IMG/VR virus record: IMGVR_UViG_3300045541_000260 | Location: 5,929-69,928 of that record | Direction: 5' to 3' (one strand) | DNA: 64,000 nt | Origin: a virus | In this document: piece by piece, positions 1 to 64,000 of the stretch | How the letters are laid out: each line of letters starts with the position of its first letter | Position numbering within the stretch: the stretch's first letter is position 1 | Notes under the pieces: model-generated | Databases searched by the model: none | What the model saw: the letters and a program-made list of their open reading frames with translations, nothing else | Told to the model about the DNA's origin: nothing | Position numbers and translations under genes: made by a program

Positions 1-833
1 CTGACAGTATTGGTGGCAATTATTTTGCTGTAAGTACCGGAACTAGCGAGCGAGACTTAAATAAGTTAGTCAGCATACTAGAAGACAATCCCGCTATTCA
101 CTTTATTTGTATTGATGTTGCCAACGGCTACAGCGAACATTTTGGTGATTTTGTTGCCGAAGTTCGTAGACTGTATCCTGATCATACGATTATTGCGGGA
201 AATGTAGTCACTGCTGATATGACACAGGAGTTGATTCTTCGTGGAGCTGATATTGTTAAAGTGGGCATTGGCCCTGGGAGTGTTTGTACTACTCGTATTC
301 AAACTGGCGTTGGCTATCCACAACTTTCAGCAATCATTGAATGCGCGGACGCTGCTCATGGTCTTGGTGGACACATTATTGCTGACGGCGGTTGTACTTG
401 TCCTGGGGATGTCGCTAAAGCCTTCGGAGCTGGCGCTGATTTTGTAATGCTAGGCGGTATGCTAGCTGGACATGATGAAGGCGGCGGCGAGATCGTACAA
501 AAACTCTTTGAAACAGATGAACTTGGCCCAATGGACCTAGGTGATCACTATCCACGCAAAAAGATTAGGGTTGAAAAATCCGTTCAATTCTACGGCATGA
601 GCAGCGATACTGCTATGGAAAAACATCATGGTGGTGTAGCAGAATATCGCAGCAGTGAAGGTCGTACAGTGACTGTTCCTTATCGTGGCCCTGTAAAGCC
701 CACAGTTCTTGACATTTTGGGCGGCATCCGTAGCACTTGCACTTATGTTGGAGCACAGGAACTCAAGCACCTCAGCAAGTGTACTACTTTTGTTCGTGTG
801 AATAATCAGTTTAACCGAATCTTTGTAAAATAA
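1..833 (+). CDS. guaC: GMP reductase (5' truncated by window edge)
   Basis: Frame open from position 3: [78 protein letters not shown]. Confidence 0.95.
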
Positions 834-919
834 GTAGAAATACTGATAGAAATGTTGCGTTGCCATATAAATACATTAGTAGAAACCATGAGTATCTACA
901 GTATCGAAAGGGACGCAAC

Positions 920-1081
920 ATGTCTAACAAAATTTTTAAATTATTAGAGCGTTTAGCAGAAATGTTTCCCAAGCAAGACTATCAGTCTAGATTGGAACAA
1001 TACATTAAAAGCAAAAACGCTCAAAGCGTGGCTGAAGTTGAAGCTCTTATCAAAGAGTACGATAGAAAGGCTTGGCAATGA
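920..1081 (+). CDS. small hypothetical protein (DUF3563-like)
   Basis: SD-like AAAGGG before ATG 920; LEQYIKSKNAQSVAEVE..IKEYDRK pattern. Confidence 0.5.
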   Translation: MSNKIFKLLERLAEMFPKQDYQSRLEQYIKSKNAQSVAEVEALIKEYDRKAWQ

Positions 1082-1345
1082 AAAAACTACTAAATTTCCT
1101 TTGGATGATTTTGGAAGAGCACAGCAAAGCACGAGCAGCTATGTATTTGATTAACAGCGGCCACCGCCGCGAAGCACAACAACTTTTAAGTAAATAAAAA
1201 ATGGAACTATTCGCTATTGCCTTGGTGGCAGTTTTTGCCAAGGCTGTCTTTATTTTTGTCGACGAAATTTTCGGTTGATTAACTACTCACTTAAAAATTG
1301 GTTTTCTGTTAAACTGTATAAATACTGTTGTACAGGAGAACAGAA

Positions 1346-1777
1346 ATGGCCCGGTCAAAATCTCGCATTCAGCGTACCAAACTTTTTCGTATGGTGCAAA
1401 AGTTTGATGACTTTGACTGTAAGTTCAGGCCTACTATTGCCGACTGTCGCGAAGTCTTTCGCAACATAAACAGAAACGTTTTCAATAACGAACTCAAGAT
1501 GCCAAACTTTCGTTTGGTTTACTCCAAAGCCTTTTGGGGAGAATGTGTTGGCGACATAGCAGACAATAACAAGTGTCTAATCAAAATCAACAAAAGTTTT
1601 CTCAGCAAACGATTATTTGTCTATACTCTGGCACATGAAATGGTGCACCAGTGGGAATGGCTTACACATGAAAACATGACTCATGGGCCTAAGTTTTTCC
1701 AGTGGCGCAATGAAATGGCCAAGTATGGCATCGTTTTGTCACGAGCATACCGAATCAAGCATTATAGACTTGATTAA
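1346..1777 (+). CDS. SprT-like zinc metalloprotease
   Basis: TLAHEMVHQW (HExxH) plus HGPKF; SD AGGAG. Confidence 0.8.
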   Translation: MARSKSRIQRTKLFRMVQKFDDFDCKFRPTIADCREVFRNINRNVFNNELKMPNFRLVYSKAFWGECVGDIADNNKCLIKINKSFLSKRLFVYTLAHEMVHQWEWLTHENMTHGPKFFQWRNEMAKYGIVLSRAYRIKHYRLD

Positions 1778-1806
1778 TTGACACAAAATACCTTTATCCT
1801 TATAAT
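1778..1806 (+). promoter_or_regulatory. sigma70-type early promoter
   Basis: TTGACA-17-TATAAT, extended motif TTGACACAAAAT. Confidence 0.85.
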
Positions 1807-1920
1807 TTAAAAACCGTGTGAAGGCAGTAGCTCTTAGAGCTAATCAATGATGGGGGAGTGGCGTCAATCCGCCTACTCTTAAACGACAGCAGATGGCGCC
1901 CCTTAATCAGATTAACTAAG

Positions 1921-2232
1921 ATGGCAACAACCAAACAGAGTATTTCTGCTATTATCTACGACAAGCGGGGAAAGGTTTTGAGTATAGGATATAACTCCTA
2001 TATCAAGACTCATCCCTTGCAAGCCGAACATGCCAAGAAGGTAGGCTTAGAAGAAAAAGTTTTTTTGCATGCCGAAGTTCATGCCATAGTTAGATGCAAA
2101 GACTTGAGCAAGGCCCATAGGATTTTTATAAGTCGCTGGAACAAAAGCGGTAATCCCATGTATGCAAAACCCTGCCCGGTTTGCATTAGTGCTATCAAAT
2201 CCGCGGGCATAGAAGTCGTAGAGCATACTTAA
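1921..2232 (+). CDS. cytidine/deoxycytidylate deaminase-family protein
   Basis: HAE and PCPVC zinc motifs. Confidence 0.8.
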   Translation: MATTKQSISAIIYDKRGKVLSIGYNSYIKTHPLQAEHAKKVGLEEKVFLHAEVHAIVRCKDLSKAHRIFISRWNKSGNPMYAKPCPVCISAIKSAGIEVVEHT

Positions 2233-2239
2233 CCAAATA

Positions 2240-2268
2240 TTGACACAAAATCGGTTTGGGCATATAAT
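2240..2268 (+). promoter_or_regulatory. sigma70-type early promoter (probably leaderless transcript)
   Basis: TTGACACAAAATCGGTTTGGGCATATAAT, ATG 6 nt downstream. Confidence 0.85.
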
Positions 2269-2274
2269 ACAAAT

Positions 2275-2589
2275 ATGCTGAAACGTAAGACACGATCCGA
2301 CCGCAATCACGCAATCTACGCCATTACTAATCTAGTAACCGGCGAATATTATATTGGCGTGACTGTCTGTTCCGGCAATGTTAACAAGGCTCTCAAAGTT
2401 CGTTTTCAAAAGCATGTTCGTCGTGCTGTTACTGAAAACAAGGCTTGGGCTTTGTGTGCTAGCATTCGCAAGCATGGCGCTGAAAATCATTACTTGCAAA
2501 TGATTGAACAAGTTCGTGGCAAGTCAGCTGCTCATGCTCGTGAGCGTGAACTTACCCGTGAGCATGCTCCTGCACTCAACACCCTTTAA
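2275..2589 (+). CDS. GIY-YIG nuclease-family protein
   Basis: AIYAITN...YYIG, R..KH, RERE..LN. Confidence 0.7.
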   Translation: MLKRKTRSDRNHAIYAITNLVTGEYYIGVTVCSGNVNKALKVRFQKHVRRAVTENKAWALCASIRKHGAENHYLQMIEQVRGKSAAHARERELTREHAPALNTL

Positions 2590-2618
2590 TTGACACAAAT
2601 TGGTTTCGGCCATATAAT
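2590..2618 (+). promoter_or_regulatory. sigma70-type early promoter
   Basis: TTGACA-17-TATAAT. Confidence 0.85.
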
Positions 2619-2653
2619 AGAAACATAGTAAGTTAATTCACAGAGGAACTGTA

Positions 2654-3121
2654 ATGAAGATCGTTATCCAGACTCAAGTTCGTGAAAACTACGGTTCAGC
2701 TGACCAGCCCTACTGGAAGTGCAAGGGTGGTTCGACTTTCATTGTTCCTGATCTTACGCCTGTACAGGCCGTCAAGGTCCAAGAGCAAGGTATTCCTACC
2801 CTGACTGCTCTGATCGAGTCTCGCAACGACATGTTCGAGGAGTATGTCGTTGGTTTTTCTGTTGTTGACAACGACGCTGTTGTCTGCGATCCCTGGGAGA
2901 CGCCCTACGAGCTCCGTTGGATCGGCAATCGCTGGGTTGCCAATCGCACTGTGGAGAACGGTGAGTACGGCTACATGAACTCTGCCGTCGAACGCAAGAC
3001 CGAAGAGTATGACATGGAGATGGGAGGCGGTGTTGCCAACTATCGTGTCGTATACACGATGCGTAATGGCGATGTCATCACCGGCGACCAAGTCGCTGAA
3101 TATTTCAAACAGGCTGCTTAA
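2654..3121 (+). CDS. hypothetical phage protein
   Basis: SD GAGG; MKIVIQTQVRENYG...YWKCKGG N-terminus; GC-richer codons. Confidence 0.75.
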   Translation: MKIVIQTQVRENYGSADQPYWKCKGGSTFIVPDLTPVQAVKVQEQGIPTLTALIESRNDMFEEYVVGFSVVDNDAVVCDPWETPYELRWIGNRWVANRTVENGEYGYMNSAVERKTEEYDMEMGGGVANYRVVYTMRNGDVITGDQVAEYFKQAA

Positions 3122-3135
3122 TTAGGAGAAGCAAC

Positions 3136-3606
3136 ATGGCAACTCGTTCTACTATCGCTCTTGAATTTGCCGACGGCTCTGTCCAACAAGTGTATTGTCA
3201 CTGGGATGGCTATCTAGATCACAACGGCAAAATCCTTTATCACCATTATTCGAATCCCTTCATTCTGCGTGACTTGATTGACCTTGGTGATGTTTCAAGC
3301 CTTAGGCCAATGATTGGTACCAAGCATCCTTTTAGCAAGTTGGATGCTACTATCTCCGATGCTGAGTTTGACAACCTCTATGGCAACATGGCTACTTTCT
3401 ACGGCCGGGATCGTGGTGAGTCGGATGTTAGTGCTCGTTCTTTTAAAGATATCGGCGATTATTTTGTTAATGCTCAGCGTGAAGAATATGATTACATTTT
3501 GCGTAATGTCGAAGGCAATCCGACTTGGTATGTGCGATTCTACTCTGCAGGATATCATTGGATTCCGTTGACTGAAGCGTTTGAGCTTGAAAAGGTGGCA
3601 GCGTGA
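3136..3606 (+). CDS. hypothetical phage protein
   Basis: SD AGGAG; MATRSTI..VYCHWDGY..NG motif. Confidence 0.75.
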   Translation: MATRSTIALEFADGSVQQVYCHWDGYLDHNGKILYHHYSNPFILRDLIDLGDVSSLRPMIGTKHPFSKLDATISDAEFDNLYGNMATFYGRDRGESDVSARSFKDIGDYFVNAQREEYDYILRNVEGNPTWYVRFYSAGYHWIPLTEAFELEKVAA

Positions 3607-3926
3607 AATTTGAAAAGCGTTATGACGAACAAGGCCGTGTAGCTGTATTAATCAGCCCGGGCTTTGGTGCAGGGTGGAGCACTTGGGCCGCATTGGACGA
3701 AGCCGAGGCCCTGCTGTTTGACAGTCGTATTGTTGACGCAGTATTGGCCGATCAATCATCTGCTGAGATTACTAGTCTAGTCGAAGACTTGGGTTACGAT
3801 TCTTATCTTGGTGGCGTATCCGGTCTTGAAGTTCATTGGCTTGAGCCAGGAACTCGATTTTACATAAACGAATACGATGGTAGCGAAAGTCTTCGTACTT
3901 TTGATGATCTTGTTTGGGTGGCTTAA
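3603..3926 (+). CDS. hypothetical phage protein
   Basis: SPGFGAGWSTW and EYDGSE motifs; GTGA overlap with previous gene. Confidence 0.7.
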   Translation: MKFEKRYDEQGRVAVLISPGFGAGWSTWAALDEAEALLFDSRIVDAVLADQSSAEITSLVEDLGYDSYLGGVSGLEVHWLEPGTRFYINEYDGSESLRTFDDLVWVA

Positions 3927-4078
3927 ATCATGTTGACTAAAGTTACAAAATATATGGTAGGCTTCATGGTCATCATGACTGCTTTCCTAACTTATATTAA
4001 TTGGGGAGAAGCCGCAGGCATGGCATGGTTATGTGCCACTAGTGGTTGGCTGGCAGCATTCTTTCGCGAGGATTGATC

Positions 4079-4432
4079 ATGCCAAAGAAGAAGCAAATCG
4101 AGCCTGAACGCAGATATCTTGCCATGTGGGACTGCTATGGCTTGGAAAGTCTCTTTGACATTACCAACCATGACCACGATGCTATGATAGCAGGTCTTAA
4201 AGGGGAAACCTTTAAGATTCCCTATAACATCAGCATGATGATTATGCGGGCCAAGTTTAACACTCAACGCAGTTATGAGATCTATGCCTTTACCGCAGAT
4301 CCCGACATTGACTACGACACTATTGTAGAAATGTTCAAGACCAGTCCACAGGTCATTGTAAACGCTATCCGAAAGAATGGGCAGATGATTCACAGCGACC
4401 ATAGTCCCAACCAACAGAAAGTTATTGTATGA
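4079..4432 (+). CDS. hypothetical protein
   Basis: SD GAGG; MWDCYGLE motif. Confidence 0.65.
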   Translation: MPKKKQIEPERRYLAMWDCYGLESLFDITNHDHDAMIAGLKGETFKIPYNISMMIMRAKFNTQRSYEIYAFTADPDIDYDTIVEMFKTSPQVIVNAIRKNGQMIHSDHSPNQQKVIV

Positions 4433-4665
4433 CTTACAAAACAATTTACACAGAGGTTGAAGTTGAAGTTAACCTCGACGAGTTTGACACAGAAGACCTA
4501 GTAGAAGAACTTGAAGCCCGTGGCCACGAGTATAATACTCAAAATGTTGACGGCGAAGAGATGCGTGAACTACTAGAGCGTATTTGGATGAACCGCCGAT
4601 ATGGCAAAGACTATCAAACAGAACTGGATCAATTGATCTATGGTGTTCTTGGCCGGATCGCATGA
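4429..4665 (+). CDS. hypothetical acidic protein
   Basis: ATGA-coupled ORF. Confidence 0.65.
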   Translation: MTYKTIYTEVEVEVNLDEFDTEDLVEELEARGHEYNTQNVDGEEMRELLERIWMNRRYGKDYQTELDQLIYGVLGRIA

Positions 4666-5129
4666 AAAAGATCTATTATGAAAAGCAAGGTCGCAAGTAT
4701 GTTCCAGTGGCAGAATACGACAGCGATTTTTTTGATAGTTTTCCGAAAGGTAGTCATCTCGTTATGTTCTATCCTGGCGGCAGCAGCCGTCGTTTTAACA
4801 TTGATCCTGCCTATGCTCCTATGATTGCCGCCGGCCGAGTAGCCGAAGATGCTGTTTGTGCCGCTATCTCCCGAGCCAGCGAAATCCGTCCTACTCGTAA
4901 GGCCATGACTGTGGCGGAAAAAGCCGCATGGGAAAACCTTGTTGCTGTGTGGGGAGATGAGGCTCGCAGTCTTGTTCATCCCAGCAGTCGAGATATTGCT
5001 GAAGCAGCCATTATGGCCATGAGTCAAGAAGCTGTCAAGCTCATGGAGCATCCCAGTGTTCGCGAAGCTTACGAGCATTTTCTTTTTGTCGCCGCATTAG
5101 TTAAGAATGAAAATAAAGAAACTGCCTAA
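4662..5129 (+). CDS. hypothetical protein
   Basis: ATGA-coupled ORF. Confidence 0.65.
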   Translation: MKKIYYEKQGRKYVPVAEYDSDFFDSFPKGSHLVMFYPGGSSRRFNIDPAYAPMIAAGRVAEDAVCAAISRASEIRPTRKAMTVAEKAAWENLVAVWGDEARSLVHPSSRDIAEAAIMAMSQEAVKLMEHPSVREAYEHFLFVAALVKNENKETA

Positions 5130-5322
5130 TCGCAGGCGTGTGGTATTAGAGTTTGAAGAATTTTATGTGCGAGATGATGCTGACAGACTGGCATTAATCG
5201 ACAGCCTGGCTAATGAATTCAATGCTCGTCGCATGGCTTATAATATGTGGGAGTTTGTAGATTACGCCCAGGCCGAAGAGTTTGTTTTTATGTATAGGTT
5301 AAAATATGAAAATAACCGTTAA
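5107..5322 (+). CDS. small protein, divergent LKWS-family member
   Basis: C-terminus AEEFVFMYRLKY. Confidence 0.55.
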   Translation: MKIKKLPNRRRVVLEFEEFYVRDDADRLALIDSLANEFNARRMAYNMWEFVDYAQAEEFVFMYRLKYENNR

Positions 5323-5608
5323 GAAAACTGACAGGCGACACAATGCCAGCAATCTGTTCAAGTATTATGTCAACATCAAACCCAGCCCAAGCGAATCGTT
5401 CAAAGAAGTGGCCGATGCTTTTTATCAGGCTAGAATTTGGTGTTGGGAACAATGGGGACCTAGCCGCGAAGTAACTGATTGGAGTCTCGGTTCTGAAAAT
5501 GCCATAGACAAAAATGAGCACTGGGCATGGATCAGTGATCGCTGGCGTCTGCGTCTTTATCTCAAAGACAAAGATGAGGCTATGTTGTTTACATTAAAGT
5601 GGTCATAA
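5306..5608 (+). CDS. LKWS-family small protein
   Basis: WCWEQWG; ends EAMLFTLKWS. Confidence 0.7.
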   Translation: MKITVKKTDRRHNASNLFKYYVNIKPSPSESFKEVADAFYQARIWCWEQWGPSREVTDWSLGSENAIDKNEHWAWISDRWRLRLYLKDKDEAMLFTLKWS

Positions 5609-5609
5609 T

Positions 5610-5813
5610 ATGAACATCGAACATGAAAATACAGTAAGAACACTGGCAGATCGTCCATTAATTCAAAAAAGTGCTTGGTGTAATTTTGGCTTTCATCTGT
5701 GGGAACAATGGAGTAGACCTTATATACCAGAAGGTGGAACTTATAATGTTCAACATAGGTATTGTGCTAACTGTAATAAACTAGAAGCACGCCGCAGAAA
5801 AATTTCTCTATGA
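5610..5813 (+). CDS. small Cys/His protein
   Basis: C..GFH.W and CANC motifs. Confidence 0.6.
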   Translation: MNIEHENTVRTLADRPLIQKSAWCNFGFHLWEQWSRPYIPEGGTYNVQHRYCANCNKLEARRRKISL

Positions 5814-6220
5814 TTAAGATATTGCGTCGAGTTCAGGCTGGCTGGAGACTATACAAGTCTCGCCGATTTCTGGCACGGCATAACTGCGAAACCTGGCGTC
5901 AGTATCGCTATCACTATGATCCTGATTACAACTTGCGAGCCACTCGTGTTCAGGATAAGTTTCATGGATATCCCTATATCTATAGGTTCGCCGACCATAC
6001 TCATGAAGTATATGATTGGAATGTTCACTTGGATGGCATCTATAGAATCAGTCAATGGTGTGACAGAAATTTACAAGACAAGTATAGATTTGAAGCGTTG
6101 CGAGTATCTCAGGATTACGCTGGTGAATGGAGTGAAAATGGCATAGGTCACAGTGATTACATTTTCGCTGGATTCAAGACCAAGAAAGATTACATGTTGT
6201 TTGTGTTGAAATGGTCATGA
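5810..6220 (+). CDS. LKWS-family small protein
   Basis: QWCDRN; ends DYMLFVLKWS. Confidence 0.7.
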   Translation: MIKILRRVQAGWRLYKSRRFLARHNCETWRQYRYHYDPDYNLRATRVQDKFHGYPYIYRFADHTHEVYDWNVHLDGIYRISQWCDRNLQDKYRFEALRVSQDYAGEWSENGIGHSDYIFAGFKTKKDYMLFVLKWS

Positions 6221-6438
6221 AAGATTTGCCCTACGAAGTTATTGTTGATAAGCACATTCATCGAGCTGCCGAAGCATGGTGTAGACAGCAGTGGGGGACT
6301 CGTTGGTCAGCCTTGGATTATCGTGAGGGCACATGGTGTTGTTTCTGGGCTGGCTTTCGCGGTAATAATGCTGGCAAGTATAGGTATCATTTTCAAAATA
6401 AAGAAGATGCTGTGTTGTTTACATTGAAGTGGTCATGA
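6217..6438 (+). CDS. LKWS-family small protein
   Basis: AWCRQQWG; ends DAVLFTLKWS. Confidence 0.7.
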   Translation: MKDLPYEVIVDKHIHRAAEAWCRQQWGTRWSALDYREGTWCCFWAGFRGNNAGKYRYHFQNKEDAVLFTLKWS

Positions 6439-6779
6439 TGATTGAAAAAACTATCAGATTGCGTGATAGACAAAGGATTCATGTAATAGGTCCGATTTAT
6501 CCACAAGAACTACATGAATACATGAGTGCGTATAATTCAGACGCCTATGTATATGAATGGGACCATCAACAACAAGCGCACTATGCCATGCGAAGATTCA
6601 TACGAGATAATTATCCTGAATTATCAAAATGGTTAACCGTGAATAATTGTCAGACAACCAATTGGGTAGACCCCGACATATTCGAAGTGTTACCCAATAC
6701 TCAAATGAACTTTTCTTGGGGCATTGGCTTCAAGCCCAATGATCCTGTAGAAACTATTTTTGTATTGAGGTGGACATGA
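6435..6779 (+). CDS. LKWS-family small protein
   Basis: ends ETIFVLRWT. Confidence 0.65.
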   Translation: MMIEKTIRLRDRQRIHVIGPIYPQELHEYMSAYNSDAYVYEWDHQQQAHYAMRRFIRDNYPELSKWLTVNNCQTTNWVDPDIFEVLPNTQMNFSWGIGFKPNDPVETIFVLRWT

Positions 6780-7117
6780 TGTTCAGTCCTTATTACTATG
6801 AGCATTTTGGAGCAAAGGTGAGTTTAAAGTTCATCAACAAGATATGGTGGCTTTTAATGCCTGGCGTCACTGTTAAAGTAAAGTGGCCTAACGGATGGGT
6901 AGTATTACACGAGTCGACGGACGGAAGCCGAGTATCTGTCGATAGTGCTGACCCCAATGACCACTATCGCCCATGGATGGAAGCAAATGTTGGCCGTCAA
7001 GGTTGGGATTGGGATTGGTGTATGCGAGATAATGATGTTGCCGAAAATCGTCTTACTATTAAGTTTAGGCGTGCCAAACAGGAATGGGCTATTATTGCGG
7101 CCCTAAAGTGGTCATGA
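6776..7117 (+). CDS. LKWS-family small protein
   Basis: WMEANVG; ends WAIIAALKWS. Confidence 0.7.
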   Translation: MMFSPYYYEHFGAKVSLKFINKIWWLLMPGVTVKVKWPNGWVVLHESTDGSRVSVDSADPNDHYRPWMEANVGRQGWDWDWCMRDNDVAENRLTIKFRRAKQEWAIIAALKWS

Positions 7118-7347
7118 TTACTGTTACACTTGAAGATAAAAATATCAACGATGTACTAGACATAGTTCATAGTCTACGCCGAGATGGTTATCAGCAAGGC
7201 ACAGATTTTGATTTCGCTTACCATCCCAATCCCATTGACTATGACGCAACGGGTATTATTGATTATGAACGCAAAAAATACACTGAGTTTCATTTTTATG
7301 ATGAACACCTTGCCATGATGTTCAAACTTCGCTATTCAGGAGAGTAA
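7114..7347 (+). CDS. LKWS-family small protein
   Basis: ends FHFYDEHLAMMFKLRYSGE. Confidence 0.65.
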   Translation: MITVTLEDKNINDVLDIVHSLRRDGYQQGTDFDFAYHPNPIDYDATGIIDYERKKYTEFHFYDEHLAMMFKLRYSGE

Positions 7348-7355
7348 ATAGTTAC

Positions 7356-7535
7356 ATGCATATACTTAAAGTTAATGGGTTCGATAAAACTTTGGAACTA
7401 ATCGAGTTCTTGGAAAAGAAGCGTTGGAAGTTTGACATTCAACTCAATCATAACATGCCCTTTGGGGATGTGTACAATGTAGTCATGAATGACCGTCAAC
7501 AAATGTTTATGGCACAATTAGCAATAGGTGTTTAA
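7356..7535 (+). CDS. small hypothetical protein (59 aa, not in ORF track)
   Basis: TAAATA-N5-ATG start; fills gap and is TAATG-coupled to the next gene. Confidence 0.55.
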   Translation: MHILKVNGFDKTLELIEFLEKKRWKFDIQLNHNMPFGDVYNVVMNDRQQMFMAQLAIGV

Positions 7536-8335
7536 TGTTTAGGTGGTTACTTATAGGCTTTTTGGTCTTCTGTGCTAGTAAAGCCAACGCTGTTAGTTAT
7601 GGTGTCTATGACCTCACCGATCTACAATATGAACACAGCCGCGGCGTAGATGAAGTTCGCAGTATTGCCAGCATTACAAAACTGTTTACTGCTAAGGCAG
7701 TTATTGACAGCAGAGTCGACTTAGACGAAAAGATCAAAGTACAGGGTAAGAGTTCTGGTCGTTTTGCCCGTGGAATTATGATCGAGCGATATGAATTGCT
7801 AAGGGCCACACTGATGAGTAGTGATAACTTGGCTGCTGAAAGTTTAGCTCACGCTCATCCTGGCGGCATCAAACAGTTTCTTATCGATGTCAATGATGAT
7901 ATCAGTTACATGGGCTTACAAAATACTCGAATCGTTGACAGCACAGGACTATTAGCAGACAACAAAAGCACAGTAGAAGACCTAAAGAATTTCTTGTTTA
8001 GTCTACGCAAATACGAAATCATCAAAACACTTAGTACGGAAAAATTCTATACTTACAAGTATAAAAAAGGTAAGAAGACAATTACTATCCACATGAAGAA
8101 TACTAATCCGCAGATGTGGACCTATGATGAGATTGTCTTAACCAAAACAGGATTTACCAGTAAGGCAGGTCGTTGTCTTGCTATGTTGGTAGAAAAGAAC
8201 AACATTCTCTATGCCGTAATAACATTGGGCAACAGAGATGTTCGCAGTCGCAGTGCTAAGATTGATGAATTGTTTCATCAGCACATCTACACTAATCAAA
8301 AATCGGTAGAATTTACTTTACCAGAAGAAATATGA
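7535..8335 (+). CDS. D-Ala-D-Ala carboxy/endopeptidase (peptidase S11, PBP7-like)
   Basis: signal peptide; SITK (SxxK), SDN, KTG motifs. Confidence 0.85.
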   Translation: MFRWLLIGFLVFCASKANAVSYGVYDLTDLQYEHSRGVDEVRSIASITKLFTAKAVIDSRVDLDEKIKVQGKSSGRFARGIMIERYELLRATLMSSDNLAAESLAHAHPGGIKQFLIDVNDDISYMGLQNTRIVDSTGLLADNKSTVEDLKNFLFSLRKYEIIKTLSTEKFYTYKYKKGKKTITIHMKNTNPQMWTYDEIVLTKTGFTSKAGRCLAMLVEKNNILYAVITLGNRDVRSRSAKIDELFHQHIYTNQKSVEFTLPEEI

Positions 8336-8541
8336 CCTATCCTGTTAAAATAACTTGGGGTTTAAAAGATGACGACTATAATATCACTTGGAGTGAAACT
8401 TGTGCTCGCATATTAGAGCAGTTTGGGTTGCCTGGAGATAGGTATACTACAGAAATAAATCCTGAATATATGATTTTTAATTTTACTACGCAAGAGGATG
8501 CCTTGATGGCAACCTTAATGGTAGGCGATCAAGCAAGGTAA
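8332..8541 (+). CDS. small protein, divergent LKWS-family member
   Basis: FGLPGDRY; ends F..QEDALMATL. Confidence 0.6.
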   Translation: MTYPVKITWGLKDDDYNITWSETCARILEQFGLPGDRYTTEINPEYMIFNFTTQEDALMATLMVGDQAR

Positions 8542-8545
8542 TAAC

Positions 8546-8875
8546 ATGGACATTTATCATATTTGGTGCGACAAAGAAGAAGGCATCGGCGATTTAGAAT
8601 GGGCTACCAACATGCGTGGCTTTTTACAACATCTTGTAGACGAAAAGAAAATGGCAAGTTTTCGCATTACAAGATGTAAGATGGGATTTCGCAGTATTGC
8701 TGACATGCCCGAGTGGCACATCATGATGGAATTTGAAAACATGGCACAGATGGATGAAGCCTTTAAGCGAGTTATTCCTCGCGAAGGCGAACTAGAAGCC
8801 AAGCATAAGAGTTTCAACCAATTTGTGTCAGGTAACATCCAACACGCCCTGTTCAGGGACTGGCCCGATAATTGA
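8546..8875 (+). CDS. hypothetical protein (DUF6614-like)
   Basis: FRITRCKMGF..PEWHIMMEF..ALFRDWPD. Confidence 0.6.
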   Translation: MDIYHIWCDKEEGIGDLEWATNMRGFLQHLVDEKKMASFRITRCKMGFRSIADMPEWHIMMEFENMAQMDEAFKRVIPREGELEAKHKSFNQFVSGNIQHALFRDWPDN

Positions 8876-8900
8876 CACAAAATCTCGTTGGTCTTATAAT
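8872..8900 (+). promoter_or_regulatory. sigma70-type early promoter
   Basis: TTGACACAAAAT...TATAAT. Confidence 0.85.
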
Positions 8901-8930
8901 AACAAAATCGTAAACAAAACGGAGGTCCCG

Positions 8931-9128
8931 ATGGGCTATCGCGTAGTGGGCAAGACAGAAGACATTTTCCAGGGCTTTGGTCCTCGCAAAGGTCTTGAAG
9001 GTCCCTTTTACTACGATGGCAGGATCCTTTACTACGATCCGCGGGAGGGTCAATACTACGACCCCAAGACTGACTTCTATGTGGACAGCGACGAGCTGGC
9101 CCAAATCATGCGTCTTGCTGGCGATTAA
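8931..9128 (+). CDS. small early protein
   Basis: SD GGAGG; GLEGPF..LYYDP.EG.YYDP.TDFY. Confidence 0.7.
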   Translation: MGYRVVGKTEDIFQGFGPRKGLEGPFYYDGRILYYDPREGQYYDPKTDFYVDSDELAQIMRLAGD

Positions 9129-9157
9129 TTGACACAAAATCGTTTTGGTTATATACT
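9129..9157 (+). promoter_or_regulatory. sigma70-type early promoter
   Basis: TTGACA-17-TATACT. Confidence 0.8.
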
Positions 9158-9187
9158 AACACTATCGTAACTAATTTGGAGCATGTG

Positions 9188-9466
9188 ATGCGTACCAAGA
9201 CCATCATCGACGGTTTCAAGAACAGCCAGAAGTTCCGCTTCATCCTCAAGGCCAACAGCGGCGAGGAAGTTGGCTTGACCATGAGCATCCAGCAAATGTC
9301 AGATTCCTTTGCTACCCGCGATGCTCGCGTGGCAGTTTGGGAAGCCCTGCTGAAGTTGGCCTACCAGCGTCGTGAAGCAGACAGAAAAAAGGAACCCAAG
9401 CCCTTGAGTATTGTCAATGACGCTACCCGTCAAGGTTTTCGTCAAGTTCAAGTGGACCTCCACTAA
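9188..9466 (+). CDS. hypothetical early protein
   Basis: SD GGAG. Confidence 0.65.
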   Translation: MRTKTIIDGFKNSQKFRFILKANSGEEVGLTMSIQQMSDSFATRDARVAVWEALLKLAYQRREADRKKEPKPLSIVNDATRQGFRQVQVDLH

Positions 9467-9802
9467 ATGAACAGCATGTTTCGTTCAGTTCCTGCCCATT
9501 GGGAGGAACAACATTACCCCCAACCTGACCTAGACGAGGATGACATGATCCCTACCGTTAGTCTCAAGTTCTGTGAGTATGACAAGGCTCGTAAGGTACT
9601 CAAACTGGCCAGCGAATACTTCGGCATGCCCCGTGAGTTCTTTGTCAAGAGCCATCACACCGGCAAGGAAGTTCGCTTCACCGTAGTCAGCGAACACGAT
9701 GTTCTGTTTGATCAAGATGGTTGGGATGGCGAACAGCAGATTTATCGCCCCACAAGCGATGTGCCCGGTGTGGATCACATGGTTATCTATCATCAGTGGT
9801 AA
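9467..9802 (+). CDS. hypothetical early protein
   Basis: ORF abutting the previous gene. Confidence 0.6.
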   Translation: MNSMFRSVPAHWEEQHYPQPDLDEDDMIPTVSLKFCEYDKARKVLKLASEYFGMPREFFVKSHHTGKEVRFTVVSEHDVLFDQDGWDGEQQIYRPTSDVPGVDHMVIYHQW

Positions 9803-9803
9803 A

Positions 9804-9832
9804 TTGACACAAAATCGGTTTGGTACTATAAT
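9804..9832 (+). promoter_or_regulatory. sigma70-type early promoter
   Basis: TTGACACAAAATCGGTTTGGTACTATAAT. Confidence 0.85.
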
Positions 9833-9862
9833 AGAGTTATCGTAAACGAAACGGAGCAAGCA

Positions 9863-10138
9863 ATGGACATCAAGCAAATCAATTCCGCTATTATGTTTGG
9901 CAACTTCACGGATGTTGAACTGAACTCCATCATTGACGCTGTCAAGTTCGCTCGAGCAGGCCTCCAACGGCAAGTCAAGCGAAGCCTGACCCTGGGCACT
10001 ACGGTTCGTTGGACCAGCACCAAGAACCCACGCGGCGAGCAAGGCACGGTGGCTAAGATTGCTCAAAAGTATGTGACGGTTCGCACTGGTTCTGGTATGC
10101 TGTGGCGTGTGCCCGCTAACATGCTCGAAGTCATTTAA
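9863..10138 (+). CDS. hypothetical early protein
   Basis: SD GGAG; G.V.KI..K...WRVP..ML C-terminus. Confidence 0.7.
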   Translation: MDIKQINSAIMFGNFTDVELNSIIDAVKFARAGLQRQVKRSLTLGTTVRWTSTKNPRGEQGTVAKIAQKYVTVRTGSGMLWRVPANMLEVI

Positions 10139-10167
10139 TTGACACAAAATTGGTTTGGTACTATAAT
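10139..10167 (+). promoter_or_regulatory. sigma70-type early promoter
   Basis: TTGACACAAAATTGGTTTGGTACTATAAT. Confidence 0.85.
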
Positions 10168-10198
10168 AGAGTTATCGTAAGCAAAACAGGAGCACGAA

Positions 10199-10462
10199 AT
10201 GTTCGTAGTTTTCCACAAAGACTTTCCCCATCAAGACAAGCGTTATTTCAAGAGCGAAGCCGGCGCCAAGCGTAGTGCAACCTGCTCCAATCGTAACGCA
10301 GGCAAGACTGTCTATCAAGCAATGGAAGAACTCCTGTTCAACATCAAGCATCCTGTTGGTACTAAGGTCGTCAAGAACCTGATGACCGGCGAGGATGTTG
10401 TAATCGCAGAGGACACACCCTGGTGCTGTAACCCTGCTAGCGAAACCTACTGGAGCATGTAA
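10199..10462 (+). CDS. hypothetical early protein
   Basis: SD AGGAG; ends VKNLMTG...DTPWCCNPASETYWSM. Confidence 0.7.
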   Translation: MFVVFHKDFPHQDKRYFKSEAGAKRSATCSNRNAGKTVYQAMEELLFNIKHPVGTKVVKNLMTGEDVVIAEDTPWCCNPASETYWSM

Positions 10463-10464
10463 TC

Positions 10465-10959
10465 ATGTTAGTGAATCCTACTCTTACTACTGAAGAATTT
10501 AAGAACATCCATAACGCACTCTGCGACTTGGATTATGTTGCAGAAAGTCTCGAAGATGTGCTCAAGCCTGAAAAGTTTGTTCGCCTACAAAAGGCCAAGA
10601 CTGCTATTCGCCTGGCCCTGAAGCGAGCATACGAAGAAGATGATCGACTGTTCCGAGAGCGAAGCGATCTCTGCGATCATGTCAAGTCCGAATGCCACTT
10701 CAACAGCATTTGGAGCATGTACGAAGTGGATGATTTCTACGCAAAGCATCCTTTCACTGATGCCAAGTCTGTAACCTACATCGACCATTGGGGTGATAAC
10801 CCTGTCGCGGCTGCTATCCCTGGCGACCGTTGGATTGATCTATGGCGTGCCGCTGACGAATGCATCAGCCTGTCAGGTGACGATCATCATGTGTTCATCG
10901 AGCGGTTCCGTCTGGCGGAAAATAACAACGCTACACTGGTTCTGCACACTGGGAGTTAA
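10465..10959 (+). CDS. hypothetical protein
   Basis: W.DLWRAADECI..SGD.HH.FIE. Confidence 0.65.
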   Translation: MLVNPTLTTEEFKNIHNALCDLDYVAESLEDVLKPEKFVRLQKAKTAIRLALKRAYEEDDRLFRERSDLCDHVKSECHFNSIWSMYEVDDFYAKHPFTDAKSVTYIDHWGDNPVAAAIPGDRWIDLWRAADECISLSGDDHHVFIERFRLAENNNATLVLHTGS

Positions 10960-10960
10960 T

Positions 10961-11218
10961 ATGCGTAACTTTTTGATGTTTATTCAATGGCAGTGGCGTG
11001 AATTTGAGTTTTGGCAGAAGTGTTTTGTTTTTGTTTTGCCTGCGGTTATTGCGTCAGTGTTTTTGCCCAAGCCTTATGATCAATATCTTTATCTAGCAGC
11101 CATGTCAGTTGTTTGTGCGTTTGCTACGAAGTGGATCGTATGGGACGGCATCAAGGCAAGCTATGCCAAATACAGAAAGCAAAGAGACAACCTGTTCAAC
11201 GAAATTAGAGGCGACTAA
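10961..11218 (+). CDS. small membrane protein
   Basis: SD GGGAG; two hydrophobic segments. Confidence 0.6.
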   Translation: MRNFLMFIQWQWREFEFWQKCFVFVLPAVIASVFLPKPYDQYLYLAAMSVVCAFATKWIVWDGIKASYAKYRKQRDNLFNEIRGD

Positions 11219-11404
11219 TAAATAGTGGTATCGGAACCATGCCATGCTAAAATTTTTCTTCCAACGCAAAAAAATCAACACTGTTGATATGCCACATAAC
11301 GAACAGCCTGACCCTTATTTAGAAAAACTTACACAAGAATTGCTCTTGCAAAAAAAGCAAGAATCAGTTAAACTTACACAACAACAAAAGGAAAAGGAAG
11401 TTAA

Positions 11405-11992
11405 ATGAGTTTGGTTCCAATGGTGCTTGAACGCACTGGTAACAGCGAACGGGCTATGGATCTTTATAGCCGACTAATGCGAGATCGTATTATTCTCCTG
11501 GAAGGAGAAGTGCATGATCAGATGGCTAACTTGATTGTAGGCCAACTCTTGTTTTTGGAGAGCGAAGATGCTAGTCGAGATATTACAATGTTTATCAATA
11601 GTCCTGGTGGTGTTGTCACAGCCGGCATGGCTATTTACGATACTATGCAGTTTATCAAGCCCGATGTCGCGACCTATGTTATGGGGCAGGCCTGCTCGAT
11701 GGGCAGTCTACTAGCACAAGCAGGTGCCGCAGGTAAACGATACATCCTGCCCAATGCTCGTCACATGATTCATCAGCCCTCGGGTGGAGCTGGTGGTCAA
11801 GCCACTGACATGGAAATTCAAGTTCGCGAAATTCTTGAGATGAAGCGTAACCTTACTAACATCTATGTTAAGCATAACAGTCGCGGCAAGACCTACGAGC
11901 AACTTCGAACCGATATGGAGCGTGACTATTATATGAGTGCTCAACAAGCTGTTGAGTATGGTTTGGCAGATCAGGTTATTGAAAAGCGATAA
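11405..11992 (+). CDS. clpP: ATP-dependent Clp protease proteolytic subunit
   Basis: [41 protein letters not shown]. Confidence 0.97.
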
Positions 11993-12318
11993 TGGAAAAT
12001 TTTGATTGGATTGGCTTTACCTTTTACTTTCTAATTGGATGGGCTATTAGCAAAGCTATTGCTGTATATCTTGAATCAAGAAATCGACAACTAGAAACTC
12101 AAATTCAGGATCTTCAAAATCGAATCGACAACAGAATCATCAACGTGAAGATCGAAAAGCACGGTGAAATTTTTTATCTCTTTGACAAAAAGAACGATAC
12201 TTTCGTTGCTCAAGGCTTCAACATGGAAGAACTCCAGAAGCATATTGATGCTAGATTTAAAAACAAAAAAGTCGTGATTGCCAACCAAGAAGAAATGGCC
12301 GCGACAGGTTTGAAGTAA
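11992..12318 (+). CDS. membrane-anchored hypothetical protein
   Basis: N-terminal TM segment; FVAQG motif. Confidence 0.6.
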   Translation: MENFDWIGFTFYFLIGWAISKAIAVYLESRNRQLETQIQDLQNRIDNRIINVKIEKHGEIFYLFDKKNDTFVAQGFNMEELQKHIDARFKNKKVVIANQEEMAATGLK

Positions 12319-12391
12319 TTTAGGTGTTGACAGCCCGCCTGAATCTTTGTTACAATTGGCTGTGTTTTTCAACTTTAATTGAGGTAATTAA

Positions 12392-12568
12392 ATGAGTGGT
12401 ATGACTTGGACTGTGACCTGTGGTAAGTTCCGTAAGACTTTCTATGACTTCCAATCGGCCAAGGCCGAAGCGGAAAAGGAAAGTTGGCTTCAGGACCGCG
12501 CCGCAGAAATCAAGACCAACATGGGCAAGGTTCGCCGTGTCCGCATTCATCAACCTGAGGCCCGCTAA
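12392..12568 (+). CDS. small early protein (58 aa, not in ORF track)
   Basis: follows TTGACA-18-TACAAT (12327-12356) and SD GAGG. Confidence 0.6.
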   Translation: MSGMTWTVTCGKFRKTFYDFQSAKAEAEKESWLQDRAAEIKTNMGKVRRVRIHQPEAR

Positions 12569-12789
12569 TGGGCTACCGTAAGGATTGGGACCTTCATGCC
12601 ATAAAGCATCAGCTATGGAAGATGTCGCATGAATGTTCCAGTCCTTACAATGATGGCTTTACTCAATTTGAAGTTAAAAAAGACTTATTGGGTATAAAGT
12701 TTCTAGTAGACGACTTGCTGGAAAAAACTCCTAAATTTGCCGGCGAAGAGGAAATCTATCATCAGCGCATGGTAGACAAACTAAAATGA
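12568..12789 (+). CDS. hypothetical protein
   Basis: coupled ORF; SPYNDGF..KKDL. Confidence 0.6.
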   Translation: MGYRKDWDLHAIKHQLWKMSHECSSPYNDGFTQFEVKKDLLGIKFLVDDLLEKTPKFAGEEEIYHQRMVDKLK

Positions 12790-13628
12790 AAATCAAAGTA
12801 GTCAGCGATCTACATCTGGAATTTAGTGACATTAATATTCCTAATGCAGAAGATTGCGATGTCCTAATTCTCAGCGGCGACATTTTAATCGCACAGGATC
12901 TGCACGACCATTCAGCGGAAAAGGTCGGCGTTGCGGCCATGATTGAAAGTATGAGTAGCAGGCAAGCCGCTGCCTTTCGCTTCCGTGACTTTTTGAAGCG
13001 TGTTAGTTCTCAATTTCCGCATGTCATCTATGTGGCTGGCAATCACGAATTCTATCATGGCAAGTTTATTGCCAGCCTTCAGTATCTTCGCGATGAATGC
13101 GCTAAGTTTCCCAATATCTACTTTCTAGAGCGAGACACTAAGGTCATCGATGATGTAGTGTTTGTCGGCGGCACCCTTTGGACGGATATGAATAAGTATG
13201 ATCCGTTAACGCTACATGCTGTGGGCGACATGATGAACGATTTTCGAATTGTTCGCCATGATGGGCAAGGCTACACTCGACTACGCCCTGCACATGCCGC
13301 GGTCAGGCATCGTGAAACTTTGGATTATATTCGTCTTATAGTAGACGAAAATAAGAACCGGCGATGTGTGGTAGTAACGCACATGGCTCCGAGTTTTCAG
13401 AGTATCCACGAAAAATATGCAGACAGCACACTAATGAACGGTGCTTATGCCAGTGACTTGTCAGAGTTTATCCTTGACAGGCCACAAATCAAGTTGTGGA
13501 CACATGGCCATGTGCATAATGTAAATGACTATATGATTGGCTCGACTCGTGTAGTTAGTAATCCTCGCGGATATGAAGGCTATGAGGCCGACACTGGTTG
13601 GCAAATTAATCATGTAGTAGAGGTATAA
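12786..13628 (+). CDS. calcineurin-like metallophosphoesterase
   Basis: SDLH, GD, GNHE, TH, HGHVH. Confidence 0.9.
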   Translation: MKIKVVSDLHLEFSDINIPNAEDCDVLILSGDILIAQDLHDHSAEKVGVAAMIESMSSRQAAAFRFRDFLKRVSSQFPHVIYVAGNHEFYHGKFIASLQYLRDECAKFPNIYFLERDTKVIDDVVFVGGTLWTDMNKYDPLTLHAVGDMMNDFRIVRHDGQGYTRLRPAHAAVRHRETLDYIRLIVDENKNRRCVVVTHMAPSFQSIHEKYADSTLMNGAYASDLSEFILDRPQIKLWTHGHVHNVNDYMIGSTRVVSNPRGYEGYEADTGWQINHVVEV

Positions 13629-13631
13629 ATT

Positions 13632-14000
13632 ATGCTTTTAATGTTTAAAGAACAATTTAACTGTTGGGTTTGGACTGCCGAGGAGAATCCAGGATACGAG
13701 CTAAGTCCTAGGTATAACACTCAAGTTGAAGCATTGCAATGGCGCGGCGATGTAAGTTTTGAGATTCATCGCGACTATGCAATGCTAGCTTCGGGACAAC
13801 GAGTCGTGATTCCTATCAATAGAAATCATGCTCATATGATTTTAGACAATGTTGTAAAATATCTTCAAAAAGAAGATAGTTACACACCGTCAACGTCAAA
13901 GACTATTCCGAATTTCGAATCTACAGCACCGCAAACTCGGACGCAACCGTCATTGATTAATGTAAGTGCTAATTTTGATACTCCGGCATTGCCAGGTTAA
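13632..14000 (+). CDS. hypothetical protein
   Basis: SD GAGG. Confidence 0.55.
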   Translation: MLLMFKEQFNCWVWTAEENPGYELSPRYNTQVEALQWRGDVSFEIHRDYAMLASGQRVVIPINRNHAHMILDNVVKYLQKEDSYTPSTSKTIPNFESTAPQTRTQPSLINVSANFDTPALPG

Positions 14001-14012
14001 GAAAGGTAAAAA

Positions 14013-14507
14013 ATGATTACTCTTAAAGAATTTATGGAAGTGGTTAAGTACCGCATCACAGAAGGTAGTGATTACTACGGTGATTTTGGATGTCCTGCGT
14101 ATCATTTTAGTTATTGGAACGGGGACAACGATGAAGGACACAGTGTTTGTATTGTGTTTAATACAGAAAATCAAACTGTTATTAGTGCCGAAGTCTGTGA
14201 TTATAAAAACCGTCGTGCTTATCGTTTGATTAATCCTGATTATAAAGATCGAAGTTTTGACGATGAGGCCTGGGACGATATTAAGTGGACTGAGCTCGAG
14301 GCCGATGACGATTGGATTCAGAAAGCTCTAGCCATTATCAATGGAGAAGAATACGATACTCGCGTTACTATTCCCTTGGATATTAGCAATGATGAGTTCA
14401 ACGCTATTGCTCACATGGCTCATGAGCATGATATTACATTTAATCAAATGGTAGAAAAAATTCTGTGGGCTGAAATTAATCGAATCAAAAATCACTTGCC
14501 GTCGTAA
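14013..14507 (+). CDS. hypothetical phage protein
   Basis: SD AAGG; YRITEG; AHEHDITFNQMVE. Confidence 0.65.
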   Translation: MITLKEFMEVVKYRITEGSDYYGDFGCPAYHFSYWNGDNDEGHSVCIVFNTENQTVISAEVCDYKNRRAYRLINPDYKDRSFDDEAWDDIKWTELEADDDWIQKALAIINGEEYDTRVTIPLDISNDEFNAIAHMAHEHDITFNQMVEKILWAEINRIKNHLPS

Positions 14508-15043
14508 CGCCAGTGAAAGAAACTATAGATATTGTTTTGTCCCGGGTCACATAAAAGCGTAGTTCTCCAGTGAGGATTTTTTCTGCCAAAGCAATGGCAA
14601 AAATCTCCCGGATATAAGTCGTATGACGAGAATTCTTTCATCCACGCAGACTTATCATACCATGCAGAATTATCCCAATCACTGCTTAACGGTTTAGGAC
14701 TGACATTCAGTGTCCACGGCACATCTCGTTTTAAACCTAAGCTAATAGTAACATCTAAACCTGGCCTGTCGGTGTGAGTTCTTAAAAAACTTCCGCTTTT
14801 GTACATTCTGGTGTAAGTGTTTTCGAACTTGAGACTATTGCCATATATAGGCTTAAGATATTCTTCGAAGCGTTCAATGTACTTAAGAGTGGTCGGCAAA
14901 TTATAGTAAGTTTCTGTTAGAGTTAAATCATTGCCGACATTGACATAATCGTTTGTCGGCTCATTATTTCTTTTTTGACTCATAAAATCAGCTAAAATTT
15001 CATCTACTTCGGTCTTACTTAAAAAGTTTTCTACCATTCCCAT
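14492..15043 (-). CDS. 2OG-Fe(II) oxygenase
   Basis: RMY...L..HTDR, HWR. Confidence 0.8.
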   Translation of the reverse strand: MGMVENFLSKTEVDEILADFMSQKRNNEPTNDYVNVGNDLTLTETYYNLPTTLKYIERFEEYLKPIYGNSLKFENTYTRMYKSGSFLRTHTDRPGLDVTISLGLKRDVPWTLNVSPKPLSSDWDNSAWYDKSAWMKEFSSYDLYPGDFCHCFGRKNPHWRTTLLCDPGQNNIYSFFHWRYDGK

Positions 15044-15089
15044 ATTTGAATATCCTTATATTAAATACTTATGGAATTTACTCGAAATT

Positions 15090-15602
15090 ATGAAGCTAGT
15101 CAAAGTACGTAGAGATATTTTAAATTGGATTGAAAATTTTGTCGAACAGCCTGACGCTAAGTTAAATGGCTGGCCGCCTTGTCCTTTTGCTCGTAAAGCC
15201 AGAATTGAAAACAAAGTAGATGTTAGACTGGGCACATCCATCGAAGTCGATCTTTATACTATTAATGATGAATGGGATGATAAGTTTGACGTTGTTATCT
15301 TTGCGTATGATCCAAATAATTATACACCGGACGAAGTCAGTGAATTAGTCGAAAAAATTAACTATGAATTATTGCTGCCCAACGACCTAATGTGTCTTGA
15401 CGATCACCCCAGCGACCATGAAGAAGTCAGTGGCGTCAGGATGAATCAAGGTCAATATCTATTGCTGATGTGCCAGCGTTTTGGCAAAGTCAATGAAGCC
15501 AGCGATGATCTCAAGCGCCAGGGCTATTATGACTTGTGGACTCGAGATTATTACGATCGTGTTGTAGGCTGGCGAGAGCAGTATGGATTTGATGACAACT
15601 AG
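15090..15602 (+). CDS. hypothetical protein (DUF1415-like)
   Basis: PCPFARKA, DHP, L...GYY..W. Confidence 0.6.
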   Translation: MKLVKVRRDILNWIENFVEQPDAKLNGWPPCPFARKARIENKVDVRLGTSIEVDLYTINDEWDDKFDVVIFAYDPNNYTPDEVSELVEKINYELLLPNDLMCLDDHPSDHEEVSGVRMNQGQYLLLMCQRFGKVNEASDDLKRQGYYDLWTRDYYDRVVGWREQYGFDDN

Positions 15603-16248
15603 CAATTCGACTGTCTCGTTTGCATAACCAGATGTATTCATCCCGATCCTGGCTCCAAGCACTGCCAGTCCACCACTCGAAACCATCTACATCTGCTTTG
15701 TAGATGCTGTTCTTTTCATAACCAGGGCCCATGTAGAAATACTGGTAGCCCTGTTTTTTTGCCCAAGCAATTTCTGATCGCAAACTTTTTAATCCCAAGT
15801 GACTGCTGGGATCTCGATAATCCCAAGCGAACAGCACACTTTCGATATTTTTGTCGTCATATCTTCTAAGCTTAGTCCATGCAGTTAATTCATTGTTGAG
15901 ATAATATCCTGCAATGATATCTAAATCTAAAAACTCATTAATTTCAAAATATTTGTTATAGTGTTTGTGTTTGCAGTATAGGCTATAAATTTCGTCTAGT
16001 TTTGTTATGGGATAATCATTATCCAGCAAATAGAATTCGTCGTTAAATTTGTAATCGGTGTTGTTTATTATAACTCGTGTGCTACGGCTTTGATACCAAA
16101 CCGGCTGTTTATTTTTTGCTGTAACAAGCCATCCCTGTTCTAATGCTTGGCTGTATTCTTCTGGTTTAACATCAATGAGCTCAGGATAATTCAAAATTAG
16201 TTCACTTCGACTGTGACACCCAAACTTATTGCTAAATATTATCTGCAT
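15511..16248 (-). CDS. arginyl/aminoacyl-tRNA-protein transferase-like (ATE/Bpt fold)
   Basis: L..GW, Y..Y..HK, LG..S...EI..AK..G..YFYMG.GY....YK. Confidence 0.65.
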   Translation of the reverse strand: MQIIFSNKFGCHSRSELILNYPELIDVKPEEYSQALEQGWLVTAKNKQPVWYQSRSTRVIINNTDYKFNDEFYLLDNDYPITKLDEIYSLYCKHKHYNKYFEINEFLDLDIIAGYYLNNELTAWTKLRRYDDKNIESVLFAWDYRDPSSHLGLKSLRSEIAWAKKQGYQYFYMGPGYEKNSIYKADVDGFEWWTGSAWSQDRDEYIWLCKRDSRIASCHQIHTALASLQHDRNNLESTSHNSPGA

Positions 16249-16271
16249 ACTTTATATTTATTGGAGAGTTA

Positions 16272-17453
16272 ATGAAGAAAATACCGAATGTTCACAATAA
16301 TTGGGATCCATTAAAAGAGATTTGGCTTGGCGATGTATGGCCTTCTCATTTTTATGACGACATTGAAGATCAAGCTGTTCGTGATATATTTTATCAAATA
16401 ACCGAGTGGACAAAAGAAGATCTGAATAATATACAAAAAAAGTTTGAAAGCTTTGGTGTTGTTGTTAAACGTCCCGATGTTTCCGGTCCAAAAGAAAGAT
16501 ATTTAATCAATGCTAACAGACTTCAACAATCAAAAGCGGGTCTAAATCTTCTCAAACCTCCCATTACACCGAGAGACAGTATTTCGGTTATTGGAAACAA
16601 ATTGTACTTCAATCCTGAGTATGAGTATCAATGTTACAAAAACTTATTAGATGAATTCGAACCGGAATCAGTGATCAGATCCGGCCCTTCGGCTGTGGCC
16701 GGCCCCGGAGGGGCTAGCTTAGTAAAGCTTGGAAAAGATTTAATTATCGACGAGTTTATACCAAACATCGCAGATATAAAGCGCAAAAATCCAATCGAGG
16801 CTCTGAGGCTAGAAAGACAAAATGCACTAAACTCGTATACAAAATTTCATCATTATAATAAATTACTCGGAAACGATTATAGACTGCACTTTGCTACCCA
16901 AGGCGGCCACTGTGACGGCTGTTTTATGCCTTTACGATTCGGCCTGTTACTGACCACTGGATATTACAAAGATTATGAGTACCTGTTCCCAGACTGGAAA
17001 AAAATTAATATTTCGCAGCCAACCTACGCTCACAAGTATATGTATAGGCCGCCCGAATGGCGTTGGAATATACCAAGTCTTCAGGCGCCACCGCACTTTA
17101 ATTCCTACATTGAAAAATACTGTAGTGATTGGATAGGAAATTTTACTGAAACTTATTTCGAAGTTAACATTGTAATGATCGATGAAAAAAATCTTATCTG
17201 CATTGGCACTAACGACAAATTGTTCGATGAATTAGAAAAAGAAGGTATCACTTGTCATGTGGTTCCATTCCGTACAAGAACATTCTGGGACGGTGGTATG
17301 CATTGTATTACATTGGACACTATTAGAGACAGTAAAATTATCGATTATTATCCAGAGCGCGGCAATGTGGGTATAAAAAATATCTATTCTCAAAGCTTTG
17401 ATTACTCAACAGAAAAGTATATGGCAGCATACAGGGAAGCCAATAAACTTTAA
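16272..17453 (+). CDS. amidinotransferase (glycine/inosamine-phosphate type)
   Basis: NNWDPLKEIWLG, PRD, HCDG, GGMHCITLD. Confidence 0.85.
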   Translation: MKKIPNVHNNWDPLKEIWLGDVWPSHFYDDIEDQAVRDIFYQITEWTKEDLNNIQKKFESFGVVVKRPDVSGPKERYLINANRLQQSKAGLNLLKPPITPRDSISVIGNKLYFNPEYEYQCYKNLLDEFEPESVIRSGPSAVAGPGGASLVKLGKDLIIDEFIPNIADIKRKNPIEALRLERQNALNSYTKFHHYNKLLGNDYRLHFATQGGHCDGCFMPLRFGLLLTTGYYKDYEYLFPDWKKINISQPTYAHKYMYRPPEWRWNIPSLQAPPHFNSYIEKYCSDWIGNFTETYFEVNIVMIDEKNLICIGTNDKLFDELEKEGITCHVVPFRTRTFWDGGMHCITLDTIRDSKIIDYYPERGNVGIKNIYSQSFDYSTEKYMAAYREANKL

Positions 17454-17476
17454 TTTTTGAGCAGTGTTCCAATTAA

Positions 17477-17505
17477 TTGACACAAAATAGATTTGATGCT
17501 ATAGT
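17477..17505 (+). promoter_or_regulatory. sigma70-type early promoter
   Basis: TTGACACAAAAT...TATAGT, ATG 6 nt downstream. Confidence 0.75.
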
Positions 17506-17511
17506 TATAGC

Positions 17512-17910
17512 ATGAAAACTTTGTCCATTCCTGCGGTGGGTAGTCGAGTTCGAGTTACGACTCGTCATAAAGAAATTTTCTATTGGGCCACGAAACCTTA
17601 TAGAGAACATCTATATGAAGGCGAAGTTGTCGCTTCTAATAAGTGGGATCAGCCTAATAGTTTTAAACTATTCACTGGCAATCCGGATTGGCCTGACAGT
17701 GTGATTCATGTTGACAATGTGCATGATATCCAATATATCAAGGGCGGCCCCGGCCAGTCCGTTGAATCTAAAAATAAAACTTGGACCGTAACGGGCAGTC
17801 GGGGCGATAAATATGTGATTACCCAAAGCGGCACTAAGTTTACCTGCACTTGCAGTGGTTTTCAATTTCGTCGCCAATGTAAACATGTTAAGGAGAAGCA
17901 AAATGCTTAA
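17512..17910 (+). CDS. SWIM zinc-finger protein
   Basis: GS.G..Y, CTCSGFQFRRQCKH. Confidence 0.8.
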   Translation: MKTLSIPAVGSRVRVTTRHKEIFYWATKPYREHLYEGEVVASNKWDQPNSFKLFTGNPDWPDSVIHVDNVHDIQYIKGGPGQSVESKNKTWTVTGSRGDKYVITQSGTKFTCTCSGFQFRRQCKHVKEKQNA

Positions 17911-18292
17911 GAAAATTTTATTGGTCGGTGCTGTGGTTGCTTTGACAGGCTGTGCTACACATCAGCAAAGTAATGAATTGGCTGGTGCCGCTGTGGGCGG
18001 CATTATTGGTAATGCTGTGGGCGGCCGTGGTGGCGCAGTTCTTGGAGCAGGCCTTGGAGCTATGATTGGCCACCAGCAACCTACTCAACGTGAGCCACAA
18101 GTCATTATCGAGCGTCAAATTGTTCAGGGAGGTATTGTTGAGTCATGCCGACCACGTTATCATCGCGATATCACTCAGTGCGAAGAGAAAAATCTCCGAG
18201 ATCCCAACTACACCCAGCAAATGTTCAATGCCTGTGTTGCACAAGCAAAATATCGTTATCAAAACTGTATCCGAGACATTCGCTTAAATTGA
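17903..18292 (+). CDS. glycine-zipper lipoprotein
   Basis: lipobox LTGC; GAAVGGIIG...GAGLGAMIG. Confidence 0.75.
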   Translation: MLKKILLVGAVVALTGCATHQQSNELAGAAVGGIIGNAVGGRGGAVLGAGLGAMIGHQQPTQREPQVIIERQIVQGGIVESCRPRYHRDITQCEEKNLRDPNYTQQMFNACVAQAKYRYQNCIRDIRLN

Positions 18293-18317
18293 CACAAAAT
18301 CGGTTTGGTAATATAAT
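18289..18317 (+). promoter_or_regulatory. sigma70-type early promoter
   Basis: TTGACACAAAATCGGTTTGGTAATATAAT. Confidence 0.85.
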
Positions 18318-18344
18318 AGAACTATCGTAAATGAAAGGGCTGTT

Positions 18345-19052
18345 ATGTATTTCCAAACCAGCTATTCGCGGCTTCCCGCCAAACGCATTGTGAAGTCTAC
18401 TGTCACTTATCCCGTTGATCTTGCCTGGGCCGCTGTGGCTGCGGCGGATCGTGTAAACGGCAGCAAGTATGTCAACGACCAGACTTACTTTGCCCACGAC
18501 GAGCCCAAGCTCAAGACTAACAAGGTCTTGGCGTACGAATTCCTTGACAAGCCCGAAACTCTCACTGACGAGGATCATACTCGCGGCCAAGAACTAGCCG
18601 ACCACTTCAAGGGTCTGCTGTTTGCCGCTCTGGGCAAGCCCCTGCAGGGTTTCCTAGAGACTGTCAATAAGATCAACACCATGGAGAATGTAGGCCGCTT
18701 CGAAGTGGCCTGCATGGCTGCTCTGCCCCGTACCTATCGCACGGACTGCGAGCGTAAGGTTCGTGACGAGCAAATGATGGCATGGGCCGTGGACAGCGAC
18801 TACATCGGTGCTGAAGGTAGCCGCCAGATTTTGAATGTGCGTGTTGTAGAGACTTTTTACAGCCAAAAATTTATGAGTCTGATTGTCACCGCCAAGCGTG
18901 GCAAGGACATTGTCAAGTTTTTTACCAGCAAGCCTGCTGAACTGTTTGTCAAGAATACCGACATTACCGTCAAGGGCACTGTCAAGCGGAACTCAGTAAA
19001 CGACCGCACCGGTGCCAAGGAAAGTTGGCTGAACCGCGTTACGGTGATTTAA
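18345..19052 (+). CDS. hypothetical early protein, possible C-terminal OB fold
   Basis: GC-richer ORF after promoter; ends ITVKGTVK...LNRV. Confidence 0.65.
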   Translation: MYFQTSYSRLPAKRIVKSTVTYPVDLAWAAVAAADRVNGSKYVNDQTYFAHDEPKLKTNKVLAYEFLDKPETLTDEDHTRGQELADHFKGLLFAALGKPLQGFLETVNKINTMENVGRFEVACMAALPRTYRTDCERKVRDEQMMAWAVDSDYIGAEGSRQILNVRVVETFYSQKFMSLIVTAKRGKDIVKFFTSKPAELFVKNTDITVKGTVKRNSVNDRTGAKESWLNRVTVI

Positions 19053-19053
19053 T

Positions 19054-19455
19054 ATGTTGACAGAAACTGCTACTGATAATCGTGCTCAATTGATCAGTGA
19101 TGCCATTGCTTTCATGCAAAGCATTGTTCGTCATTACGGCGAAGACAAGGGCATGGCCATGTGGGAACGAATGGCAGACTTTTGCGATCCTGCTCTCAAA
19201 GGAGAAGTGTTCATTGCCATGCTGACTGGGCAGTTCTCGGGTCGTATTACCCTTCATGGTGTTAGTGTTGGTGCCAATGCTGTAGCCTGTATCAAGGCAA
19301 TTCGATCAGTGGATCGTCGGCGTTTGGGCTTGAAGGAAGCCAAGGACATGTATGACGGCTTGAAATTTAGCAGTAAGTCTGCTATAATAGAAGTCGAAAG
19401 CAACCTGCGCGGCCGCGCCGCACAAGAACTTCGTGCCGCAGGATTTGAACTATGA
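19054..19455 (+). CDS. protein with ribosomal L7/L12 C-terminal-like domain
   Basis: VACIKAIR...LGLKEAKD. Confidence 0.65.
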   Translation: MLTETATDNRAQLISDAIAFMQSIVRHYGEDKGMAMWERMADFCDPALKGEVFIAMLTGQFSGRITLHGVSVGANAVACIKAIRSVDRRRLGLKEAKDMYDGLKFSSKSAIIEVESNLRGRAAQELRAAGFEL

Positions 19456-19627
19456 TCAAACCCAGTGATGATAAAAACTTGACGCTAGACGAAATGTTGG
19501 ATTGTTTTCGTAATCCTACTTCGGACAAGCGAAGCATTGCTGAACTAGATGATGTCATCGATGAAATCATTGACCGCAATCCTGAATGGGTTGAGCGAAT
19601 TATGAAGATTGTCGAGGAGCGTAGATC

Positions 19628-19879
19628 ATGAACGAACGAATTTTAGAACTTGCTGACAAAGCTGGTGCCGATATTTGGGACAATCAAGCCTCAGCCGGCA
19701 GTTACTTCAACATTGAAAAATTCGCCGAGTTAATTATCAAAGAATGTGCTAGAGTTGCTAGGGCAACACCTGCTCCTAACTTCCACGAGCATTTGAAACA
19801 ACAATTAGGGCATACTTGGGATATGGCCTCTAGTGAAGCCGGGCGTGAGATTGTAAAACATTTCGGAATTGAATCTTGA
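19628..19879 (+). CDS. hypothetical protein (paralog of 20690)
   Basis: MNERILEL..FAELIIKEC..KHFGIE. Confidence 0.65.
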   Translation: MNERILELADKAGADIWDNQASAGSYFNIEKFAELIIKECARVARATPAPNFHEHLKQQLGHTWDMASSEAGREIVKHFGIES

Positions 19880-20000
19880 AAACTGTATTGGCCTGGATTG
19901 GCGGCTTTGGAATTTTTCTCGCAGTTTTAGGCATGCTAGGGATTGGCAACTTTGTTGTAATGTACAGTCCAGACAAAATTACTTGTACTAAGGAAAGCGA

Positions 20001-20330
20001 ATGAAAATCGGTGAACTTTACGAACACATTGGCAGAATGGTAACTTACGGTGATAAAGATGCCACAGTAGTAATTCAGATCAAACTGCCATACTCTACTG
20101 TAGGGGGAAGCCCTTTTGTCAAGGTAAAGAACGCCCATATGGGGTTCGATTGGGATGCTGGTAAATTCTTTATCGTACCAGAAGAAGATGTTACTCCCAG
20201 CGACCGTGACTTTGCTAAACAGATGCGGGAAATGCAGGAACGGGCAGGCTGGGCAGACTACGAGAATCGCAATCTTAAAGCCGAGATCCGTCAGTTGAAA
20301 AAGAAACTTCAGGAGCAAAAAGGTGAATGA
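20001..20330 (+). CDS. hypothetical protein
   Basis: GFDWD motif; C-terminal coiled coil. Confidence 0.6.
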   Translation: MKIGELYEHIGRMVTYGDKDATVVIQIKLPYSTVGGSPFVKVKNAHMGFDWDAGKFFIVPEEDVTPSDRDFAKQMREMQERAGWADYENRNLKAEIRQLKKKLQEQKGE

Positions 20331-20547
20331 TCCCGTTCGTCAAGCATTTGAAGAAGTGTGCTATCCAAACTTTGGAACGGCACATGGTCTACGCCGCAAG
20401 CCCACAGGGGAATATGTCAGTGACGCACTAGAAGATCACTGGCAGACTTTCCAAGAAGGTTGGGAAGAAGCAATGAATTATTTGAAACAAAAAGACAATC
20501 TGTGTTATACTGATATCGTTAGCACGGGTGGACTGGATCCACGATGA
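20323..20547 (+). CDS. hypothetical protein
   Basis: coupled ORF. Confidence 0.55.
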   Translation: MNDPVRQAFEEVCYPNFGTAHGLRRKPTGEYVSDALEDHWQTFQEGWEEAMNYLKQKDNLCYTDIVSTGGLDPR

Positions 20548-20689
20548 GCAATCTTTGGTTTAATATTCGTTTTGGAACTTATCACTGGCAGTGGGGTCCG
20601 AACGGTATGACTTGGCGTAAGAATTCTTATTGGGTTGAAAATCCATACAGCAAGTGGTTTGTCATTTATTGTATTTTTGGACGACATCT

Positions 20690-20908
20690 ATGAACGAACT
20701 TCTAAAAGAACTACTTCCCAATCCATGGGCAGTTGATTATCAGGAGCCACATGATGGTCGTGGATTCGATCTTTACGATGAAAAGAAAATGATCGAATAT
20801 GGGCACAGGATTATCAGGGAATGTGCTCGAATGCTAGATAGCGATGACACCAGTTATCCCTACGACAGTTTCGGCGATAAACTTAAAAAACATTTTGGAG
20901 TTGAATAA
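20690..20908 (+). CDS. hypothetical protein (paralog of 19628)
   Basis: MNELLKEL..IIREC..KKHFGVE. Confidence 0.6.
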   Translation: MNELLKELLPNPWAVDYQEPHDGRGFDLYDEKKMIEYGHRIIRECARMLDSDDTSYPYDSFGDKLKKHFGVE

Positions 20909-21185
20909 TGATTCGAATTCACTGGCGTGAATGGCCTGCGTATATCGCATGGCGTGTTAGGAAGTTTGTTAAATCACTTAAACTGGGAGTAAAATATGAG
21001 TAAATTTTTCGAATGGTTTGGTCGTAATCGTCGGCCCGTGGGCTATACAATTGGCGGCCTAAATTTGCTGGCTGCGGTCAACTACTATTTTCAAGGTCAA
21101 ACAGGCATGGCTGTGCTGTGGACTGTGATTGGTGCGTTCCTAATTTGGGATGCCGCAGAATACAAATAACCCCCGAGAGAAATAA

Positions 21186-21758
21186 ATGCCTAACTGGTGC
21201 GATAACACGCTCACTCTTACACACGATGATCCTAAAATGATTCATCGTGCGGTAAAAGCCTTTGGTCAAGGAAAACTACTTAACGAGTTTATCCCTGTGC
21301 CTGAGGATCTATTGGAAACTATGTCTGGTAGTTACGGCGACGACGTCAAACAGGCAGAACTAGAAGCTCGGCAGGAGCATAATCGGCAGACTTATGGCTA
21401 TGCTACTTGGTATGATTTTTGTGTTAACGAGTGGGGCACCAAGTGGGATGTTGGCAGCGACGATGGTTCGGCTCACCAATTAGACAAGAACAATGTTAAG
21501 TTTTATTTTCAAAGTGCATGGGCACCTCCTACTGATGCTTACAGAAAGTTAGAAGATTTAGGATTCAGCATTAATGCTTTTTACTATGAGCCCGGTGCTG
21601 CCTTTGCTGGCTGTTACTATGACGGTGAAGATGATTCTTATGACCTTAGCAGCCTTACTTCTAGCAAAGTTGCGGAATTGATACCTGCAGAATTAGATGA
21701 AGAATTTAACATCGTTGAACAAATGGCCGAGTGGGAAGCTGAACAGGAAGATGAGTGA
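21186..21758 (+). CDS. DUF1281/YubB ferredoxin-like domain protein
   Basis: MPNWCDN, WYDFCVNEWGTKWD, F.SAWAPP, YYEPG..FAG. Confidence 0.75.
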   Translation: MPNWCDNTLTLTHDDPKMIHRAVKAFGQGKLLNEFIPVPEDLLETMSGSYGDDVKQAELEARQEHNRQTYGYATWYDFCVNEWGTKWDVGSDDGSAHQLDKNNVKFYFQSAWAPPTDAYRKLEDLGFSINAFYYEPGAAFAGCYYDGEDDSYDLSSLTSSKVAELIPAELDEEFNIVEQMAEWEAEQEDE

Positions 21759-22032
21759 CAGCCCTTCACGCCGTCGCTTTCGCACTTACATTCGAGATGG
21801 TTGGCATATTGTAGATGTGCCCCGCAAGAATCTCTACGACTATACACGGTCCAAAGATTGGGGCAATTCTAAACATTATAAAGAAATTAGAACTTGGTGT
21901 GAGCAGCAGTTTGTCGACGGTAATTGGGATAGTAGAATCTTCTCTAGTGCAGGATCGTCTAAGCCAGGAGTCAAGCAGTTTGCCTTTAAGCATCAAGAAG
22001 ATCTTTTAATGTTTATGTTGATGTGGTCATGA
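21751..22032 (+). CDS. LKWS-family small protein
   Basis: TWCEQQF; ends DLLMFMLMWS. Confidence 0.65.
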   Translation: MSDSPSRRRFRTYIRDGWHIVDVPRKNLYDYTRSKDWGNSKHYKEIRTWCEQQFVDGNWDSRIFSSAGSSKPGVKQFAFKHQEDLLMFMLMWS

Positions 22033-22232
22033 AAGTCACACTACCTTGGGATCCTGAATGGAAGCCGTTAGAATGGGCTAAGGAAAATTGTCCAAGCTAT
22101 ATTATCAGTCTCGAAAATCGAGAAAAAAACAGATTAGTTGTTGTTAATGGTGGTTGGATCAAAGAATATTACATAGACTATTTTTTTAGCGATGAAAAAG
22201 ATGCTACAATATTTGCCTTGAGGTGGTCATGA
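22029..22232 (+). CDS. LKWS-family small protein
   Basis: WAKENCPSYI; ends DATIFALRWS. Confidence 0.7.
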   Translation: MKVTLPWDPEWKPLEWAKENCPSYIISLENREKNRLVVVNGGWIKEYYIDYFFSDEKDATIFALRWS

Positions 22233-22438
22233 CAGCAATTGTTGTTAACGTTGACGGACAAAATGTTGATCTAGCACTAGACTGGGCTAAAGAGCATTGT
22301 TCGAGTTATATCACTAACACTGGAAAGATTGAAGGTGCGTGGAGTGATGACACGGGATACCGATCAGCCAGGATTGTGTATGAATTTCATTTTTACGATG
22401 AGCACGATGCTGCCATGTTTGCTTTGAAGTGGTCATGA
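22229..22438 (+). CDS. LKWS-family small protein
   Basis: WAKEHCSSYI; ends DAAMFALKWS. Confidence 0.7.
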   Translation: MTAIVVNVDGQNVDLALDWAKEHCSSYITNTGKIEGAWSDDTGYRSARIVYEFHFYDEHDAAMFALKWS

Positions 22439-23049
22439 TTAAACTATTAGGTGATCTGCCCGAACAACCTACGATTGCCCTTAGCGGCGGCGTGGATAGT
22501 ATGGCTGTGGCTGATTTTATCGCAAGATCCAGAAGTGTGCGGGCAGCGTTTTTCCACCACGGAACTCCTGCTAGCCATAAAGGGTTTGAACTGGTCTCCG
22601 CATACTGTCAAAAGCGTGGATGGCCATTAGCACTAGGTCGTATTAGCAGTCCAAAAGGTAAAGTTGAGAGTCCCGAAGAGTTTTGGCGTAATCAGCGTTA
22701 TTACTGGTTGGATACATTAGGTGCAGGTGTTATCACTGCACATCATCTTGACGACTGTGTAGAAACTTACTTGTGGTCAATGATGCATGGTACAGCCAAG
22801 ACTATTCCTTATCGTCGCAATAAAGTAATTCGTCCGTTTCTTCTTACTCCTAAAAGTGAACTAGTAGATTGGGCCTCAAGAAACAATGTTCCTTGGGTAG
22901 AGGATGACAGCAATAAAGATTTAAGTTACACTAGAAACTATGTCAGACACGAACTCGTGCCTAAGGCGTTGCATGTGAATCCTGGCTTGCACAAGGTAGT
23001 GGCAAGAAAAGTGGAAGAATACAACGACAGCATTGAAATCAATATTTGA
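22435..23049 (+). CDS. tilS: tRNA(Ile)-lysidine synthetase (minimal, N-terminal domain only)
   Basis: ALSGGVDSM, R..RY, TAHHLDD..ET, IRPFL, W.ED.SN, RNYVRH. Confidence 0.9.
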   Translation: MIKLLGDLPEQPTIALSGGVDSMAVADFIARSRSVRAAFFHHGTPASHKGFELVSAYCQKRGWPLALGRISSPKGKVESPEEFWRNQRYYWLDTLGAGVITAHHLDDCVETYLWSMMHGTAKTIPYRRNKVIRPFLLTPKSELVDWASRNNVPWVEDDSNKDLSYTRNYVRHELVPKALHVNPGLHKVVARKVEEYNDSIEINI

Positions 23050-23064
23050 AGATTAAATACATTC

Positions 23065-23676
23065 ATGGATTATATTGTGGTCGACGATCTAATACCTAAG
23101 ATCGAGCAAAGAAATATCGAAATAGCAGTATTAGAAAAATCAGACATGGAGTGGCATTATTCTCCATATTCTACTTACTCTGATATAAAATTAGTCGACC
23201 AGTTTCGAAAAAATGATCCCAATATATTTGTTGATGCAGGTGGCTCATTTTCGCATGTAATTTACTTCAACAACCTCAATGGACGCGAAATAAAAAGTCC
23301 ATTCTATAATAGTTTCAAAATGATTCCAACTTTCATTGAAAAGAAGTTTAATGTTCAAGTAAATCAGCTGTTGAAAATGAATATCATGCTTACTATGCCG
23401 GATTTCAGATCTGAACATAAATATGGACTTCCGCATGTTGATTTTACTGACTTTCCTGGCGGCAAGACTATAGTTTATTATATTAACAATAGCTCGGGGG
23501 ACACAATTTTATTCAATGAAAAGTTCGAGTCTGAATTTGATACTTCCACTAAAACTATCGGATCACAGGTGTCACCTAAGCGTGGCCGTGCTGTAATGTT
23601 TGATAACCGGCAATATCATGCAGCCAGTAGATCAACAACAAATCATCGAGCAATCATAAACATAAATTTTATTTGA
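23065..23676 (+). CDS. 2OG-Fe(II) oxygenase
   Basis: PHVD, YYIN.S.GDT, YHA, R.IININF. Confidence 0.8.
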   Translation: MDYIVVDDLIPKIEQRNIEIAVLEKSDMEWHYSPYSTYSDIKLVDQFRKNDPNIFVDAGGSFSHVIYFNNLNGREIKSPFYNSFKMIPTFIEKKFNVQVNQLLKMNIMLTMPDFRSEHKYGLPHVDFTDFPGGKTIVYYINNSSGDTILFNEKFESEFDTSTKTIGSQVSPKRGRAVMFDNRQYHAASRSTTNHRAIININFI

Positions 23677-23701
23677 CACAAATAGATAAACTGTATATAA
23701 T
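23673..23701 (+). promoter_or_regulatory. sigma70-type promoter of tRNA operon
   Basis: TTGACA-17-TATAAT. Confidence 0.85.
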
Positions 23702-23713
23702 AGATACTTAGAC

Positions 23714-23747
23714 AGTTAGCAATAACTAAACGCTCTTTAAGAATTTA
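23714..23747 (+). promoter_or_regulatory. rrn-like boxB-boxA antitermination signal
   Basis: AGTTA-GCAA-TAACT GNRA hairpin followed by CGCTCTTTAAGAATTTA. Confidence 0.7.
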
Positions 23748-23834
23748 GCCCGAGTGGTGAAATAGGTAGACACAAGAGACTTAAAATCTCTCGCTCTAAC
23801 AGGCGTGCCGGTTCGAGTCCGGCCTCGGGCACCA
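23748..23834 (+). tRNA. tRNA-Leu(UAA)
   Basis: cloverleaf, long variable arm, CCA. Confidence 0.95.
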
Positions 23835-23849
23835 CATAAATATAGATTT

Positions 23850-23934
23850 GCCCTGGTGGTGGAATTGGTAGACACGCTGGTCTTAGAAGCCAGTGCTTAA
23901 TCGCGTGACGGTTCGAGTCCGTCCTGGGGCACCA
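23850..23934 (+). tRNA. tRNA-Leu(UAG)
   Basis: cloverleaf, long variable arm, CCA. Confidence 0.95.
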
Positions 23935-24078
23935 TATAAAAGTGTTATCAAGGTATCGTGTATGGACGCATACACTATGCGGGCCCAATCGGCCGGAGAC
24001 GGGTCCTGAGATAACTGCATCGGCTGTGGCACGGAACGACCGTACGCCTAAATTTGCACGATAGCACTTTTATATGGT
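23931..24078 (+). ncRNA. structured ncRNA closed by 19-bp terminal helix
   Basis: ACCATATAAAAGTGTTATC pairs with GATAGCACTTTTATATGGT; GC-rich internal hairpins. Confidence 0.7.
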
Positions 24079-24081
24079 AAT

Positions 24082-24158
24082 GCCTCTGTAGCTCAATTGG
24101 TCAGAGCAGCGGACTCATAATCCGTTGGTTAGGGGTTCGAGTCCCTTCGGAGGCACCA
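24082..24158 (+). tRNA. tRNA-CAU, probably Ile2 (lysidine substrate)
   Basis: cloverleaf, loop CTCATAA; two other CAU tRNAs fit Met and fMet, and tilS is nearby. Confidence 0.85.
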
Positions 24159-24165
24159 GAGTTTT

Positions 24166-24255
24166 GGAGCGTGGGCCGGATGGTAAGGCAGCGGATTGCT
24201 AATCCGTACAACGTTTAACGACGTTGATAGGGTTCGACTCCCTAACGCTCCGCCA
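24166..24255 (+). tRNA. tRNA-Ser(GCU)
   Basis: cloverleaf, long variable arm, GCCA. Confidence 0.95.
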
Positions 24256-24261
24256 AGAAAT

Positions 24262-24885
24262 ATGAACGATTCGGTACTAGTCATTGACGATTTTTTTGAC
24301 AAGGAAAAACAAAAATCTCTACAAAGGATTATGGAAATAGATCCGGATATCATCTGGGTTTATGTTCTTAAAACTGTAGCATATAATCATTCTACAACAA
24401 TTAATCAACTGAGAGTTCTAGATAAAAATATCTATCATCCAGGTTTTGGTGTGTTGGTACATCAAGTCTTGGAAAGAGAAAAAATTTTAAGTGCTGAGTA
24501 TTATAATGATTTTTTTGCTGATTTACCAAGCCGCATAGAATCTAAAACCGACATTTCAGTAAACAAACTTCTGAGAGTGAGATTTAATATGTCATTTCCC
24601 ATGAGACAATCTGTTGTCGGTTATGATTTACCTCATTCAGATTCTACTGAAAAAAATGTTATGACTTTCTTGTATTATGTAAACGATTCGGATGGTCCTA
24701 CTACTCTGTTTGATCAACACGATTCCGTTGACGAAAGTTGTCTTTTCGACGAACTAACCATACACAAAAAAATCGATCCAAAACAAGGAAGAGCAATTAT
24801 TTTTGATTCTAATCGTTTACATGCTGGGGCTTGGCCCAGTCAAAATAAACGATTTGTTATAAACGCAACATTTTTAGCAGATTAA
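24262..24885 (+). CDS. 2OG-Fe(II) oxygenase
   Basis: PHSD, YYVNDSDG.T, LHAG, R.VIN; start moved past the tRNA. Confidence 0.8.
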   Translation: MNDSVLVIDDFFDKEKQKSLQRIMEIDPDIIWVYVLKTVAYNHSTTINQLRVLDKNIYHPGFGVLVHQVLEREKILSAEYYNDFFADLPSRIESKTDISVNKLLRVRFNMSFPMRQSVVGYDLPHSDSTEKNVMTFLYYVNDSDGPTTLFDQHDSVDESCLFDELTIHKKIDPKQGRAIIFDSNRLHAGAWPSQNKRFVINATFLAD

Positions 24886-24887
24886 AT

Positions 24888-24962
24888 CTGGCCATAGTAT
24901 AATGGATAATACAGCGGCCTTCTAAGCCGTCAATCCAGGTTCGATTCCTGGTGGCCGGACCA
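24888..24962 (+). tRNA. tRNA-Arg(UCU)
   Basis: cloverleaf, CCA. Confidence 0.95.
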
Positions 24963-24991
24963 GAAATTTTTTAGTGTTTGTTCAAAATTTA

Positions 24992-25020
24992 TTGACAACA
25001 AGACTAAATAATCTTACAAT
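24992..25020 (+). promoter_or_regulatory. sigma70-type promoter
   Basis: TTGACA-17-TACAAT just upstream of tRNA-Thr. Confidence 0.7.
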
Positions 25021-25028
25021 TTAATTCT

Positions 25029-25104
25029 GCTGGATTAGCTCAGTTGGTAGAGCACCCGCCTTGTAAGCGGAAGGTCGTCAGTTCGAACCCGACATCCAGC
25101 ACCA
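25029..25104 (+). tRNA. tRNA-Thr(UGU)
   Basis: cloverleaf, CCA. Confidence 0.95.
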
Positions 25105-25107
25105 AAC

Positions 25108-25308
25108 ACTGGGTTTACACTTTTACCTTAGAAAAAGTGGGCGATTGTCAGAGCCATACTGACAGGGCGAGACTGTTCTTAGCCCCAAGGCCCGCTAACA
25201 TGGGCGACTTGAGAAACACAGTCGGGCAGAGGTGACGCTGACCTAGAATTAAATGTCAACGGACAGGGTAACAACTCAGTTCGGGGCCGAGTGGTGCCGG
25301 TAGCCGAA
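25108..25308 (+). ncRNA. multi-hairpin structured ncRNA of unknown family
   Basis: closing ACTGGGTT/AACTCAGT; stems CACTTTT/AAAAGTG, TGTCAG/CTGACA, GACTGT/ACAGTC, GCCC/GGGC. Confidence 0.55.
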
Positions 25309-25394
25309 CATTTTATTGAAGCATATTCTAACTAATAAAGATTGCGATCGGGGTTGGTTAACAATCAGCACCTTGGGTGTGTTTCAATAAAATG
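25309..25394 (+). ncRNA. long-stem ncRNA, GAAGCACATT/AGTGTGTTTC family
   Basis: CATTTTATTGAAGCATATTC pairs with GGGTGTGTTTCAATAAAATG. Confidence 0.65.
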
Positions 25395-25421
25395 AATTTT
25401 CCAGCAATAGTCCAGAGACTG

Positions 25422-25450
25422 TTGACACAAAAGATAAATAACACTATAAT
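25422..25450 (+). promoter_or_regulatory. sigma70-type promoter of attenuated tRNA operon
   Basis: TTGACACAAAAGATAAATAACACTATAAT. Confidence 0.85.
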
Positions 25451-25457
25451 AGGACAT

Positions 25458-25556
25458 ATGATGAACACATTTGTTAATTATTGCGAACAGTATGAGCAAG
25501 ATCATAAATGGTCACGCTCTCCTATTGGCAGTAATTTCCAGGAGGGTTCGGCATAA
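25458..25556 (+). CDS. putative attenuator leader peptide MMNTFVNYCEQYEQDHKWSRSPIGSNFQEGSA
   Basis: 32-codon ORF directly after the -10 box; 19 different amino acids; last codons form the 5' arm of an antiterminator. Confidence 0.75.
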   Translation: MMNTFVNYCEQYEQDHKWSRSPIGSNFQEGSA

Positions 25557-25594
25557 TCCTATAGTCATATTATAAGATTATCTGAACCCTGGAA
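25536..25594 (+). promoter_or_regulatory. antiterminator hairpin
   Basis: TTCCA.GGGTTCGG.ATAATC.TATAG pairs with TTATA.GATTAT.CTGAACCC.TGGAA, sequestering the terminator 5' arm. Confidence 0.75.
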
Positions 25595-25620
25595 TTAAAA
25601 ACTCCAGGGTTTTTGTTTTT
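25585..25620 (+). terminator. intrinsic terminator (attenuator)
   Basis: AACCCTGGA-loop-TCCAGGGTT then TTTGTTTTT. Confidence 0.85.
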
Positions 25621-25628
25621 ATAAGGAT

Positions 25629-25793
25629 ATGAAGCAAGTAAAATTTAAAGACATAAAACATACTGATTGGTCAAAGCATAGTTCGCTAACAGCTGAACAG
25701 CGTAATCAATTGATTCGTGAAAAGTTGGAACGAGCTAGACTTTGGCATGCAGTATTAAACACGCGAAAGAATGGTCACCACGCCATTTGTTAG
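25629..25793 (+). CDS. small basic protein (54 aa), first gene after the attenuator
   Basis: SD AAGGA; MKQVKFKDIKHTDWSKH... Confidence 0.55.
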   Translation: MKQVKFKDIKHTDWSKHSSLTAEQRNQLIREKLERARLWHAVLNTRKNGHHAIC

Positions 25794-25799
25794 TATCGC

Positions 25800-25912
25800 A
25801 AAGTGTGTATAGGGAACGCGACCCTGCTGGGCACTTAAAACATCTGGCTATTAATGAGGGCGTCCTAGGGGATGAGAAGTTTCGGGCGATAACCGAAATG
25901 GTAAAAACCTAG
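25800..25912 (+). ncRNA. putative structured RNA
   Basis: stems AAGTGT/GCACTT, AGGG/CCCT, CTAGG/CCTAG, TTTCGG/CCGAAA in a non-coding GC-richer island. Confidence 0.45.
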
Positions 25913-25913
25913 C

Positions 25914-25990
25914 GTAGTAAAGCACATTAGACGAATGGATACAATCTGTAGGCATACAGAAGAAACAGAGCGGCTAGTGTGCTTTACTAC
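25914..25990 (+). ncRNA. long-stem ncRNA, GAAGCACATT/AGTGTGTTTC family
   Basis: GTAGTAAAGCACATTAG pairs with CTAGTGTGCTTTACTAC. Confidence 0.65.
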
Positions 25991-26024
25991 ACGCATTTGA
26001 TGTATTGCATTAATAAATAATTTA

Positions 26025-26753
26025 ATGAGTATGATACTAAGAAAATTATGTGCGTTAAACAAGGATCAAATTAATTTTTATGGCACGGAGCTGGGCATTG
26101 ATAGTAGACAATATCAAATCACTTGTTTCGGCGAAGCTTTAAAACATTTTGATAATTATCCTTATAGCATTGAATATAAATGCAATAATCGCGGGTTTCG
26201 TGGCCCAGATTGGCCTACTGACGTTCAAGAACTCAATGATGCTATATGGTGTATAGGCGATAGCTTTACTTTTGGCGTCGGGGTTCCTTACGAACATACT
26301 TGGCCTTATATACTGCGAGAAAAAACGGGTCGCAGAACTATTAATACTTCGGCTAATGGAGTAGGAAATACATGGCTCGTTGAAATTGCCAATGAATTGT
26401 TTACCGAAATAGAACCAAAAATTATGGTACTTCATTGGTCTTATACTCACAGACGAAAAAGACATCTATGGGATTATGCACATTATCAAAATACAACCAT
26501 AGAAGAAGATGCCGATTTACTAATTTCTTGTATTAGAGAAATTGAAAATAATCGGCGAAATGTTAAAATTATACATAGTTTCATTCCAAAATTTCATGGA
26601 GATTGCCAGGCTCTTTATCAAAGGATCCGCAACGAATTTCCTGACATTAACTCTATTCCCTATATTGAGCCAATTGATTACGGCAGAGACAGTCATCATT
26701 ATGATAAACTGACTGCTGAAAAATTTGTTGACAATATCATTGAATTACTTTAA
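26025..26753 (+). CDS. SGNH/GDSL-like hydrolase
   Basis: N..GFRG, GDSFTFG.G, GRDSHH. Confidence 0.65.
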   Translation: MSMILRKLCALNKDQINFYGTELGIDSRQYQITCFGEALKHFDNYPYSIEYKCNNRGFRGPDWPTDVQELNDAIWCIGDSFTFGVGVPYEHTWPYILREKTGRRTINTSANGVGNTWLVEIANELFTEIEPKIMVLHWSYTHRRKRHLWDYAHYQNTTIEEDADLLISCIREIENNRRNVKIIHSFIPKFHGDCQALYQRIRNEFPDINSIPYIEPIDYGRDSHHYDKLTAEKFVDNIIELL

Positions 26754-26781
26754 AATACATCAAGTGCGTTAGAAATTATTT

Positions 26782-26857
26782 GCTCGGTTCGTCTATCGGT
26801 TTAGGACGCTAGCCTTTCACGCTGGAAAGACGGGTTCGATTCCCGTACCGAGTACCA
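26782..26857 (+). tRNA. tRNA-Glu(UUC)
   Basis: cloverleaf, CCA. Confidence 0.95.
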
Positions 26858-26867
26858 AATAAATGAA

Positions 26868-27365
26868 ATGAGATTTGTAAAAAAAATTCCAAACTTTTTT
26901 AGCATTGATGAATGCCAGACAGCAATCTCATGTCATGATGATTCATATTATCAAGATCATGGTAATCTTATCGGCGGTTCTCTATCAAGTTTTAACTTTT
27001 TTAAAGATAAGGATCGCAATGAGTTTCATGAACTGTTAGATGAGAAATTAAATTTTAGCAATAGGATACTTGAACTTATCAAGTTCCCGGGAGCTATTTC
27101 GCATGTTTGGCTTAACATACAGCCTAAAAATTCTGTTTTAACCCCGCATATCCATTCACACAACAATTGTATAATGTCGGGTAGTTTGTATTTAAAAGTT
27201 GATAGCAGTAGTAGTGCAATTAAATTTTCTCATGTCGAGAAATACATTGTTAAACCAGAATTAGGAATGCTGTTGGTATTTCCAAGTTGGTTAGTACATG
27301 GGGGTTATGGAGACAATTTATCAGATGAAAGAATAGTATTAAGTTTTAATGTTGTAAAAAATTGA
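26868..27365 (+). CDS. 2OG-Fe(II) oxygenase (TIGR02466-like)
   Basis: W.N, H.H, SGSLYL, FPSWLVH, RIVLSFN. Confidence 0.8.
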   Translation: MRFVKKIPNFFSIDECQTAISCHDDSYYQDHGNLIGGSLSSFNFFKDKDRNEFHELLDEKLNFSNRILELIKFPGAISHVWLNIQPKNSVLTPHIHSHNNCIMSGSLYLKVDSSSSAIKFSHVEKYIVKPELGMLLVFPSWLVHGGYGDNLSDERIVLSFNVVKN

Positions 27366-27449
27366 TACCATATTGAAGCACATTATCAAAGTGGGTTCGA
27401 TTCCCCGCCATTGATCCGGTTGCTGGTGCTAGTGTGTTTCAATATGGTA
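27366..27449 (+). ncRNA. long-stem ncRNA with T-arm-like hairpin
   Basis: TACCATATTGAAGCACATTA/TAGTGTGTTTCAATATGGTA; internal GTGGGTTCGATTCCCCGC. Confidence 0.7.
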
Positions 27450-27494
27450 AGAGAGTAATTAACTTTTACTGTAGTCGGAAGTCATGACTCCGAT

Positions 27495-27630
27495 GACCCG
27501 TGGTAGTTTAATGGCAAAATGAGAGAGACACAGGTTCGAGCCCTGTCTGGATCCCTAACTAAGGAACCGGTAGCATAGTTGGACAATGCGCGGACAGATG
27601 GCAGTTTCGAAACCTGCCCCACAATGGGTC
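27495..27630 (+). ncRNA. tandem anticodon-less tRNA-elbow mimic
   Basis: two D-arm + T-arm units enclosed by GACCCG/TGGGTC. Confidence 0.6.
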
Positions 27631-27732
27631 GCTATATTGAAGCACATTAGATCGACTAAGGAAGGTCAGGGAGAAGTGAAATTCTCGTAGGGAGTAGGAG
27701 TCGAGTCCTACAATAGTGTGTTTCAATATGGT
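27631..27732 (+). ncRNA. long-stem ncRNA, GAAGCACATT/AGTGTGTTTC family
   Basis: GCTATATTGAAGCACATTA/TAGTGTGTTTCAATATGGT; internal GTAGGA/TCCTAC and GAGAA/TTCTC hairpins. Confidence 0.7.
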
Positions 27733-27735
27733 TAA

Positions 27736-27955
27736 ACCATAAGAATGACAATTTGATGTCAGCAAGAGAAAGTCACTGTTGTAAGTAGCTGGCCAGCCAA
27801 AGCGACAGTAAAGCAGTGAGGGGCGCAATACCCTAGCAAAAATAGAAGCACTGGACAAGTATCTCAAGTGACTTACCGACTCCCGTCCGGACTAGTGCAA
27901 TCGGGTGAATGGTGCCAATAAGGTGGTGGCACATTCAAGTTGTCATCCTTATGGT
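27736..27955 (+). ncRNA. 220-nt structured ncRNA closed by 21-bp helix
   Basis: ACCATAAGAATGACAATTTGA/TCAAGTTGTCATCCTTATGGT; internal AAGTCAC/GTGACTT. Confidence 0.65.
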
Positions 27956-27963
27956 AAAGTTTT

Positions 27964-28048
27964 GGAGAACGAGAAGCATTGGTGACTTCAGGAGACTGTA
28001 AATCTTCCGCCTCCGGCATACGGGGTTCGAATCCCTGGTTCTCCACCA
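27964..28048 (+). tRNA. tRNA-Tyr(GUA)
   Basis: cloverleaf, variable arm, CCA. Confidence 0.92.
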
Positions 28049-28054
28049 AGTTTA

Positions 28055-28129
28055 GGTCTCAAGGTGTTCATGGACGCACACATGCCTGTCACGCATGAGG
28101 AGGGGGATCGTTACCCCCTGGGACCGCCA
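28055..28129 (+). tRNA. tRNA-Asp(GUC), atypical T-loop
   Basis: stem CATGC/GCATG, loop CTGTCAC, T-loop ATCGTTA, GCCA. Confidence 0.88.
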
Positions 28130-28133
28130 ATTT

Positions 28134-28169
28134 GGAAGCGTAACTCAGTTGGTTAGAGTATCGGACTTT
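28134..28169 (+). pseudogene. 5' half of a tRNA (probably Lys-UUU) truncated at the anticodon
   Basis: GGAAGCG-TA-ACTC AGTTGGTTA GAGT-A-TCGGA-CTTT then AT-rich sequence; no complementary 3' half seen. Confidence 0.75.
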
Positions 28170-28201
28170 ATTTGATAAATAAGTATAAAGGAGTTACAAT
28201 T

Positions 28202-28831
28202 ATGCTTACTTGTCAATTTTGTAATAAAGAGTGTAAAAATAAAAATAGTCATATAAATCACGAGAGAACTTGCCCTTCTAATATAAACAGAGTTTATAAA
28301 AATGGAATGTTAGGTAAAAAAGGATCTAACCATTGGCTCAAAGCAAGGAGTGAAGGAACAGAATATGTTTTATCAGAAGAAACTAGACAAAAAATGTCTG
28401 TCGCAAGTTCTAGTAGGACACATTCTGATAAAACAAAAAAAATATTGTCAGAGATAAGAAAGAAATTTTTAGAGGAAAATCCAGATAAGATTCCGTATCT
28501 ATTAAATCATTCTTCAAAAATTTCTTATCCTGAGCAATATTTTTTAGAGTGTTTTTCGAACATAACCAAAAATAAAGAATTTCAATATCCAATACACAGA
28601 TTTTTAGTTGACTTTGCTAATCCTAAAGAAAAAGTATATCTTGAAATTGACGGCGAACAACATTATGTTGATAAAAGAATTGTTGCTCACGATACAATAC
28701 GCAGTAAAAAATTAACTGAATTGGGCTGGACGGGAATTAGAATTCGTTGGGCTCATTTTCAAAAATTAACAGATGATGAAAAAAAGCAAAAGATAAATGA
28801 AATACGGTCCATGATGAAATGGTTATCATAG
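28202..28831 (+). mobile_element. free-standing homing-type endonuclease (Zn finger + NUMOD3-like + Vsr/DUF559-like nuclease)
   Basis: CQFC..H...C; LSEETRQKMS, HSDKTKKILS; VDF..LEIDGEQHY..D..R...L..LGW..IRI.W; SD AAGGAG. Confidence 0.8.
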
Positions 28832-28879
28832 TTGACTTTTAATCAATCTTTCCCGGTTCGAGTCCGGGTGGACCGACCA
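28805..28879 (+). tRNA. tRNA-Lys(UUU) overlapping the endonuclease 3' end
   Basis: CGGTCCA/TGGACCG acceptor, GTTGA-CTTTTAA-TCAAT, CCCGG-TTCGAGT-CCGGG, ACCA. Confidence 0.9.
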
Positions 28880-28905
28880 ATTATAAACTAAGTGTAAATT
28901 GTAAC

Positions 28906-29268
28906 ATGAAATTCACTATCGACGAACAATATATCTGCGATGTTCAAGTTAGGCAAGAATACGATTTCATCAAAGATCGTAACAATCCCACGCCCGAAGA
29001 ACTTATCAAGGTCCTGCAGGGCCACGATAAAGCCGTTACTACATATAACAAAGACCACGATGAATTCACTAAGTTGCGTAACCAACTTGAAGCACTAGGT
29101 TACATTAAGTGCGAGCGCAGCTGGTGGAATGGTGATGTAGTGTTGAAACCATTTGTGCTTAACGATATTAAATTTCGAAAGAATGATAGATTTCTTTGTG
29201 CCGCGGCAATGAAGACTGCCTTAACGGTTGCAAAACAAACAGGAAGAAAGTATAATCCTAGATACTAA
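28906..29268 (+). CDS. hypothetical protein
   Basis: DH.EF..LR..L...GYI..ERSWWNGD.V. Confidence 0.65.
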   Translation: MKFTIDEQYICDVQVRQEYDFIKDRNNPTPEELIKVLQGHDKAVTTYNKDHDEFTKLRNQLEALGYIKCERSWWNGDVVLKPFVLNDIKFRKNDRFLCAAAMKTALTVAKQTGRKYNPRY

Positions 29269-29283
29269 CTTAAAGGAACTATA

Positions 29284-29466
29284 ATGTTGAAACCCGGACC
29301 CAATTTTAAGATGACTAAGGCCAACAAGTATACTGTGGCAAAAATTCTCGACCCGCATCGTCGTGGAGAAATCAAGCGCGGCCTTATCGATGCTCAATTG
29401 GCCAGCGAAATTAGAGTCAAGTCTAACAAAGAAGATCGCAAGTCAGGCCCACCAGCTGCTCAGTAA
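29284..29466 (+). CDS. small basic hypothetical protein
   Basis: SD AAGGA. Confidence 0.55.
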   Translation: MLKPGPNFKMTKANKYTVAKILDPHRRGEIKRGLIDAQLASEIRVKSNKEDRKSGPPAAQ

Positions 29467-29472
29467 TTTGAT

Positions 29473-29556
29473 GTATCGGTGGCCGAGTGGTTGAAGGCAA
29501 CGGATTGCAAATCCGTCTCGAAAGACTCGTCGGTTCGAATCCGACCCGATACTCCA
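29473..29556 (+). tRNA. tRNA-Cys(GCA) with enlarged variable region
   Basis: ACGGA-TTGCAAA-TCCGT; U73; 12-nt variable region. Confidence 0.9.
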
Positions 29557-29575
29557 GAATTCACATTATAAATAT

Positions 29576-29650
29576 GGTGATGTAGCACAGCGGTAGTGCA
29601 ACGCCTTCATACGGCGTGGGTCGTAAGTTCGAATCTTACCATCACCACCA
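29576..29650 (+). tRNA. tRNA-Met(CAU), elongator-type
   Basis: cloverleaf, loop TTCATAC. Confidence 0.88.
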
Positions 29651-29659
29651 AAGTGTTTA

Positions 29660-29736
29660 GCCTCAATAGCTCAGTTGGTTAGAGCACCGTCTTGATAAGG
29701 CGGGGGTCCATAGTTCAAATCTATGTTGAGGCACCA
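29660..29736 (+). tRNA. tRNA-Ile(GAU)
   Basis: cloverleaf, CCA. Confidence 0.95.
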
Positions 29737-29745
29737 AAAATCTAT

Positions 29746-29821
29746 TCCCCGATAGCTCAGTCGGTAGAGCAGCAGACTGTTAATCTGTTGGTCCGTGGTT
29801 CGAACCCACGTCGGGGAGCCA
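29746..29821 (+). tRNA. tRNA-Asn(GUU)
   Basis: cloverleaf, GCCA. Confidence 0.95.
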
Positions 29822-29840
29822 AATATAAAAGGAGTTTACT

Positions 29841-30197
29841 GTGAGTCATTTTGGTTATCATTTAATGTTAGATTGTAGCGGTTGCGAAAGAATTGACAGC
29901 CGAGAAAATATCTACAACTTTACAAAAGATCTAATTAAACGAATTGATATGACGGCTCATGGTGAACCCATTATTGAATATCTTTTACCAGGCGACCCCA
30001 AGCAGGGTTTCAGCTTAATGCAGTTGATTACTACCAGTAACATTGCTGGACATTTTATGGAACTTGATGGCACCGCCTACTTTGATGTGTTCAGTTGCAA
30101 GACTTTTGATGCTAAGGTAGTTGAGCAAGTGGTGCAAGAATATTTTAATCCTAAGCGTATGCGTGTTAACTTTATAACAAGACATGCAGATGTTTAA
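29841..30197 (+). CDS. speD: S-adenosylmethionine decarboxylase proenzyme
   Basis: GYHLMLD, QLITTSNIAGHF (pyruvoyl Ser site), DVFSCK. Confidence 0.8.
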   Translation: MSHFGYHLMLDCSGCERIDSRENIYNFTKDLIKRIDMTAHGEPIIEYLLPGDPKQGFSLMQLITTSNIAGHFMELDGTAYFDVFSCKTFDAKVVEQVVQEYFNPKRMRVNFITRHADV

Positions 30198-30759
30198 AAA
30201 ATTAAAGGACGCTATGTCTAAAAAACCTGCTTACTATGTAAGACAGGAAATTAGTGTTCCTATATATAAATTTAATATACAAAAAGAAGTATCAAACGAT
30301 AGCATTTTAGAAAGAGCGTCGGCACTTAGGAAAGATAATTCAGAGTCTAACCGTAAGAAGTTAATTATCAATAGCTATCAAACGGATTATATGACAGACA
30401 AAGAATCATTTAGTGATTTGGCTCAAGTCATCGAATCAAAAGCACAACTTATTACAGGTAAAAAATATAAAATTTTACATTATTGGTTTGTGTTTTACAA
30501 TAAAGGTGGCTCGCAAAAGTTACATAATCATGTGCTACCTAATACGCTCAATGAGCTTCCACTATCGGCAGTCTATTACCCTACAGTGGGGAATAATACT
30601 GCACCGATCATTTTCAAAACATTAGAAAAAAATTCCAATGATCTGTTAATTCCAGTGGAGAAAGGCACTTTGCTAATTTTTCATAGCGAGTTGTTACATT
30701 ATGTTCCTGAATCAATATCAGATGATTTGCGTGTAGTGTTTTCTTGCAATTTGCAATAA
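30190..30759 (+). CDS. 2OG-Fe(II) oxygenase (TIGR02466-like)
   Basis: HNH, SAVYY, F.S.LLHYV, R. Confidence 0.75.
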   Translation: MFKKLKDAMSKKPAYYVRQEISVPIYKFNIQKEVSNDSILERASALRKDNSESNRKKLIINSYQTDYMTDKESFSDLAQVIESKAQLITGKKYKILHYWFVFYNKGGSQKLHNHVLPNTLNELPLSAVYYPTVGNNTAPIIFKTLEKNSNDLLIPVEKGTLLIFHSELLHYVPESISDDLRVVFSCNLQ

Positions 30760-30783
30760 AGAAATTATCTACTAAACTTCATG

Positions 30784-31506
30784 TTATATTTGTGATAAAA
30801 TATGTCGAGCAAAGAAAAAATTATGATTAGTGCCAAGGTGTGACAAGTCCCGTGCATAATCGCCTTTATCGGCCCTTTCTAGCCAGTAATCGTTTGAATA
30901 GATAAATTTAATATTTTTGTCAGCACATAGCGATTTTATGGCATAATAATTTTTTTCATAATTCATTTTAGTGTTAGTGATGTCCGATACATAATCTTTT
31001 AAATAAGGTTCAGAATTTACATTTACATCTTTTAATTGAATACTTTTAAGTCTCCTGTCTGTTTTATTCAATTGAACAGCTAACTCTAATCTGCCCGGTG
31101 GCGGCTCGTTATAAACTACCATTTTTGGTTTTATAAGTTCTAAAAAGCCGTAACATAATCGAAAGCATAGATCGGGTGATCCGGCACCTTGTCCTAGGTT
31201 AACACATTTTAAATTTAGATTTTTGGCAACAATACTAGCCCATGTTTCTTCGACGGGTAATCCAATACCAATAGTGTTGCTACAACCTAAAAACATAATT
31301 GAAGGCTCTTCGGTAAATTCTTCGCAGCGAAAGCCCAATGAATTAAACTTGTAGGATATTTTTTTGTCGATCCACCCGTACTTTTTTAAGTCAGCAAATC
31401 GGTGTTCTAGATGTTCGATAAATCTATCATGAGTATCCATCGGTAGCCAATCTAGTTCCTGATTGGCAAACTGTTTATATATAGAAGAAAAATTAATTTG
31501 ATTCAT
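30784..31506 (-). CDS. SGNH-like protein
   Basis: FNSLGFR, LGCSNT.GIG, ARDLSHLG. Confidence 0.6.
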   Translation of the reverse strand: MNQINFSSIYKQFANQELDWLPMDTHDRFIEHLEHRFADLKKYGWIDKKISYKFNSLGFRCEEFTEEPSIMFLGCSNTIGIGLPVEETWASIVAKNLNLKCVNLGQGAGSPDLCFRLCYGFLELIKPKMVVYNEPPPGRLELAVQLNKTDRRLKSIQLKDVNVNSEPYLKDYVSDITNTKMNYEKNYYAIKSLCADKNIKFIYSNDYWLERADKGDYARDLSHLGTNHNFFFARHILSQI

Positions 31507-31518
31507 GAAAATATTTAT

Positions 31519-31594
31519 GGTGAGGATAGTGTAACGGTTCGCACGGCTGTCTGTGAAACAGCAAGACAGGGTTCAACTCCCGTCCATCACCCCA
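31519..31594 (+). tRNA. tRNA-His(GUG)
   Basis: GCTGT-CTGTGAA-ACAGC; G-1:C73; irregular acceptor and T stems. Confidence 0.82.
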
Positions 31595-31595
31595 A

Positions 31596-31671
31596 GCCGA
31601 TGTAGCTCAGCTGGTAGAGCAGCGGATTGAAAATCCGTGTGTCACTGGTTCGATCCCAGTCTTCGGCACCA
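31596..31671 (+). tRNA. tRNA-Phe(GAA)
   Basis: cloverleaf, CCA. Confidence 0.95.
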
Positions 31672-31678
31672 ATTCAGT

Positions 31679-31754
31679 TGGGGGTTAGCTCAATTGGTAG
31701 AGCAGCGGGTTTTGATCCCGTTGGTTGGAGGTTCGAGTCCTCTACCCCTTGCCA
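31679..31754 (+). tRNA. tRNA-Gln(UUG)
   Basis: cloverleaf, GCCA. Confidence 0.92.
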
Positions 31755-31756
31755 GT

Positions 31757-32029
31757 TTACTTGTATCCTAAACGATTTAGAATATTGATTGCTCTTGTTC
31801 TTAATCGTTCAGTGAATTCGCTTTCTGTAAGCACACCTTTAGATAGGTTGCATTTACGGCAAGTTACTTGTAGATTACTATAAACAGTTAGCCCGCCTTT
31901 CGATTCGGGAATAACATGATCTAAATGCACTTCAGCATTAGTTAAATCTTCATCGCAATACACACAGCGAAGTCCATCTCGTTCAACGACTTGTCTGCGA
32001 AGATTTAATGGTATTCGATCCTTTTTCAC
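31757..32029 (-). CDS. HNH endonuclease
   Basis: RDG.RCVYC, DHVIP.SKGG, NL...CRKCN..K; GTG start 5 nt after TAAATA. Confidence 0.85.
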   Translation of the reverse strand: MKKDRIPLNLRRQVVERDGLRCVYCDEDLTNAEVHLDHVIPESKGGLTVYSNLQVTCRKCNLSKGVLTESEFTERLRTRAINILNRLGYK

Positions 32030-32056
32030 AACGATATTTATTTTTTGGTAATTAAT

Positions 32057-32130
32057 ATCTCCCTGGTGTAATGGCAGCATGTGGGTCTCCAAAACCCTTG
32101 GTCGCGGTTCGAGTCCGTGGGGAGGTGCCA
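32057..32130 (+). tRNA. tRNA-Trp(CCA)
   Basis: loop CTCCAAA, GCCA. Confidence 0.92.
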
Positions 32131-32146
32131 ATTCATAAATACAGGC

Positions 32147-33271
32147 ATGGATAAAAAGTATTTTGTTTTTGAACCATGGCGAGCTGGTTTAGGTAATGTT
32201 ATTATGAGTTATGAGTGTGCATTAGCATTAGCTCATATTACAAATAGAACATTAATAATGCCACCTACTGTTCATTTAGGTCATATTTCTAACGGCATTA
32301 AAGAACAAAATCCTAGATATTGGGATTTGTTTGACGAAGCAATAACGAAACAAGAATTTGACATTGTTGAATATTTCGATCATGACGAATTCAAAGACAA
32401 ATACAAAGAACTACAAACAGGAATAAGTTGGATCGAACACGTAGATAAATTATTTCCTGACAGTTATTCTTGGACTACCACGGACAACATTTATCAAGCA
32501 ACAGGGTCAAATATTTGCTTTGTCAACGACATTGATGGTTTGAAAGACTCCAATGACTTCGAAACATTTTCAGCAGGTCGTCGAATCATTGATGTTAATA
32601 GACCAGAAAAGTATTTGATTTTTAAACATAATCTTTTTCAGAATTTCTGGTCAATGATTTATCCAGGGCCAGCATCAGAACGTAACAGATTAAAGAAGAA
32701 AATAAATTCATCAGTTAAGTACAATAAAAAATACTACGACTTGTTTGAAAAATCGCCAATGCGTAATATAAGCAACTACAATGCTGTTCATATTCGTCGC
32801 AATGATTTTTTCGTACAGTTTTCTTATGCATTGACAACTGTAGATCAAAGCGACAAGTTAGTTGATCAATTGTTACGAGTGTTTAACCCCGGTGTTCCTT
32901 TGTATATTACCACAGACGAAAAAAACTTAGAATTCTTTGATAGTGTTAAAAAAGTATACAAAGAAGTGTATATTAGCACTGCTATGCACAAGGATTTAGA
33001 TGATCTTGAAATAGCAATATTAGATCAAATTATTTGTAGTCGTGCTGATATATTTTATGGCACTCAAAATTCTACGTATAGTCGTAGAATCAACATCATG
33101 CGCGGCCTTGATAATAGATCAGCGCATGACAACATGGGAATTAATAATTTAGACAAGCCCGGTATAGAATGTGGATATTTTCCGTGGTTAGAACGCCACG
33201 ATAAAGAATGGAGTTGGAATGCCAGCGCATACTTACAATGGACACTGGAAAATGAGCCATACGATTGCTAA
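32147..33271 (+). CDS. O-fucosyltransferase-like glycosyltransferase
   Basis: GLGN, NRTLIMPP, AVHIRRNDF, LYITTDE, DQIICS.A..FYGT..STYS. Confidence 0.75.
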   Translation: MDKKYFVFEPWRAGLGNVIMSYECALALAHITNRTLIMPPTVHLGHISNGIKEQNPRYWDLFDEAITKQEFDIVEYFDHDEFKDKYKELQTGISWIEHVDKLFPDSYSWTTTDNIYQATGSNICFVNDIDGLKDSNDFETFSAGRRIIDVNRPEKYLIFKHNLFQNFWSMIYPGPASERNRLKKKINSSVKYNKKYYDLFEKSPMRNISNYNAVHIRRNDFFVQFSYALTTVDQSDKLVDQLLRVFNPGVPLYITTDEKNLEFFDSVKKVYKEVYISTAMHKDLDDLEIAILDQIICSRADIFYGTQNSTYSRRINIMRGLDNRSAHDNMGINNLDKPGIECGYFPWLERHDKEWSWNASAYLQWTLENEPYDC

Positions 33272-33280
33272 ATAAATTAT

Positions 33281-33844
33281 ATGAATAAAAACTTTCGAAT
33301 AATCGATGATGCACTGCCCAATCCTTTCGAAGTAAAAGAATTTTTAAAGTCACTGACACATTTTACAACAGAAACTTATAAAATTGATGGCTTGGCCTAT
33401 GGCGACAATTCTCAAAGACCAGATGGTTATTGGAGAGGATTCAGATCGGTTAATGTTTATAACAAAGATAGAGTGAATACAGAATTAACGTTGAAGTATC
33501 TCTTAAAGAAAGTTTTCCATATGGACTGTTCTTTTAACAGCGCAGAAGCATACTCACATTTTACCACGGACAGAATGCATAAAGAAATTCCTCCGGCTAG
33601 TCGTTGGCATCCAGATAATGTTGAGTGTGCAGGAGTTCTTTACTTAAATGAAAACCCACCGAAACATTCAGGAACATTTATTAATGTTAATGGCGAAATA
33701 ATTGAAGTTGAAAATAAATTTAACCGATTGGTAGTTTACCATGGCGGATTGCACCACGCTCCTGGAGTATTATTTGGAGAAGATGCCAGCAATGCCAGAC
33801 ATACATATTCTATATTCATTAAAGATATAAAGTTTAACAAATAA
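33281..33844 (+). CDS. 2OG-Fe(II) oxygenase-like protein
   Basis: HPD, AGVLYL, GT, FNRLVVY...HH. Confidence 0.7.
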   Translation: MNKNFRIIDDALPNPFEVKEFLKSLTHFTTETYKIDGLAYGDNSQRPDGYWRGFRSVNVYNKDRVNTELTLKYLLKKVFHMDCSFNSAEAYSHFTTDRMHKEIPPASRWHPDNVECAGVLYLNENPPKHSGTFINVNGEIIEVENKFNRLVVYHGGLHHAPGVLFGEDASNARHTYSIFIKDIKFNK

Positions 33845-33848
33845 AAAT

Positions 33849-33924
33849 GCGGGTGTAGCTCAGTTGGTAGAGCACTTCCTTGCCAAGGAAGATGTCGACA
33901 GTTCGAACCTGTTCACCCGCTCCA
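33849..33924 (+). tRNA. tRNA-Gly(GCC)
   Basis: cloverleaf, TCCA. Confidence 0.95.
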
Positions 33925-33932
33925 ACAATTCC

Positions 33933-34024
33933 GGAAGTGTGGCAGAGCCCGGTTTATTGCAACAGTCTTGAAAACTGTCGAAGGTTAAAATCTTCCGTGA
34001 GTTCGAATCTCACCACTTCCGCCA
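33933..34024 (+). tRNA. tRNA-Ser(UGA)
   Basis: cloverleaf, long variable arm. Confidence 0.95.
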
Positions 34025-34036
34025 TGTCATTAAATT

Positions 34037-34666
34037 ATGAACACAGTTAATATTGGACCTTGCTCAATTGATATCCACGAACGTGCCGGTATAGTCATGA
34101 GTGGAGGCGCTGACAGTAGCGTATTACTTTTCATCATGATGAAATATTCCCAAAGCCCTGTTAATGTTTATACATTAGCTAGTAAGGAAAAATTCTTTTC
34201 GTCGGCACAGATTAGTGCTAACGTAATTAAAAAATGTATGGAATTAACAGGCAAGAGCATTAATCAACATAATGTAATTTATGCTGATAAACAAAATAAC
34301 GAATTAGTGTTCAAGCATCCATGGAGAGACTTAAAGTCTAGAGATATATCAATTGTTTATACTGGTTTGACTAAATTGCCGCCCATTGAAGTATATTCGA
34401 AATTTAAGAACCCTACAGAAGACAGTGTGTTTGAGGAGCGAAATCCCAGCGTAACTTATAATGAATATTCGGGAAATAAAAAAATCTATATGCCCTTTTA
34501 TAATCTGGATAAAAAACAAATACATGAAATTTATCGAAATTTTGACCTAGAACACAGCCTATTCCCACTGACAAGAAGTTGCGAAAGTTTAGTACAAAAT
34601 ACAGGTCATTGCGGTACATGTTGGTGGTGTGAAGAGCGCCAATGGGCTTTTGGTAGATTAGAGTAA
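34037..34666 (+). CDS. QueC-like PP-loop ATPase
   Basis: MSGGADSS; TRSC...HCGTCWWCEER. Confidence 0.7.
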   Translation: MNTVNIGPCSIDIHERAGIVMSGGADSSVLLFIMMKYSQSPVNVYTLASKEKFFSSAQISANVIKKCMELTGKSINQHNVIYADKQNNELVFKHPWRDLKSRDISIVYTGLTKLPPIEVYSKFKNPTEDSVFEERNPSVTYNEYSGNKKIYMPFYNLDKKQIHEIYRNFDLEHSLFPLTRSCESLVQNTGHCGTCWWCEERQWAFGRLE

Positions 34667-34669
34667 ACT

Positions 34670-34746
34670 CGGCCCTTAACTCAGTTGGATAGAGTGCCTG
34701 TCTTCGAAACAGGAAGTCGTGGGTTCGAATCCTGCAGGGCCGGCCA
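34670..34746 (+). tRNA. tRNA-Arg(UCG)
   Basis: CCTGT-CTTCGAA-ACAGG, GCCA. Confidence 0.92.
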
Positions 34747-34767
34747 ATACTAAATAATAGAGTAAGC

Positions 34768-35547
34768 ATGGAAATTAAAATTATGACCACTCTATCAGAC
34801 GCAACTTATCTACAACCGCACAATAAAAATTTATGGGAAATATTTTCCATGGATGACTATTTTACGGACAATAATAAAGACAATTTTCTTGTATTAGATT
34901 TTGGCTGTAATCAATGTAATTTTCTTACTTCTGCTTACAGAAACACCAAACAGCCCAGACGTTTTGGCCCAAAGAATTACATAGGTTTAGATTCAAATCT
35001 TAATTCAGTTAACACTGCCAAGGAAAAGTATCCTTTAACAGCTAATAAGATACTTCACTATGACAAATATCATAGAAGTTATAATCCCACTGGCATTCCT
35101 GGGCTTTTAGCCAGCAATTACATAAACACTAAAGTTGATCTGGTCGTCGCTTATAGCGTTTTTACTCATTCAAGTATTAATGAAACTCGTGAGATTCTTG
35201 ACGATTTAAAAACTCTACTAAAGCCCGGTGGCTCAATTGTGTTTAGTTTATGGACATCCGAGTCTTTGGAGGGATTCTATAATTACAGTTCGGCAAATCG
35301 TAATATCGAAAAAACACCAGAACGATATCAAGAACTAGTTGCTAAACCTTTCAACCAGGTTATGTATTGGATAGACCATAATTATTCTTTAGTTGATTCC
35401 AATGAAGTAGAAACTGGCCCGGTGAATTCTTTTAGCACATTCTACAAGGATGTTAATGCGATATTAAATATATTTCCCGACTTTGAATACTTGGGCAAAC
35501 CCAGTCTGCCCAAGCAATATCAGCAGTTGTTCAAGCTGTCAGCTTGA
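34768..35547 (+). CDS. class I SAM-dependent methyltransferase
   Basis: VLDFGC, YIGLD, YSVFTH, LLKPGG. Confidence 0.8.
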   Translation: MEIKIMTTLSDATYLQPHNKNLWEIFSMDDYFTDNNKDNFLVLDFGCNQCNFLTSAYRNTKQPRRFGPKNYIGLDSNLNSVNTAKEKYPLTANKILHYDKYHRSYNPTGIPGLLASNYINTKVDLVVAYSVFTHSSINETREILDDLKTLLKPGGSIVFSLWTSESLEGFYNYSSANRNIEKTPERYQELVAKPFNQVMYWIDHNYSLVDSNEVETGPVNSFSTFYKDVNAILNIFPDFEYLGKPSLPKQYQQLFKLSA

Positions 35548-36267
35548 TAAAATATCATTGACTTCATTTATGAAACTGTCATAATCCCGTTGACAAGTTT
35601 CATAATTAAAATGCCTGGCGAAAGCTTCTTCGAATTTTGGCTTCAGGCTGTGATAATTATTCACTAAGATAGAATAATCTCTATCAATGATTTTTGTTCG
35701 AGCTTTTTCGGATATGTCTTCTGTTAAATCCATTTCAGAATTATACAGTTGAAAAGGCAAGCCGTTGTCAATGACATATTTTTTAATTCTCATATAACCT
35801 GCAATGTCTCCGGTAATAAGTGTTGTGGCCTGATGAGTAATGTCAAATTTTTGATTTCGAAATTCGGCGAACCTGTCGGCGGGGTTTGATTTTAATTGAT
35901 TAAAAATTCTACTGTAATAAGCTACAACATAACTACACAGTTGATGAAAGTAATCATGACGTTCAATCAAATATAAAAAATCATAGTTTTCCAGTCTCAT
36001 GCGTTCAGGCCTGATGTTTTCATCACCCACAAACTTTCCGGGAAGGTCTGAATTTAAACTAAAGTTTTGTCCTAAAATTTTAACTAAAAAGTGATCATGA
36101 TCTCGAAACAGTTCTTCGGTGATCTGATCTCTGTCAGTTTTTTTCAATGCTGTAATATTTCGGCTATAAAATTCCCAAAGATATTCTAGCTCCGGATGCG
36201 TTTCGGATAGAAAAGTAGTTAATGCGCTACTTCTAGTTCGAGCAGCTGATATAACTGCAATTTTCAT
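35539..36267 (-). CDS. sulfotransferase-like/P-loop-like protein
   Basis: ISAARTRSS resembles a 5'-PAPS-binding motif; ER.D...Q..S. Confidence 0.45.
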   Translation of the reverse strand: MKIAVISAARTRSSALTTFLSETHPELEYLWEFYSRNITALKKTDRDQITEELFRDHDHFLVKILGQNFSLNSDLPGKFVGDENIRPERMRLENYDFLYLIERHDYFHQLCSYVVAYYSRIFNQLKSNPADRFAEFRNQKFDITHQATTLITGDIAGYMRIKKYVIDNGLPFQLYNSEMDLTEDISEKARTKIIDRDYSILVNNYHSLKPKFEEAFARHFNYETCQRDYDSFINEVNDILSS

Positions 36268-36381
36268 TGATTCCCCTTAAAATTTTATTGACAAGCATTG
36301 CACATTGACAATTTTCATCGATTGATTTTTGTCTATAAATTTAATATAATAGTCTATTTATGAATAACGAAAGGAGAAATC

Positions 36382-36561
36382 ATGGACCTTAAATTCAAAC
36401 GTTTTGAACCAATTACTCCTGATGCTAAAATCAAAATTAATGAACTGCTAAAACGTGGCGGTGCTATAGTTGCAGAAAAGCGCGAGTTCATTGATATTGA
36501 ACGACTTCAAAGCATTGCCAGAATCGACCAGAAAGGTCGTGTAGAATGGCGTCAAAAATAA
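36382..36561 (+). CDS. small hypothetical protein (59 aa)
   Basis: strong SD AAGGAG. Confidence 0.6.
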   Translation: MDLKFKRFEPITPDAKIKINELLKRGGAIVAEKREFIDIERLQSIARIDQKGRVEWRQK

Positions 36562-36562
36562 T

Positions 36563-36637
36563 ACCACTGTAGTTCAACGGATAGAATACTTGGCTACGAA
36601 CTAAGAGACGGAGGTTCGATTCCTTCCAGTGGTGCCA
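36563..36637 (+). tRNA. tRNA-Arg(ACG)
   Basis: cloverleaf, loop CTACGAA, GCCA. Confidence 0.92.
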
Positions 36638-36639
36638 CT

Positions 36640-37324
36640 TTATTTGCTAGTTTGTTCATTGAGTTCTTTAGCACTGCGTATTATTTTAAGTATATGATAT
36701 GGCTCTTCTTCAACTATCATATGACCCCAGCTTAGTTCCAGTCTGGTACAGCCCGCAGGCGTTAGTTCCATGGCATATATCTCACTGAATCTAACCAGTG
36801 TAGGACCTACGCCAACACGGCATAGAGATATAAACTCGATTTCCATGATTAACGATTTTTTAATTCGATTCTGATGGGAAATGTTCCAGGTGGAATATTG
36901 AATTGATCCATTAAGCCTGCGTCTCGTTCAGTGATAAGCATTTGTATTACAGGAGTGGGATCATATGCTGTGGTGTTGCCAATAGTTTCTACTGGCCAAT
37001 CCTTATAGAACTGATTGTTTATGTAGATTTTAAGTATTCTGGTCATTGGCTTTCCCCGACGCCGCCCCAGCCTGTTTTAGCTCGAATGGCAAATGCCAGT
37101 TCACGCATACGACCAAATTCAGGACTGCCTTTGCTATGCGGACCGCTAGCTTTGAGTGCTCGGTAGGCTTTGCGTAAATCTTCTAAACTTTTCCCAGCAT
37201 ACTTTCCTTTTTCGCTAGGACTTACCTTTGTGGGTGTTCCCCATTTTTCATCTAATTCTAATTGGGCAAATTCATTGGCTTCTTCAATGATATCTATATA
37301 TTTTCTTAACAGTTCACTACTCAT
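36640..37324 (-). other. three short coupled minus-strand ORFs (36640-36846, 36849-37046, 37043-37324)
   Basis: SD AAGGAG before 37324; tight coupling. Confidence 0.55.
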
Positions 37325-37483
37325 AGCGGTCTCCTTATTTTTACTTACAAGCCCTTATGTTACCAAGTTTACTACTAGAGCATAAATCATACTAAAGTAG
37401 TACAGTATTAACACTGATTGGTATTGGTTTTGCAGACTAAATTAGTAGTTGATATTATCAAAAGCATTTGCTATAATAATCGT

Positions 37484-38419
37484 ATGAGCACCATATCTTT
37501 TAATGCTATTCAAAAATTGTTCGACGACAAGTACTGGGATGTTGGATATTTGTCATCGGATGCAGTTAATCAGTGCTTGAATTCTCCCATTAAATTTAAG
37601 GCCCATCCGGTTGGCGAAGATTTCTCTAACAAACTTTATCCGCCAAAACAGATTACCAATGGTATCATTTTAGCCAAATATGGCTATTCATGGGATTACA
37701 TTCTTTATGAAGATGCAGCCGCAATTCTAGCTGATGCTGGTTTTAAAAACTGGAATTTGATTTACACCAATTATAAAACAGCAGCCATACTGGGCGGCAT
37801 TGGTGTCAGAGCCAGGAACTCTTTAGTCTATAACTACAAATTCGGCTTTGACTGCCATTATGTTGCAGTCATGTTCGACGATGAAATTGTCGATGTTCCT
37901 GATTATTTTAGAGTAAACACTAATCTCTGGCATCGTTGTCAGGACTGCGACGACTGTATTCGTGCTTGCCCTGCGGGTGCAATACACGGGACTAAAGAAC
38001 CTTTTTGGCTAGATGCCGCAGCTTGTGATAACTTTATTGGCTTCGGAAACGAAAGCAGGCCTGACATTCCATCTATTAAAGATTTTTGGCATAAAAATGT
38101 TAGGCCCGATATCTCAGCTGATGAAGTCCGAGAGATTAAATCGGTTAATGATCTTAAACAAAAATATAATAAAGCAGGTTTTCCGTGGGGCAATGGTTAT
38201 ACTTACGACGGTCATAATCTAAAAAAAGATGGAAAACCGGTGCCTGTGGAATTTTGCAAAGAGTGTATTTCGCAACCCAGATGTAGCAAGTGGAACGGTA
38301 AATATCCTTATAACGAACAACTGCCGGAGGTTCCAGTGTATAAACCTAAGAATAACATGCTGACTAAATTGATAGCTAAAAACAAATCGATTTTTAATAC
38401 CAGTGATGACGATGCATGA
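37484..38419 (+). CDS. epoxyqueuosine reductase (QueG)-like 4Fe-4S protein
   Basis: K.AAIL.GIG..ARNSL; CQDCDDCIRACPAGAI; C..C...P.C. Confidence 0.65.
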   Translation: MSTISFNAIQKLFDDKYWDVGYLSSDAVNQCLNSPIKFKAHPVGEDFSNKLYPPKQITNGIILAKYGYSWDYILYEDAAAILADAGFKNWNLIYTNYKTAAILGGIGVRARNSLVYNYKFGFDCHYVAVMFDDEIVDVPDYFRVNTNLWHRCQDCDDCIRACPAGAIHGTKEPFWLDAAACDNFIGFGNESRPDIPSIKDFWHKNVRPDISADEVREIKSVNDLKQKYNKAGFPWGNGYTYDGHNLKKDGKPVPVEFCKECISQPRCSKWNGKYPYNEQLPEVPVYKPKNNMLTKLIAKNKSIFNTSDDDA

Positions 38420-38882
38420 ACAATGGATAGATAAGGTTGAAGGATTGACTTTTAGACATCAATATTTGTTGTCGGAATTTCAAAACAACATCATTAAAGA
38501 ATTAAAGTCTGTACACTACGCGCATAAAGTTTTAGTTCAAAAAAAATATCATCTCGTCAATAACGGCATAGAGTCGCCGATTATAGATTATCTTCCCGAA
38601 GTTCAAATAGCTATTAACAAAGTTTCTAAGTTGATGGATTTTAATTTTGTCACTTATAGATGCATAGAGCCATATACGGCATACGGTTGGCACAGAGATG
38701 CTGGTGGAATATGTTATCATATTCCGTTAAAGACCAATCCAGGCTGTTGGTTTGTTTACGAAAACAAATCGTTTCATATGCCAGCAGATGGAAGTTTATA
38801 CAGAGTTGTCAACGGACAATACCACACATTTGTTAATTCGGGTGATAGTCAACGAATTCATATTACCTTTGAAAGGATCTAA
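38412..38882 (+). CDS. Asp/Asn beta-hydroxylase-like 2OG oxygenase
   Basis: WHRD, HIPL.TN, HTFVN.G...RIH. Confidence 0.7.
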   Translation: MHEQWIDKVEGLTFRHQYLLSEFQNNIIKELKSVHYAHKVLVQKKYHLVNNGIESPIIDYLPEVQIAINKVSKLMDFNFVTYRCIEPYTAYGWHRDAGGICYHIPLKTNPGCWFVYENKSFHMPADGSLYRVVNGQYHTFVNSGDSQRIHITFERI

Positions 38883-38885
38883 ATT

Positions 38886-40094
38886 ATGGAAAAAAAGAAA
38901 ATTGCAGTTGTTGGCCGTGGCACTGCCGGTGTTATGGCTATGGCAGACGTAGTTAATAGATTCGGCACTAGTGCTGAATTAGAATGGCATTTTGACAGCA
39001 ACATAAAACCTCAGGCAGTAGGAGAAGGCAGCACATTGTTGGTGGCCAAATCATTATTTAAAAATCTAGGTTTTTCGCATCATGATCTAGATCACATCGA
39101 CGGAACTTTTAAACACGGTATTAGAAAAATGAATTGGTCGCCGGATAATCTGGACTTTTTCCATGAATTTCCTGCCCCAAACGTTTCGTATCATTTTAAT
39201 GCTGTTGCATTACAAAATTATGTTTATGGTTTATTAAAAGATAAAGTAAAAGTTTTTGATCATAATATCACTTATGATCAAATTGATGCTAGTTATGTCA
39301 TTGATTGTTCTGGAAAGCCCAATGACTGGAGCTTGTTTGATGAACCTCAATATATACCAGTTAATGCTGCTTATGTAACACAGTGCTATTGGGATCTGCC
39401 AAGATTTTTTCATACACTGACTATTGCACGGCCATACGGCTGGGTGTTTGGCATCCCACTTAAAAATCGATGCAGTATTGGCTATATGTTCAACGATAAT
39501 ATTACATCAGTAGAGGAAGTAAAAGAAGATGTCAAACATGTGTTTGAACAATTTAATCTAACACCCAGCACTACAACTAATGAACTGCATTTTAAGAATT
39601 ATGCTCGAAAAACTAATTTTCTTAAGGGTGTAGCATTTAACGGCAATGCCAGTTTCTTTTTAGAACCCATAGAAGCATCGACTTTAACTGGAGTAGAGTA
39701 TATTAATGATTGGGCCTGTTCATTGATAAAAAATCCAATAGAAATTCATAAATTCAATGGTATGTATAAAAAGAGAAATGAGAACATCGAAAGAATGATT
39801 ATGTTACATTATTTTGCTGGATCAATTTTTAAAACTGATTTCTGGGATTTTGCTTACGAACGAGCACGCCGATGTTTAGAAATTGCAGTTAATGACGATC
39901 CGAATTGGCAATTAATCTATGAAGTTAGTAAAACATCTGATCCAAAGGATCCAGCAAAATACATGCCACTGTTAATGGAAAAAAAATGGCCAGGCCTATT
40001 ATTCGAAGATTGGACAGATTGGAGTTATCATGAAAATCTTTCTCATCGAGGCATGAATCTTTACGATAAGATTGACGCTTTAAAAAGAAAATAA
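38886..40094 (+). CDS. flavin-dependent tryptophan halogenase-like protein
   Basis: VVG.GTAG, VGEGS, IDCSG, GWVFGIPL, FLEPIEA. Confidence 0.8.
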   Translation: MEKKKIAVVGRGTAGVMAMADVVNRFGTSAELEWHFDSNIKPQAVGEGSTLLVAKSLFKNLGFSHHDLDHIDGTFKHGIRKMNWSPDNLDFFHEFPAPNVSYHFNAVALQNYVYGLLKDKVKVFDHNITYDQIDASYVIDCSGKPNDWSLFDEPQYIPVNAAYVTQCYWDLPRFFHTLTIARPYGWVFGIPLKNRCSIGYMFNDNITSVEEVKEDVKHVFEQFNLTPSTTTNELHFKNYARKTNFLKGVAFNGNASFFLEPIEASTLTGVEYINDWACSLIKNPIEIHKFNGMYKKRNENIERMIMLHYFAGSIFKTDFWDFAYERARRCLEIAVNDDPNWQLIYEVSKTSDPKDPAKYMPLLMEKKWPGLLFEDWTDWSYHENLSHRGMNLYDKIDALKRK

Positions 40095-40815
40095 TCATGA
40101 ATTCCAAGAAAGTTGTTGTATTGGGCAAGGGCACTGCTGGTGTTCTTACTATGGCCAATTTTCTTAAAGAAAAAGAAGCTAATCCTAATTTAGAGCTCGA
40201 ATGGCATTTTGACTCTGACATCAAACCTCAGGCTGTTGGCGAGGGCAGTCCTTTAAACATTCCCAAAGAACTATTTCGGACAGTGGGTCTTTTTACGCAT
40301 GACTTAGCTAATGTAGACGGAACATTCAAACATGGCATTAGAAAAATTAATTGGCAAGGCCAAGCAGACTTTTTCCATGAATTTCCGCCAGGCGAAGTAG
40401 GCTATCATTTTAATGCAACTGCACTGCAAAAATATATCTTTGATAAAATTAAAGACCAAGTCAAAATTGTTGACGCCAACGCAACCTCCGATAAAATTGA
40501 TGCTAGTTATGTAATAGACTGCTCAGGAACCCCTAAGGATTCTGAATCAATTGATCTGGTCAAATACATACCAGTCAATGCTGCTTATGTAACACAGTGC
40601 TATTGGGATATGCCAAGATTCGCTTATACATTAGCTATAGCTAGACCCTATGGTTGGGTGTTTGGCATTCCATTGGTAAATCGATGCAGTATTGGCTATA
40701 TGTTCAATGATACTATTTCCTCTATAGAGGAAGTAAAAGAAGATGTCAAACATGTGTTTGAACAATTTAATCTAACACCCAGCACTACAACTAATGAACT
40801 GCATTTTAAGAATTA
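39511..40815 (+). repeat. 91-bp exact direct repeat (39511-39601 and 40725-40815) in the halogenase paralogs
   Basis: TAGAGGAAGTAAAAGAAGATGTC...GCATTTTAAGAATTA identical in both genes. Confidence 0.9.
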
Positions 40816-41305
40816 CATAAGAAAAGAAAATTATACTTCTCGTGTAGCTTATAATGGAAATGCCAGCTTCTTTTTAGAACCAATGGAAGCCACAAGTCTA
40901 TCAACAATGTTATTTGTTAATACCCAGGCCAAGTCGTGTGTTCTAAATCCACTTACTGTTCGTAGATCTAATATGCTTTACAAAGATAGATTAACAAGAA
41001 CAGAAAGAATGATTATGTTGCATTATTTTGCGGGATCTGTCTTTAAGACAGATTTTTGGGAATTTGCGGAAGAACGCGGCAGAAAATGCATCGAGGACGC
41101 AGTAAAAGATGAAAACTGGTTGAAATGGTATAATGCCAGCAAAAAAATCATTTATAACGGAGATTCTTCTCGTGTAAATGAAGAAATGATGAGATCTGGA
41201 TATATTATTGGTGGTGGCGATGAATGGAGCCCATGGAATTTGCATATCAACATCTCGCACATGGGACTGAACATCTACGATCGAGTAGATGCTATGATTA
41301 AATAA
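40097..41305 (+). CDS. flavin-dependent tryptophan halogenase-like protein (tandem paralog)
   Basis: same motifs; both paralogs are 402 aa. Confidence 0.8.
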   Translation: MNSKKVVVLGKGTAGVLTMANFLKEKEANPNLELEWHFDSDIKPQAVGEGSPLNIPKELFRTVGLFTHDLANVDGTFKHGIRKINWQGQADFFHEFPPGEVGYHFNATALQKYIFDKIKDQVKIVDANATSDKIDASYVIDCSGTPKDSESIDLVKYIPVNAAYVTQCYWDMPRFAYTLAIARPYGWVFGIPLVNRCSIGYMFNDTISSIEEVKEDVKHVFEQFNLTPSTTTNELHFKNYIRKENYTSRVAYNGNASFFLEPMEATSLSTMLFVNTQAKSCVLNPLTVRRSNMLYKDRLTRTERMIMLHYFAGSVFKTDFWEFAEERGRKCIEDAVKDENWLKWYNASKKIIYNGDSSRVNEEMMRSGYIIGGGDEWSPWNLHINISHMGLNIYDRVDAMIK

Positions 41306-41333
41306 AATTTTTAATAATTAAGGAGGAGGCAAT

Positions 41334-41918
41334 ATGCCCGCAGTTTGGTTAGTAAGTGACACTCATTTCGGTCACGAAAAAACCTGCACTGTGTTCAAAC
41401 GCGAAGATGGCACGCCTCTTCGTCCGTTTAGCAGCGCAGAAGAAATGGATGAATACATGATCAAGGCCTGGAACGAAAGAGTTAGGCCCAAAGACAAAGT
41501 CTATCACTTAGGCGATGTTGTTATTAACCGCAAAGCTTTAAACACACTTCGTAGACTCAACGGGGATAAAGTTCTAATCAAAGGCAACCATGATATCTTT
41601 AATCTTAGTGATTACACAGAGCATTTTAGAGATATTCGTGCTTACCATGTTATGAATGGACTAATTCTTAGCCATGTGCCTGTTCATGAAGAAAGTCTGG
41701 CTCGCTTCGGTGCTAACGTTCACGGACACTTACATGCTAACAGAGTTATGAAGGTCAAGCACAAAGGTGCTGCACCCGAGATTGATCCTCGTTATCATTG
41801 CGTTTGTGTTGAACAAACCGACTTTGCTCCTATTCTGTTTGAGGATCTGCTCAAGCGTATTCAAGCAGAAGGTGGCACAGTGGGTTTTCGCAACGGCAAC
41901 GCCGCTGTAGTAATGTAA
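41334..41918 (+). CDS. metallophosphoesterase
   Basis: SDTHFGH, LGD, GNHD, SH.P, HGHLH. Confidence 0.88.
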   Translation: MPAVWLVSDTHFGHEKTCTVFKREDGTPLRPFSSAEEMDEYMIKAWNERVRPKDKVYHLGDVVINRKALNTLRRLNGDKVLIKGNHDIFNLSDYTEHFRDIRAYHVMNGLILSHVPVHEESLARFGANVHGHLHANRVMKVKHKGAAPEIDPRYHCVCVEQTDFAPILFEDLLKRIQAEGGTVGFRNGNAAVVM

Positions 41919-41968
41919 AAAGAAATTTCGGTAGATAAGTATAAGGTAATAGGATACTATCTACCGAA

Positions 41969-42955
41969 ATGAAAAAAGTTTTAGTTTGTGGTGCCGGGGG
42001 GTTCATTGGCACTCATCTGGTTACTAGTCTAAAAAAAGCTGGACATTATGTCATCGGCGCGGATTTAAAATATCCATCATATTCGACGTCGGATGCCGAT
42101 GAATTTCATATTGCCGACCTGCGAAATCAACAAACAGTTGAACGTTTGCTTACCAGCGATATAGATGAAATTTATCAGCTAGCTGCTGATATGGGCGGCG
42201 CCGGATATATTTTTACAGGCGACAATGATGCAGATATAATGCATAACAGCGCACAGATCAATCTCAATATTTGCAGTGAGATGATGCGTAAGAATATCAA
42301 AAAAGTATTTTACACTAGCAGCGCCTGCATTTATCCTGCTTATAATCAGACTGATCCTGATAATCCCTTACTCAGCGAGGACAGTGCGTATCCTGCTGCA
42401 CCCGACAGTGAGTACGGGTGGGAAAAGCTATTCAGCGAAAGACTTTATCTTGCCTATGCAAGAAATCATGGCTTAAGAGTTCGCATTGCACGATTGCACA
42501 ATGTATATGGTCCTTTAGGTGCGTGGAATAATGGCCGCGAAAAAGCGCCAGCGGCTCTGTGCCGTAAGGTTGCCATGGCACAAAATGTAGATAGCATTGA
42601 TGTTTGGGGTCCGGGAAAACAAACACGAAGCTTCCTATATGTGGATGAATGTGTTGAGGGCATACATAGAATAATGGCCAGCGACTGTGATTTTCCCTTA
42701 AATCTTGGCAGTGAGGAAATGATCAGCATTAACAACCTTGTATTGCTTATAGCTAAAATAGCTGGAAAATCAATAAAAATTAATAATATTCCTGGCCCGC
42801 TAGGAGTTCTAGGTCGTAATAGTCATAACAAATTAATTTACGAAACCATCGGTTGGCGGCCAGAAGAAAACCTCGAAGCAGGCTTACGCAACACATATAC
42901 ATGGATTTCAAATCAACTCAAATCTGGCAAAATTGATTATCAGAAATTGTCGTAA
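41969..42955 (+). CDS. NAD-dependent epimerase (GDP-mannose 3,5-epimerase-like)
   Basis: GAGGFIG, LAADMGGAG, SSACIYP, YGWEK, GREKAPAALCRK. Confidence 0.9.
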   Translation: MKKVLVCGAGGFIGTHLVTSLKKAGHYVIGADLKYPSYSTSDADEFHIADLRNQQTVERLLTSDIDEIYQLAADMGGAGYIFTGDNDADIMHNSAQINLNICSEMMRKNIKKVFYTSSACIYPAYNQTDPDNPLLSEDSAYPAAPDSEYGWEKLFSERLYLAYARNHGLRVRIARLHNVYGPLGAWNNGREKAPAALCRKVAMAQNVDSIDVWGPGKQTRSFLYVDECVEGIHRIMASDCDFPLNLGSEEMISINNLVLLIAKIAGKSIKINNIPGPLGVLGRNSHNKLIYETIGWRPEENLEAGLRNTYTWISNQLKSGKIDYQKLS

Positions 42956-42997
42956 TAGGGCAAGTAGCATAAATATAATTAACTAGGAGATTAGACG

Positions 42998-43240
42998 ATG
43001 CTTGACAAGTTAAAAGCTAAAATGGCAGAAAAAATTGAAAAAACTAGAGAAATAATGGAGTTGCCGGCAGCGCCAGAATCTGTTCGTGCAGAGCGTTTAG
43101 CAATCTGTCGAAGCTGCGAGGAATTACGAGCTAGCGAATTCTGCAAAATGTGTAACTGTTACATGCCAGCAAAAGTTTTTATCGCCGGTGTTTCTTGCCC
43201 AGCCAAAAAATGGTTAGCAGTGCAGTCAGCAAAAAATTAA
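42998..43240 (+). CDS. small Cys-rich protein
   Basis: RL.IC..C...C..C.C.M..K...CP..KW. Confidence 0.65.
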   Translation: MLDKLKAKMAEKIEKTREIMELPAAPESVRAERLAICRSCEELRASEFCKMCNCYMPAKVFIAGVSCPAKKWLAVQSAKN

Positions 43241-43259
43241 ATAACTGGAGAAATAATAA

Positions 43260-44909
43260 ATGAAATTTTTAATCGACTTCAAAGATAATAGTTCCGATGC
43301 GGACATTTCTGCTTACTTGCAAAGCTTTTCGGCAACTGTTGAAAAAACTTTCAACAAGTTTACCAAGACTTATTTAATTGAGTCACCGGTGACTCCACCA
43401 ACTTCTTCAATTGTTGATATTGTTATCAATGACGATACCGAAACAGTAAGCCTGCTAAACACTACAGTATATCTGGATCAAAATTTCGGAAGTCTTGTAA
43501 CAAATGGCACCATCCCTCTAATTAATTTAGATACCAGTGACGAAAACAATTGGTGGAAATTATATAGTTTTTTACGACCAGAGTTAGATGTTGCAACATA
43601 TTCTTTAAATCGTCGTGGCAACGGCAACATTGTTTATGTATTGGACAGTGGTTGTAACGTTAACCATGCAGAATTTAATGGATCTACAGTTACAAACTTG
43701 TGGAGCTTTAATAACGACTTCACTGATACAAACGGCCATGGCACTGCTATTTCGGCAGTGATTGCAGGTCAAACTTGCGGTATGACCGATGCTGCTGTAA
43801 AGAATGTGAAAATTTTCCACGATGGTGTAAGTACAAAGCAAAGTGATTTAGTATCTGCACTAGATGTTATCTATAATGATTTTATTAACACTACCATTCC
43901 TGGTTATTTTATTGTAAATGCCAGCTGGGCAATTCCTAAAAATACTTTCATCGAAAGTAAGATTCGTGCAATGATAGATGTTGGTATTATTTTCGTAGCA
44001 GCAGCAGGAAACAACGGTGTCCCAATCGAAAATGTTACTCCGGCATCTATGCTTGATGTATTAACTGTTGGAAGTTATAACAAGGATCTGATGCCTAGTA
44101 ATTTTAGTAATTATTCCGGTGGCAGCGATATATCTTATACTACTGGAGAAACAAATTACGGTGCATTAGACGGTTGGGCGCCAGGAGAAGAAATAAGGAT
44201 TCCTACATTAAACGGAGCATATGGATTAGCAGCCGGAACCAGTATGTCTGCAGCAATTCAATCGGCTGCACTAGCTTATAATCTTTCTCACTCTAACTTT
44301 CCGAAAACATACGACAGAACTATATATGGATTTGCCAAAGAACATTCGTTCCTCAGATCTGATATGTTAGATTTAAGCGATCCAAAATATGTCGACTCAG
44401 TAAACAAATTAACCACATTTGTTGACAATCTGTCTCAGAAGGTCATTAAAGATACCATACCAAAGGATTATAGATTGACTCCTGGGTTTCTATTAAACTT
44501 AATGGAGTTTGCTAATCCAAAACTTATTGAAAGAGTAGAATTCTTACAAAGCTTACCATATGGTATTGAATTACTTCCTCAGGGTGAGTTTTCCGGTCAA
44601 GTGCCATCAAATTTAAATCAAAGATATGTTCAACATATCATTCCAACTCGAGCAATTTATCGAGACGGAACAATAGATGAATTTGATTTAACTTTCCATA
44701 TCATGGCAGCTGATTGGAATAGCGAAGTCGACTCTACTGGCGACCCTGATTTAGATATTAAACTACAATTCACTTATTATTGTTTCCAGCACGGTGACTG
44801 TATTTACAATGAGCATACTTGTATCGCTAACTGCGGTTCTGCCTGGTGTAACCAAGGTAGCCAATATTGTCCAAAAGGTGCATTTGGTTGCTTCTGTGAT
44901 GGATTCTAA
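43260..44909 (+). CDS. subtilisin-like S8 protease with Cys-rich C-terminal tail
   Basis: VLDSG, NGHGT, AAAGN, GTSMS catalytic triad. Confidence 0.88.
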   Translation: MKFLIDFKDNSSDADISAYLQSFSATVEKTFNKFTKTYLIESPVTPPTSSIVDIVINDDTETVSLLNTTVYLDQNFGSLVTNGTIPLINLDTSDENNWWKLYSFLRPELDVATYSLNRRGNGNIVYVLDSGCNVNHAEFNGSTVTNLWSFNNDFTDTNGHGTAISAVIAGQTCGMTDAAVKNVKIFHDGVSTKQSDLVSALDVIYNDFINTTIPGYFIVNASWAIPKNTFIESKIRAMIDVGIIFVAAAGNNGVPIENVTPASMLDVLTVGSYNKDLMPSNFSNYSGGSDISYTTGETNYGALDGWAPGEEIRIPTLNGAYGLAAGTSMSAAIQSAALAYNLSHSNFPKTYDRTIYGFAKEHSFLRSDMLDLSDPKYVDSVNKLTTFVDNLSQKVIKDTIPKDYRLTPGFLLNLMEFANPKLIERVEFLQSLPYGIELLPQGEFSGQVPSNLNQRYVQHIIPTRAIYRDGTIDEFDLTFHIMAADWNSEVDSTGDPDLDIKLQFTYYCFQHGDCIYNEHTCIANCGSAWCNQGSQYCPKGAFGCFCDGF

Positions 44910-44918
44910 AAATTTTAA

Positions 44919-45806
44919 ATGTCGTGGTTTAAAATTGAAAACAATGTAATTGATTTTCGATCTAAGAATAAATTTATCAATAGCATTGATGCGGCCGAGT
45001 TAACAATAAAGGGGATAGTAAAAAACTATCCCCCACCTTATCGACTAATGGTCAGTGGCGGTGTTGATAGTCAGGCAATGCTATGGGCTTGGAAACAATT
45101 TGGAAAAGACTATATTCCCACTAGTGTAGTTTATAGCAACAACTATAACGAACACGACTTAGTCACCCTTAAAGAATTTGCTCTCAGAGAGAATATTTCG
45201 ATTGAATATATCGAGTTTGATCCTATAAGTTTTTATCAAAATAAATTTGAAGATATAGCCAATCGATTTCGTTGCACTAGCCCCCAATTTGCAACTCATT
45301 TGGGATTCATCGAAAACTTGAACGGCACAAAAATTTTTAGCGGCGATCGTTTATTGTATGGACGAGCTATTGTTCATCATAATAATTTGTGTGTATATCG
45401 CGCTGCTCAGGAATGGGACATTGTTCCATATTTTTTTATTCACACTCCCGAACTTGCGTATAGTTTGTGGTACGATAAGAAAAGTCGCCTGAGCGGACAA
45501 ACTCGCGAAGAAATGTATATAGAAAAAGTAAATGATTGGCAAGACAGTGGATTTCCAGTAATTCCTCAGCTTGAAAAATATACAGGTTTTGAAAAAATAA
45601 AAGAATATTATCAGCAAAATTTCAGACATGTTCTTACTCCATTGGTTAGATTAAAATACACACACTATACAACAATGGAGCCAGTTATATATGATGTGCT
45701 ATTTCGACATCCTTACGAAAAGAAATTTGGCACACCTTCTTTTAAACATATTTTAAATGTAATCGGCGGCAATGCAGATGATTATATTGCAATTGAACAC
45801 GTATAA
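44919..45806 (+). CDS. PP-loop adenine nucleotide alpha-hydrolase family protein
   Basis: VSGGVDSQ; KYTGFEK. Confidence 0.6.
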   Translation: MSWFKIENNVIDFRSKNKFINSIDAAELTIKGIVKNYPPPYRLMVSGGVDSQAMLWAWKQFGKDYIPTSVVYSNNYNEHDLVTLKEFALRENISIEYIEFDPISFYQNKFEDIANRFRCTSPQFATHLGFIENLNGTKIFSGDRLLYGRAIVHHNNLCVYRAAQEWDIVPYFFIHTPELAYSLWYDKKSRLSGQTREEMYIEKVNDWQDSGFPVIPQLEKYTGFEKIKEYYQQNFRHVLTPLVRLKYTHYTTMEPVIYDVLFRHPYEKKFGTPSFKHILNVIGGNADDYIAIEHV

Positions 45807-45820
45807 TCAGTTTACTACCA

Positions 45821-46360
45821 ATGGCAATAGTACATCATGTCAAAAAAATTTTATTCATTCATATACCAAAAAATGCAGGTGCAAGCATTAGCAAGTGGTT
45901 ACTGGAATATGGAGCCGTTAAAGTAGATAGCATAAGACACAGCTCGTTACAAGTTAGTGATTTTAAAAACAGTTATTATAGTTTTTGTGTTATAAGAAAT
46001 CCATGGGACAGAATAGTTAGTTTGTATCATTATGCCATGAAAGTTAATAATGAAACTATTGATTTTAATAAATGGCTTAAGAAAAATTATCATTTTAGTC
46101 GACACTGGTATTCAGTTTCGACTTGCCAAGTCGAATGGATACAACACGAACCTAATTTGATTATTCGTTACGAAAATTTAGGCAACGAGTTTGAAGTAAT
46201 CCGTAGTAAGTTTAATTCAACTATGCCTTTGCCAACAATTAATAAAACTGTGCATCAACATTATTCAACTTACTATGACGATTGGAGTAAAAATTTTGTC
46301 GGCGAGCTTTATCTTAAAGACATCGAGCGATTTAATTATCAGTTCACTGCAAATAAATAA
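45821..46360 (+). CDS. sulfotransferase family 2 protein
   Basis: FIHIPKNAGASI, RNPWDRIVS.Y. Confidence 0.85.
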   Translation: MAIVHHVKKILFIHIPKNAGASISKWLLEYGAVKVDSIRHSSLQVSDFKNSYYSFCVIRNPWDRIVSLYHYAMKVNNETIDFNKWLKKNYHFSRHWYSVSTCQVEWIQHEPNLIIRYENLGNEFEVIRSKFNSTMPLPTINKTVHQHYSTYYDDWSKNFVGELYLKDIERFNYQFTANK

Positions 46361-46363
46361 TTT

Positions 46364-46442
46364 CGCGGAGTAGAGGAGCCCAGTCGTCCTCGCCAGTCTC
46401 ATAAGCTGGAGATCGCAGGTGCGAATCCTGCCTCCGCAACCA
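46364..46442 (+). tRNA. initiator-type tRNA-fMet(CAU), atypical
   Basis: C1:A72 mismatch; anticodon stem CCAGT/GCTGG lacks three G-C pairs; T-loop TGCGAAT. Confidence 0.85.
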
Positions 46443-46498
46443 AATCGGTAAAACAAAATATAGATTTTAATTTATAATGTCTATATAATACAGATAAT

Positions 46499-46573
46499 GC
46501 GGGTGTAACTCAGTGGTAGAGTGTCAGCCTTCCAAGCTGTTCGTCGCAGGTTCGATCCCTGTCACCCGCTCCA
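46499..46573 (+). tRNA. tRNA-Gly(UCC)
   Basis: cloverleaf, TCCA. Confidence 0.95.
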
Positions 46574-46579
46574 ATAACA

Positions 46580-47095
46580 ATGAAAGTATCTATCACAGGA
46601 CATACTCGTGGCATCGGCCGCCAGCTATACAATTATTTTTCCAAAGACAGTAATGTAGTTGGATTTAGCAAGTCAACAGGATACAATATTTCTAGTAATC
46701 ATGATCGTTTGCGTATTGTCGACGAGTCTGTAGACTGTGATGTTTTTGTAAACAATGCTTACAGCGATCAGTATCCCGATTCGCAATTAGAATTATTAAA
46801 GCTGATTCACAGTCGATGGGCCAGCACTGATAAAATTATTATTAATATATCCAGCAGATTTACCGAAGGCGATAATGTATACGCTAAATCTAAAAAAGAT
46901 TTGGATAACTTTTGTTTGACACATTCGCGAGATTCAGTGTATATTATTAACTTGAAGCCAGGCTTAACAGATACTCTTAGAGTAAGCAATCAGTCTGGCA
47001 ACAAAATGCATACCAAAGACATTATTAGTACATTAGATTTTATTTTGGTAAACAAAAATAATTTTCGAGTGCATAATATCAGTTTTGGATTATAA
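46580..47095 (+). CDS. short-chain dehydrogenase/reductase
   Basis: TGHTRGIG, NNA, YAKSK. Confidence 0.8.
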   Translation: MKVSITGHTRGIGRQLYNYFSKDSNVVGFSKSTGYNISSNHDRLRIVDESVDCDVFVNNAYSDQYPDSQLELLKLIHSRWASTDKIIINISSRFTEGDNVYAKSKKDLDNFCLTHSRDSVYIINLKPGLTDTLRVSNQSGNKMHTKDIISTLDFILVNKNNFRVHNISFGL

Positions 47096-47106
47096 ATAAA
47101 ATCATC

Positions 47107-47182
47107 GGGGGATTAGCTCAGCTGGGAGAGCAGTAGCTTTGCAAGCTAAAGGTCATCGGTTCGATCCCGTTATCCTCCACCA
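47107..47182 (+). tRNA. tRNA-Ala(UGC)
   Basis: cloverleaf, G3:U70, CCA. Confidence 0.95.
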
Positions 47183-47189
47183 ATAAAAC

Positions 47190-47885
47190 ATGGCAATAGA
47201 ACTCGTCGATTTGATTTACAGAAAGAAAAATGCTTTGACAAAAGATGAAGCATATTTTCTTATCGAAGAATATCAAAGACTGGACAATACGCATCAATTG
47301 GAACATTGTCCGCATGCTATAACAGGCATAGATACTTTTTCGTCTTTTAAGCGTGTAGAATTAACGCAAGGAACAGAAGCGTTCGATTTAGTATTCAAGG
47401 CCAATGAAAATCTTATAAATGAATATTTGGATTACCTAGACGGCTTTGAGATGTTTCATACTCTTATAAGAACGACCATGACTTATAGTCATATGTATAG
47501 ACTGCTCAAGTATGAAAAAGGAGCTAAAATACATCCTCATACTGATCATAGCCCTTTTATCTACGGCAGTGCAACATTTAATTTAAACGACAATTATACT
47601 GGCGGAGATTTTGTCTTTTGGAGAGGGAAACACAGAGTAAAGCTCGAAGCCTGCGAAGCAATGATTTGGCCTGCAGATCATTTCTGGATACATGAAGTTG
47701 AAGAAATTACTTCGGGAGTGAGATATTCAACCAATAGCTTTTTACAAAGTGTTGCTGATCCGCTAAGAGAAGCAGCAATGAATTTTGTTGAAAAGAAAAT
47801 AGAACAATCAAAATTAATACCAATTCAACGAGAATACGAAAAAACACATAGATATAAGATTAAAAAACCGCAAACAAATAACTAA
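47190..47885 (+). CDS. prolyl-hydroxylase-like 2OG-Fe(II) oxygenase
   Basis: LLKY, HTD, LNDNYTGG, HEV..ITSG.RYS. Confidence 0.82.
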   Translation: MAIELVDLIYRKKNALTKDEAYFLIEEYQRLDNTHQLEHCPHAITGIDTFSSFKRVELTQGTEAFDLVFKANENLINEYLDYLDGFEMFHTLIRTTMTYSHMYRLLKYEKGAKIHPHTDHSPFIYGSATFNLNDNYTGGDFVFWRGKHRVKLEACEAMIWPADHFWIHEVEEITSGVRYSTNSFLQSVADPLREAAMNFVEKKIEQSKLIPIQREYEKTHRYKIKKPQTNN

Positions 47886-48038
47886 GAAAGGAGACCACGA
47901 TGGCAGAAGCAGGAAAAGGCAGTAAACCAAGACCGTACAGTGTTAGTCATGATGAATGGTCTCAGCGATGGGACGCAATATTTGGTCGCGATTTAGAAAA
48001 CAAAAAAGAAGACAGCGAAAAGAAAGAAGAGGCAGAGG

Positions 48039-48476
48039 ATGTTGTATCTGATCAAAGAAGCAGCTGATAATCTTATTAAGTTTCTAACCGAAGATCCAGT
48101 ACGGCCGCACATTCCGCAATGTGATCGCATTGGAGAAAACAAGGACATTTTTGTATTGAGAGAGGACGACAAGGTTAATGCTATTACTTGTGTCAGCTAT
48201 CAAAGCTCTGTTCCGGAAAATGAATCTGGATTATTTGAAAAATGCAATGAACCCAATGTTGCCGTTTTTTACACAATCTGGAGTTATCAGCCCGGAGCAG
48301 GTAGACAATTAATTTTAGATAGTGTAAAATATATACAAGAAACAAATAAAAACATCACTAGGTTCGTAACACTTAGCCCAAAAACAGAAATGGCTAAGAG
48401 GTTTCATCTTAAGAATGGTGCAGTTATTTTTAGAGAGAACGAAGAGTCGGTCAATTACGAATACCAGGAAGTTTAG
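48039..48476 (+). CDS. hypothetical protein (GNAT-like), last codons overlap tRNA-Val
   Basis: DPVRPHI, FYTIWSY..GAG, TLSPKT.MA..FHL.NGA. Confidence 0.6.
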   Translation: MLYLIKEAADNLIKFLTEDPVRPHIPQCDRIGENKDIFVLREDDKVNAITCVSYQSSVPENESGLFEKCNEPNVAVFYTIWSYQPGAGRQLILDSVKYIQETNKNITRFVTLSPKTEMAKRFHLKNGAVIFRENEESVNYEYQEV

Positions 48477-48542
48477 CTCAGTTGGTAGAGCGTCGCCCTT
48501 ACAAGGCGAATGTCGGCGGTTCGAACCCGTCAACTTCCACCA
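48467..48542 (+). tRNA. tRNA-Val(UAC)
   Basis: cloverleaf, CCA. Confidence 0.95.
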
Positions 48543-48551
48543 AATTTTACA

Positions 48552-49172
48552 ATGAAGAGAAACAAAATACTTGCAACGGAGTTTTATGAATTTCAATGCC
48601 CTGAAGATTTGTTTAATTTAGTTTTAGCCGAGATTCCAACTTTACAGTTTAACAAAGATCCATCGAATTACAGCACTGGGTATTATTACAACGAAGAACT
48701 TTTTTCTTGGTTCAACGAATGTTTAGATGTAGTTGCCAAAGAGTTGTTAGCAGAAAATCTAAAGTTTGAAATTTCAAACTGCTGGCTTAATAAAGCATAT
48801 AAGTCACAAAAAACTCCCCTGCATCTTCATCCACAGTCCATACTAAGTTCAGTTATGTATTTTGCAGACAGTGAAAGTGGTAGAACTATTTTTAAATCTC
48901 TGAATCCATGGTACAAAGTTCAAAATGAACATTTTTTGCACTTGACAAACGACAGAAGAAAGTTATACAATACTGATGAAATAAAACCCCAAGCAGGAAA
49001 ATTAGTACTTTTTCCCAGCACAGTGTTTCATGAAGTTAGTGTTTATACAGGAAATGATCCAAGATACACATTATCGTTTAATGCGTTTGTAACCGGTGAA
49101 TTCCATGATCCGAATCATAATGCTGTAACAGATTATTTGAATATTAAAACTTTATTTCCTTATAATAAATAG
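48552..49172 (+). CDS. 2OG-Fe(II) oxygenase (TIGR02466-like)
   Basis: W.N, H.HP.S.LS, FPS...H.V, RYTLSFN. Confidence 0.8.
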   Translation: MKRNKILATEFYEFQCPEDLFNLVLAEIPTLQFNKDPSNYSTGYYYNEELFSWFNECLDVVAKELLAENLKFEISNCWLNKAYKSQKTPLHLHPQSILSSVMYFADSESGRTIFKSLNPWYKVQNEHFLHLTNDRRKLYNTDEIKPQAGKLVLFPSTVFHEVSVYTGNDPRYTLSFNAFVTGEFHDPNHNAVTDYLNIKTLFPYNK

Positions 49173-49181
49173 ATTACAAAT

Positions 49182-49259
49182 CGGGGTGTAGCGCAGTCTG
49201 GTTAGCGCATCTGCTTTGGGAGCAGAGGGTCGTGAGTTCGAATCCCACCACCCCGACCA
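49182..49259 (+). tRNA. tRNA-Pro(UGG)
   Basis: cloverleaf, CCA. Confidence 0.95.
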
Positions 49260-49639
49260 TTTATATAAAGACTATGATTAAAGTCAACGATTGGGTAGAA
49301 GTATTACAAGAAAATTTACGACCTTACAAGCCAACAGCTTCTGTAGCACACTTTGGCCGGGTAGTAAAGACTAGCAAAACCAGTTCCCAAGTAGTTATAG
49401 AGGTGTGGGGACGACACGATTCTTTTACTAACTATTTTCCGTTGAAGTTTAATAATAGTCGTTTACGAGTTGTAGGAGCATAATTATGCCATTATACGAA
49501 ACTACCGTTCGTACACCACAGGGCGAAGAAAAGAAACAAGTCTACGCTAGTACGCCGCAGGAAGCCAAAAAACTTTTTGAACAACTATATGGCGGTCCAA
49601 GAGCAGTTCCTTATATTCCCAAAGTCGTTCCTAGTTAAA

Positions 49640-50230
49640 ATGAACCTCAGTAAAAGCCCGCAGCGTCATAGTTTTCAAAAAGAACGGTACCTAGAACGCT
49701 GTCAAAAAGAGGGTAAAGAACCTAGTCATGATTATCTTGCTATGTTCGATGACATCATTGACGAAGAAGAAAAAAAGTTTACCGATCCTGCCAGCCGTGA
49801 AAACAGCATGGAGTGGGATCTGCGGACTACAGACTGGATTCTAGACAAAGTTCGAGCCAGCGAGTCTTACGCACAGAACCTTTATGCGGCTATGTGTAAT
49901 AACGATTTTAGAAAACTCGCTCAACATACTCATGAAGATATGGTTCGAGCCTTGGCCGATAACTTGCCCACTTGGGGTTGTAGTTGGCGCTATGCTGGCG
50001 GTATCATTGCCGACATGCGTCGGGAGGGTGATTATATTGATTGGTACTGTAGCGGTATTAGAGACAGAGATCCACCCATCGATGAAGAAGAGCAAAAGTG
50101 GACAGAAGAACAAAAACTAAAATGGGAAACTATCTATAAAAACTACGTGGCAGAAAGTTTTGTAACGGATGAGATTCGCCAAGACTTGCACAAGTTAGGT
50201 TGGGAAGTTTTAGAAGACGATTCACAGTAA
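49640..50230 (+). CDS. hypothetical phage protein
   Basis: YAQNLYAAMCNN, SWRYAGGIIADMR..GDYIDWYCSG. Confidence 0.7.
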   Translation: MNLSKSPQRHSFQKERYLERCQKEGKEPSHDYLAMFDDIIDEEEKKFTDPASRENSMEWDLRTTDWILDKVRASESYAQNLYAAMCNNDFRKLAQHTHEDMVRALADNLPTWGCSWRYAGGIIADMRREGDYIDWYCSGIRDRDPPIDEEEQKWTEEQKLKWETIYKNYVAESFVTDEIRQDLHKLGWEVLEDDSQ

Positions 50231-50662
50231 TTTTTTACAGTAAGCATTGACATCCAATTCACTGTCATGCCATTCACTTGCTAATTCAAAGCCAGCTGCC
50301 GCATAAGTGCGCCAGCTGCTTTTTTTTGGGTAACTCCAGATAAAATCACAACCTTCTTCGTTGGCTTGACTAATTGTGGCCAATAGCAATTTTCGACCTA
50401 TACCAAGATTTCTATATTCGGGCATTACATATAGTCCTCGACTACGATAAGAGTTGTCATGACAACGATGGCCGCTGTTTACTGCTATGATGTTATTGTC
50501 ATCTAAATAGCCAAAAAATGTCGCCGGGTACTGCTTGTTTTTAATATCATAGCCGCCAAGAAATATCATCGAACTATGACTTTCAATTGGACTGGTTCTT
50601 GTGGGCCAAAGATTATTTTTCCAAATTGTAAAGATATCTTCGTAGGATATTTTAGTGATCAT
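50222..50662 (-). CDS. GNAT acetyltransferase
   Basis: RGLYV.PEYR..GIG..LL; Y...GF. Confidence 0.8.
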   Translation of the reverse strand: MITKISYEDIFTIWKNNLWPTRTSPIESHSSMIFLGGYDIKNKQYPATFFGYLDDNNIIAVNSGHRCHDNSYRSRGLYVMPEYRNLGIGRKLLLATISQANEEGCDFIWSYPKKSSWRTYAAAGFELASEWHDSELDVNAYCKKLL

Positions 50663-50693
50663 GATTTTATTTATGGGGTGAATAAATATATTC

Positions 50694-51251
50694 ATGGCAA
50701 GGTTTAAACAGCATAAGAAAAACTTTCCTGGCTTTCATTACATTGAAAAAGAAGTGTTTGATGCCATTAGTCGAAGCGGTAATTGGCTATACGAAGACAT
50801 CGGATCTAACGAATCTAACCAGATCATGATACAGTGCATGGATCATGAAAAAGAAGATTGGTTCACTGGCACGGGAACTGCTCCATTTAATGACAGCACA
50901 CGTTGGTCTCGACAGTTTTGTTGTCTTCAACCCAGCCTAAAAGGAACAGCCATTGAAGATTATATTCATTGGTTGGAATTACCAATTTATAGGACAAGAA
51001 TCATGGTCATGAGACCGAAAACAGCATACAGTGTTCATTTTGATAGTAGCCCTCGAATTCATTTGCCTGTTACAACAAACAAGCATTGTTTCTTTATTTT
51101 TAAAGATCTAGCCGAGCTAATTCATATGCCAGCAGATGGCAGCTCTTATGCAGTAGACACTAGAGAAACGCATTCATTTATGAATGGCGGGGATGACATC
51201 AGAATACATATTGTATCTGCAATTGATAATAATATATGGGAACAAATATGA
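50694..51251 (+). CDS. Asp/Pro hydroxylase-like 2OG oxygenase
   Basis: YS.HFD..RIHLP..TN; HSFMNGG...RIH. Confidence 0.7.
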
Positions 51252-51571
51252 TTACTATTACCGATATGGCAAACGCCAAAGTCTCGGAGATAATTGCCGA
51301 AGAAAATAATCTAAATTTAAAACTGCGAGTATTTGTTCAGGGAGGCGGCTGTAGTGGCATGCAGTATGGATTCATGTTTGACGAAGAAACTAACGAAGAC
51401 GATTTTGTTATCGAACTTAGCGGCATGGTCTATCTAGTTGATTCGTTGAGTATGCAATACTTAGAAGGCGCCACGATAGATTACAAAGAATCCTTCGAAG
51501 GTAACAGCTTTGTAATCAGCAATCCTAACGCCGAAACAACTTGTGGCTGTGGATCTAGTTTTAGCGTATAA
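51248..51571 (+). CDS. erpA: iron-sulfur cluster insertion protein
   Basis: [30 protein letters not shown]. Confidence 0.9.
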
Positions 51572-52174
51572 TATGAAACTGTTTACTGATACTTTTAAAC
51601 TCTATGCTTATAAAAATCGTGACAGATGCGATCTAAGTATTAGATTAAATGATTCGATGGTCATGACTTTTAAACTCACACATGAAGAGTTTAGAAAAAT
51701 AATAACCGAATATACTACCAACGATCCAGCAAATGATCGTTATGGAGTTCAATTCACCAGTCAAGCTGGCCAGTTTTGGTTTGTTATGAACAAGCAACAC
51801 TTTCAAGCGGTCAGAATTACAATCGGCAATCATGGAGTTGATTTTAATTTTAGAATAAATTATACTGACTGGGATCTACTCAAAGTTGAGTATGAAAATC
51901 AAATGTCTAACATAATGCCATGGGATTAGTTAGTAAAATTACCGAAGCAGTTATCTACGAAAGCCCGGATGGTGGCGAAACCATTTATGTTCGTAAGAGT
52001 GGAGAACCTCCCAATATGCGCCAACTACACAGCGAAAGCGATGTTGCCATGGCCTTGCGTAAGAAAGTTCATGATGAGGAACTTTGGTCAAATATACGCC
52101 TAGCTGCAAAGTCCAATCCTACACTACAGCGGGCCCTAGACGAAGCCATAATGATTTATAACTTGTCAAAATAA

Positions 52175-52203
52175 TTGACACAAAATACACAATCCATTAT
52201 AAT
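52175..52203 (+). promoter_or_regulatory. sigma70-type promoter
   Basis: TTGACACAAAAT...TATAAT. Confidence 0.8.
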
Positions 52204-52236
52204 TACAGCATCATTACCTATAACCATGGAGTTTGT

Positions 52237-52629
52237 ATGACTATGCATTTGGAAGGTCCTTGGCTTAGCACTACTGGCAAGCGTCGGGGCAAACAGAAGT
52301 TTCGTACAGCCGCAGAAGCCCGTAAAGCTCGTGAGCTAGCTGAACAGTGGGAAGCAAAGCAAAGGGAGTGGGCCAATTTTAAACCCTTTAGCGGGCAATC
52401 TAGCAAGTCTGTGAAGCCTGTACAAAAACACAGTAGTCAGTCTGTTACCCGAGATGCCAGCAAGATTCCCAGTCTTAATGGCGGCATTGACATGACTCCT
52501 GCTTTTAAAACTCCGGAAAAGGTTTATACTGGTACTAAGATAATTGGCATTGGCACCATGCACAAGAGCAATGCCGTACCTATCTTCAGCGACGACGAAG
52601 CAAAAGAAATTTCCAGTATGCGTAGGTAA
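52237..52629 (+). CDS. hypothetical basic phage protein
   Basis: YTG...GIGTMHKSNAVP.F..A..IS.MRR. Confidence 0.7.
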   Translation: MTMHLEGPWLSTTGKRRGKQKFRTAAEARKARELAEQWEAKQREWANFKPFSGQSSKSVKPVQKHSSQSVTRDASKIPSLNGGIDMTPAFKTPEKVYTGTKIIGIGTMHKSNAVPIFSDDEAKEISSMRR

Positions 52630-52799
52630 ATATTGCATTATGTTATTACCTATGTCGAAATGGGTGCTACACTGCACCAACCCCGAATGCGGATACTTTG
52701 CTGAACAACATACATTTGAGCCCGATGTAATTTGTAAACGGTGCGGCAGTTTCGTTGAAGTCAACGAAAAAATAACTTTTAAGGAACAAGAAGAAAACA

Positions 52800-53123
52800 A
52801 TGACCTACGTAGTAACTGAAAATTGTATCAAGTGTAAATACACTGATTGTGTTACTGTTTGCCCAGTCGATTGCTTTGTGGAAGGTCCAAACTTTTTGGC
52901 TATCAATCCCGACGAATGTATCGACTGTGCAGTTTGCGTTCCAGAATGTCCGGCTAATGCCATCTACGCTGACAACGATTTGCCCGAAGATCAAAAAGTC
53001 TTTTTGCAGATTAACGCAGACTTAGCCAAAGCATGGAAACCAATTACAAAACGCAAAGAACCTCTGCCAGATGCAGATACTTGGAAAGACAAGCCCAACA
53101 AGCGAGATCTACTAGAAAGGTAA
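52800..53123 (+). CDS. fdxA: 7Fe ferredoxin
   Basis: [27 protein letters not shown]...I.PDECIDC..C.PECP. Confidence 0.92.
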
Positions 53124-53127
53124 TAAA

Positions 53128-53802
53128 ATGTACGCAACAATGACCTATCGTTCTGCCAGTGAAATTAACAGCGCCATGGGCCGTGTTTATGGCCATATGA
53201 GTCTGGCAGTAATTACTTCGATGATTGTCAGTTACTTCGTCGGAACAACACCAGCCTTGCTGGAATTTTTCTTTACAGGCATAATGAAATGGATTGTAAT
53301 TTTTGCACCATTGGTTGCTATTTTTGCCATAGCATTTCTCATGGAGAAGGTTGGTAAAGCGGGTGCTCAATTAATGTTGCATGGATTTGCCGCACTAATG
53401 GGACTGAGTTTTGCTACCATTTTTGCTGTATATCAAATGGGATCCATTGTGTCGGCATTTATGGGTTCGGCAATCCTATTTGGAGTAATGAGTTTTTATG
53501 GATACTTTACTAAAAGGGATCTTACTAGCGTTGGCCAGTTTATGTTCGTTGGCCTTATTGCTATTATTATTGCCAGTATTGTTAATATCTTTATTGGCAG
53601 TAGCGTTTTTGCCACTGTCATTAGTGCATTGGCTATTATCATCTTCCTCGGACTGACTGCTTATGACACACAAAAGATTCGCGAAGAAGTCAGCGTAGAA
53701 ACAGATGGTGTTGCTGAAGTTCGCGGAGCATTAACTCTATACATGGACTTTATTAACTTGTTTATCAACTTATTGCAAATTTTTGGTGGAAGAAAAGAAT
53801 GA
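53128..53802 (+). CDS. Bax inhibitor-1/YccA family membrane protein
   Basis: multi-TM; LTAYDTQKI, ALTLYMDFINLF. Confidence 0.9.
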   Translation: MYATMTYRSASEINSAMGRVYGHMSLAVITSMIVSYFVGTTPALLEFFFTGIMKWIVIFAPLVAIFAIAFLMEKVGKAGAQLMLHGFAALMGLSFATIFAVYQMGSIVSAFMGSAILFGVMSFYGYFTKRDLTSVGQFMFVGLIAIIIASIVNIFIGSSVFATVISALAIIIFLGLTAYDTQKIREEVSVETDGVAEVRGALTLYMDFINLFINLLQIFGGRKE

Positions 53803-54314
53803 GTATTCCCAGCGCAATTATTCCCGGATGTAAACTAAATGTAGGAATTTTATTTTTCATTGATGAAACTGGTGTTCATAATCATATAACTGTCAATGAA
53901 ATATTCCAAGAAGGACTAATAGTTGTTTTCGGGGGTCCTGCTCCTTTTAGTAGACTAGATACCGAACAGGCGATTCAATACGAAAAAGCCGGCCAAGAAT
54001 TAAAATCGCTAGGTATTGACAGAATCATCGGATTATACTGTCAAGATGCTTTTGTAATGAAGCAGTTTGCCAATCATGTCGAAAATTCCGCCGGCTGCTC
54101 CGATGTAGAATATTATGCCGATGGAGATGGAATATTTTTACTGTCTTATAATCTAGGCCACGATTTTACTAATTATGGTTTAAGTATGCGTAGTGAGCGT
54201 TGGTGCGCGGTAGTCGAGAATGGGGTGGTGGTTTGGTCTGATCATGACGACTATTCCGAAATTGATAAAACTCATGTTAATAAAGTTATAGAATGGATAA
54301 AAACATCGAGCTAG
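53799..54314 (+). CDS. redoxin (Prx5-like) lacking the canonical peroxidatic Cys
   Basis: QDAFVM, ADG.G, GL..RS.R....V.NG.V; PAPFSRLD in place of PGAFTPTC. Confidence 0.6.
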   Translation: MSIPSAIIPGCKLNVGILFFIDETGVHNHITVNEIFQEGLIVVFGGPAPFSRLDTEQAIQYEKAGQELKSLGIDRIIGLYCQDAFVMKQFANHVENSAGCSDVEYYADGDGIFLLSYNLGHDFTNYGLSMRSERWCAVVENGVVVWSDHDDYSEIDKTHVNKVIEWIKTSS

Positions 54315-54539
54315 TTCATTTAGTAGAATTAGTAGAAGAAATTGCCAGCGAAGATCCCATTGACTGGGCATTGCTAAGTGTAGACGAAAAAACGGCTACA
54401 TATCTCATTGCTAATAATTTATTAGAGCAGTACACTTCTGTGTGGCAAACAATGCCAGAATATGATAGAAATTTAATCATGCTGGCCACAATTACCAAAT
54501 TAGTAGTTGAAAACTTTGCACTAAATCTTCGAATTCAAA

Positions 54540-55055
54540 GTGAAAACAAAATTTAAAGAGCTTTACATTGATATAGCTCGTCGTGTGGCGGAACTAAGCT
54601 ATGCACAAAGACTTAAGGTAGGCGCTATAGTAGTCAAGGACGACCGCATCATCAGCATGGGCTATAATGGCATGCCAGCTGGTTGGGACAACGAGTGCGA
54701 AGATAAAGAATGGTGCAGTGCGGGCGGCTGGCTAAGTCCCGAAGAAATCGAAGAAGGCTGGCCTTATACGGGAAGATATGTCGATTCCGGCGGCCATGTC
54801 ATTGAAGGTCGCTATCGTTTAAAAACTAAACCCGAAGTGCTTCATGCCGAATCAAATGCTATTGCGAAATTAGCCAAGAGTAATGACAGTGGCGATGGCG
54901 CCGATTTATTTGTTACTCACAGTCCTTGTATCCAGTGTGCCAAGCTAATTTATCAGTCAGGTATTCGTCGTGTTTTTTATAGTGAAAACTATCGCGATGA
55001 TGATGGCATCAGATTCCTTAAGCAAAGCGATGTAGAAGTAGTCAAAGTCGAATAG
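54540..55055 (+). CDS. dCMP deaminase
   Basis: VGA, GYNG.P.G, HAESNAI, SPCIQC. Confidence 0.92.
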   Translation: MKTKFKELYIDIARRVAELSYAQRLKVGAIVVKDDRIISMGYNGMPAGWDNECEDKEWCSAGGWLSPEEIEEGWPYTGRYVDSGGHVIEGRYRLKTKPEVLHAESNAIAKLAKSNDSGDGADLFVTHSPCIQCAKLIYQSGIRRVFYSENYRDDDGIRFLKQSDVEVVKVE

Positions 55056-55056
55056 C

Positions 55057-55671
55057 ATGGAAAATATTTCTTATCAGATACACAAATTTGATCAACAAAC
55101 TGCTATTGCTGAGTTTGATATTACTGATATCGATAACGCCAAATTAGTAGAACTAATTGATGAGTATAAAAATAATCACAAAAGTATTGAGTCAAATGTT
55201 AATGCTTGGCATTATGGTTGGTTGGTTCATTTAGATTCTCGATTTGATTTCTTAACATCAGCAATTGAAAAATGTACAAAAATTTTCTTAAAAGAAATCT
55301 ATGCCGGCCAAAATGTGCCTGTACTGTACGAATCGTGGATTATCGATTATAAGTCACTTGATTTTACCAAAGAGCACAGTCATTTTCCTGCCACGTTGGC
55401 CTGTAGCTACTATATAGAAACTGACAATGATAGTTCACCGGCTATTGTATTTCCACATCTAAAAAAAGATTCTCAAGACATTAGTTTTGAATTTATTCCT
55501 AGTACAGGAAAATTAATAATTTTTCCAGGACATTTACTGCATAAGGTAAAACCAATGTTGCCAAGTCGCCATAAAACAAGAAAGGTATTTGCGGCAAACA
55601 TCGCATGTTTTAACGAAGCTTTTGTCAAAACAATCAATGCCACCCAAGTACTAACAAAATACGTAGAGTAA
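55057..55671 (+). CDS. 2OG-Fe(II) oxygenase (TIGR02466-like)
   Basis: HSH, FPG.LLH.V, R. Confidence 0.75.
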   Translation: MENISYQIHKFDQQTAIAEFDITDIDNAKLVELIDEYKNNHKSIESNVNAWHYGWLVHLDSRFDFLTSAIEKCTKIFLKEIYAGQNVPVLYESWIIDYKSLDFTKEHSHFPATLACSYYIETDNDSSPAIVFPHLKKDSQDISFEFIPSTGKLIIFPGHLLHKVKPMLPSRHKTRKVFAANIACFNEAFVKTINATQVLTKYVE

Positions 55672-55695
55672 AAATAATTTGACAAGGACAGAATA

Positions 55696-55875
55696 ATGAC
55701 TAGTTTAGAGAATACTAACCGGTGGATTCTTGACGTTCAAGAAGATCCTGCTACTGAAGAACTGTTTTTACAATTTCCACCTGACATGCTAGAAGTCACT
55801 GGATGGCAGGAAGGCGATGTCCTTGAATGGCACGACAACAAAGACGGTTCCTGGACTCTTAAAAAGAAACAATAA
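55696..55875 (+). CDS. AbrB/MazE-like small protein
   Basis: L.FP.D.L...GW.EGD.LEW; SD AAGGA. Confidence 0.6.
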   Translation: MTSLENTNRWILDVQEDPATEELFLQFPPDMLEVTGWQEGDVLEWHDNKDGSWTLKKKQ

Positions 55876-56438
55876 TGGATATTATGTTAGACATCGAGAC
55901 GTTGGCAACAACGCCAGATGCTGTAATTATTACACTAGGCGCTATTAGGTTTGATCCTTTTGCCGACGACCGCGAAAGCTTCGAGGGTGACAAGATCATC
56001 ATGGATACCTTTTATCGCCGCATTGATCCTGCCAGTTACGAAGGTATTCGACACAACATTGACGATGGTACATTGGCTTGGTGGGGACGACAAGTGCCCG
56101 AAGTTCGGCACGAAGCCTTTACTGATGACGATCGTCATCCCATACAAGAAGTTATGCGTGATTTTCATGTATGGTGCAAGAGCTTTGATAATATATGGGC
56201 AAATGGACCGGTGTTTGATATTGTAATGTTAGAACATGTTAACAGAGAACTCAAGCGTGGCTTTCCTTGGAAGTATTGGCAAGTGCGTGATGCCAGAACT
56301 GTTTATAGTCTAGTAGAACACGAACGCCCTAATCCCAGACTGCATCATGCTGCATGGGACTGCTGGAGTCAAATTGTGGCCTTGCAAAGTTGTTTTAGAA
56401 ATCTAAATATAACACGATATCCGGAGCGTAACAAGTGA
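55875..56438 (+). CDS. DEDDh 3'-5' exonuclease (RNase AS/Rv2179c-like)
   Basis: MLDIETL, WANG..FD, RD.RT, HHA..D. Confidence 0.85.
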   Translation: MDIMLDIETLATTPDAVIITLGAIRFDPFADDRESFEGDKIIMDTFYRRIDPASYEGIRHNIDDGTLAWWGRQVPEVRHEAFTDDDRHPIQEVMRDFHVWCKSFDNIWANGPVFDIVMLEHVNRELKRGFPWKYWQVRDARTVYSLVEHERPNPRLHHAAWDCWSQIVALQSCFRNLNITRYPERNK

Positions 56439-57280
56439 GTGAAAGTAGCGGCGTAAGAGAAGTATTGTTTGGTCTCGAAGAATACTTAAAATTTAGAAAT
56501 AACGAAGAACATGTAAAATTCATCAGAGATTTCGTTAAAATTCTAGACAGTGAAGATAGAGAAAAAGCACTATTAGAATACTGCATTAAAAACTTATCAT
56601 CTGTTGACAACAAAGATAAAATATTTCGCAGCATTTTTGATTATAAGAAAAAAGTCGACGGCGATGATATATATGATGCATTTAGTCGCAGCCAAATTAA
56701 AAGTAAGATTTGGCTTGTCGATGAATTAGAAAGTGTTAGGCAAAAATTACCCGATCCTGTGTACAAGCAGGTCGCGGTATTTGCAGGTTGGTATGGACAG
56801 ATAAAAAGCATCTATGATAAAAGGATAACTTATCGAAAGATGCGTATAGTCGAAATGGATCGAAATGCATGTGAAACCAGCGACTATATTTTTAATCTGT
56901 CTGAATTAGAAAATTACAAAGTTAAAAGTGTAAATGCTGATATCAATAATTTAACTCTACATAAAAACGGTTATGAGTGGGACGTAGAAAACTTTCGCGA
57001 AGGTACCAAATACAGCGAAAAGTTTTTGCCTGATTTAATTATCAATACCAGTGCCGAACATATGAAAGAAGATTGGTTCTTTCAAATTAAGTTTAAAGAA
57101 CTGGAAAGTAATCCAATCGTAGCTATCCAAAGTAATAATCTTTTTGATATTCCGGAACATATCAATTGTGTTCACAGCATAGAGCACATGAAAAAGAAAT
57201 TTCCCATGCGCGAAATACTTTATGAAGGTGAACTTCAATTAAAAGGATACAAGCGAGTAATGCTTATCGGAAGGCCTTGA
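56435..57280 (+). CDS. hypothetical protein, methyltransferase-like
   Basis: DAFS..Q..SK.WL, AGWYG, INTSAEH, QSNN. Confidence 0.55.
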   Translation: MSESSGVREVLFGLEEYLKFRNNEEHVKFIRDFVKILDSEDREKALLEYCIKNLSSVDNKDKIFRSIFDYKKKVDGDDIYDAFSRSQIKSKIWLVDELESVRQKLPDPVYKQVAVFAGWYGQIKSIYDKRITYRKMRIVEMDRNACETSDYIFNLSELENYKVKSVNADINNLTLHKNGYEWDVENFREGTKYSEKFLPDLIINTSAEHMKEDWFFQIKFKELESNPIVAIQSNNLFDIPEHINCVHSIEHMKKKFPMREILYEGELQLKGYKRVMLIGRP

Positions 57281-57358
57281 CAATGCTGGCTAATAAATAT
57301 ATACTTGCTGTTTATAGAGGCCTTGACGCTCATCCCTCTCTAAATATTCTGCGTGTCA
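57277..57358 (+). promoter_or_regulatory. sigma70 promoter plus preQ1-I-like pseudoknot leader of queD
   Basis: TTGACA-17-TATACT; AGAGG/CCTCT stem, loop TGACGC complementary to downstream GCGTGTCA. Confidence 0.5.
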
Positions 57359-57386
57359 TTGCTATTTGATGTAAGGAGAAATAACA

Positions 57387-57890
57387 ATGGCAAATTTACC
57401 TCGAACTTATAAATGGACCAGTACCAAAGAGTACCACGATGCTTTTCCTTGTGCTTATCGCCAGTGGAGAGCCGATAGTCATTGTAATCTAATTCACGGT
57501 TACAGCTTTTCGATGAAGTTCTATTTTGGCACAGACGATTTGGATGTGCGTAATTGGGCTGCTGATTATGGCGGTCTTAAAGAACTTAAACGAGTCTTAG
57601 AAGACCAGTTTGACCATACGCTAATTGTAGCACAGGATGATCCGGAACTAGAGACATTCAAACTGCTACAAGAAAAGAAAATGGCTAAGATTGTAGTGCT
57701 ACCTCGCTTGGGTTGTGAAGGCCTTGCGGATCAGCTTTACAAATATGTCAATGGCGTTTATATTCCTGAAATGTGGGGACCAGGTGAAGCAGAACGCTTG
57801 TGGTGCTATCGCGTAGAAGTACGCGAAACACAGGCTAATATGGCTTATCGCGAAGGTCATCGCGAGTGGAATGAAGATTTGTTTGCCTAA
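57387..57890 (+). CDS. queD: 6-carboxytetrahydropterin/6-pyruvoyl-tetrahydropterin synthase
   Basis: HC.LIHGY, DYGGLK, FDH, GCE.LA, V.ET. Confidence 0.85.
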   Translation: MANLPRTYKWTSTKEYHDAFPCAYRQWRADSHCNLIHGYSFSMKFYFGTDDLDVRNWAADYGGLKELKRVLEDQFDHTLIVAQDDPELETFKLLQEKKMAKIVVLPRLGCEGLADQLYKYVNGVYIPEMWGPGEAERLWCYRVEVRETQANMAYREGHREWNEDLFA

Positions 57891-57981
57891 ACTAATTTAG
57901 CCAAAAGACATTATCTACTAGTATAATTACTGATGTAGAGCACTAAGTATTTACAAGATGCTCTACTAGTTGAGGTTTTTA

Positions 57982-58326
57982 ATGTCAGGTTGTTTTACTT
58001 GTTTGAATTGCGGAAAAGTTAATACAGTTAAAGGTCATAGTTATACCAACAAATACTGTAACAACAGTTGCCAACAGCAACACCGCAGTAGACTATTAGT
58101 TAAAGAATGGAAAGAACAGGAAACAACGACAACCTGGCGGCAAATACCCGACTGGGTTAGGAAATACCTAATCAATGCTCGTGGCCACAAGTGTGCAGTA
58201 TGTGGCAATACTTCGCACAATGGTATGGCTATACCCTTAGTTGTAGATCATTTAGATAATAACTCGCAAAATAATAGCGAAGACAATTTGCAATTGATTT
58301 GCCCTAATTGTCGTTCGCAGAAATGA
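57982..58326 (+). CDS. HNH endonuclease-like protein
   Basis: KYC...CQ, C..C, VDH.D.N..NN...NL.LICPNC. Confidence 0.75.
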   Translation: MSGCFTCLNCGKVNTVKGHSYTNKYCNNSCQQQHRSRLLVKEWKEQETTTTWRQIPDWVRKYLINARGHKCAVCGNTSHNGMAIPLVVDHLDNNSQNNSEDNLQLICPNCRSQK

Positions 58327-58351
58327 TTCATTTTAACATAAGGAGAATTTA

Positions 58352-58897
58352 ATGAAAACAGTGGGTGATAAACTAGAAGCCTTTGCAGTAACCGGTGTTA
58401 AGCCTGGCGCTTTAACCCCGGACAATGCTTTTGAAACAATTACAGAAAAGAGTTTTGAAGGCAAATGGAAAGTTATCGTATTCTATCCCAAGGATTTTAC
58501 ATTTGTATGTCCTACAGAGATTGTTGCGTATGACAAGTTGGTTGGTGATTTTGCTGACCGTGATGCAGTTCTGCTAACAGGCAGCACAGACAACGAGTTC
58601 TGTAAGCTAGCATGGCGCACACATCACGAAGACCTAAAGAAGACAAATAGCTGGATGTTTGCTGATGTTGCTCGCGGCGAACTAAGTCTTGCTGAACAGC
58701 TAGGTGTATTCTACGCACCAGCAGGCGCTGCCCTTCGTGCTACATTTATTGTTGATCCTGACAATGTTATTCAGCATGTCACAGTCAACAACTTAGATGT
58801 TGGTCGTAGCCCAGACGAAACTCTGCGTATTCTAGACGCATTGCAAACTGGCGAGCTATGCCCATGTAATCGTGCTATTGGTGGCGAGACACTATAA
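58352..58897 (+). CDS. ahpC: peroxiredoxin
   Basis: FYPKDFTFVCPTE, RATFIVDP, VGR, GELCP. Confidence 0.93.
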   Translation: MKTVGDKLEAFAVTGVKPGALTPDNAFETITEKSFEGKWKVIVFYPKDFTFVCPTEIVAYDKLVGDFADRDAVLLTGSTDNEFCKLAWRTHHEDLKKTNSWMFADVARGELSLAEQLGVFYAPAGAALRATFIVDPDNVIQHVTVNNLDVGRSPDETLRILDALQTGELCPCNRAIGGETL

Positions 58898-59538
58898 TGT
58901 TAGAAACTGTTTCTGAATTATTTCAAGAAGCATACAAGCGGAACTGGATTACTGCCCGAGACGGCAATGCCAGTATCCGCTGGCATGACAGAGATCATTT
59001 CTATATCACTCCTAGTGGCATCAGAAAACAAACTCTGCAGCCGGAAATGTTTAAGAAAATTAAACTAGAACGTGTGCCACATGCTGCTCCTCCATTTTAT
59101 CTGTATGGTTGGCAGGAAACAGACTACACAGACATTAGTAAAAATCTCAGGCCCAGCGGCGAACTACCTTTACATCTAGCATTACAAAAAGAAATAGATA
59201 CTGAAGTCAGAGTGGTGCTTCATATGCATCCAACTTATACGGTGGCTGCTATGTATGCTGGCATTGAGCTCAGCGAGCTTGTAAAAGAATTTCCGGAGTT
59301 AGGTCGTTATACAACAGTTGGCAAGAATGTGCCTGATGTGCCACCTATTAGCCAAGCATTAGCTGATGCTACAATTCCGGCACTGGGTCTGGACACTAAA
59401 GGTCATGTTGGCAAACATATTGTTGGCATTGACCGTCATGGTGTTGTAGCAGTTGATACCAGCCCATGGCGTGCGTTTGAACATATTGAACGCTTAGAAC
59501 ACATCTGCAAAATTGTATTATCGTCAAAAAGGATTTAA
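58897..59538 (+). CDS. class II aldolase/adducin family protein
   Basis: DGNAS, ITPSG, PS.E..LH, H.HP, HG. Confidence 0.85.
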   Translation: MLETVSELFQEAYKRNWITARDGNASIRWHDRDHFYITPSGIRKQTLQPEMFKKIKLERVPHAAPPFYLYGWQETDYTDISKNLRPSGELPLHLALQKEIDTEVRVVLHMHPTYTVAAMYAGIELSELVKEFPELGRYTTVGKNVPDVPPISQALADATIPALGLDTKGHVGKHIVGIDRHGVVAVDTSPWRAFEHIERLEHICKIVLSSKRI

Positions 59539-59539
59539 T

Positions 59540-59713
59540 ATGCAAGTTAGAGTAACAGAAAATATGGAAGAATTTGGTGCTTGCGGTTGCGGCCGCAGTC
59601 CAAATGGTAAGTGTATTGGGTGGCATGGCCTTACTGAAGAACAATATCAAGTAGAATTAGAAAAATATGAACTAAGTCTATTTGAGAATGAGGACGAAGA
59701 CGATCCTCTGTAA
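59540..59713 (+). CDS. CDGSH-like iron-sulfur protein
   Basis: CGCGRS....C.GWH. Confidence 0.55.
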   Translation: MQVRVTENMEEFGACGCGRSPNGKCIGWHGLTEEQYQVELEKYELSLFENEDEDDPL

Positions 59714-59722
59714 AGGAGAAAT

Positions 59723-60898
59723 ATGAGAATAGCAGTTGTTGGTGCAGGTATAGCAGGAATTACCGCAGCGTATTATGCTGCCGAGACTGGAGCTACTGTG
59801 GCAGTATTTGACCAAGAGCCTTATGCTGCTATGCGAACTAGCTTTGCCAACGGCGGCCAAGTTAGCGTTAGTAACAGTGAAGTTTGGACCACATGGAGTA
59901 ATGTTCGTAAAGGCATCCAATGGATGTTTAAGAAAGATGCTCCCTTGTTGATCAGGCCTGATTTCGAATGGGATAAAATTAAGTGGCTCGCTAAATTTTT
60001 AAAGCATACTGCCAACAACGAATATTATCAAAATACAGTTGATACTATTCGCATGGGTCTTGCTAGCCGGATTCTTTATAAAGATTTAATTGCTAGAGAA
60101 AAATTAGAGTTTGACCAAACACCTGCAGGCATCTTGCATTTTTATAAAGATCGCAGTTATTTCGATCATGCTATTAAAGCACAGGCAATATATGATCAGG
60201 AAGAATGCGAATGGACAATGTTAACTCCTGAGCAAGTCCATGCCAAAGATCCTGCGCTAGCTAACATTACAGACATTGTTGGCGGCGCCTGGACTGGCGA
60301 TGATTGGACTGGTGACATACACAAGTTCTGTTATCTACTGGCTAAAAATTTAAAATCTCGTAGTAATGTGTTGTTTTACTATAATCATGATGTTGATTCT
60401 ATAAATGAATTACTAATAGATTTTGATGCTGTTATAGTAAGTGCTGGTGTTGGTAGTAAAAAATTGGCCAAGACTATTGGCGACGACTTGCCTATATATC
60501 CAGTCAAAGGTTATAGCATTACTATCAACAATGTTGACAGTCGGAATCTTCCTCGAGTCAGTTTGTTAGATGACCAAGCTAAGATTGTTACCAGCACACT
60601 GGGAAATAGACTGCGTGTTGCTGGCACTGCCGAACTTGCTGGAGAAAACTATGACATTAGGCGAGATAGAATTGAACCACTATTAAAGTGGGTTCATGAA
60701 AATTTTCCAAAGATTAACACACACGACTACAGTACATGGGCTTGTTTGCGTCCTATGACACCTAACATGTTACCTATTGTTCGAGCCAGTGATAAAAATA
60801 GCCGAGTATTTTATAACACTGGGCACGGACACTTAGGCTGGACCCTAGCACCTTATACTGCAAAGAAAATTGTCGACAAAATTATAAAAGGAGAATAA
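59723..60898 (+). CDS. dadA: D-amino acid dehydrogenase
   Basis: GAGIAG, TSFANGG, YPVKGYS, LRPMTP, NTGHGHLGWT. Confidence 0.9.
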   Translation: MRIAVVGAGIAGITAAYYAAETGATVAVFDQEPYAAMRTSFANGGQVSVSNSEVWTTWSNVRKGIQWMFKKDAPLLIRPDFEWDKIKWLAKFLKHTANNEYYQNTVDTIRMGLASRILYKDLIAREKLEFDQTPAGILHFYKDRSYFDHAIKAQAIYDQEECEWTMLTPEQVHAKDPALANITDIVGGAWTGDDWTGDIHKFCYLLAKNLKSRSNVLFYYNHDVDSINELLIDFDAVIVSAGVGSKKLAKTIGDDLPIYPVKGYSITINNVDSRNLPRVSLLDDQAKIVTSTLGNRLRVAGTAELAGENYDIRRDRIEPLLKWVHENFPKINTHDYSTWACLRPMTPNMLPIVRASDKNSRVFYNTGHGHLGWTLAPYTAKKIVDKIIKGE

Positions 60899-60900
60899 TT

Positions 60901-61419
60901 ATGACAGCATGGGTAGATGCATTAAAGGAACAGAGTATTCCCGAATATGCCAAAGATACTAAGTTAAACTTAGACGCAGTTATCAAGCGTAGCACATTGC
61001 CAATTGAAGAAGCCGAAGCTATTGCTGTAGCTGCTGCATTTGCCACAGGCAATAGCAAGTTCTGGACTTGGTTACACAGTCAGATTACTGATAGAACAGA
61101 AGCTGATGCGGCCTTGACTGCTGCTAGTCTAATGGCCATGAACAATGCATGGTATCCATATGTTGAAATGGCAGATGATGCCAACCTTAAAGGCTTGCCT
61201 GCACAGCTACGTATGAATGCCATTGCCACACATGGCGGCACAACCAAGGCTAAGTTCGAAGCTTACAGTCTAGCGGCCAGTATTGTTGGCAAGTGTCATT
61301 TCTGTGTTAAGGCACATTATGAAACTTTAAAGCAAGAAGGTTACTCAACTGAGCAACTTCGCGACATTGGCCGCATTGCTGCGGTAATTACAGCAGTAAG
61401 CCGTGTTCTAGCAAATTAA
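60901..61419 (+). CDS. ahpD: alkyl hydroperoxide reductase D
   Basis: IPEYAKD.KLNL, LMAMNN, C..C...H. Confidence 0.9.
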   Translation: MTAWVDALKEQSIPEYAKDTKLNLDAVIKRSTLPIEEAEAIAVAAAFATGNSKFWTWLHSQITDRTEADAALTAASLMAMNNAWYPYVEMADDANLKGLPAQLRMNAIATHGGTTKAKFEAYSLAASIVGKCHFCVKAHYETLKQEGYSTEQLRDIGRIAAVITAVSRVLAN

Positions 61420-62048
61420 TTTTCGAATAAAGCTATAGCATCATTCCAATGGTGGATACGGTCGGCTAAACCGATTGTTCCACCATTTATTCTTTTGCTC
61501 AACAGCACAACGTCACCACGGTCGCAGATGTCATTCAATCTATTCTTATGCCAGAACCAGCAGGCACTGAGAATAGCATAGTCGGGTTCTGTAACTAAGT
61601 CTGGATTTTCCACTAGAGTGTCATCACCGAACAAGTCTCTGCTACATTGTGTGTAGTTGCTACGACCTGTAAGTTGGACCAGGCCGCGACCACGAAAGGT
61701 CCAGCCATCATTGCTGGCTTCTGGTCCGTTGCCCATACGGCCTCCATATACACGATTAGCAATCATCTGTTGTTTGCGTTCGTATTGTTTGGCAATGTCA
61801 TCATTAGGGAAATACTTGCCGAATATACCTCGTAGGCCTTTGGCACTATAATTTAAGTTTTCTGTAAGAATAGTAAAGTCTAAACTTTCATGCTGACACT
61901 GGCTGATAAATCCAGCTACACGGGCAGGCGTAACAATAGCAAACTTGGGCAGTTGTTCGGCTAAGCCTTCGTACCATTCTGTGGGGTTTTTATTCTTCTT
62001 AATTAGTTTTGCTAGCTTTTCAGCAGTAAAGTCAAAAGTAAATTCCAT
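61416..62048 (-). CDS. glycoside hydrolase family 19 endolysin
   Basis: Q..HES, ENLNYS, FRGRGL.QLTG..NY, INGG..GL.DR. Confidence 0.92.
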   Translation of the reverse strand: MEFTFDFTAEKLAKLIKKNKNPTEWYEGLAEQLPKFAIVTPARVAGFISQCQHESLDFTILTENLNYSAKGLRGIFGKYFPNDDIAKQYERKQQMIANRVYGGRMGNGPEASNDGWTFRGRGLVQLTGRSNYTQCSRDLFGDDTLVENPDLVTEPDYAILSACWFWHKNRLNDICDRGDVVLLSKRINGGTIGLADRIHHWNDAIALFEN

Positions 62049-62214
62049 CTAATTCTCCTCTTTACCATATTTATCCAGTACTAGTACCAATTTTGCTAAA
62101 TACTTGAGCAAGGAGCTATATGAGTTGGTTTAGACACAAACCCCCAAAACACCCTCCCTACAGGCCTAACCAACCCATTCCACAAAATCCTCAACCCACT
62201 GATAAGGAACAAAA

Positions 62215-62733
62215 ATGACAGAAGTTAAACCCCTAAGCCGCAGCGAACGCGAAGCAAAGATTAAAGACAAAGCTGGTTTTATCATTGTTATTCTGGCTGC
62301 TTTACTAGCAATCAATACGATGATTGGTGGACAGAACAGTAGCAAAATTATGAATAACACCATCGCTGCTAATAATCAATGGGCATGGTATCAAGCAAAA
62401 AATGTGCGTCAAGTACTGTATGAAACATCAGCAATGGAAGCTAAGATTCCCGAAAACAAAGAAAAGTTTTTAGCTGAAGCTACCCGTATGGAAGCAGACA
62501 AAAAAGAAATTATGGAAAAGGCCAAAGCCTTGGAAGCAGAGCGTGAAGTAGCTCGTAAGAAGAGCCCCTGGTTTACTTGGGGCGGTAGTATACTTCAAAT
62601 TGCCATCGTTCTATTAACTGCTAGTATATTGGCTGTAAGTATGCCTATGTTCTGGATCAGTGTAGTAGTTGGTAGCATGGGTAGTATATTTGTAAGTCAG
62701 GCACTATGGATGTGGTTGCCTATTGTCCTTTAA
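62215..62733 (+). CDS. DUF4337-like membrane protein
   Basis: WAWYQAK, LQIAIVL; TM helices. Confidence 0.7.
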   Translation: MTEVKPLSRSEREAKIKDKAGFIIVILAALLAINTMIGGQNSSKIMNNTIAANNQWAWYQAKNVRQVLYETSAMEAKIPENKEKFLAEATRMEADKKEIMEKAKALEAEREVARKKSPWFTWGGSILQIAIVLLTASILAVSMPMFWISVVVGSMGSIFVSQALWMWLPIVL

Positions 62734-62861
62734 GGAGTATATTATGTTAGAAACATTATTTTGGTTAGCAGTTGGTGCTTTTATAGGTTGGAATTTCCCT
62801 CAACCTCAATTCGCTAAGGATCTACAAGCAAAGCTAATGAGCATGTTTAAAAAGGATTAAT

Positions 62862-63137
62862 ATGGACTTTTTTAAATTAGTTGCTGATGTTGGCTTTCCT
62901 ATTGCTGCTGCTATAGCTGCTGGCTACTTTGTGTTTTTAACATTGAAGTTTATTCTAGCAGGTGTAACAAGTTCAGTAAACGGCATGGCAGGTATCATTA
63001 AAGGCCTGGATGCTCGTGTAGACACTATGACTAACGACCTTCAGCGTGTGGATGTTAAAATCAGTCACGCTCTGGGTTTACAACCCGACTATTATCGAAT
63101 TAGTCGTGCCGAACAGCAAGATCAAAGAAGAGATTAA
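62862..63137 (+). CDS. small membrane protein, possible holin
   Basis: VGFPIA TM segment plus coiled coil, near the endolysin. Confidence 0.45.
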   Translation: MDFFKLVADVGFPIAAAIAAGYFVFLTLKFILAGVTSSVNGMAGIIKGLDARVDTMTNDLQRVDVKISHALGLQPDYYRISRAEQQDQRRD

Positions 63138-63341
63138 GTATGGAATCAAAGGAGCAAGTAAATCTAACTATTCAAGATTTAATGGATCGAATAGTTCGAG
63201 ATTTAGTTGAACTAGAACAATACGAACAAACTGAAGTAATAGAAGAAACAATGAAAACATATGAGCAGTTGTATCAGCAGCTAGTAGAAATAAAAAAGAT
63301 GTAAATTAGATTTTTCACATCGATTAAAGGAAAGATTAAAA

Positions 63342-64000
63342 ATGCCAAAGAATCCATTTAAGAAAAGTACTTGGAAAAAAATCGGTAGTGATATTACCAA
63401 GACAGCAAATACTGTTGCTAATACAGTAACTCAAACAGCTAATACAGTAGTTAAAGAAACTACTAAAGCAGTCAATGTGGCTGGCAAAACCATTGTTGAT
63501 ACAAGTGGTAAACTAACTAAAGACGCAGAAAACCTAGCTAAGGATACAGTTAATACAATTCAAAAGACTGTGGTCAGTGATGCTGTTAAAGCCTATACTG
63601 AAACTACTAAGGCTGCTATGGCCAGCGCCAAAGTAGCAGAAGCTGCAATGGCAGATGTTGAAGCAGGTGCTAAATTAACAGGACAGATCCTAGAGCAAGG
63701 TGTTTACGAATTACAGGAAACCGGCGAATTAATTGCCGATTGGATTAACGAAAATTACTGCCAGATTGGTGTTAGTATTGCGTTAGGCACAATCTTTGCT
63801 GCCTTACTATATCGTCCTGAGCCTAGCAGTCAAGCAACAACTACGGCCGCAACAGCACCATTAAGTGCTACAGCTATTCTTTATCTAAGTGCTAAAGAAA
63901 CAGTCGGCGCAGCAGCATTAGGCACAGCTTGTGACTTAACTGCTAAAGCATTCGTCGAATTGATTTGGATGTCTAAGGATATACAAAAAGCCATTGGCAA
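63342..64000 (+). CDS. hypothetical Ala/Thr-rich protein (runs off window)
   Basis: ATG 63342 MPKNPFKKSTWKKIG...; frame open to the end of the window. Confidence 0.6.
   Translation, partial: MPKNPFKKSTWKKIGSDITKTANTVANTVTQTANTVVKETTKAVNVAGKTIVDTSGKLTKDAENLAKDTVNTIQKTVVSDAVKAYTETTKAAMASAKVAEAAMADVEAGAKLTGQILEQGVYELQETGELIADWINENYCQIGVSIALGTIFAALLYRPEPSSQATTTAATAPLSATAILYLSAKETVGAAALGTACDLTAKAFVELIWMSKDIQKAIG

Follow-up and report, generated by a model that had tools for sequence, protein, structure and literature searches.

The window, that is, the whole stretch of DNA analysed here, covers 64 kb of a 69,928-base IMG/VR virus record, which is estimated to be 21% complete. The source is an uncultured lake phage. 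On the + strand of the window there are 27 tRNA genes, spread over positions 23748-49259. Inside this array, directly after the gene of tRNA-Thr(UGU), a sigma-70 promoter is followed by a short leader ORF and an intrinsic terminator (Table 1). Behind the terminator come, in this order, ORF2, a conserved structured non-coding RNA, the gene of a GDSL-like protein (26025-26753), a promoter with a score of 11/12 (26728-26756) and the gene of tRNA-Glu (26782). The order of the downstream tRNAs (E,Y,D,K,C,M,I,N,H,F,Q,W) and the upstream location of two Leu tRNAs are as described in the initial annotation. When the region 23000-50000 was compared with Rfam, only tRNAs scored above threshold. The region is rich in further non-coding RNAs.

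Table 1. Features of the leader module and of the sequence immediately downstream of it (positions in the window)
Feature	Position	Strand	Basis or remark
Sigma-70 consensus promoter, TTGACA-17-TATAAT	25422-25450	+	Score 12/12
Leader mini-ORF, 32 codons + TAA, ATGATG start	25458-25556 (stop 25554-25556)	+	19/20 amino-acid types
Small mid-ORF hairpin, single Trp codon in 3' strand	25500-25513	+	Folding
Segment A, last leader codons, 5' strand of antiterminator	25536-25551	+	A:B duplex -13.5 kcal/mol, P=0.0065 vs 2000 shuffles
Inner hairpin, leader stop codon in 5' strand	25553-25581	+	Folding
Segment B, shared strand, pairs with A (antiterminator) or C (terminator)	25582-25594	+	Both folds
Intrinsic terminator, 9-nt loop, T-run 25610-25620	25584-25620	+	Fold and covariation
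ORF2, 54-aa basic protein, own Shine-Dalgarno	25629-25793	+	Starts 8 nt after T-run
Conserved structured non-coding RNA	25795-25926	+	In all relatives; 79% identity over 117 nt to L002; 5-locus alignment

The promoter of the module is the perfect one that had been claimed for this site. Among 65 promoter-like sites in the region 23000-38000, only two, this one included, have a score of 12/12. The ATGATG of the leader begins 7 nt past the -10 hexamer. At sigma-70 promoters, an AUG located 6-8 nt past the -10 hexamer is expected to be the 5' end of the transcript. The spacing therefore leaves no room for a transcribed Shine-Dalgarno sequence, and the leader mRNA made from this promoter would be leaderless, with a transcript start predicted at the ATG or within 1-2 nt of it. 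The leaderless geometry is a point absent from the initial annotation. A contig from an RNA library covers the promoter stretch 25395-25460, which weakly suggests that transcription also enters from upstream, DNA carry-over being possible in such a library.

The translation of the leader is identical to the one given earlier. It contains 18 amino-acid types within the first 24 codons and 19 in total, Leu being the sole absentee, and several amino acids are encoded by synonymous pairs (AAC/AAT, GAA/GAG, CAG/CAA). Ala is encoded by its last codon alone. There are no codon runs in it. No variants were found inside the leader in two DNA runs mapped to the window.

Folding of the RNA indicates two alternative structures at the end of the leader. 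The RNA 25457-25625 folds far below its shuffled versions (z = -4.86, 0/200 as good). Its part 25530-25598, which stops short of the 3' arm of the terminator, forms an extended hairpin of 25 bp with an energy of -24.9 kcal/mol (z = -4.6, 0/200 shuffles as good), in which the last leader codons, 25536-25551, pair with 25582-25594, which is the 5' arm of the terminator. When 25566-25625 was folded without the upstream strand, a 10-bp stem, 25584-25593/25603-25612, appeared, followed by TTTTTGTTTTT (-18.8 kcal/mol). Both structures had been proposed before, namely a hairpin of about 25 bp that includes the last codons and the stop and sequesters the terminator 5' arm, and an intrinsic terminator behind it; the folding bears out both. 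The terminator was not listed by the terminator scan because its loop has 9 nt and the scan is limited to loops of 3-8 nt. A 246-nt contig from an RNA library spans the terminator (25544-25735, 11 differences). The contig carries no information on RNA ends and DNA carry-over is possible, so that it can be taken as a weak hint of read-through in nature.

To find relatives of the module, we used three anchors. The neighbouring GDSL-like protein had 65 protein relatives and gave 383 metagenome matches, from which a set of 80 loci was retained; when the element was compared with this set by BLAST, L011 and L002 were detected, as well as a promoter at the truncated end of L018. A search of IMG/VR with the leader peptide and ORF2 added L082, L083 and L084. 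A 22-nt motif of the downstream conserved non-coding RNA led to 13 further IMG/VR loci, L085-L097. No relatives were found in IMG/VR by the GDSL-like protein, by the exact 28-nt terminator pattern or by a two-sequence leader alignment. In the GenBank phage collection, the DNA search gave tRNA matches only and the protein search gave no relatives.

Thus, besides the window, the module is present in 18 related loci of uncultured freshwater phages (L002, L011, L082, L083, L084, L085-L097), L083 being known from its tRNA list and a protein match alone. With the window counted in, there are 16 distinct module sequences and 14 distinct peptides. Every one of the 18 loci has tRNA genes. The module stands directly after tRNA-Thr(UGU) in L011, L082, L084 and L086, as it does in the window, and in L088 and L091 it is located at the head of an array of 22-23 tRNAs. 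The arrangement of promoter, mini-ORF, stop codon in a hairpin and terminator is conserved in the relatives, as the initial annotation would have it. The gap between the -10 hexamer and the ATG is 6-7 nt in 8 of the 14 modules with distinct peptides, and 7 of those 8 start with ATGATG. Where a 5' UTR is present, its length is 17 nt in L002 and 39-49 nt in L011, L082 and L084, and each of these contains a Shine-Dalgarno sequence.

The leader carries a coding signature. Its frame is open in 16/16 distinct module sequences despite a nucleotide divergence of up to about 38%, its length varies from 32 to 48 codons, and all indels and length differences between modules are in frame. In 6 informative within-lineage pairs of leaders, pN/pS is 0.38-0.52. 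The window and L086 have the same 32 codons, which differ by an estimated 37 or so substitutions (11 synonymous, 26 non-synonymous; pN/pS 0.52). A three-sequence DNA alignment had hinted at a frameshifted relic of a longer gene; the protein alignment and the same 32 codons in L086 show that the frame was kept. Leaders of different lineages share only about 10-35% identity and are separated by many in-frame indels. In the larger subfamily of leaders, the peptide core is strongly conserved, and judging by this conservation the peptide itself could be functional. The core had also suggested a tiny helix-turn-helix protein, an idea dropped for want of Pfam or PHROG support; the leader peptide has no family match in either database. 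Overall, the leader ORF looks translated, as far as can be judged from comparison of sequences.

We also assessed the conservation of the two RNA structures. In an alignment of 14 sequences, the terminator shows compensatory changes in 4 of 9 pairs, 88.9% of the positions are paired, and 0/500 shuffles reach its score. RNAalifold on the whole modules recovers the terminator stem only. The antiterminator strands fall in different alignment columns between lineages, and therefore the A:B pairing was tested in each sequence separately. It turned out that segment A cannot be aligned across lineages, yet it is complementary to the terminator arm of its own lineage, the duplexes having energies of -9 to -17 kcal/mol. 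In comparison with 2000 shuffles, 8 of 14 modules reach a P of at most 0.01 and 3 have a P of 0.03-0.07; the other 3 (P 0.16-0.20) are not significant. An antiterminator-type hairpin was found in L087 (-23.9 kcal/mol) and L011 (-22.9 kcal/mol). In 14/14 modules, 6-17 nt separate the 3' end of segment A from the end of the stop codon (6 nt in the window). The stop codon itself belongs to, or borders on, the 5' strand of the inner hairpin in the modules that were folded, and all modules have 52-62 nt between the stop and the T-run. In 13 of 14 modules, a local mid-ORF hairpin has the UGG in its 3' strand. It is possible, as a guess, that this is a pause hairpin for RNA polymerase. It does not compete with segment A and thus cannot enforce termination.

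In Rfam, all matches of the module are below threshold: His_leader (RF00514) with 22.5 bits (gathering score 49), STnc180 with 22.6 (50) and PsrR1 with 20.8 (42). The phage module is thus not a member of the His_leader family, nor does it belong to another Rfam family.

We also counted the amino-acid types in the leaders. The 14 distinct peptides of the module loci have 18-20 types each, and the leaders use each type about once or twice. Together with 9 peptides from the protein search there are 23 distinct leader peptides, of which 9 contain all 20 types, 9 contain 19, 4 contain 18 and one contains 17. Taken alone, the diversity of the window leader is only mildly unusual, with P=0.012-0.015 on the basis of composition and 0.042 in a dinucleotide shuffle with the frame kept open. 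For L086, the nearest relative of the window, with 18 types, P is 0.17. In the dinucleotide shuffle test, the 36-codon leaders come close to P 0.01, and no significance was obtained for the L011 group (0.3-0.6). When seven lineages were combined and the residues shared between lineages were held fixed, Fisher's method gave p=1e-4, or 1e-3 if the least diverse member of each lineage was taken.

A profile search of 1.84 billion representative proteins gave 89 hits at E<=0.001 that are mutually less than 50% identical. The count of complete sets was restricted to the 67 of these 89 that have at most 53 aa (mean 47). All 20 types are present in 45 of the 67 representatives, 19 in 19, 18 in 2 and 17 in one. 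Since diverse leaders went into the profile, its consensus positions carry diversity by construction; for this reason the consensus residues were held fixed in the test and the rest was drawn from background. Under these conditions, 7.5-10 complete sets are expected (sd 2.7-2.8), and the maximum in 2000 simulations was 18-19 of 67. Four amino acids have no consensus position, and they are nevertheless present in most representatives: Cys in 91%, Leu in 88%, Asn in 99% and Val in 94%. Cys is spread over 28 different alignment columns. Among the ATG-ORFs of the same loci, with the leaders counted in, complete sets make up 0.4% (32-40 aa) and 1.9% (41-53 aa). This agrees with the expectation that amino-acid diversity and not sequence would be conserved, and the completeness of the leaders appears to be selected, the presence of each amino acid counting rather than its position. 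The absence of Leu from the window leader had been connected with the upstream location of its tRNAs. Such a connection is inconsistent with Thr(UGU) and Ser(GCU), whose tRNAs are upstream too, yet ACA and AGT occur in the leader, and with the presence of Leu in most of the representatives.

ORF2 would be the first gene expressed on read-through; homologues of it follow the terminator in L011, L082, L084, L086 and L097, and no family match was found for it. The non-coding RNA behind it belongs to no Rfam family. It had been proposed that the terminator gates about 21 tRNAs. For the window this is overstated, since the 11/12 promoter lies just ahead of the first downstream tRNA, and several 10/12 sites lie beyond. 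An 11/12 promoter immediately after the terminator was found in the lineages L087-L091/L096 and L089/L090. Where such promoters lie past the terminator (the window, L087-L091, L089/L090), the switch could modulate tRNA transcription but could not gate it. In L084, 13 tRNAs follow the terminator with no promoter of at least 10/12 in between, and these tRNAs depend on read-through.

On the anatomy, conservation, covariation, coding signature and selected completeness obtained here we base the reading that we consider probable: the module is a ribosome-mediated transcription attenuator with a leader of nearly all 20 amino acids (a pangram leader) inside a phage tRNA array, a gauge of decoding with feedback to the transcription of the tRNA region. 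The start of the transcript, the translation of the leader, the direction of the switch and its physiological signal are inferred. As in an attenuator, an intrinsic terminator stands before downstream genes, its 5' arm is shared with a mutually exclusive antiterminator, and the ORF ends where an arriving ribosome would mask one strand of this antiterminator. Clustered regulatory codons for a sensed amino acid were not found in the leader, and this is the point of difference.

The switch could work as follows. Transcription would start from the AUG or 1-2 nt ahead of it and give a leaderless mRNA. If the 3' end of the leader is free of ribosomes, segment A and the inner hairpin would pair with segment B and sequester the 5' arm of the terminator. 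The antiterminator, being more stable, would form first, and RNA polymerase would proceed to ORF2, the conserved non-coding RNA and onward. A ribosome at the stop codon would cover segment A and melt the inner hairpin, so that B would pair with C and transcription would terminate. The size of the ribosome footprint underlies this placement of the ribosome over segment A. A ribosome delayed upstream of A would favour read-through. The sensing zone upstream of A comprises codons 2-25 in the window, with 18 types, and has 16-20 types across the 14 modules. Since hardly any amino acid is missing from the leader, slowness at almost every class of codon in this zone would tip the balance toward read-through. 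The likeliest use of such a device would be a feedback gauge, in which poor decoding gives more transcription of the tRNA region and smooth translation gives less.

Other explanations of the module have to be weighed against this attenuator. The first lines of evidence, namely a strong fold, a region with many non-coding RNAs and, in the window, no Shine-Dalgarno sequence after the promoter, had led us to read the module as an untranslated structured small RNA that runs from promoter to terminator and contains an open frame by accident. We dropped this reading on account of the conserved in-frame ORFs and the Shine-Dalgarno sites of the relatives with a UTR. An incidental frame would hardly stay open in all 16 distinct modules at such divergence, with indels in frame and pN/pS below 1, nor is it expected that the spacing of 6-7 nt between the -10 hexamer and the ATG is conserved; an untranslated RNA is thus very improbable. 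The module may instead be an ordinary small gene for a functional micro-protein of 32-48 aa, acting, for example, on translation or tRNAs. The terminator would then merely end the transcript, and the pairing would only shape mRNA stability or the efficiency of termination. The conserved peptide core of the large subfamily, the pN/pS values, the strong promoter and terminator of its own, and the second promoter past the terminator in some lineages, which makes the cassette look self-contained, all speak for such a gene. It sits poorly with the low identity and the many in-frame indels between lineages and with the lack of a Pfam or PHROG match. A folded product also gives no reason for 45 complete sets among 67 representatives or for Cys wandering over 28 columns, and it leaves unaccounted for both the constant distance of 52-62 nt between stop and T-run and the lineage-specific complementarity of A and B. 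In L084, ORF2 and 13 tRNAs would be left with no other strong promoter. We therefore regard a mere micro-protein gene as unlikely.

It may also be that the attenuator has a dual function, in which the terminated leader RNA of about 160 nt or the released peptide acts in trans and the downstream control is secondary. The precedent is rhizobial trpL, for which both the RNA and the peptide are described in this role in the text available (PMC6614838, bioRxiv 10.1101/606483). The short transcript has a strong fold (z -4.9), and the cassette is self-contained in the lineages with a promoter behind the terminator. No feature of our data demands a function in trans, and we consider this version rather improbable.

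The enterobacterial leader-peptide attenuators include trpL, hisL, leuL and pheL as well as the multivalent thrL and ilvL. The phage module resembles these leaders in that a mini-ORF close to the promoter precedes an intrinsic terminator, and the 5' arm of this terminator can also pair elsewhere. In both, the position of the ribosome would choose the hairpin, termination being favoured once the ribosome is at the stop codon. Unlike these leaders, the phage leader has no run of a single codon and contains 18-20 amino-acid types instead, and it precedes a small protein, a non-coding RNA and tRNA genes, not biosynthetic enzymes. Its mRNA would be leaderless in several lineages, the window among them. 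The phage module consists of segments A, B and C and the inner hairpin and has no 1:2 element, the trp-type hairpin that ensures termination when translation is lacking, so that, in contrast to classical attenuators, its default state in the absence of translation would be read-through.

Attenuation in response to a general state of translation has been described for bacteria. According to the available part of its description, the bmrCD leader of Bacillus subtilis is a ribosome-mediated attenuator that senses general inhibition of translation (PMC4191407). As in the phage module, a short upstream ORF and a terminator/antiterminator pair tie read-through to general stalling of ribosomes there. 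Leaders of the bmrCD type, as presented in that text, respond to ribosome-targeting antibiotics and control bacterial resistance genes, whereas the phage module stands in a tRNA array. The composition of the phage leader looks selected for completeness, and the two are unrelated in sequence.

The nearest published idea is the stress-induced tRNA array of Anabaena. In the accessible text of two papers (PMC8421152, PMC10272220), the trn operon of Anabaena sp. PCC 7120 is an array of 26 tRNA genes that is normally silent and is induced by translational stress. The likeness is that a supplementary tRNA array is expressed more strongly when translation is impaired. The Anabaena array is cellular, and its control as presented there is at the promoter, by the TrcR repressor acting on direct repeats (PMC8421152). 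The words 'leader', 'attenuat' and 'terminator' have 0 occurrences in the available text of PMC8421152. A search of the full texts available found no published leader-peptide control of tRNA arrays. Phage tRNAs can counter tRNA-targeting defences (PMC10264068, PMC11464382, in the text available). This work gives a reason to sense and replace lost tRNAs; in that text it concerns the tRNAs themselves, and there is no regulatory leader in it.

We tentatively extend the attenuator reading to a clade of large freshwater phages, a step about which we have somewhat more doubt than confidence. One pangram leader may gauge the decoding speed of essentially every amino-acid or tRNA class and set the transcription of the phage's own tRNA array, which would make it a homeostat. 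It would then replace tRNAs depleted by anticodon nucleases or by defences that target translation. A role against tRNA-cleaving defences is possible, and the finding is relevant to the arms race around these systems. The comparative signal is unusual, as selection acts on the presence of each amino acid and not on its position. Attenuators are known for sensing one or a few amino acids for the sake of their own biosynthesis; if our reading is true, the same logic is used differently here. It would offer a compact sensor of natural origin for shortages of tRNAs or aminoacyl-tRNAs. It would also give a direct and testable answer to the question of how phage tRNA arrays are regulated. A leader selected for all amino acids and placed before tRNA genes would, if true, let the virus sense overall decoding capacity.

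We examined the sequence that follows the attenuator module, which consists of the promoter, the leader mini-ORF, the antiterminator hairpin and the terminator. A structured ncRNA downstream of the module is kept in every relative. The window and L002, a locus of a related uncultured phage, are 79% identical in this ncRNA across 117 nt, and the alignment shows a long closing helix. Exact copies of a 22-nt motif from the ncRNA occur in 13 IMG/VR contigs, and the conserved ncRNA matched no Rfam family. Between the terminator and the ncRNA lies ORF2, whose protein gave no family match. ORF2 is kept downstream of the terminator in six lineages, and relatives of the L002, L087 and L089 types do not have it. 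It is also missing from one variant in the DNA sequencing run X6, where a stretch of 40 other letters replaces everything between positions 25619 and 25853. The coordinates of these features are collected in the table.

Features at and around the module in the window and in loci of related phages
Feature	Location	Remarks
Conserved structured ncRNA	window 25795-25926	extends to ~25995; 3' of module
Conserved ncRNA in relatives	L002 7099-7260	
	L011 1825-2010	
	L082 3365-3560	
	L084 2665-2860	
ORF2	window 25629-25793	basic protein, 54 aa; 3' of terminator
L085 leader upstream region	L085 5997-6055, - strand	TAAATA 7 nt before ATG
2OG-Fe(II) oxygenase-family gene	window 23065-23676	Pfam E 5e-6
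2OG-Fe(II) oxygenase-family gene	window 24196-24885	Pfam E 4e-7
2OG-Fe(II) oxygenase-family gene	window 26868-27365	Pfam E 6e-14
GDSL-like protein gene	window 26025-26753	weak Pfam match below cut-off
DUF559/endonuclease-like gene	window 28172-28831	overlaps start of tRNA-Lys (28805)

The GDSL-like protein belongs to a large freshwater phage protein family with 383 metagenome matches. Its gene adjoins tRNA arrays in the loci scanned for tRNAs (L002, L011 and L018). The tRNA genes of the window are interspersed with three 2OG-Fe(II) oxygenase-family genes.

Upstream of the module, 84 nt (window 25311-25394) behave as a small inserted element. They are missing from one X6 DNA contig and from one contig of the RNA-library run X15; in both of these contigs just two other letters separate 25310 from 25395. 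The initial annotation listed this segment among helix-closed ncRNA-like elements.

The start of the leader also varies. Of the eight distinct leaders that begin 6-7 nt downstream of the -10 hexamer, seven have the tandem start ATGATG (window 25458-25463). Only one ATG is present in the leaders that possess a UTR and a Shine-Dalgarno sequence. On transcripts entering from upstream, the AGGA/AAGG located between the -10 hexamer and the start codon could act as a Shine-Dalgarno sequence for the second ATG. The L085 leader has TAAATA in place of the sigma-70 promoter, as far as is visible before the contig end. This arrangement is reminiscent of TAAATA-N5/6-start late promoters, a pattern taken from the first reading of the sequence.

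In leaders of the L011 type, a long helix (strands L011 1466-1480 and 1536-1550) forms around the mid-ORF hairpin. One strand consists of the codons of conserved N-terminal residues, and the other of the codons of conserved residues near the C-terminus. Thus, part of the conservation of the leader peptide may reflect constraint at the RNA level.

Follow-up and report, generated by a model that had tools for sequence, protein, structure and literature searches.

Several noncoding RNAs are known to mimic tRNA, among them tmRNA, YrlA, and viral tRNA-like ends. The tRNA arrays of phages are now read mainly as a codon supply or as a replacement for tRNAs destroyed by defense systems, and tRNA genes in phages are also adjoined by the noncoding RNAs GOLLD and ROOL, which form multimers and are several hundred nucleotides long. 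In the tRNA-like domain of tmRNA, including its two-piece form, the top of a tRNA is kept, with the acceptor stem, the T-arm, and a reduced D region, and the anticodon arm is replaced by other RNA. YrlA (RF02553), which is found in phages as well as in bacteria, has a tRNA-like domain that lacks an anticodon, carries tRNA-like conserved letters in the loops of its arms and, according to Chen et al. (2014), runs in the order T-arm, closed acceptor-like hairpin, D-arm (PMC4201824). The same study places an Rsr-binding motif, GNCGAAN0-1G, near the 5′ end of YrlA and warns that dimeric tRNAs are false positives in YrlA searches (PMC4201824).

Here, we compare with these systems an element in the tRNA array of an uncultured virus. 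The window, that is, the whole stretch of DNA analyzed, comprises 64 kb of the 69.9-kb IMG/VR record IMGVR_UViG_3300045541_000260, which is linear and estimated to be 21% complete; near-identical DNA is present in freshwater metagenome runs. In the element, at positions 27495-27630, an outer stem encloses two D-arms, two T-arms, and a central hairpin; an anticodon arm is lacking. We consider it very probable that it represents a family of structured tRNA-like RNAs, and the best explanation of its gene is that it encodes a stable tRNA-like noncoding RNA, of a previously undescribed family, in the tRNA arrays of uncultured freshwater phages. No description of such a double tRNA-like RNA was found in the portion of the literature reached by a full-text search.

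Genomic Surroundings

ARAGORN finds 27 tRNA genes in the window, all on the + strand and between 23.7 and 49.3 kb. Auxiliary genes are interspersed with them and encode 2OG-Fe(II) oxygenases, a DUF559 endonuclease-like protein, a fucosyltransferase, and methyltransferases; two tryptophan-halogenase-like genes and a sugar epimerase gene are also present among the tRNAs. The element lies within a 600-nt stretch free of open reading frames that extends from an oxygenase gene (26868-27365) to a tRNA-Tyr gene (27964-28048). A 5′ tRNA fragment is found at 28131-28170 in the same array. No isolated phage is close to the source virus. A blastn search of isolated phages with 26850-27970 returned no match, and the 165-aa 2OG-Fe(II) oxygenase encoded upstream has, by tblastn, only 25-38% identical homologs in cyanophages and pelagiphages, which have no common context. 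Relatives of this oxygenase were not found in the viral contigs or the metagenome contigs searched.

The element is flanked by two hairpin cassettes that belong to a family of spacer hairpins, each with a conserved stem of ~19 nt and a variable interior of 27-92 nt. We found 66 copies of this family in 62 viral contigs, with 47 distinct interiors, and 59 of the 62 contigs carry tRNAs. In 33 of the 66 copies the hairpin starts exactly at the CCA of a tRNA called by ARAGORN; the partner arm lies within 200 nt in 60 of 66, and 27 of those 60 then have a tRNA within 60 nt. The element thus occupies a tRNA slot, on the tRNA strand, with the same spacer hairpins at its flanks as real tRNAs, and all 13 copies of the double form described below sit between spacer hairpins within phage tRNA arrays. 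In the minimum-energy fold the flanking repeats pair with each other around the element. We reject this pairing because variant copies covary with the following and not with the preceding copy: variant spacer stems match the arm that follows them in L113 and L180 and in a second stem family (L134/L140). Consequently, the cassettes at 27367-27448 and 27632-27732 form two hairpins of their own. One relative lacks the entire block 27364-27735, with 27363 joined directly to 27736. A full-text literature search, within the text it covered, gave no description of the spacer hairpins.

Layout of the Element

The features of the window copy and its immediate context are as follows.

27367-27448, + strand: hairpin cassette A (context), with a conserved stem of ~19 nt and a variable interior containing a T-arm-like hairpin
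27447-27469, + strand: leader hairpin H1, with a stem of up to 7 bp and a 9-nt loop (27454-27462) containing a 6-nt palindrome
27474-27494, + strand: leader hairpin H2, with a 6-bp stem and a 9-nt loop (27480-27488) containing a 6-nt palindrome
27495-27503, + strand: 5′ strand of the outer (acceptor-like) stem, forming 9 pairs with 27619-27630; 100% paired
27504-27505, + strand: invariant TA that leads from the outer stem to D-arm 1, like U8-A9 of tRNA
27506-27520, + strand: D-arm 1, with a 4-bp stem and a 7-nt loop containing GG
27521-27529, + strand: linker 1, purine-rich, with a consensus motif common to linkers 1 and 2
27530-27546, + strand: T-arm 1, with a 5-bp stem and a canonical 7-nt T-loop; 100% paired
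27547-27570, + strand: central hairpin, the putative counterpart of an acceptor stem in the inner unit, abutting T-arm 1, with a stem of 4 + 3 bp, interrupted by an A/A mismatch, and an 8-nt loop
27571-27572, + strand: TA after the central hairpin
27573-27589, + strand: D-arm 2, with a 4-bp stem and a 9-nt loop containing GG; 100% paired
27590-27599, + strand: linker 2, purine-rich
27600-27618, + strand: T-arm 2, with a 5-bp stem and a 9-nt loop in which U and a pyrimidine flank a T-loop-like heptamer
27619-27630, + strand: 3′ strand of the outer stem, which pairs as 5 + 4 bp around a 3-nt bulge, AAT, at 27623-27625
27631-27634, + strand: G followed by CTA, in the place of the tRNA discriminator and CCA; the next hairpin cassette begins with this CTA
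27632-27732, + strand: hairpin cassette C (context), with the conserved stem sequences of cassette A and a different interior

A preliminary description of this DNA, made from the letters of the window, had proposed a double tRNA-elbow RNA. The outer stem, D-arms, T-arms, and hairpin that it listed are all present at the positions it gave. Its outer stem is real but was drawn too short, as the helix has 5 + 4 bp with the AAT bulge between them, and the loop of T-arm 2 has 9 nt rather than 7. The absence of an anticodon stem-loop from both units holds, since the consensus structure of the relatives contains no such arm, and ARAGORN, which was expected to fail, makes no call at 27495-27630. The conserved 5′ extension of two leader hairpins did not form part of that description.

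Relatives and Covariation

An exact 22-mer of the element is absent from the viral contigs searched, and two degenerate loop patterns yielded no homolog; what they matched were tandem tRNAs, single mini-tRNAs, and modules of the YrlA type, the last of which are common in other phage contigs. Relatives were reached through contigs from public runs on 27300-28050, then through the 18-nt repeat that flanks the element, which is perfectly conserved in other contigs and found in 62 viral contigs, and then through a pattern of the conserved leader. The leader pattern matched 15 viral stretches, nine of them family members, and at least 119 metagenome stretches; among the metagenome matches listed, 12 are members. 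In 185,579 bacterial and archaeal species, each represented by one genome, it gave 87 chance matches and no member. The double architecture was found, among the matches listed, in 13 distinct sequences from viral and metagenome contigs, namely the window copy and L112, L136, L176, L180, L205, L228, L233, L236, L244, L251, L262, and L281; L171 is a fourteenth double-form sequence that is cut by the end of its contig. Mean column identity in the family alignment is 78%.

The structure is maintained by compensatory change in these relatives. In an unfitted MAFFT alignment (A1), against which we tested the structure as written down from the window and in which D-arm 1 is off by one column, 90.3% of cells are paired compared with 78.8% in shuffles, and 14 pairs have changed on both sides; none of 500 shuffles reaches the observed values, and sliding the partners by 1-3 columns lowers pairing to 27-56%. 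Alignment to a covariance model, which leans toward the model, gives 98.3% of cells paired, with all seven helices at 90-100%. When RNAalifold was given the 11 other double-form sequences, without the window copy, its nearest relative L180, or any structure, it returned the same seven helices, with 33 pairs, 16 of which show compensatory changes. A model built from those 11 (R2) finds the window element at 27495-27630 with 116.2 bits (E 2.3e-30, model positions 1-134), and its next-best match in the window is a run of tandem tRNAs at 19.1 bits. Each of four double-form records searched whole contains exactly one strong match.

Changes on both sides of a pair are distributed over the element. 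They affect one outer-stem pair (in L112), three pairs of T-arm 1, two pairs of D-arm 2, and four of the five pairs of T-arm 2, which is 100% paired. All four outer pairs of the central hairpin covary, and its stem of 7-9 positions folds in 13 of 13 copies. In the RNAalifold consensus of the 11 relatives, D-arm 1 pairs columns 12-15 with 24-27, and one of its pairs occurs as UA in five sequences, GC in five, and AU in one. Furthermore, G-U pairs are tolerated on the strand of the element only, which points to an RNA rather than to DNA. Both D-loops contain GG, T-loop 1 is canonical, and two complete D/T sets are kept. The preliminary description had argued that the symmetric loss of anticodon arms speaks against random decay of two tRNAs, and the relatives bear this out: the double architecture persists, with compensatory changes, in all 13 copies, and two intact tRNAs occur at this place in none of them. 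Two decayed tRNAs are also rejected because the acceptor strands of neither half are complementary to each other. Single-sequence thermodynamics alone do not single out the double-top fold. The minimum-energy fold of the window copy is a different structure (z -0.10), and 86 of 200 shuffles fold as well.

Contigs from two RNA libraries (X15 and X16), which come from two studies, contain a variant of the leader and element that is identical to the window at 27428-27527 and 27596-27628 and has 17-18 substitutions and seven small indels between these blocks. The substitutions include compensatory changes in T-arm 1 (27531/27545 and 27532/27544) and in D-arm 2 (27575/27587), and both mismatched A's of the central hairpin (27551 and 27566) are lost. 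These contigs are a weak hint of expression, as such libraries may contain DNA. A joint of 27511 to 27617 in run X5, with 26 letters on its shorter side, was given no weight.

Leader Hairpins and the 3′ End

The two leader hairpins are also conserved. In an alignment of 23 members (A3), 89.5% of cells are paired in H1, with five pairs changed on both sides, and 97.4% in H2, with three such pairs; together they reach 93.1% paired cells and eight pairs changed on both sides, values attained by 0 of 500 shuffles. The first two nucleotides of H1 overlap the end of the preceding hairpin cassette, and H2 runs directly up to the G that opens the outer stem. The loop contains a palindrome in 21 of 23 H1 copies and in all 23 H2 copies, against a background of 5.9% of the 9-mers of the window. 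In L251 and L147 the H1 palindrome has been converted into another palindrome by a paired double change, and H2 of L147 carries a palindrome of the H1 type.

The position preceding the outer stem (-1) is U in 21 of 23 members and is followed by G at +1. On the 3′ side, the outer stem is followed by G-CCA in four of 13 copies, by G-CTA in seven, including the window, and by other letters in two. Thus, the proposal that the RNA lacks a CCA end holds for the window copy, which has G-CTA, and fails for the family, in which G-CCA is encoded in 4 of 13.

Proposed Arrangement as Two tRNA-like Tops

An invariant TA follows both the 5′ strand of the outer stem and the 3′ strand of the central hairpin, T-arm 2 joins the 3′ strand of the outer stem without a gap, and T-arm 1 joins the central hairpin in the same manner. 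Because these junctions are exactly those of tRNA, two tRNA tops are the natural reading of the element. Based on tRNA connectivity, one top most likely comprises the outer stem, T-arm 2, and D-arm 1, and the other most likely comprises the central hairpin, T-arm 1, and D-arm 2, the latter being circularly permuted and in the order of YrlA. This differs from the preliminary description, in which each D-arm was paired with the T-arm that follows it; the positions of the TA dinucleotides and the gapless junctions between T-arms and stems favor swapped units. The units first described are naturally read as the chains (D-arm 1, linker, T-arm 1 and D-arm 2, linker, T-arm 2), and the tops would be the structural units. 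In such a structure the two tRNA tops would meet at the place otherwise taken by the anticodon stems. The outer stem would stack on T-arm 2 with D-arm 1 docked, the central hairpin would stack on T-arm 1 with D-arm 2 docked, and the two purine-rich linkers would cross between the tops. Read as chains, the same fold would be a domain-swapped pair of anticodon-less mini-tRNAs that have exchanged acceptor strands.

The hairpin stem (7-9 positions) and T-stem 1 together amount to 12-13 bp, as in the acceptor/T minihelix of tRNA. Sequence mosaics support the tops as units: the window and L180 are identical at 74 of 76 positions of the frame and at 33 of 60 positions of the inner unit, and L205 and L244 at 77 of 78 and 29 of 58 positions, respectively. 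In L112 the first and fifth letters of the T-loop 2 heptamer have been exchanged together, which speaks for a real T-loop fold in this arm. Docking of the D- and T-loops, and hence the presence of two intact elbows, is inferred, given that T-loop 2 has 9 nt and D-stem 1 is weak. The alignment contains no conserved Watson-Crick pairing between linker 1 and linker 2; a helix between them could form in some relatives and is impossible in the window and L180, and we therefore reject it. A 15-48 tertiary pair was considered as a means of assigning D-arms to T-arms and was set aside, as the letters concerned show no clear covariation. A permuted or split tRNA gene is likewise rejected, since the linkers cannot form an anticodon arm.

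Comparison with Known tRNA-like RNAs

No Rfam model matches the element at gathering scores. With a relaxed threshold, the tRNA model (RF00005) reaches 22.7 bits compared with a cut-off of 29; this alignment spans model positions 7-64, covers D-arm 1 and T-arm 1, and has the anticodon arm deleted, 17 anticodon-arm positions being reduced to 4 nt. The element is like tRNAs and dimeric tRNA precursors in its genomic slot, strand, and flanks and in its D-arms and T-arms, and like tRNA it has an acceptor-like stem, a TA where nucleotides 8-9 of tRNA would lie, and a tail of G + C(C/T)A. It differs from a dimeric tRNA in that pairing across the halves, between the 5′ strand of the first and the 3′ strand of the second, prevents its resolution into two cloverleaves, and from tRNA in that neither half has an anticodon arm and the outer stem has 9 bp and a bulge, whereas the acceptor stem of tRNA has 7 bp. 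Given the missing anticodon arm, the subthreshold score, and the lack of an ARAGORN call, identity as a tRNA is rejected.

The comparison with YrlA, which had been suggested at the outset, gave a divided result: the order of the module matches, and the score of 19 bits lies below the cut-off of 69. Positions 28-81 of the YrlA model align to 27527-27589, that is, to T-arm 1, the central hairpin, and D-arm 2. The match is not special in itself, since tandem tRNAs of the same record outscore the element with this model, at up to 31.4 bits. The element further differs from YrlA in that the module is nested within a second D/T pair and an acceptor-like outer stem, which replace the Ro-binding stem. 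Within 27445-27634, CGAA occurs once, in T-loop 2 after TT, and the Rsr motif is therefore absent from this region. Together with the low score and the failure to find a Ro gene in six fragmentary records, this leads us to reject membership in YrlA.

Like tmRNA, the element is predicted to have a tRNA top with other RNA in place of the anticodon arm. It differs from tmRNA in that it has no tag reading frame and no pseudoknots. The tmRNA search that had likewise been proposed was negative, with no tmRNA called by ARAGORN and a single nearby Rfam tmRNA match of 13 nt, a T-loop at 27393-27405 that lies outside the element and scores 10.9 bits against 47; this identity is rejected as well. GOLLD and ROOL are unrelated to the element in sequence, and neither has an Rfam match in 26850-27970 at E up to 10.

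A Sister Form and a Third Form

Nine distinct sequences (L159, L161, L172, L229, L184, L200, L231, L132, and L147) represent a sister form, "type 2," that has the two leader hairpins, the bulged outer stem, and the place in the array in common with the double form. The bulge consists of 2-4 A-rich nucleotides, and the 4-bp part of the outer stem covaries in L132. The sister form differs in its interior, in which a D-like arm is followed by a 5-bp hairpin whose loop has 4-7 nt, then by a long extra arm, and lastly by a canonical T-arm; judged by its sequence, this interior has the predicted shape of a class II tRNA with a nonstandard anticodon loop. ARAGORN, run on six sister loci, called three as tRNA-??? 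with a 2-nt anticodon, one as tRNA-Tyr, and one as tRNA-Asp, and made no call at the sixth. A 239-kb record (G002) contains the sister form and no double form, and a third, shorter form occurs in L113 and L135. What stays constant in the family is thus the leader with the outer stem, together with the D-like arm that comes first and the T-arm that comes last. The filler at the place of the anticodon differs among copies, most of which have a loop there that is predicted to be too short or too irregular for codon reading. A sister form with a tRNA-like interior suits a role that needs a tRNA body and not decoding.

Possible Functions

The reading that we favor, tentatively and at somewhat less than even odds, is that the RNA is a putative tRNA-body mimic, which would mature in the manner of a tRNA and would bind or titrate proteins that bind tRNA independently of the anticodon. 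The preliminary description had likewise proposed that the RNA could titrate elbow-recognizing proteins while offering no anticodon to cleave. A mimic, decoy, or scaffold is favored because a tRNA body is found in a tRNA slot, with tRNA-like ends and without a usable anticodon. The element would be transcribed together with the tRNAs and trimmed by the enzymes that process them; RNase P would cleave after the U at -1, directly before the first G, and the 3′ end would be set at G + CCA, with CCA either encoded or added. The resulting RNA would offer two elbow-plus-minihelix surfaces to proteins that read the body of a tRNA and not its anticodon, and it may bind, titrate, or scaffold, for example, host defense nucleases that target tRNA or enzymes of tRNA processing and modification. 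Neither decoding nor cleavage in an anticodon loop would be possible. Several observations count against this reading. No protein partner was found, and among 23 loci in incomplete records no protein gene within 6 kb of the element occurs at more than three. A TROVE domain was found in 0 of 6 records, all fragments estimated to be 5-69% complete, and PolyA_pol, the family of the CCA-adding enzyme, in 0 of 5 records, all incomplete. The leader hairpins with their palindromic loops, which simple mimicry leaves unexplained, also count against the favored reading, as do the 9-nt T-loop 2, the weak D-stem 1, the single-sequence fold, and a hint of expression limited to contigs of RNA libraries. A domain-swapped double tRNA body is also a candidate anti-defense sponge for host nucleases or sensors that recognize tRNA bodies, in which the palindromic leader loops may link RNAs into larger assemblies; we consider this unlikely. 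If it were true, the exchangeable inner unit and the class II-like interior would be variants tuned to different host factors.

The leader loops could also pair with their counterparts in other copies to produce dimers or larger assemblies that display tRNA-like heads. Such self-assembly, which is compatible with mimicry, is suggested by the loop palindromes (21/23 and 23/23 against 5.9%), by the paired double change of H1 in L251 and L147, and by the H1-type palindrome in H2 of L147. However, an RNase P cut at the first base of the outer stem would remove the leader, and the palindromes could be protein sites at the level of DNA, and we hold this reading to be quite improbable. The slot itself allows a cis-acting role, in which the element would recruit RNase P or other processing enzymes to the long polycistronic transcript of the array, or insulate the neighboring tRNAs, and have no role once released. 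Its placement between the same spacer hairpins as real tRNAs, the presence of one copy per array-bearing record, and the lack of a linked partner gene would fit such a role; yet arrays need no element of this kind, most slots in the same arrays hold ordinary tRNAs, one relative lacks the block 27364-27735, and the strictly conserved D/T sets, linkers, and leader loops exceed what a cleavage signal requires. A purely cis-acting element is therefore doubtful in our view.

The ends of the RNA raise the question of whether it carries an amino acid without decoding, its outer stem being charged by a synthetase that ignores the anticodon and the product serving a nonribosomal transferase or disturbing translation factors. 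A discriminator-like G + CCA is present in 4 of 13 copies, the C-T-A of seven more would be repairable by CCA addition, and U at -1 and G at +1 are consistent with this role, as is the resemblance of the sister form to a class II tRNA with a long extra arm, which is the feature that seryl-tRNA synthetase reads without the anticodon. But a 9-bp outer stem with a 3-nt bulge is unlike any standard acceptor stem, CCA is not conserved, and genes for a synthetase, a transferase, or an enzyme that adds CCA were not found (PolyA_pol: 0 of 5 records, all incomplete), which makes a carrier very doubtful. We think it just as hard to credit an adaptor of the YrlA type, whose inner module would bind an effector while the RNA tethers a Ro-like or other ring protein to an exoribonuclease. 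The succession of T-arm, closed acceptor-like hairpin, and D-arm is that of YrlA (PMC4201824), and YrlA-like modules are frequent in other phage contigs. Against it stand the score of 19 bits versus 69, exceeded by tandem tRNAs of the same record (up to 31.4), the absence of GNCGAAN0-1G from 27445-27634, the finding of TROVE in 0 of 6 incomplete records, and the closure of the module by a second D/T pair instead of a Ro-binding stem. Finally, two tRNA genes could have been rearranged and have left the element as a functionless remnant, or it could act at the level of DNA, for example as a site of recombination or binding. Fragments of tRNAs do occur in the array, for example at 28131-28170, and the single-sequence fold is not significant; however, 13 distinct copies keep every helix through compensatory changes with their loops fixed, G-U pairs are strand-specific, and both complete D/T sets are present in all copies. 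This reading is close to refuted, and we assign it only a minimal probability.

Under the favored reading of the element as a tRNA-body mimic, a conserved member of the array that does not decode would be a third kind of product of phage tRNA arrays, next to codon supply and tRNA replacement, and a handle on which host proteins recognize the body of a tRNA. The family is small and defined by covariation, and its natural variants, which include an exchanged inner unit, the sister interior, and paired changes in the loops, make it directly testable. The spacer hairpins, for their part, appear to be a widespread family that organizes these tRNA arrays.

Spacer hairpins of phage tRNA arrays

The anticodon-less double tRNA-like RNA lies between two hairpin cassettes of a kind that recurs between phage tRNA genes:

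27367-27448, spacer hairpin
27632-27732, spacer hairpin
L109-L170 (viral contig loci), further spacer hairpins

The stem of each cassette, about 19 nt long and conserved, starts at the CCA of the upstream tRNA; the interior that it encloses varies strongly from copy to copy and measures 27-92 nt. The family is widespread in phage tRNA arrays: we counted 66 copies, with 47 different interiors among them, on 62 viral contigs. Covariation is also seen in spacer hairpins with other stem sequences, and these covarying alternative stems point to a hairpin that exists at the RNA level. Candidate roles could include processing, recombination or the production of small RNAs. A full-text literature search returned no description of the family.

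In the public RNA library X16 (record 3), the 5' repeat arm occurs three times within a 625-nt contig, about 240 nt apart, and cassette arrays are therefore present in RNA libraries, although this contig may represent DNA carried over into the library.

A DNA contig from a second public run, X5, joins position 27363 to 27736 with four other letters in between. This joint indicates a close relative without 27364-27735, that is, one in which both hairpin cassettes and the tRNA-like RNA are absent as one block. The region that follows is itself closed by a long stem:

27736-27955, long-stem-closed region, 220 nt

Its stem ends are similar to those of the spacer hairpins and its fold has a z-score of -3.17, with none of 200 shuffles folding as well; the region probably represents a larger member of this cassette type.

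Related tRNA-like RNAs

The sister form, which shares the leader and outer stem of the double form and differs in its interior, is conserved and resembles a class-II tRNA; its acceptor-like stem of 9 bp carries a bulge. Its "anticodon" loop comprises 4-7 nt, and ARAGORN assigned a 2-nt anticodon in three of the six loci scanned. Modules in the order of the bacterial Y RNA YrlA (T-arm, closed acceptor-like hairpin, D-arm) occur in many viral contigs (L036-L108); none of the four contigs scanned with Rfam (L038, L036, L050 and L103) reached the YrlA gathering score. Single mini-tRNAs, composed of acceptor stem, D-arm, short linker and T-arm without an anticodon arm, adjoin normal tRNAs in their viral contigs and score 48-50 bits, above the Rfam tRNA gathering score.

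L159:9942-10036, L161:10962-11056, L172:1345-1439, sister form (also in L229, L184, L200, L231, L132 and L147)
L038:4961-5019, L103:6059-6124, YrlA-order modules
L020:3741-3799, L025:3324-3385, single mini-tRNAs

A probable gene insertion, and a gene duplication

28131-28170, 5' tRNA fragment (acceptor strand, D-arm, start of anticodon arm)
28172-28831, DUF559/endonuclease-like gene, 219 aa
28805-28879, intact tRNA-Lys
38886-40094 and 40097-41305, tryptophan-halogenase-like genes, 402 aa each

The tRNA fragment stands directly upstream of the DUF559/endonuclease-like gene, the end of which overlaps tRNA-Lys, and the arrangement suggests a scar left where a nuclease gene inserted into the array. 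Elsewhere in the window, the two adjacent tryptophan-halogenase-like genes are tandem duplicates, and their repeat segments share 71-84% identity.

Follow-up and report, generated by a model that had tools for sequence, protein, structure and literature searches.

The window, that is, the whole stretch of 64,000 nucleotides analysed here, is part of a 69,928-base IMG/VR virus record with a CheckV completeness of 21%. It carries an array of 27 tRNA genes (ARAGORN), in which the features of interest follow one another on the plus strand. The leftmost is a gene for tRNA-Asp(GUC) at 28055-28129 (ARAGORN; Rfam 36.9 bits), which is unchanged in the contig of a relative (X4 record 11, below), is part of the recipient backbone and lies outside the element. 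Four bases separate its end at 28129 from the start, at 28134, of a 36-nt stub (28134-28169) which was assigned as the 5' half (positions 1-35) of a gene for tRNA-Lys(UUU). Next come a cassette leader (28170-28201), a gene for a putative free-standing homing endonuclease of 209 amino acids (28202-28831), and a complete gene for tRNA-Lys(UUU) with its CCA encoded (28805-28879; ARAGORN; Rfam 62.2 bits). A spacer at 28880-28905, absent from a relative of this phage and probably brought in with the cassette, forms the right end of a 736-nt segment. The 5' part (28906-29165) of a downstream ORF of 120 amino acids is divergent from the relative and is a candidate co-conversion tract. The order given by the original prediction, namely a tRNA 5' half ending in CTTT, an AT-rich endonuclease gene and an unrelated complete tRNA-Lys(UUU), is the order found. 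Eight ORFs of the window that end at tRNAs, together with two further ORFs of the array, were also scanned and none of these was a nuclease.

The stub comprises the acceptor strand, the D arm, the 5' strand of the anticodon stem and the loop bases CTTT, which correspond to tRNA positions 32-35, so that the break falls inside the anticodon. Of its 36 positions, 35 agree with the beginning of the tRNA-Lys(UUU) gene annotated in Alishewanella phage Slicko01, and a tRNA-Lys profile matches it over model positions 4-35 (nhmmer, E 2.8e-4); the empty-site contig described below supports the same assignment. It bears no relation to the 5' part of the complete tRNA (local alignment score 8 of 36). The viral contigs contained no exact 30-nt match to the stub, and when the region 27900-29300 was compared by megablast with 50,697 phage records, tRNA-sized pieces alone were matched. 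No matching 3' half was found in the window, where a degenerate pattern for the T arm and acceptor matched only the end of a tRNA-Ser (chance expectation 0.64), nor in the whole 69,928-base record, in which the exact 7-mer gave one unrelated match.

The nuclease gene starts with the ATG at 28202, leaving 32 nt between the end of the stub and the start codon. Two elements could be read from the sequence of this leader: a ribosome-binding site, AAGGAG, at 28188-28193, and the word GATAAATA at 28174-28181. The latter agrees at seven of eight letters with TATAAATA, which we take to be the consensus word of T4-type late promoters and which occurs at the equivalent place in most of the homologous loci. 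In most relatives an inverted repeat surrounds the ribosome-binding site beside TATAAATA. A hairpin over the start codon is also predicted in the window, but the sequence from 28134 to 28215 folds no better than its shuffles (z -1.25), and control by a hairpin, proposed from the relatives, is unsupported for the window itself. The segment made up of promoter and ORF has a GC content of 28.5% against a mean of 40% for the window, lower than in any 635-nt sample taken from the 64 kb.

In the 209-residue product, a putative zinc-finger-like module at the N-terminus is joined by a linker to a Vsr-like nuclease domain at the C-terminus (DUF559, presumably of the EDxHD type). Of the domains that had been read from the sequence at the outset, the nuclease itself is borne out by Pfam (DUF559, E 2.3e-9, over the cut-off); the zinc finger (zf-C2H2_jaz, E 0.0047) and the NUMOD3-like motif (E 0.33) both stayed under the Pfam cut-offs. 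No GIY-YIG domain was matched in Pfam at E values up to 1. An AlphaFold model (pLDDT 80.4) shows a small beta-beta-alpha unit at residues 1-23. The best Foldseek match of this model was 3r3p_A, the catalytic domain of I-Bth0305I (E 7.8e-4, probability 1.00, target TM 0.75, 98 columns), and further matches were 3hrl (DUF559) and Vsr (1cw0, 1vsr). Based on the predicted model, the catalytic domain has the fold of a proven homing endonuclease. Residues D137, E148, D150, H154 and D157 are invariant across 18 homologues. By sequence, PHROGs gave a weak match to "homing endonuclease" (E 1.9e-4), and a phmmer search of the PDB returned 3hrl alone (E 0.016), 3r3p not being retrieved.

The frame of the nuclease gene enters the complete tRNA, the first 27 nt of which are the last eight nuclease codons and the stop codon, one codon fewer than the nine plus stop originally counted. 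This tRNA-Lys is the only one in the 69,928-base record. Its orthologue in L005/L006, one of the homologous loci considered below, differs at nine positions and by one base of the D loop. Six of the nine substitutions relative to L005 form three double compensatory pairs (3:70, 5:68 and 52:62), two retain pairing through G-U, and the ninth is in the T loop. No stem is opened by any of them, which argues that the replacement tRNA has been kept functional. A related contig, L055, carries a tRNA-Lys with the same unusual D arm and no nuclease beside it, and this type would therefore be an ordinary phage tRNA that the cassette acquired. The proposal that fusing ORF and tRNA protects the element from deletion is not supported, since the ORFs of relatives simply read into whichever tRNA follows until a stop is encountered, and the same layout is found in T4 at segB and tRNA-Arg. 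For that T4 contact it was proposed that tRNA maturation cuts the mRNA at the stop codon and so limits the enzyme (PMC2330249).

Public sequencing runs were queried with 27900-29300, and four of them were aligned to it; no RNA run was among those listed as containing the stretch. In run X1 a single contig spans the stretch with zero differences and an even depth of 47. Runs X1 and X2, which contain the whole stretch, may be the source of the record itself and are hence not independent of it. A different allele was found in run X4, where record 11, a 765-nt contig with a depth of 5.1, equals the window over 27900-27958 and 28041-28169, that is, up to the last base of the stub. At this point 54 other letters replace 736 nt of the window (28170-28905), after which the match resumes at 28906, with 34 other letters and six gaps in the 289 positions of 28906-29194. 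In run X3, record 9 has downstream differences of the X4 type, and its 25 letters before 28906 consist of the end of a tRNA and 13 nt: the last base of the T stem, an acceptor 3' strand which pairs with the GGAAGCG of the stub (with G1-U72), A73, CCA and the 13-nt spacer. The lengths agree, as 41 nt (positions 36-76, to the CCA) and a 13-nt spacer add up to 54. Another X3 contig has 18 letters which continue a stub-like 5' half, in a different context and with five differences.

These data fit a relative in which an uninterrupted tRNA-Lys of the stub type lies here, 13 nt before the downstream ORF, the allele being represented by one low-depth contig and its 3' half deduced from the length of the 54 letters and from X3. 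A filled/empty polymorphism at one site between relatives is thus present in X4 record 11, as one contig of depth 5.1. The intact GGAAGCG-type tRNA-Lys expected at this locus in a related phage was in this way encountered, and the placing of the cassette at the anticodon of the canonical tRNA-Lys gene, together with a substitute tRNA-Lys, agrees with it. An artefact, by which two phage populations were joined into a chimera within repeated tRNA sequence, seems very improbable. The record is a metagenome assembly and may itself derive from the only runs in which the whole stretch is present; against this, the stub and the complete tRNA have no common repeat which could mislead an assembler, one contig spans the stretch at even depth, and units of nuclease and tRNA with a stub occur in other samples (L005/L006 and L007).

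The empty site also bears on a reading in which the nuclease was flanked by two tandem tRNA-Lys genes, the first of which lost its 3' half through a deletion unrelated to the specificity of the nuclease. Complete tRNA-Lys genes do stand on each side of the nuclease in L008, L009 and L012, and tRNA fragments of all sorts are abundant in phage arrays. Such passive decay is nevertheless unlikely: the relative has no tandem pair but one intact tRNA-Lys, which ends 13 nt ahead of the downstream ORF; the stub is the relative's allele up to U35; and breaks at this point are found in separate lineages, at a position that is also the site of an intron.

Identity to the relative is not uniform along the locus. 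Upstream it is 188/188, over 28906-29194 it falls to about 88%, and from 29165 it is 135/136 (X3 record 10, 29165-29300); Fisher tests of the upstream and downstream difference contrasts gave p values of 3e-8 and 2e-5. The right end of the divergent patch lies between 29091 and 29165. This mosaic fits co-conversion of the right flank, and the patch is possibly a conversion tract. Variation in the downstream ORF was seen in run X7 as well, in contigs with 15 and 32 differences, and the patch therefore need not be a conversion tract. Relatives found through the 120-aa downstream ORF (L049-L057) were considered as empty sites and were ruled out, as the order of their tRNAs is not kept.

A scan of viral contigs with this nuclease yielded 46 loci, which were reduced to 35 non-redundant loci including the window, 29 of them full-length. 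Among these 29 loci, all found by a query with the window's own nuclease, 25 have tRNA-Lys as the closest ARAGORN tRNA to the nuclease on one side or both. With tRNA-Lys making up 47 of the 384 tRNAs in the loci, about 6.7 such cases would be expected (P ~1e-12). Of the four remaining loci, three do have a tRNA-Lys(UUU), which is either split or was not called: in L022 it lies at the end of the ORF (Rfam 44.6 bits), in L017 an odd tRNA-Lys(UUU)-like gene lies at the end of the nuclease ORF, and in L037 the gene is split, as set out below. In the fourth, L029, tRNA-Lys is the second tRNA from the nuclease. None of the six most distant loci has a tRNA-Lys neighbour.

More distant homologues raise the question of whether this is, as SegB is, a general cutter of tRNA genes that reads a motif common to them, for instance the T arm, in which case the tie to tRNA-Lys would reflect common descent of one cassette. 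At about 30% identity, homologues in cultured phages, namely Klebsiella phages such as LilPanda and T4-like coliphages such as Escherichia phage Mizar, end inside tRNA-Arg(UCU), and one in a Rhizobium phage abuts tRNA-Met. Since the distant homologues read into tRNA-Arg, the habit of reading into a tRNA is older than the lysine tie. A general cutter is, all the same, a rather unlikely explanation, because the neighbouring tRNA-Lys genes are highly diverse in sequence and occur on the upstream side at some loci but on the downstream side at others, which speaks against one inherited cassette, because the breaks are in the anticodon and not in the T arm, and because L010 has an intron at the same anticodon site. 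In the tree, the window groups with L003 and L005 in a clade with good support (100/97). Directly after CTTT the sequences of these three are homologous, whereas their stubs differ, which is the pattern predicted for an inherited junction combined with a stub that each recipient supplies anew. The layout of stub, nuclease and tRNA was also found outside this clade, in L014, L007 and L017.

Where the stubs end was determined with the profile for the window and L003/4 (model position 35) and for L007 (position 34). Stubs ending in CTT or CTTT were recognised by eye alone in L005/6, L017, L037, L038 and L039-41, which account for five of the eight that are broken at U34/U35. The exceptions are L014, broken in the anticodon stem, and L019, broken in the D loop.

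At two loci a homologous nuclease or its gene is associated with a tRNA-Lys(UUU) in another manner. In L010/L036 the nuclease frame continues into the 5' exon of a tRNA-Lys(UUU) gene interrupted by a group I intron (in L010, RF00028, 57.9 bits, E 2.9e-12, over the gathering score). The L010 intron separates CTTT from TAA, and the 3' exon that matches follows 272 nt further on, at 3905-3942. In L037 the nuclease gene, apparently frameshifted, is placed inside the anticodon loop of a tRNA-Lys(UUU) of which both halves are kept and compatible, and its stop codon is the TAA of the anticodon loop itself.

The break in the window is likewise at the classic position for an intron, and it could be supposed that the nuclease lies in a spliced intervening sequence with the 3' exon elsewhere in the genome, of which 21% is in hand. 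A ribozyme and a 3' exon, both present in L010, are both lacking from the window, where Rfam gave no match to Intron_gpI. The gap between stub and ATG is 32 nt, the ORF runs into the next tRNA, the 3' half is absent from 69.9 kb, and the relative indicates that a 3' half was once here and has since been replaced. A spliced intron, the outcome that would have overturned the original prediction, therefore has very little probability.

The stem sequence next to the break was compared among alleles. CGGA stands before the loop in four interrupted alleles (window, L007, L010 and L037), and TGA in most intact neighbours, with the exceptions of L027 and the upstream gene in L025, which have CGGA. The difference between CGGA and TGA gives only a hint, read from the sequences, of a basis for immunity, and because intact CGGA genes exist, immunity cannot rest on that stem alone.

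Taken with the empty site, the tRNA-Lys tie and the recurrent break, the locus is probably the product of a free-standing Vsr-like homing endonuclease which targets the DNA of the tRNA-Lys anticodon loop and travels with a replacement tRNA-Lys(UUU). We infer its cleavage site, immunity and route of repair as follows. The nuclease gene would have its own late-type promoter and move as a unit with the tRNA-Lys(UUU) which its frame enters. In a mixed infection the enzyme would break both strands of the other phage's canonical tRNA-Lys(UUU) gene at about U34-U36, and the nuclease-carrying genome would serve as the template for repair, so that promoter, nuclease and linked tRNA are copied from the donor. 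On the left side the 5' half of the recipient gene would pair with the short donor stub that precedes the nuclease; on the right side the recipient 3' half and spacer would be chewed back, with a crossover within the shared downstream ORF. The recipient would then be left with its own 5' half as a dead stub, followed by the promoter, the nuclease and a divergent donor tRNA-Lys that now supplies the function, and with a patch of donor-like sequence in the right flank. The donor tRNA gene is presumed to escape cleavage because its D arm and anticodon stem differ.

More tentatively, the intron occupying the site in L010, the naked insertion in L037 and the replacement in the window, L005 and L007 may be three solutions, within one family that has the anticodon-loop DNA of tRNA-Lys(UUU) as its homing site, to the problem of entering an essential gene and leaving its function intact. 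They would then represent intermediates in the formation of mobile introns, and the family could shuttle variants of tRNA-Lys which escape the anticodon nucleases of the host.

The closest functional parallel is SegB of T4. As described in PMC2330249 and PMC13096335, SegB is likewise the product of a free-standing nuclease gene in a phage tRNA array, has tRNA genes as its targets, and spreads with neighbouring tRNA genes while displacing those of the recipient; as given in the first of these, the end of the segB ORF also touches the next tRNA, which in T4 is tRNA-Arg. Control of T4 nucleases by a hairpin together with a late promoter is also discussed (PMC2330249; PMC13096335). The fold differs, being GIY-YIG in SegB and Vsr-like in the model of the window nuclease. 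SegB acts without isotype preference on many tRNA genes, in which it recognises the T-loop motif near the 3' end, whereas the family of the window is associated with tRNA-Lys and with breaks in the anticodon (PMC2330249; PMC13096335).

With respect to the enzyme, the EDxHD family, which includes I-Bth0305I and phage Hef, has the catalytic fold predicted for the window nuclease, and in I-Bth0305I, as is presumed for the window nuclease, a DNA-binding region is located N-terminal to the nuclease domain (PMC3239194). Genes of this family are found within introns and inteins as well as free-standing, and I-Bth0305I, which is encoded in a group I intron of recA and carries two NUMOD2/HTH motifs, cuts adjacent to the insertion site of its intron (PMC3239194). 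The window nuclease differs in being free-standing, in its zinc-finger-like N-terminus and weak NUMOD3 match, and in its tie to a tRNA gene. I-Ssp6803I is also a homing endonuclease directed to the anticodon region of a tRNA gene, but it is bacterial and is located within a self-splicing intron, so that the tRNA is whole after splicing; the window element is from a phage, has no ribozyme and brings a second tRNA.

Homing endonucleases of tRNA arrays that move tRNAs (SegB) and homing endonucleases of the EDxHD type (I-Bth0305I, Hef) are thus already known. Full-text searches of the literature found no paper on a family of Vsr-like/DUF559 nucleases at phage tRNA-Lys genes. Anticodon stubs with a replacement tRNA left by cassettes of this sort, and a group I intron in a phage tRNA gene, were likewise not found by full-text search.

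The case points to a counterpart of SegB from a different nuclease family that is specific for one isotype and directed to the anticodon. The natural pair of filled and empty alleles provides a concrete target and enzyme for a cleavage assay. Cassettes of this type would account for part of the tRNA half-genes that are scattered through phage genomes and complicate tRNA annotation, and the occurrence of intron, naked insertion and replacement at one site bears on how mobile introns form. If the proposed reading is correct, replacing the interrupted gene instead of splicing it would be a route into an essential gene that is not described in print, and with each homing event the phage would exchange its tRNA-Lys allele, the new one often having an unusual D arm or a long variable arm. 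Bacterial anticodon nucleases commonly attack tRNA-Lys(UUU), and an element by which phages exchange this tRNA may therefore be of consequence in the arms race between phage and host.

A further likeness concerns collaborative homing, in which a free-standing endonuclease stands beside an intron-bearing target gene. The L010/L036 loci resemble this arrangement, the nuclease being directly upstream of a tRNA-Lys(UUU) in which a group I intron interrupts the presumed target site, whereas the window has no intron. A review of 2014 places all phage group I introns then known in protein genes (PMC3984707), and for this reason the tRNA intron of L010 is of interest in its own right.

In L037 (locus positions 2927-3635), one of the loci related to the cassette, a gene for tRNA-Lys(UUU) has a nuclease gene embedded in its anticodon loop. 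The two halves of this tRNA gene are still able to pair, the loop's own TAA serves as the stop of the nuclease ORF, and the nuclease gene is apparently frameshifted. A ribozyme was absent from 2927-3635. In the viral contig L010, tRNA-Lys(UUU) (3598-3942) is interrupted in its anticodon loop, between CTTT and TAA, by a group I intron that scores 57.9 bits against RF00028; the 5' exon of this split gene is entered by the ORF of a homologous nuclease. L036 is identical in sequence to L010 at the intron-bearing tRNA-Lys(UUU). In a 2014 review, protein genes are given as the only sites of phage group I introns known by then (PMC3984707).

Several tRNA-Lys(UUU) genes adjoining homologous nucleases have a long variable arm and a length of 84-88 nt, which is unusual among lysine tRNAs. 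These are found in loci L007 (3626-3709), L025/L026 (3774-3861), L027 (2813-2898), L038 (3757-3843) and L016 (2791-2875). Other nuclease genes are adjoined by tRNA-gene 3' halves and T-arm fragments, namely those of L013 (3657-3692), L021 (2865-2899), L019 (2870-2901) and L008/L009 (upstream of 2912). The order in L013 is complete tRNA-Lys, nuclease and 3' stub, the mirror image of the window layout.

Homologues of the window nuclease in cultured phages (L058, 701-1420; L059, 701-1427; L060, 704-1367) show approximately 30% identity and are mostly annotated as hypothetical. The homologue ORFs of two phages, LilPanda of Klebsiella and Mizar of Escherichia, end within tRNA-Arg(UCU); tRNA-Met directly adjoins that of Rhizobium phage RHph_TM2_3B. 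Upstream of the homologue, LilPanda and Mizar have in common the word GTGCTCTATCC. Both also have a word resembling a late promoter, which is TATAAATA in the former and AATAAATA in the latter, and in both phages a hairpin covers the ribosome-binding site.

A second allele swap is located in the window 130 nt upstream of the cassette. Here 82 letters (27959-28040), corresponding to the body of a tRNA-Tyr, are replaced by 83 others in relatives' metagenomic contigs (X3 record 5 and X4 record 11), the flanks being identical. The approximately 600 nt at 27366-27963 (GC 45.5%) contain no plus-strand ORF of at least 60 aa, and their sole Rfam match is a weak, partial tRNA-like one at 27503-27547 (22.7 bits, E 0.048); this stretch possibly consists of tRNA remnants or encodes an unknown RNA. 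Interspersed among the tRNA genes of the array are four 2OG-Fe(II) oxygenase paralogues (24262-24885, 26868-27365, 47190-47885 and 48510-49172), one DUF6445 ORF (33281-33844) and, at 34037-34666, 34768-35547 and 45821-46360, a QueC-like ORF, a methyltransferase and a sulfotransferase. Several of these ORFs stop only a few bases from the next tRNA.
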